Below are positions 1 through 19,294 of a stretch of DNA of 19,294 nucleotides, in pieces. The notes under the pieces are model-generated. The model saw only the letters and a list, made by a program, of their open reading frames with translations. It did not search any database and was not told the origin of the DNA. Position 1 is the first letter of the stretch. Each line of letters opens with the position of its first letter. The position numbers and the translations under genes are program-made. The stretch spans positions 1 through 19,294 of the forward strand of contig JBDRNU010000001.1 in the NCBI GenBank assembly GCA_043810775.1, in the 5' to 3' direction. The stretch comes from an archaeon (lineage in GTDB: Archaea; Nanobdellota; Nanobdellia; Pacearchaeales; GW2011-AR1).

Positions 1-11
1 TATTAATAATT

Positions 12-245
12 ATGAACAGAACGCTAATATATATTTTGATTGGATTGATGTTTGGAGCTGCTATTGGATTTTTTATTAGCTTTCCTTTTGTAGCCTGGCA
101 AAATTCTTCTTGCCCTATTGGACTGGAATGTGATCTTCCAACTTTTCATTATACATTACCTTTTACAATAATCGGAGCAATTCTTGGAGCTTTAATAGGA
201 TTTATCATATCTAAGGTGAAAAAAACTCGTCAGAAGGGAAAATGA
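12..245 (+). CDS. Small two-TM membrane protein (tandem paralog 1)
   Basis: 77 aa ORF with two GxxxG-rich hydrophobic helices and a basic tail; C-terminus resembles that of the next gene. Confidence 0.75.
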   Translation: MNRTLIYILIGLMFGAAIGFFISFPFVAWQNSSCPIGLECDLPTFHYTLPFTIIGAILGALIGFIISKVKKTRQKGK

Positions 246-568
246 AAGCTTGGTTAAAAGGAGGATTGATTGGACTTGGAATAGATATAATTTTAGTTTT
301 GTTTTCTTGGTGGCCTACTTTCACAAATCCTGAAACAGGTTGGGAAGCAACTGGTTTTCTTTTAGGAATAACTCAAAGTCTTGCTATCATTCCAATACCG
401 TTAGTAAGTTTAATTGATAAGATAAATTATTTATTAGGCTTGCACGTAAACGTAATTGTAAGAGAACTAATTCCCATTACAATTTTTGGATTAGTAGGAT
501 ATTTCTTAATTGGAGCTTTAATAGGCTTTAGTATTTCTAGGACAAAAAAAGCTCGTCAGAAGCCCTAG
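242..568 (+). CDS. Small membrane protein (tandem paralog 2)
   Basis: 108 aa; ATGA overlap with the upstream gene; shares GALIGFxIS..KK.RQK C-terminus. Confidence 0.8.
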   Translation: MKAWLKGGLIGLGIDIILVLFSWWPTFTNPETGWEATGFLLGITQSLAIIPIPLVSLIDKINYLLGLHVNVIVRELIPITIFGLVGYFLIGALIGFSISRTKKARQKP

Positions 569-682
569 AATCAAGCCAAAACACCCTATTTTAAAACTAC
601 GTCTAATCTCTCTTAAACGAACTTTTGGGCTATTTTTACCTATATTTTGACTATTTTCAACGTATGCAGTAACTTTTTAGCA

Positions 683-1054
683 TTAATAGGAAGTTTCTGC
701 GCGACTATTTAAGTGGTTTCTTAGGTATTCATCTGCTAATTTAGATGCTTCTATTACTTGCCCACTTGAAGCTCTTCGTGGAATTTGCTTAAGAAGTTGA
801 GCCATAACATAAGCTTTATCTTGTGACTCACGACCAAAAAAAAGAGGAACTCCTTTTATTCTGGAGCAAGAAGGTGCAATGTATCCCTTAGAAGACCAAC
901 GGCGCAAACTATCTTTAGAAACTCCTGTAAGATTAGCTAGAGTTTCTAAATCCACCCCTAGACCTATATCTAACTTATAGGGTGTCTTATTAGGGGGCTT
1001 AATTTCAAATTCACGTTCATCTAAAACTACTTTTTGAGTATTATTTGGAGTCAT
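683..1054 (-). CDS. MerR-like helix-turn-helix protein
   Basis: LETLANLTGVSKDSLRRWSSKGYIAP matches the MerR/excisionase-type HTH pattern. Confidence 0.65.
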   Translation of the reverse strand: MTPNNTQKVVLDEREFEIKPPNKTPYKLDIGLGVDLETLANLTGVSKDSLRRWSSKGYIAPSCSRIKGVPLFFGRESQDKAYVMAQLLKQIPRRASSGQVIEASKLADEYLRNHLNSRAETSY

Positions 1055-1105
1055 TTTGCTGGATATTTACTAAATAAAAGGAATATTAAGAGTTTTTAAA
1101 TATTA

Positions 1106-1387
1106 TTACTCTTTAGAAGACCATTTGGACAGAATAATTAGAGCAATTACAGCAATAAATGTAACTAAAACTGCTACTAAAAACTGAAATCCAATGCCTT
1201 TGCCCAGACCTAGCTTGTCAATAATAGTATTTACAGAAGCCTGAATTGGGTCTTTCCAGGACAAGGCAATTAAAAAGGCAAACGCTGCACCTATAGCAGT
1301 ACCTACCTGCTTTTTAAATTCTTTTCGAAGTTCAGCAGCTGTTTGAAGTGGACTTTTTCTTAGCTTTTTTTCTTGATTTTTTGGCAT
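1106..1387 (-). CDS. DUF5654-family small membrane protein
   Basis: TAIGAAFAFLIALSWKDPIQ plus a second TM helix, the pattern of this family as recalled. Confidence 0.7.
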   Translation of the reverse strand: MPKNQEKKLRKSPLQTAAELRKEFKKQVGTAIGAAFAFLIALSWKDPIQASVNTIIDKLGLGKGIGFQFLVAVLVTFIAVIALIILSKWSSKE

Positions 1388-1445
1388 TTTTTCAAATTTG
1401 ATATTAGCAGAAACTTTTAGTTTTTGCTTAAAACTTTCTGCAATA

Positions 1446-1754
1446 CTACCTTCTTTTTCTTTTCTTTTTTTCAGGAAATATCTTAGTATAAATGCTTAAG
1501 ATTATAAGAATTATTATAAACCAAAATAAAATACTTATAATAAAAGCAGCTATTACGCTTGAAGTAATTCCAAAAAATACCTGGCTTATTCCCAGCATAT
1601 CTGGAAAAAATTTACAGTAATTCCAGGAATAAATTGAGTGATCAAGAGAAACTACTGGTGCTGTTTGACAGGGAATTATTTTGAGAACATAACCTAAAAA
1701 TGAAAGTATAATTGAGCTAAAAAATGCGTAAATAGGAATCTCTTTTTTTATCAT
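1446..1754 (-). CDS. Hypothetical membrane protein
   Basis: 102 aa, two TM helices flanking a two-Cys loop, basic tail. Confidence 0.75.
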   Translation of the reverse strand: MIKKEIPIYAFFSSIILSFLGYVLKIIPCQTAPVVSLDHSIYSWNYCKFFPDMLGISQVFFGITSSVIAAFIISILFWFIIILIILSIYTKIFPEKKKRKRR

Positions 1755-1799
1755 AATATATTATTGCCTGGTATAATATTTAAATCTTTCCATAAAGAG

Positions 1800-1933
1800 T
1801 GTTTAGAAGAATTAAATATTTTATCGTCGGTAAAGGGGGTGTTTAGGGGTGTTTAAACAGCTGTTTAAAAGAAATTTTGCTGTTTAAAGGCTGTTTAAAG
1901 GCTGTTTGTTGGAGTAATTAGGATGTGTTGGAA
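1800..1933. repeat. Iteron-like TGTTT(AAA) array with an 18-bp palindrome
   Basis: GGGGTGTTTA x2 (1836-1855); TTTAAACAGCTGTTTAAA palindrome (1852-1869); GCTGTTTAAAG x2 plus a partial copy (1879-1907); TGTTGGA x2 (1907, 1926). Confidence 0.85.
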
Positions 1934-2013
1934 ATGAATATTATACTTAAAAAGTGTTAAATTTACTATTATTTTAAGATATTTTTTCGTCGATAAATAT
2001 GAAAAAAGAAACA

Positions 2014-2021
2014 TTTATAAA
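2014..2021 (+). promoter_or_regulatory. Archaeal TATA box for wHTH gene A
   Basis: TTTATAAA preceded by a purine-rich BRE-like tract, ending 22 nt before ATG 2043. Confidence 0.6.
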
Positions 2022-2042
2022 CATGTTTGGATGTTAAATGAT

Positions 2043-2666
2043 ATGTTGAAGTGGTTATTTGGTGGTAAAAAAGAGGTTGAAGAGATTAAGAATGATGTTA
2101 AAAAGAGTTTTCATACTATTAAAAATGATATGGACACTGTTTCTAACTGGATTAAACACTTAAACAGCAGCGATGAAAAGCTTGACTTTAAGATTTCTGA
2201 TATAAATGAACGTTTATCGTCGATAGAAGATGAGTTTCAAGGCATGAAAAACGCGCTTGCATTTTTAGAAGGTGGATTTTCTAAACGGCTGTTTAAACAG
2301 CGACAAACAGCTGTGCGTAAACAAACAGCTGTTGAAGGTGTTCAAATACCTATACAAACAGCTGTTCAAACAGGTGATAGTGTTGATTTGTCAGTGCTGT
2401 CAGTTATGGAAAGAGCACTAGTTTTCATACTTTTGAATACTGATATGAAATTGAGTTATGATGATCTGGCTGCAATGCTTGGAAAATCAAGAGCCACAAT
2501 AAGAGGGCAGATAAATACAATAAAACAGAAAAGTGAGGGATTGATTGAAGAGATTATGGAGTCAAATGGTAAAAAAAGACTTTATGTGCCAGAGGAAGTA
2601 AAGGAAAAATTGCTAAAAAAGGTAAAAGTGAGTGGTGGAAAGAATAATAGGAAGAGGGGTAAGTGA
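2043..2666 (+). CDS. Coiled-coil + QTAV-repeat linker + C-terminal winged-helix protein (wHTH-A)
   Basis: ORF track start is 2031, but the TATA spacing favours 2043. HTH: LSYDDLAAMLGKSRATIRGQINTIKQK followed by a beta-wing (NGKKRLYV). Confidence 0.85.
   Translation: MLKWLFGGKKEVEEIKNDVKKSFHTIKNDMDTVSNWIKHLNSSDEKLDFKISDINERLSSIEDEFQGMKNALAFLEGGFSKRLFKQRQTAVRKQTAVEGVQIPIQTAVQTGDSVDLSVLSVMERALVFILLNTDMKLSYDDLAAMLGKSRATIRGQINTIKQKSEGLIEEIMESNGKKRLYVPEEVKEKLLKKVKVSGGKNNRKRGK
2282..2374. repeat. Intragenic AAACAGCTGT repeat array
   Basis: GCTGTTTAAACAGC palindrome 2288-2301; ACAAACAGCTGT at 2303, 2321 and 2354. Confidence 0.85.
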
Positions 2667-3111
2667 GGGTATATTATATAGGTAAAAATAGGGATAAAAA
2701 CGTAAAAGTGAGATAAAATCAAGATAAAAGTTCGTTTAATTAGTATATTATTAATAAAATAAGGGCTAAAAGTGGAAAAGTGAGAGTTCGTTGGGGTGGG
2801 TTGAGGTATAAAAATAGAGGAAAAAGCAGGGAAATTAATCAAAGGGAAACAGGATAAGGTAAAAGTGAGTTTAATTGATGTTTAAACAGGTTAAAACCCA
2901 AAAGTAAGAAGTAAAAAAGCTATTAATCAAGTAAAAGAGAGGGAAAAAGTGAACTCAAATAGCCCAGAAGTGAGATTAAGAGAAAATAGCTAAAAATGGC
3001 AAATAAGGCCTTTCTAGGCCATATAAGGTGAGAATTCTTGAATTTAGTTAGCAGAGCATAAATTAGATAATCGTTATATCGAATATATATTAAATAATCT
3101 GGAAAAGTGAT
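2529..3111 (+). repeat. Dispersed (GT)AAAAGTGAG direct-repeat array
   Basis: Exact AAAAGTGAG at 2529, 2624, 2704, 2776, 2861; variants near 2659, 2768, 2900, 2945, 2967, 3025, 3103; all on one strand. Confidence 0.75.
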
Positions 3112-3121
3112 ATAATGGCTT

Positions 3122-3865
3122 TTAAAGCTCTCTAAGCTGCAAAATAGTGGATAAAGAGACTATTTTCTTAAGATCTGGTGAAATATGGAGAATTATACGC
3201 TTATTATTAAGTTTTTCCTTAATTATAGGTATACCTTTACGTTGAATTTTACCTATGTAGTCCCTAATTGAGCTTTCTGAGAGGCTTAAATGCTTAGAAA
3301 GTAGTGTGTAATCTACCTCTATAATCTGCTCGTCAAGCTGATAAAGTAAGGAAAATGTGGCCATTTCCTGGGGTGTTAGCCTCTTGATTTTTAGACGTAT
3401 TTCCTTCTTAAGCCCATCTAAAGATGAGAGAATTTCTGCAGCTTTATCTAGATGATCACGAGATTTTACTTGTATTTTAGGCTCTTCTAGGGGAGAGATA
3501 TTAGTGGAGGGTTGGGGGGTAAATTGGGGTGAAATTTGAGGTATTTCACTGTATTTGTCTGTCTGTTGGTTTGTCTGTCTGTCTGTTGGAACCCCTTCAT
3601 TTCCTGTGGAAATACCCTTATTTTGGCTTTCTAAGGCTTCTAATGACTGTTGATGTGTTGGAATATGTGTTGGAGTTGTTGGAATTGGGGAACTATGTGT
3701 TGGAGTTTTAATCTTAGCTACAAGCTCGCTAAGTATATCTGCAAGAAGGTGATTTTCTGAATTTAACTTAGAAATCTCTTGTTTAATTTCAGTTATTTCT
3801 GAGCCTAAATTAAAGATGTCTTCTTTAATTTTTTTGAAAGCCTCTTTTAGTTTATCTTCATCCAT
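3122..3865 (-). CDS. Coiled-coil + PTH/TDRQ-repeat linker + C-terminal winged-helix protein (wHTH-B)
   Basis: 247 aa; HTH VDYTLLSKHLSLSESSIRDYIGKIQRKG with wing NNKRIILHI; same architecture as wHTH-A. Confidence 0.88.
   Translation of the reverse strand: MDEDKLKEAFKKIKEDIFNLGSEITEIKQEISKLNSENHLLADILSELVAKIKTPTHSSPIPTTPTHIPTHQQSLEALESQNKGISTGNEGVPTDRQTNQQTDKYSEIPQISPQFTPQPSTNISPLEEPKIQVKSRDHLDKAAEILSSLDGLKKEIRLKIKRLTPQEMATFSLLYQLDEQIIEVDYTLLSKHLSLSESSIRDYIGKIQRKGIPIIKEKLNNKRIILHISPDLKKIVSLSTILQLREL
3554..3707. repeat. Intragenic TGTTGG(A) repeat array
   Basis: (TGTC)nTGTTGG x2 (3554-3590); ATGTGTTGGA at 3653, 3665, 3695; TATGTGTTGGAGTT identical at 3664 and 3694. Confidence 0.8.
3591..3612 (-). 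promoter_or_regulatory. Putative ORB (Orc1/Cdc6 origin recognition box) inside the wHTH-B CDS
   Basis: Minus strand reads TTTCCACAGGAAATGAAGGGGT: TTCC-N3-GGAA dyad plus G-string, the archaeal ORB layout. Confidence 0.6.
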
Positions 3866-3896
3866 TTTGGATTTAAACTTTTCAAATATTTAAGGA

Positions 3897-4163
3897 TTAG
3901 TGTAATTGCTTATATGCATCATAAGCTTTATTTGAGAGTTTCCAGCGAATTCTCCTAGAATAAAATACTCCTTTTGGATTTTTCTTGACTGATACTACTA
4001 GACCTTTATCTTTGAGATCAAGAAGAAGGGCCTTAATAAATTCCTCATCACGAGCTATTTCTCGAGCTATTTCAGCTGTAAATTTAAGATTAGGAAACTC
4101 ATGATATAGATAAGATAAAACCTGCTCTGATATTTTATCGCGTTTCTCATTTGATAGCCTCAT
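3897..4163 (-). CDS. Small winged-helix DNA-binding protein
   Basis: FTAEIAREIARDEEFIKALLLDLKDKGLV followed by a wing hairpin; TATA at 4185-4192. Confidence 0.8.
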   Translation of the reverse strand: MRLSNEKRDKISEQVLSYLYHEFPNLKFTAEIAREIARDEEFIKALLLDLKDKGLVVSVKKNPKGVFYSRRIRWKLSNKAYDAYKQLH

Positions 4164-4285
4164 GAAACTCTAATACCGAATAACTATATAAACATTAGCA
4201 AAAAACATATATACCTTTAATTCTAAAACATTATACTGATTTCTGAAAACCAAAAAAACCTTCTTTGACTACTTAGGTTTTTAGG

Positions 4286-6910
4286 ATGATCAGAAATTGG
4301 AGGACAATTTCAGACATGGCGATTAAATTAAAGCAAGCTAAACTGAGAACTAGGGAAGATCTAATTAGAGTTATGCATCCTCTAGTCAGGGAGTGGTTTT
4401 TCTCTAAATTTAAGGAATTTTCACAACCACAATTATATGGGGTAATGCCAATTCATGATAGAAGGAATATCTTGATTTCTGCACCAACTGGTGGAACTAA
4501 AACTCTGACTGCTTTCTTAAGTATAATTAATTATCTAGTAGAGTTTGCATTTAAAAATGAACTTGCAGATAAGGTTTATGCTGTATATGTTAGTCCTTTG
4601 AAAGCTTTGAGCAATGATATTTTTGTCAATTTGGAAAATCCTCTTAAAGAAATTCAGGAACTTGCAAAAGAAAAAGGAGTAATTATGCAAAAAATAAGGG
4701 TTGATTTGAGAACAGGAGACACAAGCACATCAAAAAGGTCAGCAATGCTGAAAAATCCCCCACACATACTAGTAACTACTCCTGAAACTCTAGCTATCGT
4801 GCTTAATTCTATAAAGTTTGTTGAAAAATTACAAGGAGTTGAGTTTATTATAGTAGATGAGATTCATGCCATGGCTAATAAGAGAGGGGTTCACCTAAGC
4901 CTTAGCCTGGAAAGACTATCTGAATTAAGCAAGATATATCCAGTGAGGATAGGATTGAGCGCTACAGTGGCCCCTTTGGAGGAAATTGCTAATTTCCTAG
5001 TGGGGAATGATGCAGAATGCGAGATAGCTGATATAAGATTTGATAAAAAACTAGATATAGAAGTTATTTCACCTGTGAAAGATCTGATAGAAACTGATGC
5101 ACTTGAGATGCGATCTGGATTATATGGAATGCTAGATAAGCTAATTGAAGAACATAAGACTACACTAATATTTACTAATACTAGGAGCGCTACTGAAAGA
5201 GTAATTCATAATTTGAAAGAAATGTATCCTAAAAAATATATTGAAAATATAGGCGCACACCACTCTTCACTAAGCAAAAAACATAGATTTGATATTGAAA
5301 ATAGACTTAGAAATGGCGAATTAAAAGTAGTAGTTACAAGTACATCGCTAGAATTGGGAATTGATATAGGATATATTGATTTAGTAATCTTATTATCTAG
5401 CCCAAAATCAACTGCAAGAGCTTTGCAAAGAATAGGGAGAGCAGGGCATAAACTTCATGAAACTGTGAAAGGAAGATTTATTGTTCTTGACAGAGATGAT
5501 TTGATTGAATCATCTATAATTTTAAAAGAGGCTATTGAGGGAAAAATAGATGAGGTTCAAATACCTAAAAACTGCTTAGATGTTTTATCACAACAGATTT
5601 ATGGGATGGCTATTTATAAGGTTTGGGACAGAGAAGAAATGTTTAGGCTAATTAAAAAAAGTTATAGTTATAAAGGATTGAATAAAGAAGATTTCCTATC
5701 AGTTATAAGCTACCTTGCTGGTGAATATGCACTAGAACATAGACATGTTTATGGTAAAATCTGGTATGATGAAGAAAGCGGAAAGATTGGGAAGAGGGGT
5801 AAACTTGCTAGGGTGATTTATATGACTAATATAGGAACTATACCTGAAGAATCATATATTAATGTTGAGATTGGGGTGGGGGAGAGGAGGGGCTCTAATG
5901 TAGGAAAAATAGATGAGGGTTTTCTTGAGAGGCTGAAGAGAGGGGATGTATTTGTTTTGGGGGGGGCAAAATACGAGTTTTTGTTTTCAAGAGGAATGAA
6001 GGCTTATGTAAATGCTTCAGTTCAAAGACCTCCGACTATACCCAGTTGGTTTTCTGAAATGCTTCCACTTAGTTTTGATGTGGGGATAGAGATTGGGAGA
6101 TTTAGAAGATTGGTTGAAGAGAAATTTAATAAAAAATTAGAAAAAGAAGAAATTTTAAGCTTTATTCAAGAATATGCATACTGCAAAGCAGGAGTTGCTA
6201 AAGATATTTATAATTATTTTTATCAACAGTATAAATATCTGGGAATACCTTCAGATAAGAAAATAATTATTGAAAATTACAAAGGTGAGAAAAATTACTA
6301 TATTTTCCATACCATGTATGGGAGAAGAGTTAATGATGCTTTCTCCAGAGCTATTGGATTTTTGGTTGGGAGGCTTGGGGGGAGAGATGTAGAAATAGGA
6401 ATAAGGGATAATGGCTTTTATCTTGCTGGTGAAAAGCTACAGGTTGAGAGAGCTATGAAACATTTGAATAGCAAGAATTTAATTGAGATTTTGAAGGAGG
6501 CTATTGACAGGACTGAGGTATTAAATAGGAGGTTTAGACACTGTGCTGGAAGAAGCCTGATGATTTTAAGAAACTATAAAGGAAGAACTAAAAGTGTAGG
6601 AAGGCAGCAGGTATCTAGTTATTTATTATTAAATGCTGTGAATAAAATAAGCCATGAATTTCCTATACTAAAAGAAGCAAGAAGAGAGGTTTTTGAAGAT
6701 TTGATGGATATTGAAAACTGTAAAAAGGTTTTAGACTGGATTTCTGAAGGAAAAACAAAAATAGAATACAAAACTACTAGCCTGCCTTCCCCTTTTAGCT
6801 TAAATATTGTAATGGAAGGCTATTCTGATTTAATTAGAATGGAAGATAGAATTGAATTTCTGAAAAGGATGCATAAAGCTATAAATGAAAAGATAGATAA
6901 GAAGAAGTAA
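4286..6910 (+). CDS. lhr: Lhr-core (Lhr-like) SF2 ATP-dependent helicase
   Basis: Motifs APTGGTKT, SPLKALSND, TTPETL, DEIH, GLSAT, HHSSL, SLELGIDIG, QRIGRAGH, NIGTIP; about 870 aa; alternative start ATG 4316 after GGAGG. Confidence 0.93.
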   Translation: MIRNWRTISDMAIKLKQAKLRTREDLIRVMHPLVREWFFSKFKEFSQPQLYGVMPIHDRRNILISAPTGGTKTLTAFLSIINYLVEFAFKNELADKVYAVYVSPLKALSNDIFVNLENPLKEIQELAKEKGVIMQKIRVDLRTGDTSTSKRSAMLKNPPHILVTTPETLAIVLNSIKFVEKLQGVEFIIVDEIHAMANKRGVHLSLSLERLSELSKIYPVRIGLSATVAPLEEIANFLVGNDAECEIADIRFDKKLDIEVISPVKDLIETDALEMRSGLYGMLDKLIEEHKTTLIFTNTRSATERVIHNLKEMYPKKYIENIGAHHSSLSKKHRFDIENRLRNGELKVVVTSTSLELGIDIGYIDLVILLSSPKSTARALQRIGRAGHKLHETVKGRFIVLDRDDLIESSIILKEAIEGKIDEVQIPKNCLDVLSQQIYGMAIYKVWDREEMFRLIKKSYSYKGLNKEDFLSVISYLAGEYALEHRHVYGKIWYDEESGKIGKRGKLARVIYMTNIGTIPEESYINVEIGVGERRGSNVGKIDEGFLERLKRGDVFVLGGAKYEFLFSRGMKAYVNASVQRPPTIPSWFSEMLPLSFDVGIEIGRFRRLVEEKFNKKLEKEEILSFIQEYAYCKAGVAKDIYNYFYQQYKYLGIPSDKKIIIENYKGEKNYYIFHTMYGRRVNDAFSRAIGFLVGRLGGRDVEIGIRDNGFYLAGEKLQVERAMKHLNSKNLIEILKEAIDRTEVLNRRFRHCAGRSLMILRNYKGRTKSVGRQQVSSYLLLNAVNKISHEFPILKEARREVFEDLMDIENCKKVLDWISEGKTKIEYKTTSLPSPFSLNIVMEGYSDLIRMEDRIEFLKRMHKAINEKIDKKK

Positions 6911-6941
6911 GATTTAAATTATATGTTTTGTTGATGAAAGA

Positions 6942-7694
6942 ATGTTTGCATATGAAGAATTAAAAAAAAGATTGCCTGAATCAGAAGAGGTAATGAATGG
7001 GGAAGAGGCATTGAATTATTTTAGAGATAAAAGTAAGCCAAGAAAAGAGGCAAGATGGTATACTCTAGTTGTAAACGATATTTATTTTAGTACTTCTTTT
7101 TCAAAAGGAGCAGTTTTAGATGTGGGGTGTGGGAGTGCTGGGCTGCTTAAGGAGTTTCAGAGCTCAAATCCTGAGCTTGAATTGGTAGGGATTGATGGGT
7201 CTAAAACATTAATAGATAATGCGCACAAGTTTATAGCATCTAAGAAAATTAAGTTATTTTATTCAGATGCAGGGAAATTAAAGTTTAAAGATAGCAGTTT
7301 TGATTTGGTTGTTTGCCAAGATACGTTTCATCATTTTAGGAATCCTGTAAAGGTTCTAAAGGAAATGTATAGGGTGGTGAAAAAAGGAGGATTCATCTAC
7401 ATGACAGACTTGCGTAGAGATGTGGAGAAAGGGTTTATAGAGCAGGCAATAAGAAATATTTCAAAAAAAAGCATTGACCATACAAGGTTTTATCTTGCTT
7501 CTCTTAAGGCAGCTTATACTGTTTCTGAAATGAAACAAATAATAAAAAAATCTGGGATAAAGAAGTGTAAGGTTGCAAATGGAAAAAACGAGAGGCACAC
7601 AATGAAGATTATAAAGACAATTTTAAATCCAGAGACAAGAATTGACAAAGAAAGATTGTTTAAAGAAAGGTGGGTTGCAATAATAAAGAAGTAA
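6942..7694 (+). CDS. Class I SAM-dependent methyltransferase
   Basis: VLDVGCGSA, GID, FKDSSFDLV, FHHF..P.KVLKEMYRVVKKGG. Confidence 0.88.
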   Translation: MFAYEELKKRLPESEEVMNGEEALNYFRDKSKPRKEARWYTLVVNDIYFSTSFSKGAVLDVGCGSAGLLKEFQSSNPELELVGIDGSKTLIDNAHKFIASKKIKLFYSDAGKLKFKDSSFDLVVCQDTFHHFRNPVKVLKEMYRVVKKGGFIYMTDLRRDVEKGFIEQAIRNISKKSIDHTRFYLASLKAAYTVSEMKQIIKKSGIKKCKVANGKNERHTMKIIKTILNPETRIDKERLFKERWVAIIKK

Positions 7695-7697
7695 GAT

Positions 7698-8051
7698 TTA
7701 TCTTTTCTTTTTCTTAACTTTTTTAGAAGGGGCCTTCTGGATTGGCTGTTTATTTTTTTTAAATTGGTTTGTTTTTCTTCTAACTATTATATATAAAATA
7801 ATAATTACAACTAGGAGAACTAAAAATCCCAAAGTATAACCTATTGCTTCACCCCCTATAGCATTTCCTGTAATACTTTTTTTCCCAAACATTATTTCAT
7901 ATAAATCTTTGAAAAAAGACTTTACTTTTATTGTTATAGGAGCATTATTATCAGTTATAGTTTGATTAGTATCAACTTGAGTTGAAGCTGTTATAAAGAA
8001 TATAACCACTAGTGCAAAAGATGCTATAAGTGGAATTGTATACCTCTTCAT
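7698..8051 (-). CDS. Hypothetical membrane/surface protein
   Basis: N-terminal hydrophobic segment, ITGNAI motif, C-terminal TM and basic tail. Confidence 0.75.
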   Translation of the reverse strand: MKRYTIPLIASFALVVIFFITASTQVDTNQTITDNNAPITIKVKSFFKDLYEIMFGKKSITGNAIGGEAIGYTLGFLVLLVVIIILYIIVRRKTNQFKKNKQPIQKAPSKKVKKKKR

Positions 8052-8072
8052 AAAAAACTCAAGATAAACATA

Positions 8073-8078
8073 TTTAAA
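8073..8078. promoter_or_regulatory. Possible bidirectional TATA box
   Basis: TTTAAA lies 22 nt from ATG 8051 (-) and 26 nt from ATG 8104 (+). Confidence 0.45.
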
Positions 8079-8103
8079 ATGTTTTTGGTTGAAGAATTAT
8101 AAG

Positions 8104-8841
8104 ATGAGATATGAATTTATAGGGAAAGCCCTGCTTATTAATGATAGAATTTTGGCTATTGCAGATATACATTTAGGATATGAGGAAAATTTGACAGAGA
8201 AAGGGGTATTATTACCTAGGGGAGAGCATCTTAAAGAAACTATAAAGGATTTGGGGGAAATATTCTCAGGATTGAAAAAGCGAGGAATAAAGCTAGATAA
8301 AATAGTGATTGTTGGTGACTTGAAACACCAATTTGGCAAGATATCTGGGCAGGAGTGGAGTGAGACTCTTGAATTAATTAGTTTTCTTGAAAAAAATTGC
8401 AAAAAGGTTATCTTAGTTAAGGGAAATCATGATAATATATTGGGGCCTATTGCCTATAAAAAGAAATTGAAGATAGAGGATTTTTATGTTGAAGAAGAGG
8501 TTGCTTTTTTGCATGGTCATAAAGAGTATAAAGAAATTGAAGATAAAAAAATAAAACTAGTGGTTTGCGGGCATTTTCACCCTGCAATTATGATTTCTGA
8601 TAAGTATAAGAAAGAAACATACAAGTGTTTTTTAGAAGGGGGTTGGATTGGGAAAAAAGTAGTAATATTGCCAAGCTTTATTCACTTTGTTATGGGTAAG
8701 GAAATGTTATTTATGGATTTAGTGAGGGGATTTAGTTCTGAATTTAGCTTGAAGCTGAAGCTTGAGAATTTTAATGTTCAGATAATAGGAGATAAAGTTT
8801 ATGATTTTGGAAAGTTAAAAGATTTAAGAAGGCTTATTTAG
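8104..8841 (+). CDS. Lhr-associated calcineurin-like metallophosphoesterase
   Basis: ADIHLG, GDLKH, GNHD, HGH, GHFHP, LPSF motifs; the track's 8089 start is TTG, ATG 8104 preferred. Confidence 0.9.
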   Translation: MRYEFIGKALLINDRILAIADIHLGYEENLTEKGVLLPRGEHLKETIKDLGEIFSGLKKRGIKLDKIVIVGDLKHQFGKISGQEWSETLELISFLEKNCKKVILVKGNHDNILGPIAYKKKLKIEDFYVEEEVAFLHGHKEYKEIEDKKIKLVVCGHFHPAIMISDKYKKETYKCFLEGGWIGKKVVILPSFIHFVMGKEMLFMDLVRGFSSEFSLKLKLENFNVQIIGDKVYDFGKLKDLRRLI

Positions 8842-9287
8842 ATATAGGGAAATCTTTGCCTAACACTTAAAACAGGCCTGCTCATCGACTCTAAACCCCC
8901 TATAGGGTGCCTTTGGAAAAGTTCTCCACTTTCTGGAGTAGAGTGTAAAGTGATTGGTTCTAGGTCTTTGTCAGAGAAATCCCTCTTTGTATAATCTGGA
9001 GATCGAGGATTAAATAATACTCCGGAAAAATTTTCAAATTGACTTTTTCTTGGCATTTTAGGAATAACTGGAGGTCTCCCCATACTAGCTATTGAAGAAA
9101 CTAACTGATTATAATATCTTGGGGAGATTGGCTGTCTTTTATCTTCATTTAAAGAATAAACTTGAAATCCATGCAAGAGTTGAGGGGGCTCGACAGGCTC
9201 GTCTTCTGGGTCATAGTTAGGATCATCTAAATTTGGAAGGTCATTTAAGAATTCAAAAGAATCTGAATTAAAACCAGATCTTGCCAT
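8838..9287 (-). CDS. Hypothetical, Pro/acid-rich protein
   Basis: 149 aa ORF; TATA TTTATAAA at 9309-9316. Confidence 0.65.
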   Translation of the reverse strand: MARSGFNSDSFEFLNDLPNLDDPNYDPEDEPVEPPQLLHGFQVYSLNEDKRQPISPRYYNQLVSSIASMGRPPVIPKMPRKSQFENFSGVLFNPRSPDYTKRDFSDKDLEPITLHSTPESGELFQRHPIGGLESMSRPVLSVRQRFPYI

Positions 9288-9392
9288 TTTAAATTTACAA
9301 ACTTATAGTTTATAAATTTTACGGGAGAATATTTTTAAATATATATTTTAGAGTAAAGATAAGTAATTAAATAAAAATGCATTAAATTGAAG

Positions 9393-9875
9393 ATGAATAA
9401 AAGAATAGGGATAATATCATTAGTGATTATAGCTTGTTTAGTAGTTGTTTCTGCGCAGTGTGATAAAGGGTATGATGGAGGATATGATTATGGCTGGAAG
9501 GAGGGGTATGATGATGGTTATGCCCCAGGATATGATGATGGAAGATATGATTATGAATATAGACATAACTTTGAGTATGATAAAGAATATAAGAGATATT
9601 ACGACGACTGTTATTGGAATGGGTATAATTTAGGATATAACAGGGCTTATAAAAAGGGTTATGAAGGAGGGTATGATGATGGAAGAGAGGTGCGCAGGTA
9701 CAAAAGCACTAAGAGGTCTTACTCTAGTGGCTGTGATGATAGATATTATAATTGTGAACGAGACAGCAAGAGGAGATATTACAAAGAAGATAGGTATGAG
9801 CAAGATTATGGTTCTGAAAAATATAATGAAGGTTTTAGTTTCTTATCAAGAATCTTGAAAGATGTTTTTCATTAA
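9393..9875 (+). CDS. Secreted Tyr/Gly/Asp-rich GYxxG-repeat protein
   Basis: Signal peptide ending VVSA-Q, then two runs of GYxx repeats. Confidence 0.75.
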   Translation: MNKRIGIISLVIIACLVVVSAQCDKGYDGGYDYGWKEGYDDGYAPGYDDGRYDYEYRHNFEYDKEYKRYYDDCYWNGYNLGYNRAYKKGYEGGYDDGREVRRYKSTKRSYSSGCDDRYYNCERDSKRRYYKEDRYEQDYGSEKYNEGFSFLSRILKDVFH

Positions 9876-10207
9876 ATTTTAGATAAGGCGTAAACTACTG
9901 CTTCTATGTACTCTTGGGGAGTCATTTTCATAGTGTAATTTTTCTGAGAGCATGTCCTGGAAGAAGAAAACAAAAGATTTTGAGGGGAACCTACTGAAAC
10001 TTTCTGTGAGCTCATAAAATTAAGAAAATTCTTTCTTCTTCTGTAAAAAGTCTTATAATCAATCGGCTTTTTTTGTTCAAGCTTGTCCAGAATTTTATCT
10101 ACAAGAATTCCATCATAACCTATTTTTACAGGTAAAGAATGGGTCACAATGTAGCCTGAAATAACTTCTGTGTATTGAAATAATTCTCTCTGACTATATT
10201 CTGCCAT
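9872..10207 (-). CDS. Hypothetical protein
   Basis: Track ORF 9872..10252; ATG 10207 directly follows the aminopeptidase stop. Confidence 0.6.
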   Translation of the reverse strand: MAEYSQRELFQYTEVISGYIVTHSLPVKIGYDGILVDKILDKLEQKKPIDYKTFYRRRKNFLNFMSSQKVSVGSPQNLLFSSSRTCSQKNYTMKMTPQEYIEAVVYALSKI

Positions 10208-10208
10208 G

Positions 10209-11285
10209 TTAGATTTTCCACTTTCCGTTTTCTTGAATAATTTTTCCATCAAGAATTATTTTTGCTTTTCTCATGTCTTTGACAATATCAATATGAACTG
10301 CAGAATCATTGCCTCCACCATTTTCCTTGTAAGCAGAACCTAAAGCAAGATGGATGGTTCCGGCAATTTTTTCATCAAACAATAAATTCTTTGTGAATTT
10401 TGTAACTTTTTTATTTAACCCAATTCCAAACTCCCCAATATAAGAAGAATTTTCATCTGTTTCTAAGATTTCCTTAAGCAAGTCTTTGTTTTTTGAAGCG
10501 TCAAACTCAATAACTTTTCCATTTTCAAATTTTAGAGAAACATCATGAATTTCTTTGGCAGCATTTGTTATTGGGTGCTCGAATTTAATCCAACCTTCCA
10601 TTGATTCCCTAATAGGTGCCATAAAAACCTCCCCCATAGGAACATTATCACCATCAATATCAGATTTTGCATCCTTACCATTAATCTTAAACTTCAAGTC
10701 AACATTTTCACCAATTAAATGAACTTTTTTGCCTTTTTTGAATTCATTTAAAACTTTATTCATGAACTTACATATTTTCTTCCAATCCTGCAAGCAAGCA
10801 TTATAAACAAAATTTTCATAGTCTGAAAAAGACATTTCTGCATTTAGAGCTAGTGCAATGCAGGGATATGCAATGGTGCACCTTTTTATTTCAGATTTAT
10901 TATTACAAATATAATCAGATATTGGGGCTGTAATTTTATGCCTTATCATAATTTTTTTAGGATTAGCTAGAGATAACTCGTGAGGATTTGTTTCAGTATT
11001 AATACCAATATACTTATCGGCATACTTAACTAAATCCATTAGATGCTGGGGGAAATGCTCAATCTGCTCCTTACTAGCATATTTATAAAAAAAATCAGCG
11101 ACGTTTGGAAGTCCAATTTTTACTATTGGGTGAGCTTTTCTTAAGATTATTTCTTTATACAGCTCGGTAATGAAAGGAATTGCCTCTGGCTCTCCAGAAA
11201 TAATAACTTGCTCGCCTGGCTTTACATAAACTGCATAATTTACAGCAAGTTTAGCCAGCTTCCTAGTTCTAAGGTCTAGAGGCAT
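10209..11285 (-). CDS. M29 family aminopeptidase (AmpS/AmpT-like)
   Basis: NVPMGEVFMAP, IGEFGIG, LFDEKIAGTIHLALGSAY, NDSAVHID; ATG 11285 preferred to TTG 11294. Confidence 0.92.
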   Translation of the reverse strand: MPLDLRTRKLAKLAVNYAVYVKPGEQVIISGEPEAIPFITELYKEIILRKAHPIVKIGLPNVADFFYKYASKEQIEHFPQHLMDLVKYADKYIGINTETNPHELSLANPKKIMIRHKITAPISDYICNNKSEIKRCTIAYPCIALALNAEMSFSDYENFVYNACLQDWKKICKFMNKVLNEFKKGKKVHLIGENVDLKFKINGKDAKSDIDGDNVPMGEVFMAPIRESMEGWIKFEHPITNAAKEIHDVSLKFENGKVIEFDASKNKDLLKEILETDENSSYIGEFGIGLNKKVTKFTKNLLFDEKIAGTIHLALGSAYKENGGGNDSAVHIDIVKDMRKAKIILDGKIIQENGKWKI

Positions 11286-11286
11286 T

Positions 11287-11547
11287 TTATTCAATAGTTA
11301 ATTCAACTTTTCCAGATTTAATTTTATCAGCTAGAGTATTTTTAAGTTCAGAAATTCTTTCTTCGTAATCTTCACCAGGATTTGGACCCTTGATAATATA
11401 ATATAAAACGTGACTGCAATTTCTTGCACTTTCAAGAACAAATTCAAAACTTGGAGTAATATCAGCCGTATAACCCCTTCCAGTTAACATTCTTGCACGA
11501 CTTCCTGGAACTGGGCTGAATGCATAAATTAGAGCTTTTTTTGCCAT
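11287..11547 (-). CDS. Hypothetical protein
   Basis: 86 aa ORF abutting the aminopeptidase gene. Confidence 0.6.
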   Translation of the reverse strand: MAKKALIYAFSPVPGSRARMLTGRGYTADITPSFEFVLESARNCSHVLYYIIKGPNPGEDYEERISELKNTLADKIKSGKVELTIE

Positions 11548-11748
11548 TTTAATTTCCCAGAATTAGGCATCTGAACGCCACCACCTCTGACTTATAGGGA
11601 AATTACAAGTATAAAAAGTTAACTATTTGCTGTTATGTGGGGTGGCTGAAAGTCGACTGATTAGAGAAATCTTTGATTTCGTATGGAAAGTATGATAAAG
11701 GACACTATTATAATAATATTAATAAATCAAAGAGTGTTTTCTTTAATT

Positions 11749-12153
11749 ATGAGTAAACCTAAATTACATTTTGGACATCCCATCAGCACATATGGTACAA
11801 CCATAGAGCAAAAATTGATTGAAATTATCGAAGAACATTTTCCAGAATACGAATTAGATAATTGTAACCAATCACATCACCAAAAAGCAGCAAAAAAGTT
11901 AAGAGAAGAAACTGGGAATCCAATGGAATATTTTTTTAAGGAATTTATTCCAAAAATGTCAGTTGGAGTCTTTTTGCCATATAGAGATGGGATGTTTGGT
12001 TCAGGAGTTTATGATGAAGCAGTTCAGATGCACCAAGAAAGAAAACCTATTTATCAAATTGATTATAAAGGAGTAATTTTTGAGATGAGACTTAATAATT
12101 CTAAAAGGCTGTCAATTCCTGAAACTAAAGCGAGAAATAAAGTGTCTGAGTAA
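11749..12153 (+). CDS. Hypothetical, nucleoside 2-deoxyribosyltransferase-like fold
   Basis: KLHFGHP at the N-terminus and VFLPY.DG.FGSGVYDE resemble NDT/RCL-type N-glycosidases; track start is 11683. Confidence 0.55.
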   Translation: MSKPKLHFGHPISTYGTTIEQKLIEIIEEHFPEYELDNCNQSHHQKAAKKLREETGNPMEYFFKEFIPKMSVGVFLPYRDGMFGSGVYDEAVQMHQERKPIYQIDYKGVIFEMRLNNSKRLSIPETKARNKVSE

Positions 12154-12222
12154 TATTGCACATAATTGAAATATAGCCTATAAGAACACAATTCTTTTAA
12201 AGGGGTAAACACAGAAAACATT

Positions 12223-13575
12223 ATGAAAGCTTACTTGAAGTGCATTATTCCTTCTTGTGATTTTAGAGAGTCAATTTACAAGGAGATAACTGAATGCCCT
12301 AAATGTGGGAATCTTTTAGATGTAGCTTACGAGGATCAGGATCCTACTTCTTTTAAGGAGCTTTTTGACTGCAGAAAAAGAAATGCAAAGAAAATATTTG
12401 ATAAAAGTGGGGTTTGGAGATATAGGGAGCTTCTTCCTTTTCCATTTGAGCATGAAAATCCAGAAAAAATCCTAGTATCACTAGATGGTAAGGAAGGGCA
12501 GTCAAGTCCTTTTCATTTGACAGAAGTTGCAAAGTATGTAGGAATTAGAAGTGAAGATTTTTATCTTCAGAGTGAGGGGGAAAATCCTACAGGAAGCTTT
12601 AAAGATAATGGCATGGCAGCAGCATTTACTCATGCAAAAATGCTTAATAGGGAGAAAGTAGTTTGTGCTAGCACTGGAAATACTTCTGCATCAATGGCAG
12701 CTTTTGCTGCAAATGAGCTTGGAAATATAAAAGCAATTATTTTTATTGGAAGTGGAAAAATTTCAATGGGCAAGCTGGCACAGAGCCTGGAATATGGTGC
12801 AAAAGTTATACAAATTAAAGGGGATTTTGATGATGCTATGGCTAAAGTAATAGAGGTTGCTGCGAAAGAAAATCTTTATGTTATGAATTCTATAAATCCT
12901 TTTAGATTAGAGGGACAGAAAACTATGATGTATAGATTATTGGAGGGTTTGGATTGGAAAGTTCCTGATTGGGTAGTATGTCCGGGGGGAAATTTAGGAA
13001 ACTCTTCTGCATTTGGAAAGGCATTTTATGAGTTGAAGAGTTTAGGTTTAATAGATAAAATGCCGAGAATCGCAGTAATTAATGCTAAAGGTGCAGATAC
13101 CTTATATAGATTATACAATCAAGAAGGTCTAAGATGGAATAAAGGAAGTGTTGATTTTGAAAAAATTAAAAAATTCTATGAAAATATGGATAAAGAAAAC
13201 AGAAGAGCCAGCACCCTTGCTTCTGCTATTGAGATTAACAGGCCTGTTAATTTGATAAAAACTTTAAGAGCATTAGAATTGACTAATGGGGTTGTTGAAG
13301 AAGTAGAGGATATGGATATGCTAGATGCTAAGGCTATTGTTGGAAGAAATGGGTTTGGGTGTGAGCCTGCAAGTGCTGCTTCAGTTGCTGGAATAAAAAA
13401 ATTAGTTGAAAAAGGCGTAATAAAACAGACTGAGGTTGTTGTAGGTATAATGACGGGGCATCAGCTTAAGGATCCGAAAGTCACTATCGAATATCATACT
13501 GGAAATAATAAATATAGCAATAAACCAATTGAGGTTGAGAATAGTGCAGAAGATATAATAAAAGCTTTAAATTAA
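12223..13575 (+). CDS. thrC: Threonine synthase (PLP-dependent)
   Basis: NPTGSFKD (PLP lysine), CASTGNTSAS, NSINPFRLEGQKT, PGGNLGN, EPASA, TGHQLKD; N-terminal Cys4 ribbon. Confidence 0.93.
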   Translation: MKAYLKCIIPSCDFRESIYKEITECPKCGNLLDVAYEDQDPTSFKELFDCRKRNAKKIFDKSGVWRYRELLPFPFEHENPEKILVSLDGKEGQSSPFHLTEVAKYVGIRSEDFYLQSEGENPTGSFKDNGMAAAFTHAKMLNREKVVCASTGNTSASMAAFAANELGNIKAIIFIGSGKISMGKLAQSLEYGAKVIQIKGDFDDAMAKVIEVAAKENLYVMNSINPFRLEGQKTMMYRLLEGLDWKVPDWVVCPGGNLGNSSAFGKAFYELKSLGLIDKMPRIAVINAKGADTLYRLYNQEGLRWNKGSVDFEKIKKFYENMDKENRRASTLASAIEINRPVNLIKTLRALELTNGVVEEVEDMDMLDAKAIVGRNGFGCEPASAASVAGIKKLVEKGVIKQTEVVVGIMTGHQLKDPKVTIEYHTGNNKYSNKPIEVENSAEDIIKALN

Positions 13576-14438
13576 CTATGCTGAAAATTATCTCCTCTTA
13601 ACTTATCAAGTTCTGCTTTTGCTTGATTAAAACGTTTTTGCGCTTCTTCTACTTGCCTTTGTTTTTTGAGCTGTTCAATTTCAGCTTGAGCTTCTTTGAG
13701 TTTTTTTTCAGCGTCAGCCAGAGTATCTTGAGGTATAAAAACCTCAGATTGTTGCTGAGCTTGCTGTTCTTGCTCTTGTTTTTGTTTTTCTCTGAAATCT
13801 GAGAGTTTAGTAACTTTAATTTTCTCTTTTGATTCTTCTTTAATAGGAGAAGATTTAAACCTACGAACAATCATTAAACCTAGAACTCCTAGAAGAATTG
13901 CAAGAATAATAATATAATAACCAATATTAGTAGTAATATTTTGAAAAAAAGAACTCGCATCATCTACAGTTATTGCTGCTCCAGTTATTCCAGAAGCATC
14001 TTGAGATTCAGCTACTATATCTGCAGTTGCTTCTGATTCGTTTGTAGTATTTTCAGTTATATTTACTGTAACTTCTGTTGAAGTGACAGGGGTAGGGTCT
14101 TGAGCTTCATCATCTAAAATACTTATAAAAATAGGCTCGTTAGTTGAAAATGGGCCAAGTTTTTCGTGAGTTTCTTTAATTATCCCATCTTTTACAACTA
14201 GAATAGTCATATCAATAGAAGCCCTATTTGTTGAAAAATTACCTGTAGCATTACCATTTAGGTTTGCTTTTAAATATAAACTATCTATTACTGCAAAAGT
14301 AGTAGGGTCTAGAAGTCTTAAAACTAGATTTTGCCCCGGCTTTGCCCTTATGTTTACCTTAACATTAGTTTCAGCTAGACTTAAAGGAATAACTAGTAAA
14401 ATAAACATTAAAAATAAAACAGCTCCTCTTTTAATCAT
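13572..14438 (-). CDS. Single-pass surface protein with cytoplasmic coiled coil
   Basis: Signal peptide, beta-rich ectodomain, T/N-rich linker, ITGAAI, TM helix, Q/E/K coiled coil; ATG 14438 fits TATA 14461-14468. Confidence 0.8.
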   Translation of the reverse strand: MIKRGAVLFLMFILLVIPLSLAETNVKVNIRAKPGQNLVLRLLDPTTFAVIDSLYLKANLNGNATGNFSTNRASIDMTILVVKDGIIKETHEKLGPFSTNEPIFISILDDEAQDPTPVTSTEVTVNITENTTNESEATADIVAESQDASGITGAAITVDDASSFFQNITTNIGYYIIILAILLGVLGLMIVRRFKSSPIKEESKEKIKVTKLSDFREKQKQEQEQQAQQQSEVFIPQDTLADAEKKLKEAQAEIEQLKKQRQVEEAQKRFNQAKAELDKLRGDNFQHS

Positions 14439-14471
14439 ATTCAAATTTGAGTTTTTGTAGTTTATAAATTT

Positions 14472-14807
14472 TTATATACTGGCTAGAAGTTCGAGTGCTT
14501 TGGCTGCAGATATACTATCTTCAATAACAAGGAATTTTTCACTTTCTAAAAATTCCTTGAAAGCCAGGGCTTCTACTATTTGTGATGAGTCACAATATCC
14601 GTGACAATCAAAACCATAGCATAATACTATATCTCCTGGAGGAGAATTATTTAGAAAATAAAGCCAGGCGATTTGTTGAGAGTCTGGTTTTATAGGTTTA
14701 ATAGAGTATTTTGGCCCGAGACCTTGACTAAGAGGTGAGGGGGAAGAGACTTCATAACCGGCATGCTGAAGGAAAGGTATAATTTCTTTTGTAATTTCTT
14801 TTGGCAT
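14472..14807 (-). CDS. Hypothetical protein
   Basis: Track ORF 14472..14816; ATG 14807 follows the upstream stop. Confidence 0.6.
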   Translation of the reverse strand: MPKEITKEIIPFLQHAGYEVSSPSPLSQGLGPKYSIKPIKPDSQQIAWLYFLNNSPPGDIVLCYGFDCHGYCDSSQIVEALAFKEFLESEKFLVIEDSISAAKALELLASI

Positions 14808-14808
14808 T

Positions 14809-15228
14809 TTATTCAATTAACCAGGTTTGAATTATTATAAATATTATTGCAATAATACTTAGTATTCCTTTAAGAGCAAGGAATGCGTGATTTTCAAAAC
14901 GAAGATAAGGTATGGAGAAGATTCCCGCAATTATGGCAAGAAAACCAATTATTACAGTAACCATATGGGTAAAATTAGTAGGGGTAAGACCTTCTATTTT
15001 TATTTTCTTGAATCTTGTAATCTGGCCTTCTATGACTAATCCTATACCTACAATAAACATCAGGAGAGCTTCGACATACATTTTCGCGTCAAACTCAAAC
15101 AAAGTTTCAGAAATTATTCCAATAAATCCGAGGATACTTACAATTGCAAGAACAGATACAAATTTATGTGAAGCTGTAACTCTTTTTTTAATAATTTCTC
15201 GCTCAATTGAAACCTCTTTATTTATCAT
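14809..15228 (-). CDS. Four-TM membrane protein
   Basis: 139 aa with four hydrophobic helices; TATA at 15250-15255. Confidence 0.8.
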   Translation of the reverse strand: MINKEVSIEREIIKKRVTASHKFVSVLAIVSILGFIGIISETLFEFDAKMYVEALLMFIVGIGLVIEGQITRFKKIKIEGLTPTNFTHMVTVIIGFLAIIAGIFSIPYLRFENHAFLALKGILSIIAIIFIIIQTWLIE

Positions 15229-15267
15229 AAAATTTAGAATTTAACTTGTTTTAAATATTTTTTGGAA

Positions 15268-16701
15268 TCACCTGATTATAGTTTCTTCATCACTTGGGCC
15301 TACTGAAACTATAACTGCATGGCCACCAGTATAAGCTTCAAAATCTTCAATAGAATTTTTTAAACTAAGAGGAAGATTGCTATATCTCCTAACATCACTT
15401 ATATCCCCATATCCTTCATAAGTTTCATATACAGGTGTGGAATTTCTAAGAAAAGACTCACTTCTTGAAAAAGTATCTGTATGCTCCTTATTATGATTAT
15501 AACCAAAAGAAACTTTGAAACTTTTAGCTCCAGATAGGGAGTCAGGCTTAGTTAAGATAAATAAAGGGCCATTAATAGAAACAGCATATTTAGCTGATAA
15601 GGCATCAGTTGGGCCAGTTCTTCTTGGACGACCAGTTGTGGCTCCGTATTCACCTGCAGCAATTCTAATACCTATTCCTTTGATAAATTCATCTTCAGAA
15701 TTTATCATTTCTATTATTTTAGAATTTTTTCTATCATAAGATAAACCTCTTTCTGTAATTTCGTGAGGAATTCCAAACTGAATAAGTTCGTCTAGTTTAG
15801 TGTGATTATCTCCAGCACAGTAGTTTTCAGACATTGAACCTCCGAATTCCGTTGGGAAAGGACCTGCCCCTACTCGAGTCATAAAAGGAAATTTAATAAT
15901 TCCGAAAGGTAAATCAACTAGTTTGGCTGATAAACCTACTCCATTTGCAGTTCCATTTAAAGAGCAGTCAGAAGAGGTTACATAAGGATAGGTTCCGTGC
16001 TCTATGCTTAGAAGAAGGCCTTGGGCTCCTTCTAAAAGTATTTTTTTACCTTGAGAAACAAAAGTATGCATTTCACTGACTGTGTCTCTTACAAAAGGTT
16101 TAATTCTCTCTGAAAAAGGAGCTAAATAATTTATAATTTCTTCAGAATCAATGGCTTGATCAGGGTATATTTTTTTTGCTTTTTCAATTCTACTTGCGAG
16201 TTTGTCAAGAGAAAATAAATCTTCAATAAAAATTCCTCTTCTTGCGACTTTATCTGTATAGCAAGGACCAATACCTCTTCCTGTTGAGCCTATCCCTCCT
16301 TGTTTTTGAGAGCTGTTCTTTGCTTTATCATAAATTATATGATAGGGCATAATTACACTTGCGTCTTTACTTATCATCAGATTATTATAAGTATTTCCGT
16401 CAGAATCAAGCTCATCAAGCTCGTGAGATAAAACTTCTAAATCGAGAACCATTCCGTTTCCAAGGATAGTAATTTTTCCACTAGAGTCATATGATATTCC
16501 TGCAGGTATTAGATGAAAAATTTTTTCCCTGCCATTAATAACTACTGTATGCCCTGCATTATTGCCACCTGTTCCTCTAGCAATTACATCTGCCCACCTG
16601 GAAGCAAAATAGTCTGAAAATTTTCCTTTTCCACTATCTCCCCACTGATTGCAAATAACTGCTATAATTTGAGCATTTCTTATTAAGTCAACTAATGCCA
16701 T
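15268..16701 (-). CDS. purA: Adenylosuccinate synthetase
   Basis: QWGDSGKGK, GGNNAGHT, IGSTGRGIGPCYTDK, EGAQG, GTYPYVTSS, TRVGAGPFPTE, EYGATTGRPRR. Confidence 0.95.
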   Translation of the reverse strand: MALVDLIRNAQIIAVICNQWGDSGKGKFSDYFASRWADVIARGTGGNNAGHTVVINGREKIFHLIPAGISYDSSGKITILGNGMVLDLEVLSHELDELDSDGNTYNNLMISKDASVIMPYHIIYDKAKNSSQKQGGIGSTGRGIGPCYTDKVARRGIFIEDLFSLDKLASRIEKAKKIYPDQAIDSEEIINYLAPFSERIKPFVRDTVSEMHTFVSQGKKILLEGAQGLLLSIEHGTYPYVTSSDCSLNGTANGVGLSAKLVDLPFGIIKFPFMTRVGAGPFPTEFGGSMSENYCAGDNHTKLDELIQFGIPHEITERGLSYDRKNSKIIEMINSEDEFIKGIGIRIAAGEYGATTGRPRRTGPTDALSAKYAVSINGPLFILTKPDSLSGAKSFKVSFGYNHNKEHTDTFSRSESFLRNSTPVYETYEGYGDISDVRRYSNLPLSLKNSIEDFEAYTGGHAVIVSVGPSDEETIIR

Positions 16702-16702
16702 T

Positions 16703-18187
16703 TTATGGTTTGTAATTTGGAGCGTCTTTAGTTATTCTTATAGTATGAGGGTGTGATTCTGAAACACCTGATGAAGTAAACCTGTCAAATTGACCTTTAT
16801 CACGAAGCTCTTGAATTGAAGCTGCTCCGACATAACCCATCCCTGCTCTTAAACCTCCTATATACTGAATTATAATATTTCCCAGCTTGCCTTTATAAGG
16901 AACTAAACCTTCAACACCTTCTGGAACAAGTTTAGTTTCATCTAGCTGCCTATATCTACTTCTTGAAGCTTTGCTTGACTTAAGTGCGCCTAGTGAACCC
17001 ATCCCCCTATAATCTTTCCACTGACGGCCTTCAAAAAAAACAATTTCTCCAGGAGATTCATCTGTGCCTGCAAGCATACTTCCAAGCATAACAGAGTTTG
17101 CTCCTGCTGCTATTGCAATAACTATATCTCCAGAATTTCTTAAACCTCCATCAGCACATACTGGAATTTCAGAATTAACTGCCCGTGCACAATCATAAAC
17201 AGCTGAAACTTGAGGCCTGCCTACACCAGCTATTATTCTTGTGGTGCAAATAGAACCAGGACCTTGTCCAACTTTTATGCCGTCTGCACCGACGTCTGCT
17301 AATCTTTTTGCAGACTCACCCATAGATACATTTCCTACAACTACTTCTAGTGAGTAATTTCTTTTTATTTCTTTTAAAGTATCAAATACATCTTTTGAAT
17401 CGCCATGAGCTGTATCAATAACAACAACATCTATATTTTTTTCACGCAGCCTTGAAACTCTTTCAAGAGCTTCTGGGCCAGTGCCAATTGCAGCTGCAAC
17501 TCTGAGCTGGCCTTTATTGTCAACATTATATAAATCATAACATCCTGATTTAATTCTCTTAAGGTCACTAAAAATATACATCCCACTTATTTCCCCAGTT
17601 CCAGTTACTAAGGGAAGTATCCTCTTTTTTTCTCTTTTCATTAAAGAATAAGCTTGCTCAAAAGTTGTTCCTGTAGGGGCAGATATAATGTTAGAAGTCA
17701 TAATATCCTTGGCTTTTAAAGATAAATCATCGCAAAACTCAAAATCTCTTCCTGTTATTAACCCTGCAAGCTTTCCTCCACTATTTAACACTGGGAAGCT
17801 ATGAAAATTATAATTTTTTCTCTCTATTTTCAAAAGAATTGAGGAAACTGTTTCATCTTCATTAACACAAATTGGCTTGTCTATTAAACCATTAAGATGA
17901 TATTTAACTTTTGCTACTTGAGAGGCTTGTTCTTCAATAGTTAGACCTCTATGAATTACTCCTAAACCACCGAGTTTTGCAAGCTCGACAGCAAGTCGAT
18001 ATTCTGTTACTGTGTCCATAGCAGCACTTGTAATAGGAATATTAAGACTTATGTTTCTGGAGAATTTTGAAGCTAAATTGACTTTATCAGGCATTATCTC
18101 AGAATGCCCGGTCCTTAAACGAACATCATCAAAAGTTAAAGCCAAGCCTTGCTCAGCTGCTAGCTCAAGGACTTGTTTTGGATTCAT
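16703..18187 (-). CDS. guaB: IMP dehydrogenase with CBS pair
   Basis: [30 protein letters not shown] (catalytic Cys), ADGG, YRGMGS, VPEGVEG. Confidence 0.96.
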
Positions 18188-18363
18188 TAAAAAGCATTGA
18201 ATAAGACATTTAAATAAATTTATATACTAATATAATATTGATGCAGTCTTGCTGAATCTCAAATATTATATATTATTATTTTTAGTGAGTATTCTTCTAT
18301 GGCTGGAAGTTTAATAGTTTATAATTTAGCTAAAAGAAGAGAAAGTGAGAAAAACAGAATATT

Positions 18364-18792
18364 TTATTTAATATACTCCCTATTTTGATCTTTTGGAGGA
18401 CCGAGTTTTGGCATAGGAATATGTGGGGGAAGAGAAAACTCTTCTTCAAGTTGAAGTGCCTTAATATTACACTTAGAGAATATAAAATTAAAAAGAGGTA
18501 TTCTTAATTCATCCCCTATTTTCTTGTTTTTCCATTTCTTGATTATATCTTTGGTTTTTTGATTATCAAATACAACTAAAACATAACCTTCAAAAGAGAT
18601 ATTCGCAATTTTAGGCTCATAACCTATAGCATATTCAAAATCAAACCTTATTATTTCTTTATTATCCAGTGCCTCTATCTTTTCACTTGTAACTTTCTTG
18701 ACATCTATATTTGTTTTTATCTCTATCTTACCTTTAGAAGGGTTAGTTCTCTCACCTGATATTTTTTGGAAATTAAAACCTACTATTTGCAT
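18364..18792 (-). CDS. Conserved archaeal hypothetical protein (possible SecB-like fold)
   Basis: Four beta-strand pattern, then helices and a LPPHIPMP tail; fold call is tentative. Confidence 0.6.
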   Translation of the reverse strand: MQIVGFNFQKISGERTNPSKGKIEIKTNIDVKKVTSEKIEALDNKEIIRFDFEYAIGYEPKIANISFEGYVLVVFDNQKTKDIIKKWKNKKIGDELRIPLFNFIFSKCNIKALQLEEEFSLPPHIPMPKLGPPKDQNREYIK

Positions 18793-18821
18793 TTTAAAAT
18801 AATTATTAATTTAGTATAAAA

Positions 18822-19082
18822 TTAAATCAAATCTTCTTCTGAAACAACTACAAAATCACCTATTGCTATAATTGCATTATAAGGTAATAACAATTCTTTA
18901 TCTTTAGTAATCTCAAGATTAAGGTTTTTAGTATAAGGGGTTTGATTTTTAACAGTAATATGAATAAGTTCACCTGTTCGAGTTTCAAATGTCACATCTT
19001 TTACTAAACCAAGTCTTTTACCTTCTTTTGTTACAACGAGCTTGCCTAAGATATCTTTGAAAGGCTTTTTATCAATTGTCAT
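18822..19082 (-). CDS. PRC-barrel domain protein (CdpB-like)
   Basis: ILGKLVVTKEGKRLGLVKDV.F....GEL and LLPYNAIIAIGDFVVV; TATA at 19104-19111. Confidence 0.88.
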   Translation of the reverse strand: MTIDKKPFKDILGKLVVTKEGKRLGLVKDVTFETRTGELIHITVKNQTPYTKNLNLEITKDKELLLPYNAIIAIGDFVVVSEEDLI

Positions 19083-19294
19083 AACAGACTCAGCTTTAAT
19101 TTATTTATAAAGTTTTCTATGTTGTAAATATCATATCAGGAAAAGCAAGCTTGAAGATATTTGAGGTATTATTAGAGTTTTTTAATATATTATACTAAAA
19201 TTTGATGATCCCTGCCCCCATTGTTTCTTATGGAAAGGTTTATAAAGAAAAATTTGATTTTCTTTTTTTATTTTTTATTTATAAATATTTATAT

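What the first reader, a model, noticed from the sequence alone, without database searches (positions are those of the whole stretch)
1790..4163. Candidate undescribed origin/segregation module: convergent wHTH gene pair with DNA-site arrays in and around the genes
Seen: two convergent genes share a coiled-coil/low-complexity linker/wHTH layout, a third wHTH gene is adjacent, and four distinct repeat families plus an ORB-like box fall within 2.4 kb. The rest of the window shows no comparable arrays. No Orc1/Cdc6 or ParA ATPase is encoded in the window. Established: lambda O carries its iterons inside the initiator gene, and Sulfolobus WhiP is a non-Orc1 wHTH initiator. Inference: this is a DPANN replication origin or centromere-like locus served by dedicated wHTH proteins.
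Basis: partly seen in the sequence, partly recalled or inferred. Interest (0 to 1): 0.9.

Follow-up and report, generated by a model that had tools for sequence, protein, structure and literature searches.

The report
Binding-site arrays inside origin-flanking regulator genes
Next to the replication origin of these tiny archaea sit two related DNA-binding-protein genes whose flexible middle parts are spelled by conserved DNA sites, including a classic initiator-binding box, so the same DNA serves as protein code and as docking platform.

Summary
Genes A (2043-2666 +) and B (3122-3865 -) are distant paralogs (hhalign 94.5%). Each has an N-terminal long helix, a disordered linker and a MarR/Lrs14-like winged helix. 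Gene C (3897-4163 -) is a small wHTH. The order A> <B <C is kept in 57 of 59 related loci.

All the repeat families are real and above chance, and they are nearly unique in the 995-kb assembly.

The main new result concerns the in-gene "arrays". They are constrained at synonymous codon positions across 57-59 orthologs.
- A's linker is 3-4 phased TGTYCAAACA boxes, the same motif as the arrays upstream of A in nearly all relatives.
- B's linker holds a full origin recognition box (ORB), one of only two in the assembly. It also holds TTCCAACA boxes and an (ACAR)n tract.

The locus is not the origin itself. The canonical oriC (inverted ORBs, DUE, orc1) lies 1.1-4.5 kb beyond C in 29 of the 59 loci. 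In this genome it lies at the window's 3' end, joined to contig C17.

Best reading: an origin-flanking accessory and regulatory module. The closest precedent is the Orc1-bound ORB cluster inside dp1 of Thermococcales. Binding is inferred, not shown.

The parts
1799..1932 (.). Upstream array between the divergent promoters of the 102-aa membrane-protein gene and gene A. It holds GTGTTTA(G/A) boxes, the palindrome TGTTTAAACAGCTGTTTAAA (1850-1869), GCTGTTTAAAG x2.6 (1879-1907) and two TGTTGGA boxes (1907, 1926).
   Evidence: The assembly's only cluster of [GC]TGTTT[AG][AG] lies here: 7 hits in 1799-1891, plus 4 in 2152-2293, and no other two hits within 150 bp anywhere in 995 kb. Equivalent arrays lie upstream of A in nearly all 59 relatives.
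1820..1834 (.). CG box 1 (TTTATCGTCGGTAAA).
   Evidence: TCGTCG[AG]TAAA has 3 copies in the assembly, 2 of them here.
1985..1999 (.). CG box 2 (TTTTTCGTCGATAAA), promoter-proximal, just upstream of the TATA-like TTTATAAA at 2014-2021.
   Evidence: A CG[ACT]CG box lies within 120 nt of A's ATG in 30 of 59 loci; 22 of the 34 hits lie at -45 to -47.
2043..2666 (+). Gene A: a conserved N-terminal MFxWLFGxKK motif, a long helix, a disordered linker, a MarR/Lrs14-like wHTH and a basic tail. The ORF opens at 2031; orthologs start at the ATG at 2043.
   Evidence: 2274 homologs at E<=1e-3, all labelled hypothetical or generic HTH.
2213..2224 (+). In-gene CG box (TTATCGTCGATA = L-S-S-I).
   Evidence: Ser63 is TCG in 35 of 36 orthologs with Ser there. 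Residue 64 is TCG (20) or ACG (14). TCG is about 10% of Ser codons in A overall.
2282..2375 (+). In-gene A array: CTGTTTAAACAG, then ACAAACAGCTGT x3 in 12-nt phase. It encodes the linker 'LFKQ..KQTAV..QTAVQT'.
   Evidence: Q is CAA in 58/58, 58/58 and 50/50. V is GTT or GTC only. Variable residues always use NNT codons. The third-position entropy drop is 0.90 bit against 0.18 elsewhere (p 2e-9). The 10-mer hits inside A number 159 over the 60 sources.
2529..2890 (+). AAAAGTGAG x5 (2 in A's 3' coding end, 3 in the purine-rich A-B spacer), plus one more TGTTTAAACAG at 2879-2889.
   Evidence: The listed relatives carry 0-3 A[AG]GTGA[GA] copies in this spacer, often right after A's stop.
3122..3865 (-). 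Gene B, a paralog of A: N-terminal helix, long disordered linker, MarR-like wHTH.
3554..3590 (-). (ACAR)n tetranucleotide tract, read as T-D-R-Q / T-N-Q-Q repeats.
   Evidence: D is GAC in 35/35, N is AAC in 18/18 and 27/27, and T is ACA in 51/51. Relatives carry (ACAG)n, (ACAA)n or (CCAA)n at the same place.
3591..3612 (-). Full ORB inside gene B (TTTCCACAGGAAATGAAGGGGT = codons 85-92, I-S-T-G-N-E-G-V). It has the same orientation as the left ORB of oriC.
   Evidence: the regex matches 47 of 57 B orthologs and has 2 hits in the whole assembly (this one and oriC). Ser is TCC in 53/53 and Gly is GGG in 52/53. The consensus was checked against passages of PMC1868953.
3656..3704 (-). Four TTCCAACA-type boxes (+ strand TGTTGGA at 3656, 3668, 3677, 3698), read as P-T(-H) repeats. 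A fifth abuts the ORB at 3584-3590.
   Evidence: The variant TTCGACA replaces TTCCAACA in concert at several sites in the same loci.
3897..4163 (-). Gene C, an 88-aa stand-alone wHTH, probably co-transcribed with B (31-nt gap).
   Evidence: 49 of 59 loci. It has no synonymous constraint (0.06 bit).
18364..19082 (-). The 142-aa (no Pfam family) and 86-aa PRC-barrel genes. In relatives they lie between C and oriC.
   Evidence: 29 of 33 loci with at least 4.5 kb beyond C.
19083..19294 (.). Left half of the canonical oriC: an ORB at 19215-19234 (- strand) and the start of the conserved DUE. The contig ends inside the DUE, and the right half with orc1 is at the end of contig C17.

Best explanation
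This is an origin-flanking accessory and regulatory module of Nanoarchaeia, not the origin itself.

Two paralogous proteins (A and B: coiled coil, flexible linker, MarR/Lrs14-type winged helix) and a small wHTH protein (C) are encoded beside the canonical ORB/DUE/orc1 origin. The DNA that encodes the disordered linkers of A and B doubles as cis-acting sites.
- A's linker is 3-4 TGTYCAAACA boxes in 12-nt phase. This is the same motif that forms palindromic arrays 110-250 bp upstream of A's promoter.
- B's linker carries a full Orc1/Cdc6 recognition box pointing towards oriC, several TTCCAACA boxes and an (ACAR)n tract.

Shown:
- The elements exist and are almost unique in the genome.
- They are conserved at synonymous sites in more than 50 species.
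- They lie in parts of the proteins predicted to be disordered.
- The module is syntenic with oriC.

Inferred:
1. Orc1/Cdc6 binds the ORB inside B as an outlying ORB, as it does in the dp1 gene of Thermococcales.
2. A, as a coiled-coil oligomer, binds the TGTTTAAACAG-type boxes upstream of and inside its own gene. This would autoregulate A and could loop about 450 bp around its promoter.
3. B and/or C bind the TTCCAACA/(ACAR)n boxes. Two of these (TGTTGGA at 1907 and 1926) also sit upstream of A, which would link the two genes.
4. Together these complexes couple Orc1 occupancy at the origin to expression of A, B and C, or organise the left flank of the origin.
For: Synteny:
- A 59/59, B 57/59 (both misses are at contig ends) and C 49/59.
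- orc1 lies 1.1-4.5 kb beyond C in 29 of the 59 loci. Of the 33 loci with at least 4.5 kb of sequence beyond C, 25 hold orc1.
- Canonical inverted ORBs and a DUE lie upstream of orc1 in the 26 loci examined.

DNA-level constraint:
- The third-position entropy drop is 0.90 against 0.18 bit in A (p 2e-9) and 0.95 against 0.15 bit in B (p 1e-9). Gene C shows 0.06 bit.

Uniqueness:
- TGTTTAAACA has 3 of its 4 assembly copies here and AACAGCTGTT has 3 of 3. No second cluster exists in 995 kb.
- In four long contigs, 4/8, 7/9, 6/16 and 6/10 motif hits lie within 5 kb of the module.
- 244 of 285 hits in 627 kb of loci lie in A or within 400 bp upstream of it.

ORB:
- 47 of 57 orthologs match, and the assembly has 2 hits.
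- The box matches the published consensus GTTCCAGTGGAAAC-AAA----GGGGG (passage of PMC1868953).
- Precedent: an intragenic ORB cluster bound by Cdc6/Orc1 in vivo and in vitro (abstract and passages of PMC1904270).

Proteins:
- The disordered linkers coincide with the arrays.
- wHTH fold matches: AbfR2/Lrs14 6cmv at E 2.5e-4 for A, and MepR/MarR at 4e-4 for B.
- A and B are paralogs.

Concerted change of motif variants:
- The upstream and in-gene TGTCCAAACA variant co-vary (Spearman 0.52, p 1e-4, n=49).
- TTCCAACA and TTCGACA change together at several sites in B.
Against: - No binding was tested, and which protein binds which motif is a guess.
- Skew and gene orientation switch at the orc1/oriC locus in only 1 of 4 long contigs. 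Even the origin assignment therefore rests on ORB/DUE/orc1 anatomy and general knowledge.
- In this genome the module lies 15 kb from oriC, with Lhr to IMPDH genes in between. Tight proximity is thus not required.
- B's ORB is solitary, with no inverted partner and no DUE. It differs from the published consensus in the spacing before the G-string.
- The covariation statistics are not corrected for phylogeny. In a FastTree of A, the TTCGACA loci sit mostly in one neighbourhood.
- Pfam HTH scores are all below the gathering cut-offs.
- Some relatives carry extra TGTTTAAACA arrays 1-3 kb upstream, inside unrelated genes (HAD hydrolase) or beside recombinase genes. The model does not explain these.
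Confidence: 0.5

Rival explanations
1. A plain autoregulated transcription-factor cassette. A, B and C are ordinary MarR/Lrs14-type regulators. All boxes, including the ORB-like one, are their own operators (upstream activating sites plus intragenic roadblocks). The position beside oriC is inherited synteny with no role in replication.
For: The folds are those of transcription regulators. In one clade a box sits right upstream of the BRE/TATA, at -52 from the ATG. The sites are confined to the regulators' own genes. In the window the module works 15 kb from oriC.
Against: The box in B matches the ORB consensus down to the G-string. It is one of only two such sites in the assembly; the other is at oriC and has the same orientation. 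Synteny with oriC/orc1 is kept across a wide span of the class. A regulator with no target other than itself needs a further explanation.
Confidence: 0.22
2. One reading: a separate replication origin or a centromere-like segregation locus, served by A, B and C as dedicated initiator or centromere-binding proteins.
For: Phased direct repeats lie inside and upstream of the genes. The site cluster is unique in the genome. The proteins have coiled coils that could bridge DNA. An ORB is present. The position is origin-proximal, as for bacterial parS.
Against: A complete canonical oriC with orc1 lies next door. The region has no DUE and no inverted ORB pair. No ParA/SegA-type ATPase lies on the contig; the only matches are on C26 and C11. 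The folds are not Rep-, WhiP- or Cdc6-like. The skew switch is seen in 1 of 4 contigs, and it cannot separate this site from oriC 1-5 kb away.
Confidence: 0.13
3. The constraint is not a DNA-protein site. It reflects an RNA-level signal (mRNA element, antisense or small RNA) or selection on the peptide repeats (QT every four residues in both paralogs) together with codon preference or repeat homogenisation by slippage or gene conversion.
For: Both linkers keep a QT motif at a period of 4 residues, and they align with each other. The tracts look like microsatellites, which homogenise by slippage. An antisense ORF of 60 aa overlaps B's linker (3529-3711).
Against: Residues that vary still keep their third base (NNT, RAC, ARA). 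Peptide selection cannot explain this. The same motifs occur in untranscribed DNA upstream of the TATA box and as palindromes. Rfam finds no RNA family in the window. The ORB box is not repetitive.
Confidence: 0.1

Closest known systems
ORB/mini-ORB cluster inside the dp1 (PolD small subunit) gene of Pyrococcus and Thermococcus (Matsunaga et al. 2007, PMC1904270; abstract and passages seen)
   Same: An origin recognition box sits inside a protein-coding gene 1-5 kb from oriC. It is conserved across an order or class. In that system it is bound by Cdc6/Orc1 as strongly as oriC itself.
   Different: Here the host gene is a wHTH regulator, not a polymerase subunit. The cluster lies on the side of oriC away from orc1. 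There is one full ORB plus TTCCAACA half-like boxes and an (ACAR)n tract. A second, non-ORB motif family fills the paralogous gene and its promoter. Binding is untested here.
Canonical archaeal oriC: inverted ORBs around a DUE next to orc1/cdc6 (consensus GTTCCAGTGGAAAC-AAA----GGGGG quoted in PMC1868953, passages seen)
   Same: B's box has the TTCC..GGAAA dyad and the G-string. It has the same orientation as the left ORB of the lineage's oriC.
   Different: There is no DUE, no inverted partner, and the box lies within an ORF. The real oriC of this genome is at 19083-19294 plus the end of contig C17.
Phage lambda O / ori-lambda, and plasmid iteron Rep systems
   Same: Phased direct repeats lie inside the coding sequence of a DNA-binding protein's own gene, in a linker-coding part.
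   Different: A and B show no Rep or O homology or fold. No adjacent AT-rich unwinding region exists. A canonical chromosomal origin with Orc1 lies next door.
R1 parC/ParR-type centromere-operators, and Sulfolobus SegAB and pNOB8 AspA (recalled knowledge)
   Same: Arrays of 10-12-bp repeats lie around the promoter of the binding protein's own operon, and the locus is single in the genome.
   Different: No partition ATPase is linked. The proteins are MarR/Lrs14-like wHTH with coiled coils, not RHH or ArsR-type.
Lrs14/AbfR and MarR families of wHTH regulators (best fold matches 6cmv, 4lll, 3bpx)
   Same: The fold of the C-terminal domains.
   Different: There is an extra N-terminal 50-70-residue helix and a long linker. 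Sequence scores are below family cut-offs. No ligand pocket or regulon is evident.

Membership tests
Archaeal origin recognition box (ORB) | Dyad core with TTCC ... GAA(A) (TTCCAnnGGAAAC-like) | tested here: met
   3591-3612 (- strand) reads TTTCCACAGGAAAT. The regex matches 47 of 57 B orthologs. The core motifs 'TTCC' and 'GAA' are named in PMC1904270.
Archaeal origin recognition box (ORB) | G-string 3' of the core | tested here: met
   GAAGGGGT follows the core. Gly is GGG in 52/53. The spacing is shorter than in the euryarchaeal consensus quoted in PMC1868953.
Archaeal origin recognition box (ORB) | Bound by Orc1/Cdc6 | not testable with these tools
   This needs EMSA, ChIP or DAP-seq.
Replication origin (oriC) as a whole | AT-rich DUE flanked by inverted ORBs, next to orc1/cdc6 | tested here: not met
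   The finding's region has one ORB, no inverted partner and no DUE. That structure is found instead at 19083-19294 plus the end of C17, and upstream of orc1 in the 26 relatives examined.
Replication origin (oriC) as a whole | Switch of GC skew or gene orientation at the site | tested here: inconclusive
   A switch at the locus is seen in G004:C1 only. None is seen in G002:C1, G001:C3 (first 400 kb) or G005:C1.
Iteron-type initiator (Rep / lambda O) with iterons in its own gene | Initiator fold or homology (Rep WH1-WH2, or O) | tested here: not met
   Foldseek best hits are Lrs14/MarR regulators. ORC2 WH appears only at rank 8 for A (E 1.4e-3) among generic wHTH hits. No Rep family appears in Pfam or NCBIfam.
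Iteron-type initiator (Rep / lambda O) with iterons in its own gene | Phased direct repeats inside the gene | tested here: met
   12-nt phased boxes in A, and a 4/12-nt phased tract in B.
ParABS / SegAB-type partition locus | Linked Walker-type partition ATPase | tested here: not met
   PF13614 and PF01656 match only on contigs C26 and C11. None of the 17 window ORFs scanned has such a domain.
MarR / Lrs14-type wHTH regulators | Family HMM above the curated cut-off | tested here: not met
   The best hit is HTH_11 at 23.4 bits for A (cut-off 25) and 19 bits for B. Lrs14 NCBIfam scores 16 bits against a cut-off of 90.
MarR / Lrs14-type wHTH regulators | Winged helix-turn-helix fold | tested here: met
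   AF2 domains have pLDDT 87-97. Foldseek gives 6cmv at E 2.5e-4 for A and 4lll/3bpx at about 4e-4 for B.

The most novel reading that the evidence does not exclude
The roughly 2-kb A/B region is a working part of the replication or segregation machinery. On this reading, Orc1 loaded on the intragenic ORB and coiled-coil oligomers of A and B bound to their in-gene and upstream arrays form one higher-order complex with oriC. That complex would be a bipartite origin, or an origin-tethering 'coding centromere'. A and B would then be lineage-specific initiation or segregation factors of Nanoarchaeia. Their linker peptides would be mere read-outs of the DNA platform they bind.
Probability: 0.17. 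Interest if true: 0.85.

Novelty: new variant of a known kind. Interest (0 to 1): 0.68.

Why it matters
Origins of replication and their control are essentially undescribed in DPANN archaea. My literature searches found nothing on the topic.

This locus gives three things.
1. A clear anatomy of the canonical oriC of a large uncultured class: inverted ORBs, a conserved DUE and orc1.
2. A second, intragenic ORB kept across more than 45 species. This extends the Thermococcales dp1 observation to a distant lineage and to a different host gene.
3. A clean natural case in which two paralogous genes carry cis-elements in their linker-coding DNA so strongly that the peptide sequence is dictated by the DNA sites.

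It also names three small uncharacterised wHTH proteins as candidates for origin-linked regulation. They can be expressed and tested by EMSA or DAP-seq without culturing the organism.

Tried and rejected
- Own-genome paralog searches with A and B found only the genes themselves at E<=1. BLASTP of A against B found nothing; only profile comparison showed the paralogy.
- Rfam at gathering threshold and ARAGORN found nothing in the window.
- Pfam, NCBIfam and PDB sequence searches gave only sub-threshold HTH hits and generic coiled-coil hits. The protein atlas gave only unnamed Nanobdellota clusters labelled HTH type 11, then MarR-like ones.
- GC skew and gene orientation on four long contigs of relatives showed a switch at the locus in 1 of 4. 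I treat this as equivocal and did not fetch more contigs.
- Complex prediction with A residues 5-86 and B residues 1-56 (own alignments) returned no verdict: score 0.04, controls not run. It says nothing either way.
- I considered that the arrays upstream of A are the ORB origin. I rejected this because the 10-mer has 0 hits in the orc1-upstream regions and the ORB regex has none upstream of A.
- I considered a global regulon or dispersed parS-like sites. I rejected this because the motif does not cluster anywhere else in the assembly or in four long contigs.
- I considered whether the A N-terminus (MFxWLFGxKK) is an ESCRT-III-like membrane anchor. This rests on recall only and was not tested, so I dropped it.
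- Read-coverage and expression tools (look-up of sequencing runs, read laying) were not used. A 19-kb window cannot resolve an origin gradient.
- Supplementary files of the two papers were not opened. Supplementary Figure 1 of PMC1904270 (the genome-wide mini-ORB map) could bear on how unusual intragenic ORBs are.

Full report
WHAT THE WINDOW IS

The window is the whole of contig C1 of a 26-contig, 995,483-bp assembly with 33% G+C and an estimated 80% completeness. Related loci come from MAGs labelled Nanoarchaeota, Pacearchaeota or Woesearchaeota.

The finding covers three genes:
- A, at 2031/2043-2666 on the + strand
- B, at 3122-3865 on the - strand
- C, at 3897-4163 on the - strand

It also covers the 276-bp divergent promoter region upstream of A. 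An Lhr-type helicase gene follows at 4286-6910.

CHECK OF THE OBSERVATION

The repeat families are real and exceed chance in 200 shuffles of the window.
- GCTGTTTAAA with up to 1 mismatch has 15 hits against 3.8 expected. 11 of them lie in 1848-2890.
- AAAAGTGAG has 5 hits against 0.38 expected. All are on the + strand in 2529-2869.
- TGTTGGA has 8 hits against 2.4 expected. 7 lie in 1907-3704.
- TRF reports period-10/11 arrays at 1836-1907, a period-12 array at 2339-2373 and (TGTC)7.8 at 3556-3586.

In the whole assembly this locus holds:
- 3 of the 4 copies of TGTTTAAACA
- 3 of 3 copies of AACAGCTGTT
- 2 of 3 copies of TCGTCG[AG]TAAA
- 4 of 8 copies of TGTGTTGGA

No other 150-bp stretch has two [GC]TGTTT[AG][AG] hits. 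This locus has 7 plus 4.

THE PROTEINS

AF2 models, built from 19- and 31-row alignments, show the same plan for A and B.
- A has a single long N-terminal helix at 13-84, a low-confidence linker at 83-116 (pLDDT<50) and a confident wHTH domain with pLDDT 87-93.
- B has a helix at 3-52, a linker at 53-134 (pLDDT 52-62) and a wHTH domain with pLDDT 89-97.

Foldseek places both C-terminal domains with MarR/Lrs14-type regulators.
- A matches AbfR2 (6cmv) at E 2.5e-4, then MepR, MarR and SlyA. ORC2-WH appears at rank 8.
- B matches MepR and MarR at about 4e-4.

Pfam and NCBIfam hits are all below the curated cut-offs. BLASTP sees no similarity between A and B. Profile-profile comparison aligns them end to end: 94.5% probability, E 8e-8, 170 columns. 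They are therefore distant paralogs, and the linkers align too (GVQ..VQT.VQT with GVPTDRQTNQQT).

A has 2274 homologs at E<=1e-3 and B has 1335. None carries a functional name beyond automatic labels such as 'biotin operon repressor', 'HTH domain-containing' and 'MarR family'.

In a sample of 301 genomes of the phylum, 90 have a match to the A profile at E<=1e-5. These include G000 and 12 of 13 other genomes of the window's own family.

SYNTENY

59 loci encoding an A ortholog were fetched.
- B is found in 57 of them, always convergent with A. The two misses are contig ends.
- C is found in 49, always just upstream of B.
- The Lhr gene that follows C in the window is found in only 10.

The A> <B <C trio is therefore the conserved unit.

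THE IN-GENE ARRAYS ARE DNA-LEVEL ELEMENTS

This is the main new result.

In A, residues 97-114 (K-QTAV-x-x-VQT-x-VQT-x-VQT) are conserved at synonymous sites across 59 orthologs.
- Gln is CAA in 58/58, 58/58 and 50/50.
- Thr is ACA in 54/55.
- Val is GTT or GTC and never GTA, although GTA is 18% of Val codons in the gene.
- The residue that varies (A, G, P, V, D or T) always uses an NNT codon: GGT 20/20, GCT 20/21, CCT 8/8.

The conserved unit is therefore the 12-nt DNA word nnT-GTY-CAA-ACA. It is the motif seen upstream of A.

In B:
- Ser86 is TCC in 53/53, against 16% of Ser codons overall.
- Gly91 is GGG in 52/53.
- Asp/Asn are GAC 35/35 and AAC 18/18 and 27/27, against about 30-34% overall.
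- Thr is ACA in 51/51.

Third-position entropy falls by 0.90 bit in A residues 97-114, against 0.18 bit elsewhere in A (Mann-Whitney p 2e-9). It falls by 0.95 bit in B residues 86-106, against 0.15 bit elsewhere (p 1e-9). Gene C, as a control, shows 0.06 bit.

A further element lies in A's helix. Ser63 is TCG in 35/36 orthologs, which gives TCGTCGAT. This matches a CG[ACT]CG box found upstream of A's ATG in 30 of 59 loci; 22 of the 34 upstream hits lie at -45 to -47.

The arrays fall in the parts of both proteins that are predicted to be disordered. This explains how the proteins tolerate them.

THE UPSTREAM ARRAYS ARE CONSERVED

Nearly all 59 loci carry arrays of TGTTTAAACAG, TGTTTGGACAG or CAAACAGCTGTTTG-type boxes in the 300 bp before A.

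A strict 10-mer (TGTYYRAACA on either strand) was counted over 60 sources and 627,536 bp:
- 159 hits inside A
- 85 hits within 400 bp upstream of A
- 1 hit in the A-B spacer
- 40 hits elsewhere
- 0 hits upstream of orc1

In four long contigs of relatives, 4/8, 7/9, 6/16 and 6/10 hits lie within 5 kb of the module. The TGTCCAAACA variant co-varies between the upstream and in-gene sites (Spearman 0.52, p 1e-4, n=49). This figure is not corrected for phylogeny.

A FULL ORB INSIDE B

Codons 85-92 of B read TTTCCACAGGAAATGAAGGGGT (3591-3612, - strand). The regex TCCAnnRGAAAYnnnGGGG(G)T matches 47 of 57 B orthologs. Four of the 57 lack this part, and six read GGGGCT or GGAGT instead.

In the whole assembly a slightly wider ORB regex has two hits: this one, and the left ORB of oriC at 19215-19234. 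Both are on the - strand. In the four long contigs the only hits are inside B, plus one at oriC in G001.

Directly after it comes an (ACAG/ACAA/CCAA)n tract of 36-48 nt. Before it lie three or four TTCCAACA boxes, read as P-T(-H). In the eight loci where the box next to the ORB reads TTCGACA, the other boxes mostly read TTCGACA too. At codons 69 and 93 the pair counts are 6 TCG/TCG and 29 CCA/CCA. These loci lie mostly in one neighbourhood of a FastTree of A, with one outlier, so the events are not independent.

WHERE THE REAL ORIGIN IS

A Cdc6_C search finds one orc1/cdc6 gene in the assembly. It lies at the very end of contig C17 (34188-35399 on the - strand, 204 bp from the end).

In five long-contig relatives orc1 lies a few kb beyond C. 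tblastn finds it in 29 of 59 loci, 1.1-4.5 kb from C. Of the 33 loci with at least 4.5 kb of sequence beyond C, 25 hold orc1. 29 of those 33 have a roughly 140-aa gene and an 84-87-aa PRC-barrel gene in between.

In the 26 loci examined, the 265-844-bp region between the PRC-barrel gene and orc1 has the classic anatomy:
- an ORB (CCCC...TTTCnnnTGGA)
- a conserved AT-rich DUE (tttataaatatttatattatatattatata), often with (aat)n
- inverted ORBs (TCCATAGGAAAtaaaGGTG)

In the window, the 142-aa and PRC-barrel genes (PF05239, E 1.5e-10) are the last two genes (18364-19082). The contig then ends exactly inside that DUE, after an ORB. The end of C17 carries the right-hand ORBs. C1 and C17 therefore almost certainly abut at oriC.

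In this genome about 14 kb (Lhr to IMPDH, 4286-18363) separates C from the 142-aa gene.

SKEW TEST

Cumulative GC skew and gene orientation switch at the locus in G004:C1, where the orientation minimum is at 320,856 and the module lies at 319-324 kb. They do not switch in G002:C1, G001:C3 (first 400 kb) or G005:C1. Skew in these genomes follows coding strand. The test neither supports nor refutes the origin assignment, and it could not separate A/B from oriC anyway.

INTERPRETATION

The region is not an independent origin and not a ParABS-type centromere.
- A canonical oriC with orc1 lies alongside it.
- There is no DUE and no inverted ORB pair within the finding's region.
- No partition ATPase is linked.

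The closest described case is in Thermococcales. [quoted passage not shown] It is conserved across the order and binds Cdc6/Orc1 in vivo and in vitro about as well as oriC does (PMC1904270, abstract and passages).

I therefore read B's box as an outlying Orc1 site. I read the TGTTTAAACAG-type and TTCCAACA/(ACAR)n families as sites for the locus's own wHTH proteins. They would give autoregulation and, through the coiled coils, possibly a looped or bridged complex on the flank of the origin. None of the binding steps is shown.

Rivals, with my odds:
- a plain autoregulated regulator cassette (0.22)
- a second origin or centromere (0.13)
- a constraint that is not a protein-DNA site (0.10)

NOVELTY

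I found no paper on ORBs or origins in DPANN or Pacearchaeota.
- 'origin recognition box' + DPANN: 0 papers.
- Nanoarchaeota + origin of replication + Orc1: 5 papers, listing only, none on this topic.
- Pacearchaeota + replication origin: 1 paper, on G-quadruplexes, listing only.
- ORB + archaea + 'within the coding': 0 papers.

Intragenic ORBs and operator arrays are known kinds. New here are the host genes, the second motif family shared between a promoter and a paralog's coding sequence, and the degree to which two linker peptides are dictated by DNA sites.

Noticed in passing
window 19083-19294 (and end of contig C17, L001 2660-2874): The left half of the canonical oriC lies here: an ORB at 19215-19234 and the start of the conserved DUE. 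The contig breaks inside the DUE. The right-hand ORBs and orc1 are at the end of contig C17, so the two contigs probably abut.
   Followed up: yes
window 18364-18792 (-) and 18822-19082 (-): A 142-aa gene with no Pfam family and an 86-aa PRC-barrel gene flank oriC. The pair lies between C and orc1 in 29 of 33 relatives with enough sequence. PRC-barrel proteins have been tied to archaeal cell division (recalled, not checked).
   Followed up: partly
window 4286-18363: About 14 kb (Lhr helicase, methyltransferase, M29 peptidase, PLP enzyme, adenylosuccinate synthetase, IMPDH) separates C from the oriC-flanking genes here. In most relatives they are contiguous. Lhr follows C in only 10 of 59 loci.
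   Followed up: partly
relatives, just after B's stop (e.g. L005, L022, L026, L029); window about 3066-3090: A palindrome of the type TATTCGGTwwACCGAATA recurs downstream of B's stop codon in many relatives. The window's copy is degenerate. It could be a terminator or a further binding site.
   Followed up: no
relatives, 250-300 nt upstream of A: An element 'gtgcactaaggtNNNcttagt' with an internal inverted repeat lies just outside the arrays in many loci. It was not seen in the window.
   Followed up: no
L008 3043-3390, L019 3434/3752, L050 3104, L006 3405, L017 4314-4326, L035/L036 about 2865-3073: Extra TGTTTAAACA arrays lie 1-3 kb upstream of A. They sit inside HAD-hydrolase genes or at the borders of Xer-type integrase and serine-recombinase genes. 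They might mark a recombination or attachment role, or further embedded sites.
   Followed up: partly
G002:C1, G001:C3, G005:C1 (L068-L085, L105-L135): Gene orientation and GC skew run in one direction for hundreds of kb across the orc1/oriC locus in 3 of 4 long contigs. This is odd if genes are co-oriented with replication from this origin.
   Followed up: partly
window 2043-2075 (A residues 5-15) and orthologs: The N-terminus MFxWLFGxKKE is nearly invariant: W8 and F10 are invariant in 19 sequences. Many more distant 200-300-aa proteins of the class match only A's first 60-90 residues. Its role is unknown.
   Followed up: no
window 1106-1387 (-) and 1446-1754 (-): A DUF5654 membrane protein and a 102-aa membrane protein lie upstream of A. 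The latter is divergent from A in 15 of 59 loci, and DUF5654 is present in 7.
   Followed up: no

Follow-up and report, generated by a model that had tools for sequence, protein, structure and literature searches.

The window analysed here is the whole stretch of 19,294 nucleotides from the archaeal assembly GCA_043810775.1, the source genome of this study (G000). The part of interest holds a gene for a winged-helix protein, wHTH-A, arrays of a short word with the core TGTTT (complement AAACA) in and around this gene, and two neighbouring winged-helix genes:

1800..1910 (+): upstream array of seven co-oriented TGTTT cores and one inverted AAACA core
1852..1869 (no strand): TTTAAACAGCTGTTTAAA, a perfect 18-bp palindrome in the middle of the upstream array
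2009..2028 (+): putative promoter with the TATA-like TTTATAAA at 2014-2021, AAACA at 2009-2013 and the dyad AAACATGTTT at 2019-2028
2043..2666 (+): wHTH-A gene, 207 aa from ATG 2043, with the reading frame open from ATG 2031
2282..2376 (+): intragenic array in the linker codons, composed of GCTGTTTAAACAGC, three copies of ACAAACAGCTGT, CAAACAGGTG and one decayed unit
2288-2301: GCTGTTTAAACAGC, a perfect 14-bp palindrome inside wHTH-A
2879..2889 (no strand): 3' spacer word, an isolated TGTTTAAACAG, with TGTTTAAACA at 2879-2888
3122..3865 (-): wHTH-B, a convergent paralog with coiled coil, repeat-coded linker and wHTH
3897..4163 (-): gene for an 88-aa winged-helix protein with an HTH_69 match below cut-off

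The wHTH-A gene, its putative promoter and its protein

Our ortholog set comprises 47 loci with 42-58% protein identity. Two incomplete orthologs at the ends of contigs (G023, G056) enter none of the 47-locus counts, and one locus containing N (L046) was excluded from the alignments. ATG 2043 is probably the true start of wHTH-A rather than ATG 2031, because the match of the ortholog profile begins at 2043. Position and conservation suggest that 2009..2028 is the wHTH-A promoter: in most orthologs a TTTA[AT]A box precedes the ATG (-27 or -29), and in G000 the dyad AAACATGTTT adjoins the TATA box. A TGTTT or AAACA core occurs within -32..-1 in 19 of the 47 loci, a count whose expectation is confounded by the AT-rich composition of promoters.

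The protein is predicted to consist of a long N-terminal helix, a disordered linker, and a winged helix followed by a C-terminal helix. In the AlphaFold2 model these parts correspond to a helix at residues 3-78, the wHTH at 121-181 and a helix at 184-206, with the secondary structure H121-132, H139-146, H150-163, E169-172, E178-181 and H184-206. The pLDDT falls below 50 at residues 80-101 and 107-111; the coded linker peptide is thus disordered as far as the model predicts, and yet it belongs to the best-conserved stretches of wHTH-A.

No Pfam or NCBIfam model reached its cut-off in a scan of wHTH-A; NCBIfam Sta1 scored 19.9 bits (cut-off 80). Structural neighbours found by Foldseek are Lrs14 and MarR proteins, and the best match is AbfR2, an Lrs14-like protein (6cmv; E 1e-4, TM relative to the target 0.52-0.53, 28-30% identity). 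A profile of 46 orthologs searched against the PDB sequences matched the same entry weakly (E 0.0066). Judged by the model, the C-terminal domain of wHTH-A resembles Lrs14/AbfR2.

Two side observations concern this region. At least two other codon-frozen words are present in the wHTH-A gene and recur in its flanks. In an Rfam scan of 1400-4300, a snoRNA-like match at 1593-1663 was rejected, as its 25.4 bits fell short of the gathering score (39).

Word arrays in the source genome

TGTTT cores of the upstream array lie at 1840, 1850, 1862, 1881, 1892 and 1903, separated by gaps of 10, 12, 19, 11 and 11 nt, and one further core lies at 1800. The repeat unit approximates GG[G/C]TGTTTAA, and the array as a whole (1800..1910) is situated 105-215 nt 5' of the wHTH-A TATA box. 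Inside the gene, ACAAACAGCTGT occurs at 2303, 2321 and 2354, and each copy is read as (x)Q-T-A-V with the codons CAA ACA GCT GT; the decayed unit of this array is GTT CAA ATA CCT. The centres of both arrays are approximately 460 bp apart in G000. The six cores from 1840 onwards, both palindromes and the three identical copies of ACAAACAGCTGT are thus all found where the original prediction had placed them. It had also noted a recurrence of the motif in the downstream spacer. TGTTTAAACA is indeed present at 2879-2888, but among the 47 loci the source genome alone has a word of this kind in the 450 nt that follow the stop codon, and the 3' spacer copy at 2879 probably stands outside the conserved system.

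Rarity of the word in the assembly

Within the window, CTGTTTAAA has seven matches, all of them in 1852-2889, where shuffled sequences gave 0.65 +/- 0.78, and not one of 200 shuffles reached this count. AAACAGCTGT has five matches, all in 1855-2365, against an expectation of 0.04. The same concentration is seen in the whole assembly (995,483 bp): seven of 18 occurrences of CTGTTTAAA, five of seven of AAACAGCTGT and three of four of TGTTTAAACA map to the wHTH-A locus, while each of the palindromes TTTAAACAGCTGTTTAAA and GCTGTTTAAACAGC is unique. Clusters of STGTTT within 150 nt comprise eight copies at C1:1799-1902 and six at C1:2289-2368; the next best cluster in the assembly has three. A genome-wide count had been set beforehand as the refuting test for the claim of a shared motif. 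It showed that the motif is not common and that it clusters at the wHTH-A locus alone. The idea of a wider regulon was dropped, as neither another word cluster nor an enrichment elsewhere in the assembly was found.

We give practically no weight to chance resemblance in AT-rich DNA as an explanation of the arrays. At 33% GC, either 5-mer, TGTTT or AAACA, is common by itself, and STGTTT on its own occurs 1260 times in the assembly. However, the observed counts were never reached by shuffling, the 995 kb hold no further clusters, and the arrays are conserved across the order; chance is already refuted by these comparative sequence data.

Frozen codons in the linker

The intragenic array is present in all 47 loci. 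Its peptide, KQ(L/V)FK...QTAV...VQTxVQTxVQT, is kept in the 47 orthologs with frozen codons, whereas variable codons under a conserved QTAV had been named in advance as the outcome that would speak against a role of the DNA. We counted codons in 129 units of the form V/I-Q/E-T-x from the 47 orthologs and took the same genes outside the linker as background. Threonine is encoded by ACA in 118 of 129 units (background 78/171, 46%), valine by GTT or GTC in 122 of 126 and by GTA in none (background 128/388, 33%), and glutamine by CAA in 122 of 124 (background 124/239). Invariant residues of the wHTH part show an ordinary codon spread, e.g., T188 with ACA 16, ACT 11, ACC 2 and ACG 1 in 30 loci. Repeats within one genome share variants, e.g., GTC or ACG in all units.

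Amino-acid swaps in the linker track the DNA word. The unit position x is A, G or P, coded GCT, GGT or CCT, so that SST is found in 92 and SSN in 122 of the 129 units. Swaps between leucine and valine retain CTG/GTG, although CTG makes up only 7% of the leucine codons. The word is, moreover, read in two frames: AAACASSTGT is translated as K-Q-[LV]-[FS] 37 times (31/51 loci) and as Q-T-x-V 116 times (47/51 loci), and the intragenic period is exactly 12 bp. Because the word is constrained and read both as KQ(L/V)FK and as QTxV/VQTx, the conserved amino acids of the linker appear for the most part to be translated DNA sites.

The conservation extends beyond the ortholog set. Within the order, 273 of 401 genomes, and 69 of the 86 of high quality, contain an exact 18-mer, CAAACASSTGTYCAAACA, usually as one or two overlapping matches at one place per genome; its reversed control gave no match among the matches listed. 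In 15 of 15 genomes that could be cross-checked, the match lies inside the wHTH-A ortholog, and the word was likewise not found in the five genomes of the cross-check set without a wHTH-A gene. Orthologs from sister orders carry just three to four degenerate intragenic copies and no upstream array. By these comparisons, the word is confined to the wHTH-A locus and constrained at the nucleotide level across the order.

Alternatively, the constraint might lie at the level of the peptide: VQTxVQT would then be a linker motif with a function of its own, its codons would follow from codon preference and from homogenisation by slippage or gene conversion, and the similar words upstream would have arisen as sporadic copies of the repeat in the coding sequence. 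We regard this as quite improbable. The linker peptide is itself not free, since the reading frames are fixed and arginine (CGT), which would suit the DNA word, is nearly absent at x (1/129). GTT, CAA and ACA are common codons, and the variants shared within genomes indicate concerted evolution. On the other hand, G000 prefers ACT (56%) over ACA (34%), and ACT never occurs in the VQT units; GTA, used for a third of the background valines, is avoided throughout. Homogenisation cannot explain why the same codons recur in 47 genomes that have been scrambled at their other synonymous sites, nor does a peptide constraint account for the same word in a second frame as KQLF, for rare CTG/GTG codons kept through L/V swaps, or for conservation of a peptide that is predicted to be disordered.

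The constraint might also act on the mRNA, where the palindromic words could form hairpins that control translation or stability. The linker RNA of G000 (2270-2390) does fold well (-35.9 kcal/mol, z = -3.08; one shuffle in 200 reached this value), and adjacent units have complementary centres in 34 of 74 cases. The remaining 40 are not complementary, e.g., in GGT-GGT runs, and RNAalifold on 46 orthologs yields essentially no consensus structure (-0.5 kcal/mol, six pairs, one of them with a compensatory change). Along with the absence of an Rfam match in the scan of 1400-4300, this makes an RNA element very improbable.

The upstream array in orthologs

An upstream array, defined as at least three cores at -330..-40, is found in 34 of the 47 loci, in each of them together with the intragenic array; the downstream control gave 2/47. 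Spacings between the cores peak at 10 (37 cases), 12 (22) and 13 nt (13) and show secondary peaks at 20-21 and 30-31 nt, and TGTTTAAACAGCTGTTT, the core of the 18-bp palindrome, recurs 5' of wHTH-A in most orthologs. The upstream array is therefore both conserved and phased. It is located upstream of the conserved TATA box and thus should lie outside the mRNA, where neither RNA hairpins nor a linker peptide would maintain it: position, phase and sequence are kept in 34/47 loci in non-coding DNA. The gene 5' of the array varies among loci, which indicates that the array travels with wHTH-A.

In the remaining 13 loci, one of which is truncated at the edge of its contig, an upstream array is missing although the intragenic array is retained. 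Because of these loci, looping between the arrays cannot be a general mechanism. The original prediction had proposed covariation as a check, but upstream and intragenic variants of the word did not covary significantly (2/8 versus 1/25; Fisher p = 0.14, Fisher p-values being overstated for related genomes, which are not independent), and the within-gene codon control is a stronger argument than such p-values. The upstream region and the coding sequence have no longer word in common than the downstream region and the coding sequence do (median of the longest word across loci 13 versus 12 nt). A sole outlier, L025, has an exact string of 41 nt in common between upstream array and linker codons; we count it in favour of DNA sites shared by the two arrays, but it is also an instance of the transfer between coding and upstream DNA which the peptide explanation invokes.

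Neighbouring genes and the replication origin

wHTH-B is convergent with wHTH-A in 46 of the 47 loci, and the 88-aa winged-helix gene was found in 35, a count limited by the extent of the loci. wHTH-A, wHTH-B and the 88-aa gene thus form a conserved three-gene module. In five of five relatives with large contigs, the single cdc6 gene lies downstream, at a distance of 2.4-15 kb, and points the same way; in G000 it is on a different contig from wHTH-A.

Archaeal origin recognition boxes (ORB) have as consensus a dyad TTCCA..GGAAA followed by a G-string. The wHTH-A locus shares with ORB and mini-ORB elements its linkage to an origin, and the coding sequence of wHTH-B contains an ORB-like box, TTCCA-N1-3-GGAAA-N2-6-GGGG, at C1:3592 (-), which is the sole match in the assembly. 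The TGTTT word itself falls outside the ORB-type pattern. As this pattern matches none of the TGTTT arrays, the word was rejected as an ORB.

These surroundings suggest another explanation, in which the sites are real but are bound by another protein (wHTH-B, the 88-aa protein, Orc1/Cdc6 or a chromatin protein). The word would then be a cis-element tied to the origin, centromere-like or origin-accessory, and wHTH-A merely its host. We regard this as unlikely, yet far from negligible. It is in accordance with the proximity of cdc6, the three-gene module and the ORB-like box in wHTH-B, and a word private to one place per genome fits a structural site better than a regulon operator. The further codon-frozen words in wHTH-A point in the same direction: because at least two of them recur in the flanks, several binders are likely at work. 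Against it, the word travels with wHTH-A in every ortholog examined, including those of sister orders, it does not match the ORB-type pattern, and cdc6 of G000 is on another contig. Nor was a partner of the ParA/SegA type seen (Pfam finds no ParA-type ATPase among the seven proteins of 683-6910; the other open reading frames of the window were read as translations) or a ParB N-terminal (ParB/Srx, CTPase) domain in wHTH-A (Pfam).

A proposed role of the arrays

Whichever protein may be the binder, the word very probably represents protein-binding sites at the DNA level. We propose that (SS)TGTTT(A/G)A, with the complement AAACA(SS), is a binding site kept by selection in two arrays. The upstream array would be phased and mostly co-oriented, 120-210 nt 5' of the wHTH-A start; the intragenic array would comprise five to seven copies of the word, which serve as codons of the disordered linker and are read KQ(L/V)FK in one frame and QTxV/VQTx at a 12-bp period in another. 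The likeliest binder would be wHTH-A, an Lrs14/AbfR2-like winged helix with an added N-terminal helix of 78 residues. Bound arrays would repress wHTH-A either by a roadblock in the coding region or, where both arrays exist, by a loop that encloses the promoter; they might also form a fixed nucleoprotein complex at one chromosomal place near the replication origin.

We infer the binding of a protein, its identity as wHTH-A and the consequences of the binding; the evidence that points to wHTH-A is linkage. For word arrays in and 5' of wHTH-A to which its own product binds, be it in autoregulation or in a fixed complex, our judgement tilts slightly to the positive. A regulator whose own gene is the sole clustered target is functionally circular, which may point to a different role or a different binder. 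The idea that the QTAV repeats are shaped by DNA sites, with which the original prediction began, gains strong support from the frozen codons, the two frames and the rarity of the word; its second half, autoregulation or looping between the arrays, stays conditional and cannot hold universally in that form.

The wHTH-A linker constitutes an unusually clean case of natural dual coding, in two frames and in hundreds of genomes, where a conserved-looking protein motif is best explained as conserved DNA sites. It may serve as a warning to annotators and structure predictors that conservation of a disordered linker need not mean protein function. To our knowledge genetic methods are lacking for DPANN archaea, and for their biology the linker draws attention to a conserved module of three winged-helix genes next to the replication origin. 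A defined word of 10-12 nt and two arrays make the proposal directly testable in vitro with recombinant protein. Our literature searches found no published account of the phenomenon, and none of the publications listed dealt with the wHTH-A family or its locus; among the literature matches listed for the 10-nt word none was related by title and beginning of the abstract, and no paper was found on an origin recognition box in DPANN.

Comparison with known systems

In bacterial chromosome partition, parS lies within the parB/spo0J gene near the replication origin. The palindromic words may be comparable: they are located inside the gene of a helix-turn-helix protein and are private to this locus, which lies 2.4-15 kb from cdc6 in five of five relatives; in G000 cdc6 is on another contig. 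The sites of wHTH-A are arrays of short repeats and not one 16-bp site, and wHTH-A was rejected as a ParB (HTH_ParB 18.0 bits versus a cut-off of 22.6; parB_part TIGR00180 17.7 versus 58.45). We tentatively consider a further reading that we hold to be rather unlikely: the intragenic array could be the primary element, a cis-site near the origin, one per genome, that nucleates a complex of wHTH-A and wHTH-B for chromosome organisation, segregation or replication control. It would be an archaeal counterpart of parS-in-parB in the DPANN, and the linker would exist mainly to keep the site linked to the gene of its binder. Together with the other codon-frozen words and the ORB-like box of wHTH-B, the module would amount to a dense stack of translated DNA signals.

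Self-binding by wHTH-A, the reading we prefer, has parallels in further systems. Iteron arrays are bound by winged-helix initiators, and the lambda origin lies inside gene O. As in these, direct repeats are phased near one helical turn and some of them overlap a reading frame that encodes a DNA-binding protein. The wHTH-A element differs in being chromosomal, vertically inherited and single-copy across the order, and it is not adjacent to cdc6; no Rep family in Pfam or NCBIfam gave evidence for Rep or O homology of wHTH-A.

Auxiliary operators within coding sequences that act by looping are lacO2 in lacZ and galOI in galE. Similarly, the same word is found upstream of wHTH-A and several hundred bp inside the gene, thus bracketing the promoter. 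In contrast to the lac and gal operators, the sites are arrays of five to eight copies rather than single operators, they are located in the regulator's own gene, where they dictate a conserved peptide in two frames, and the intragenic array persists without its upstream partner in 13 of the 47 loci.

The closest structural parallel is the Lrs14 family of the Sulfolobales (Lrs14, AbfR1/AbfR2, Sto12a). As described in PMC11841832, its members bind their own promoter DNA cooperatively and in several complexes, and DNA looping has been proposed for them. According to the same source, they are single-domain proteins of approximately 14 kDa with a wHTH (H1-H2-H3-S1-S2) followed by a long H4, dimerize via an antiparallel H4 coiled coil into homodimers, and bind DNA in a largely non-sequence-specific manner (PMC11841832). 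The wHTH-A model has the AbfR2 order H1-H2-H3-S1-S2-H4. With 207-211 aa, however, wHTH-A exceeds the size of these proteins by an N-terminal helix of 78 residues and a disordered linker of 40 residues, a defined word is conserved at its locus where the binding of Lrs14 proteins is described as largely non-sequence-specific, and its lineage is DPANN and not Sulfolobales.

Occurrence of the word in the window and in the assembly

The word (SS)TGTTT(A/G)A, read on the opposite strand as AAACA(SS), occurs in two arrays at the winged-helix gene wHTH-A (2043..2666, plus strand, 207 aa). The upstream array spans 1800..1910, and the intragenic array (2282..2376) lies in the codons of the linker between the N-terminal helix and the winged helix. 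The core, palindrome and repeat coordinates of the original prediction were all confirmed in the sequence.

Copies of the word in the window
1840, 1850, 1862, 1881, 1892, 1903; additional core at 1800: TGTTT cores
1852-1869: perfect 18-bp palindrome
2288-2301: perfect 14-bp palindrome
2303, 2321, 2354: three copies of ACAAACAGCTGT
2879: TGTTTAAACA, in the spacer

The window, one contig of the 995-kb assembly (33% GC) of a DPANN-type archaeon, reveals seven matches to CTGTTTAAA and five to AAACAGCTGT, where 0.65 and 0.04 are expected, respectively; neither count was ever met by shuffles. In the whole assembly, 7 of the 18 copies of CTGTTTAAA map to 1852-2889, while the wHTH-A locus holds five of the seven copies of AAACAGCTGT and three of the four of TGTTTAAACA. 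A 150-nt sliding window over all 26 contigs located the densest STGTTT clusters at 1799-1902 (8 copies) and 2289-2368 (6), and no cluster of more than three copies beyond these two. Single copies elsewhere in the assembly do not exceed the base-composition estimate and thus give no sign of a regulon. The objection that the motif might be common genome-wide therefore fails: the word is rare, clusters only at the wHTH-A locus and is private to it within the assembly.

wHTH-A and its orthologs

The reading frame is open over 2031-2666. ATG 2043 is most likely the start codon, since orthologs align from this Met and the profile match starts there; a TATA-like box lies 22-29 nt 5' of the gene. Of 60 relatives within the order, 48 yielded a single copy of wHTH-A (41-61% identity), and the gene is present in all 12 high-quality genomes, including G000, the genome holding the window. 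With G023 and G056 excluded (partial genes at contig ends), 47 loci were analysed, that of G000 and those of 46 relatives.

wHTH-A is the first gene of a conserved module. Its paralog wHTH-B (3122..3865, minus strand) is convergent to it in 46 of the 47 loci, and an 88-aa winged-helix gene (3897..4163, minus strand) comes next in at least 35; the upstream neighbour is variable. All five large-contig relatives carry a single cdc6 2.4-15 kb downstream of wHTH-A in the same orientation; in G000, cdc6 is located at the end of another contig.

Most orthologs begin with ATG TTT (Met-Phe; 2043-2048 in the window), which places a TGTTT core over the start codon, and core density in orthologs has a peak of 3.7 per 100 nt in bin 0..+14. 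This core may be a member of the site set or merely reflect a conserved N-terminus.

Linker codons

The linker peptide KQ(L/V)FK...KQTAV..VQTxVQTxVQT is kept in all orthologs. Codons were counted in 129 V/I-Q/E-T-x units from 47 genes, with the non-linker parts of those genes as background.

Codon usage in linker units and background
Thr: ACA 118/129 in units; 78/171 in background
Val: GTT or GTC 122/126 and GTA 0/126 in units; GTA 128/388 in background
Gln: CAA 122/124 in units; 124/239 in background

Long ORFs of G000 favour ACT (56%) over ACA (34%). The invariant winged-helix residues of the orthologs, an internal control, show ordinary synonymous spread, which answers the objection that related genomes lack independence. 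At position x the unit has Ala (GCT), Gly (GGT) or Pro (CCT), with an SST codon in 92 of the 129 units. In KQ(L/V)FK, CTG or GTG is retained through Leu/Val swaps, CTG making up just 7% of Leu codons. Moreover, AAACASSTGT is read in two frames of one gene: as K-Q-[LV]-[FS] 37 times (31 of 51 loci, four sister-order orthologs included) and as Q-T-x-V 116 times (47 of 51). Of 401 genomes of the order, 273 contain the exact 18-nt form CAAACASSTGTYCAAACA, as do 69 of the 86 of high quality, and it lies inside a wHTH-A ortholog in all 15 genomes cross-checked; the reversed control gave no match among the matches listed.

Judged from these codons, amino-acid changes in the linker follow the DNA word. 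The original proposal that the QTAV repeats are a by-product of DNA sites is thus strongly supported by frozen codons, swaps that obey the word, and the use of two frames. Conservation of QTAV with variable codons had been named as the contrary outcome; the peptide is indeed conserved in all orthologs, but its codons are frozen. Some peptide-level selection nevertheless remains, because CGT (Arg) fits the word yet is nearly unused at position x. A constraint on the peptide only, combined with homogenisation of repeats, would account for variants common to the units within one genome, but leaves unexplained why codons are the same from genome to genome, why the word has a second frame, and why it also forms an array in non-coding DNA.

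The upstream array

At least three co-oriented TGTTT cores were found at -330..-40 in 34 of 47 loci, as compared to 2 of 47 in a control region of 290 nt past the stop. Among the 13 loci lacking the array, L023 offers no more than about 75 nt 5' of the gene. The unit approximates GG[G/C]TGTTTAA, and the distance between cores has maxima at 10 nt (37 cases), 12 nt (22) and 13 nt (13), echoed at 20-21 and 30-31 nt; the helical-turn spacing first noticed in the window hence holds across loci. The density profile places the upstream array at -210..-120, chiefly in plus orientation, and the coding array at +225..+330, where one or two plus-oriented units precede copies chiefly of the reverse orientation.

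The TATA box, conserved at -27 or -29, lies downstream of the upstream array, which is therefore outside the wHTH-A transcript. This speaks against an RNA-level constraint on the linker, as do the lack of a consensus structure over 46 orthologs (-0.5 kcal/mol) and the 40 of 74 neighbouring units that are non-complementary, although the G000 linker RNA by itself folds well (z = -3.08).

Locus L025 carries a 41-nt exact direct repeat, located upstream at -125..-85 and in linker codons at CDS +242..+283. Since the shared string holds bases outside the canonical word, it points to recent copying between the arrays, and indicates that sequence can pass from one to the other.

By eye, a conserved GTGCACTAAGGTTAGCTTAGT-type element is seen in many relatives, some 250-330 nt 5' of the ortholog (L002, L008, L014, L016, L017, L019, L021, L022, L027, L032-L034, L037). 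It is absent from the G000 window, and a quick pattern search for it returned nothing.

Protein model and candidate binder

An AlphaFold2 model of wHTH-A with 46 orthologs as input reached a mean pLDDT of 77.7.

Features of the AlphaFold2 model
residues 3-78: long single helix
residues 80-101, 107-111: low-confidence stretch (pLDDT below 50)
residues 121-181: winged helix
residues 184-206: C-terminal helix

The low-confidence stretch falls on the word-coded linker, and despite this low modelled confidence many invariant or near-invariant alignment columns sit there. The top structural match is AbfR2 (Lrs14-like, Sulfolobus), followed by MarR-type proteins; no curated family model scored above cut-off. 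According to passages of a 2024 review, Lrs14 proteins are small winged-helix dimers whose subunits are joined through a C-terminal coiled coil; they occupy their own promoters cooperatively and may be able to loop DNA (PMC11841832).

We favour wHTH-A itself as the putative binder of the arrays, because the word travels with this gene in every ortholog, even in sister orders, where just 3-4 degenerate copies are retained and the upstream array is missing. Autoregulation by self-binding would be a plausible mechanism, as would a complex linked to the origin. A simple looping autoregulator is made less likely by several observations: 13 of 47 loci have no upstream array, word variants of the two arrays fail to covary significantly (p = 0.14), and the downstream-spacer recurrence, while real in G000 (2879), is not seen in the other loci. 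That its own gene would be the only clustered target invites another role for the protein, which might build a fixed nucleoprotein complex close to the origin, perhaps with wHTH-B and the module's other arrays taking part.

Arrays of protein-binding sites embedded in coding sequence, as these putatively are, are of an already known kind. Precedents for comparison are lacO2 and galOI, parS in spo0J, the lambda origin in gene O, and the forkhead-type site TGTTTAC. Nothing was found on the motif or the wHTH-A family in the published literature, judged from search listings.

Further words in the module and at contig ends

A second word, TT(A/T)TCGTCG(A/G)TA, is common to the promoter region and the CDS: 5' of the array (1820-1832), just 5' of the TATA box (1983-1995), and in the gene (2213-2225) as codons L-S-S (TTA TCG TCG). 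At the two Ser columns, TCG accounts for 24 of 27 and 18 of 21 ortholog codons (background 14%). Twelve loci have YCGWCGR at -60..-31, and 26 of 47 have it at +150..+209.

The third word, AAAAGTGAG, is strictly co-oriented (2529-2537, 2624-2632, 2704, 2776, 2861, on to about 3110), with 19 copies in the assembly, five of them within 1700-3200, and in the 47 orthologous loci it is found on the plus strand only. Two copies within wHTH-A are read as frozen codons, K-S-E (AGT GAG) and K-V, the latter with GTG in 22 of 25 cases (background 19%). It recurs along the purine-rich 455-nt spacer separating the convergent genes, and the stop codon of many orthologs falls inside one unit.

An ORB identity of the TGTTT word was rejected by an ORB-type pattern test. 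An ORB-like box, TTCCACAGGAAATGAAGGGG, is located within wHTH-B (3592-3611, minus strand), read I-S-T-G-N-E-G; it is the sole match to TTCCA-N1-3-GGAAA-N2-6-GGGG in the 995-kb assembly. In each of the 10 orthologs inspected, a (CAGA)n tract coding for TDRQ repeats comes after the box; the window also contains TCCAACACAT-type repeats, read TPTH.

A TTTCTTATGGAA(A/G)-like word occurs at the ends of two G000 contigs, C1 (window 19050-19294) and C17 (35300-35603). At the C1 end it adjoins a G/C-string, and cdc6 is directed away from the C17 end. Speculatively, C1 and C17 might adjoin each other across the replication origin; wHTH-A would then lie about 17 kb from cdc6.

Follow-up and report, generated by a model that had tools for sequence, protein, structure and literature searches.

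The window, that is, the whole 19,294-nt stretch of DNA that was analysed, is the entire contig C1 of an archaeal assembly that comprises 26 contigs and 995 kb, has a G+C content of 33% and is 80% complete. Among its genes is gene B (P0001; 3122..3865, minus strand), which encodes a protein of 247 amino acids composed of a coiled-coil helix (aa 3-52), a disordered linker (aa 55-132) and a winged helix-turn-helix (wHTH) domain (aa 134-246). In the AlphaFold model of this protein, which has a mean pLDDT of 76, a helix of 50 residues is followed by a region predicted to be disordered from residue 55 to 132 and by the winged helix-turn-helix; the values fall below 50 at residues 55-58, 62-92, 95-107, 109-116 and 118-132. 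Foldseek ranks chains of the MarR family at the top (E from 8.6e-4 to 7e-3; TM by target 0.4-0.6), whereas Pfam returned HTH_11 only, at 19 bits and thus below the cut-off of 25, NCBIfam yielded nothing meaningful, and the best E value of a profile search against the PDB was only about 0.01. As modelled, the C-terminal domain would be a MarR/ArsR-like winged helix for which the sequence matches stay below threshold. In the protein atlas, the gene B family occurs in the Nanobdellota and is labelled either hypothetical or HTH-type.

Directly upstream of gene B, and separated from it by a gap of 31 nt, lies a small winged-helix gene (88 aa; 3897..4163, minus strand), which is found beside gene B in 20/20 loci of relatives and is probably co-transcribed with it. 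Paralog A (2031..2666, plus strand; 211 aa) is convergent with gene B and has the same coiled-coil/linker/wHTH build; no ORB is present in it, and its linker contains palindromic repeats. Beyond the gene B module lies a variable insert (4286..18187), missing from seven compact relatives, that includes genes for an Lhr helicase, a methyltransferase, a phosphoesterase, an M29 peptidase, a PALP enzyme, adenylosuccinate synthetase and IMPDH, among others. It is followed by two genes (18364..19082, minus strand) that in relatives stand between the gene B module and oriC, one for a protein of 142 aa without an assigned family and one for an 86-aa PRC-barrel protein. The PRC-barrel gene is in turn followed by a degenerate box (19215..19236, minus strand; 19.6 bits), the putative left-hand ORB of oriC, and by 58 nt with an A+T content of 91.4% (19237..19294) that run up to the end of the contig and would be the start of the AT-rich unwinding region.

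An ORB-like box in the linker codons of gene B

The feature under study is a box of 22 nt (3591..3612, minus strand) that reads TTTCCACAGGAAATGAAGGGGT, occupies codons 85-92 of gene B and is translated as I85-S-T-G-N-E-G-V92, within the stretch that AlphaFold models as disordered. Its dyad lies at the 3612 end and its G-string at the 3591 end, so that the G-string faces the 3' end of the host gene and the convergent spacer (2667-3121). The earlier note, made from the letters alone, had described a near-canonical ORB hidden in coding sequence at this position, with the peptide ISTGNEGV and with the G-string pointing toward the convergent spacer, and in each of these respects the analysis bears it out. 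Table 2 of PMC4153887 gives ten ORBs and two consensus forms, the tabulation being for the Methanomassiliicoccales and including the pan-archaeal consensus of Pelve et al.; with one of these ORBs the box shares 19/22 letters, 3/22 being different, and a site in one of the relatives, whose letters are those of the same published ORB, has 3 mismatches to the box by computed scoring. The main texts of PMC8287685 and PMC3089459 print no ORB letters.

When the two published 22-nt consensus forms were compared with the whole 995-kb genome, the box was the single best match, at 4 mismatches, with no site at 5 mismatches and five to six sites at 6. Positions 3-13 of the box, which correspond to the dyad core of a mini-ORB, agree with the consensus of PMC4153887 except at two central positions that are variable, and the G-string (positions 18-22) stands intact at the consensus distance in the box and in 24/24 orthologous sites. 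Positions 3-6, 9-13 and 18-22 are all invariant in these 24 sites. The scan of the genome with an ORB matrix that the earlier note had proposed also placed the box first, at 40.3 bits, ahead of a site next to cdc6 and of the site at the right end of the window, the matrix being one derived from the clade: it was built by coordinates from the sites of relatives together with that of the window itself, and it carries a bias toward the boxes within gene B. The closest relatives of the box in the genome are the site next to cdc6 (C17:35473-35494) and a weak site on contig C3, each with 4 mismatches. The fourth-ranked site of the matrix scan (C3:78109; 17.4 bits) lies within an ORF for a 233-aa HTH protein, TrmB-like by eye; it is read as an AT-rich chance match.

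Chance does not account for the likeness of the box to ORBs. No match with 3 or fewer mismatches was found in 200 shuffled versions of the window, and the box pattern occurs in 25/41 genomes at the level of the order and in 186/301 at the level of the class (a tally that takes in G283, which is flagged as unpublished and is used for no other claim), as against 0/41 and 2/301 for the reversed pattern.

The box is solitary, as the earlier note had held when it reported no clear inverted partner: between positions 2000 and 4300 of the window, the next best score is 3.4 bits. It is flanked by short repeats on either side. On the gene's own strand, (ACAG)n and CCAACA repeats of low complexity (3556..3589, minus strand; TGTC and TGTTGG on the plus strand) lie directly 3' of the box and encode PTDRQTNQQT, and four CCAACA repeats (3656..3703, minus strand), which are TGTTGG on the plus strand, lie 5' of it and encode PTH/PTT repeats of the linker. 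The placement of the box between two TGTTGG clusters, likewise pointed out beforehand, is thus correct, with copies at 3564 and 3584 on one side and at 3656, 3668, 3677 and 3698 on the other. Six of the ten copies in the window flank the box (3564-3589 and 3656-3703); the ten copies are not above chance for the window as a whole, for which 6.7 are expected, and the local cluster is real. Orthologs carry lineage-specific tandem repeats after the box that consist of A and C only, and the repeat just downstream of the box ranks second in conservation among the 22-nt windows of the codon alignment (0.782). In the ortholog of G029, which is only 176 aa long, the linker amounts to little beyond the box and (ACAG)n.

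The box and the origin of replication

The genome contains one Cdc6_C match (C17:34230-34505, minus strand), near the right end of contig C17, and it marks the only copy of orc1/cdc6 (C17:34185-35387, minus strand). Upstream of this gene, at a distance of 86 nt, stands the cdc6-associated ORB already mentioned, also on the minus strand; no other box above 12 bits is present on C17, and the end of the contig past this box is A+T-rich (73% over 109 nt). Synteny was compared among 20 relatives that have gene B and cdc6 on one contig. All 20 loci display the same order: paralog A convergent with gene B, the 88-aa wHTH gene, a variable insert, the 142-aa gene, the PRC-barrel gene, a box on the minus strand, an AT-rich spacer, a box on the plus strand, and cdc6. 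The box that follows the PRC-barrel gene has the same position and strand in 18/20 of these loci, with none in L052 and L063 at a cut-off of 13 bits. The window carries every element of this order up to and including the left box, and the right box and cdc6 are on C17, so that oriC would span the gap between the two contigs. A comparison of the ends of C1 and C17 detected no overlap in sequence, and we infer that their right ends are adjacent across an AT-rich gap, with oriC split between them; on this arrangement, the box in gene B would be 15.6 kb from oriC.

In the relatives, the spacer next to cdc6 contains at least one box in 20/20 loci and an inverted pair in 12/20 at 13 bits, the other 8/20 having a single oriC box above that score. 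Five further families have consensus-grade inverted pairs of boxes beside cdc6. ORBs are recognized as a class by inverted copies that enclose an AT-rich region beside orc1/cdc6 in an organism or its clade; this arrangement is present in this lineage, and the box in gene B is identical in kind to these cdc6-adjacent boxes. It even fits the pan-archaeal consensus better than do the boxes at the organism's own oriC. On a 511-kb contig of the relative G003, only five sites exceed 12 bits, four of them being the gene box and three boxes of the cdc6 spacer. Near this locus, which lies at 313-316 kb of the contig, the cumulative AT skew reaches its peak (300-330 kb) and the keto excess its lowest value (308.8 kb), at a resolution too coarse to separate 1.5 kb; the cumulative GC skew is not V-shaped.

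The box in gene B does not itself have the make-up of an origin. An oriC-type site would be expected to have an AT-rich unwinding element with at least two ORBs around it, and the box stands alone in DNA that over the surrounding 240 nt has 41.5% G+C, above the genome mean, and no AT-rich stretch. Nor does it have the expected setting beside the initiator gene and a skew switch, as cdc6 is located on another contig. That the box stands by itself in coding DNA of ordinary G+C content is the reason for which we do not regard it as an origin. The earlier note had contrasted the box with ORBs that lie next to cdc6; the separation is what one sees in this assembly, yet the contrast is softened by the fact that the host gene is part of the conserved neighbourhood of oriC.

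This neighbourhood gives some substance to the idea that the box is an accessory part of an extended origin, working together with oriC by looping or by nucleating the assembly of Orc1, and unrelated to the gene in which it happens to reside; such a role has been proposed for the ORB cluster in dp1 of the Thermococcales. In the seven compact relatives the box is only 1.3-1.7 kb from the oriC boxes and has the polarity of the near-side oriC box, and the binding of Cdc6 to the dp1 cluster equals in strength its binding to oriC (PMC1904270). The polarity is, however, fixed by the reading frame and so is not independent evidence; there is one box here and no cluster; and in the other 13 relatives the distance to oriC is 5.2-14.3 kb. 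The greater distances are due to inserted genes, such as that of the Lhr helicase, and the box has remained unchanged within the gene even where unrelated genes have come to separate it from oriC by 5-14 kb, or by 15.6 kb as here. An extended origin is consequently an unlikely explanation. The site is retained in the gene at 1.3 kb from oriC as well as at 15.6 kb, which suggests instead that it serves the host gene, or else that its role is independent of distance.

A second origin within the gene, or one left behind as a relic by an integrated element, would have a parallel in ori-lambda, which lies within gene O (PMC6022878). Some lineages do have two boxes in the gene, inverted in G036, G033, G038 and G005 and direct in G017 and G018, and the short repeats that flank the box are reminiscent of iterons. 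On the other hand, the box is solitary in most genomes, including the one studied here, in which a region of 2.3 kb contains no partner scoring above 3.4 bits and the surroundings are G+C-normal, as described above; gene B is vertically inherited in fixed synteny; and among 70 pattern matches on viral contigs there were none in relatives of gene B. An origin of this kind is very unlikely.

Constraint on the DNA of the box

Orthologs of gene B were found in 33/40 relatives, and these counts, like all those given below, come from kin that are not independent of one another. In 23 relatives the box pattern (3 or fewer mismatches) lies within gene B, in sense orientation and in an unchanged frame, and the matrix adds six more (G002, G017, G019, G027, G015 and G020), which brings the total to 29/33; the remaining four orthologs are cut by contig ends, carry a stop or were not fetched, and none has been shown to lack the box. 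Outside gene B, the order yielded six pattern matches, every one of them in the spacer next to cdc6 and in frames of no more than 44 codons. Across the class, the box occupies phase 1 of a homolog of gene B in 22/27 sampled loci (blastp E 9e-6 to 2e-66) and lies outside any such homolog in 5/27.

The earlier note had proposed, as a check set beforehand, that synonymous positions in the codons of the box be compared among orthologs, and here constraint is evident. The 26 orthologs used were picked by protein match alone and not by DNA pattern; 20 of them are also in alignment A1, with 25-52% identity to the protein of the window. Within the box, serine is encoded by TCC and the two glycines by GGA and GGG in 26/26, asparagine by AAT in 23/26 and valine by GTT in 25/25, and two codons past the box threonine is ACA in 24/24. 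Elsewhere, none of the 28 other columns in which the residue is at least 85% conserved is fixed for one codon, the conserved serine columns using six codons and a conserved glycine column four. The third-position scores of the box codons (1.0, 1.0, 0.92, 1.0 and 1.0) compare with a mean of 0.62 elsewhere, and the box, at 0.938, is better conserved in the codon alignment than any other stretch of 22 nt, the winged-helix blocks reaching at most 0.78. Changes of residue are confined to the positions at which ORBs are variable (T/I and E/K/R/G/D/Q).

The additional copies within the gene speak to the same point. In G017 and G018 the second copy is on the sense strand in another frame, where it is read as PQEI.GL, and in G036, G033 and G038 it is antisense, where it is read as TP.FP, the two members of these inverted pairs being 37-39 nt apart; the pair of G005 has the same inverted layout with a gap of 47 nt. 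Copies in another frame and on the opposite strand argue for selection at the level of the DNA and not of the peptide. Judged by this comparison of orthologs, the box is kept by selection on the DNA itself, and S-[TI]-G-N-x-G-V is its translation. Within the order, conservation extends a few codons beyond the box (PTDRQT), and some constraint on the peptide or on the repeat may add to the signal there; in loci from outside the order the 22 nt are retained, with other residues following V92.

Conservation could also act on the mRNA, in which half of the dyad can pair as a small hairpin with a 5-bp stem and a 3-nt loop that might serve in pausing, in mRNA stability or in the binding of a protein; the loop would then hold the variable positions 7-8. 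The sense-strand fold is nevertheless no better than that of shuffled sequences (z 0.37; 129/200 shuffles as good), positions 1-2 vary without a compensating change, and Rfam gave 0 hits in the window. Moreover, a hairpin leaves the invariant G-string, the antisense and intergenic copies on both strands and the match to ORBs of unrelated archaea unexplained, so that this account has very little to commend it. Least credible of all is selection on a linear peptide motif STGNEGV with a merely coincidental likeness to an ORB, for, although its S, G, N and G residues are invariant in 26/26 orthologs and PTDRQT continues the block within the order, the frozen synonymous sites are confined to the region of the box, the residues change where ORBs are variable, the box recurs out of frame and antisense, the residues past the valine diverge beyond the order where the 22 nt do not, and the region is modelled as disordered.

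Precedents and a candidate role

The box shares its dyad core, spacing and G-string with the canonical archaeal ORBs that lie next to orc1/cdc6, including ORB1 and ORB2 of Pyrococcus (PMC1904270; see also PMC4153887); it is unlike them in being solitary, in coding sequence, in G+C-normal DNA and, by the contig arrangement favoured above, 15.6 kb from oriC. The nearest precedent is found in the Thermococcales, where dp1, a gene downstream of cdc6 that encodes the small subunit of PolD, contains an intragenic cluster of ORB3 and mini-ORBs. Both ChIP and gel-shift assays have shown that Cdc6/Orc1 binds this cluster in Pyrococcus (Matsunaga et al. 2007, PMC1904270). In both cases an ORB lies within a protein-coding gene of the origin neighbourhood and the organisation is conserved across an order (29/33 relatives in the present case). 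The two differ in that the host here is a coiled-coil/wHTH gene situated on the side of oriC opposite to cdc6 and dp1, and in that there is one box and no cluster of mini-ORBs. The box is further set apart by its variable distance to oriC (1.3 to 15.6 kb) and by the codon freezing and alternative-frame copies seen here, with Orc1/Cdc6 as its predicted binder. Another parallel is offered by 'Ca. Methanomassiliicoccus intestinalis', in which ORB3 and ORB4 are orphans, footnoted as having no associated ORB (PMC4153887, Table 2). These are likewise single consensus-grade ORBs far from a cdc6-adjacent origin; they are listed downstream of genes, their conservation and function not having been analysed, whereas the present box is in frame and conserved across a class. 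A literature search found no account of ORBs in DPANN archaea, and the term 'ORB' was not found in the searched part of the Nanobdellota complete-genome preprint. The remark in the earlier note that a dual-coded ORB would be unusual, ORBs being normally intergenic and next to cdc6, is weakened by the intragenic precedent of dp1. By its sequence and its clade context, the box is an ORB, and it is neither an origin nor a cluster of the dp1 type.

Signals that act on DNA are known from coding sequence in other systems. Ori-lambda lies in the linker-coding part of gene O, and a parS site lies within spo0J of Bacillus subtilis. The box resembles both as a putative replication or segregation signal embedded among the codons of a gene that encodes a DNA-binding protein close to an origin; however, ori-lambda and parS are bound by the product of their own gene, and the presumed binder of the box, Orc1/Cdc6, is encoded elsewhere. 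In Escherichia coli, datA and the titration of DnaA by DnaA boxes provide instances of initiator sites outside the origin that have a role in control. Among the archaea, Orc1-2 of Saccharolobus is a transcription regulator (PMC9738581, PMC12490963). The box is comparable to datA and the Orc1-2 sites only in how it might work, as a strong site for an initiator-family protein that stands off the unwinding region and tunes either the availability of the initiator or gene expression; it has no homology to those sites and differs also in being a site predicted from its letters.

One further comparison comes from within the class. In G164 and G167, which belong to another family, a box of 36.6 or 30.2 bits is located about 90 nt upstream of the tbp-mcm operon, 4 kb from oriC. 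The two ORFs adjacent to these ORBs were considered as relatives of gene B and discarded, as hhalign showed no relation and the ORFs encode TBP. The tbp-mcm operon of the organism studied here has no box, for which reason a general Orc1 regulon is not demonstrated in this genome. By analogy, action of Orc1/Cdc6 at the box in gene B would find support in the binding of the dp1 cluster, in regulation by Orc1-2 and in the box at the tbp-mcm operon of these two genomes.

Taken together, these observations make it probable that the box is a genuine ORB for Orc1/Cdc6 that is written in linker codons and acts as a solitary satellite site for the initiator, tied to its host gene, and not as an origin. 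If so, the single Orc1/Cdc6 of the cell would occupy the box with high affinity, a suggestion that relies mainly on the intact G-string and dyad as compared with the degenerate copies at oriC, given that the matrix was trained on gene boxes. The bound initiator might, as a roadblock or regulator, throttle transcription through gene B, which comes last in the small wHTH operon; alternatively, the box might be a high-affinity buffer for the initiator. Either route would couple the level of the initiator to a DNA-binding protein of the origin region, and regulation and buffering are both candidate roles that the present results do not separate.

A wider and more tentative possibility, which we would put forward with some doubt, is that the Nanobdellota have an undescribed module for the control or segregation of the origin region, to which the two convergent coiled-coil/wHTH genes contribute both as genes and as a platform of DNA. 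The initiator would bind the box in gene B and the encoded proteins would bind the short repeats and the genome-unique palindromes of both linkers and of the spacer, the resulting datA-like or parS-like complex either setting the availability of the initiator or tethering the origin region. Were this to be true, the odd linker peptides would be mostly translated DNA signals.

At the level of the gene, the box appears to be a clean natural case of overlapping code, in which what looks like a class-wide 'protein motif', STGNEGV, is the translation of a candidate initiator-binding site, and it serves as a warning against the motif-based annotation of disordered linkers. In practical terms, the box and its synteny can be used to locate oriC in fragmented assemblies, and here they would join the right ends of C1 and C17 over an AT-rich gap. 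For the biology of this lineage, for which literature searches found nothing on the control of replication, the conserved pair of winged-helix proteins become candidate partners in that process, and the box itself offers a concrete candidate for an off-origin target of the single Orc1/Cdc6 of uncultivated DPANN archaea.

A palindrome and short repeats at paralog A

The 10-nt palindrome AACAGCTGTT is present in three copies in the whole 995-kb genome, every one of them in or just before the paralog A gene (2031-2666), at window positions 1856-1865 and 2303-2366. Paralog A is the convergent relative of gene B, with the same coiled-coil, linker and winged-helix build. One copy lies upstream of the gene and two lie within its linker codons, where they translate as QTAV, a unit found three times in total. 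The promoter region of paralog A also carries 2.6 tandem copies of an 11-nt unit (1879-1907) containing half of the palindrome, and the palindrome's 8-nt core is clustered in the paralog A gene of six of the seven compact relatives, that is, those genomes without the variable insert. The palindrome looks like a second DNA signal embedded in linker codons, besides the origin recognition box (ORB) in those of gene B, and it may perhaps be an operator for paralog A's own protein.

Seven plus-strand copies of the 7-mer AAAGTGA, spaced 72-158 nt apart, lie between 2530 and 3110, in the convergent spacer (2667-3121) and the adjoining 3' end of paralog A, against a genome-wide average of 0.1 copies per kb on each strand. 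The spacer is purine-rich (67.5%) and, at 455 nt, much longer than the 61-297 nt of the compact relatives; neither an ORF nor an Rfam match was found in it.

The region adjoining oriC

The origin-proximal genes are separated from the gene B module by an insert (4286-18187) that ranges from 0 to about 13 kb across relatives, with an Lhr helicase and a calcineurin-like phosphoesterase as nearly constant content wherever it occurs. This region is a gene-turnover spot adjoining oriC.

Elsewhere in the source assembly, an exact 107-nt terminal overlap is common to three contig ends (C8-left, C22-left and C22-right), and an exact 50-nt overlap is shared by C5-right and C20-right; these are probably repeats at which the assembly broke.

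ORBs in other settings among relatives

In G225 (locus L124) there are two ORBs, one within the gene B homolog (788-809) and the other some 100 nt upstream of it (453-474), so the link between box and gene exists in promoter-proximal form too. Groups of two or three consensus-grade ORBs in direct orientation, separated by 30-100 nt, occur in G261 (L126, 2873-3072), G215 (L127, 3105-3156) and G047 (L128, 2697-2804), in stretches where neither a gene B homolog nor cdc6 is recognisable; those of G261 are overlapped by short ORFs only. In G279 (L129) a stretch of about 2.6 kb is duplicated in tandem, and each unit begins with an identical ORB-like site (2133-2154 and 4746-4767; 25 bits) that falls at the 3' end of an ORF of 279 aa.

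The tbp-mcm operon of the source genome (C26, 52.7-55.8 kb) has no ORB of the kind seen in another family of the class, where a near-consensus box lies about 90 nt upstream of the operon (G164, L130 6733-6754; G167, L131 6964-6985; genes assigned by Pfam TBP and MCM) and some 4 kb from the origin next to cdc6. In that family, the position of the box suggests that the initiator would exert control over helicase expression.
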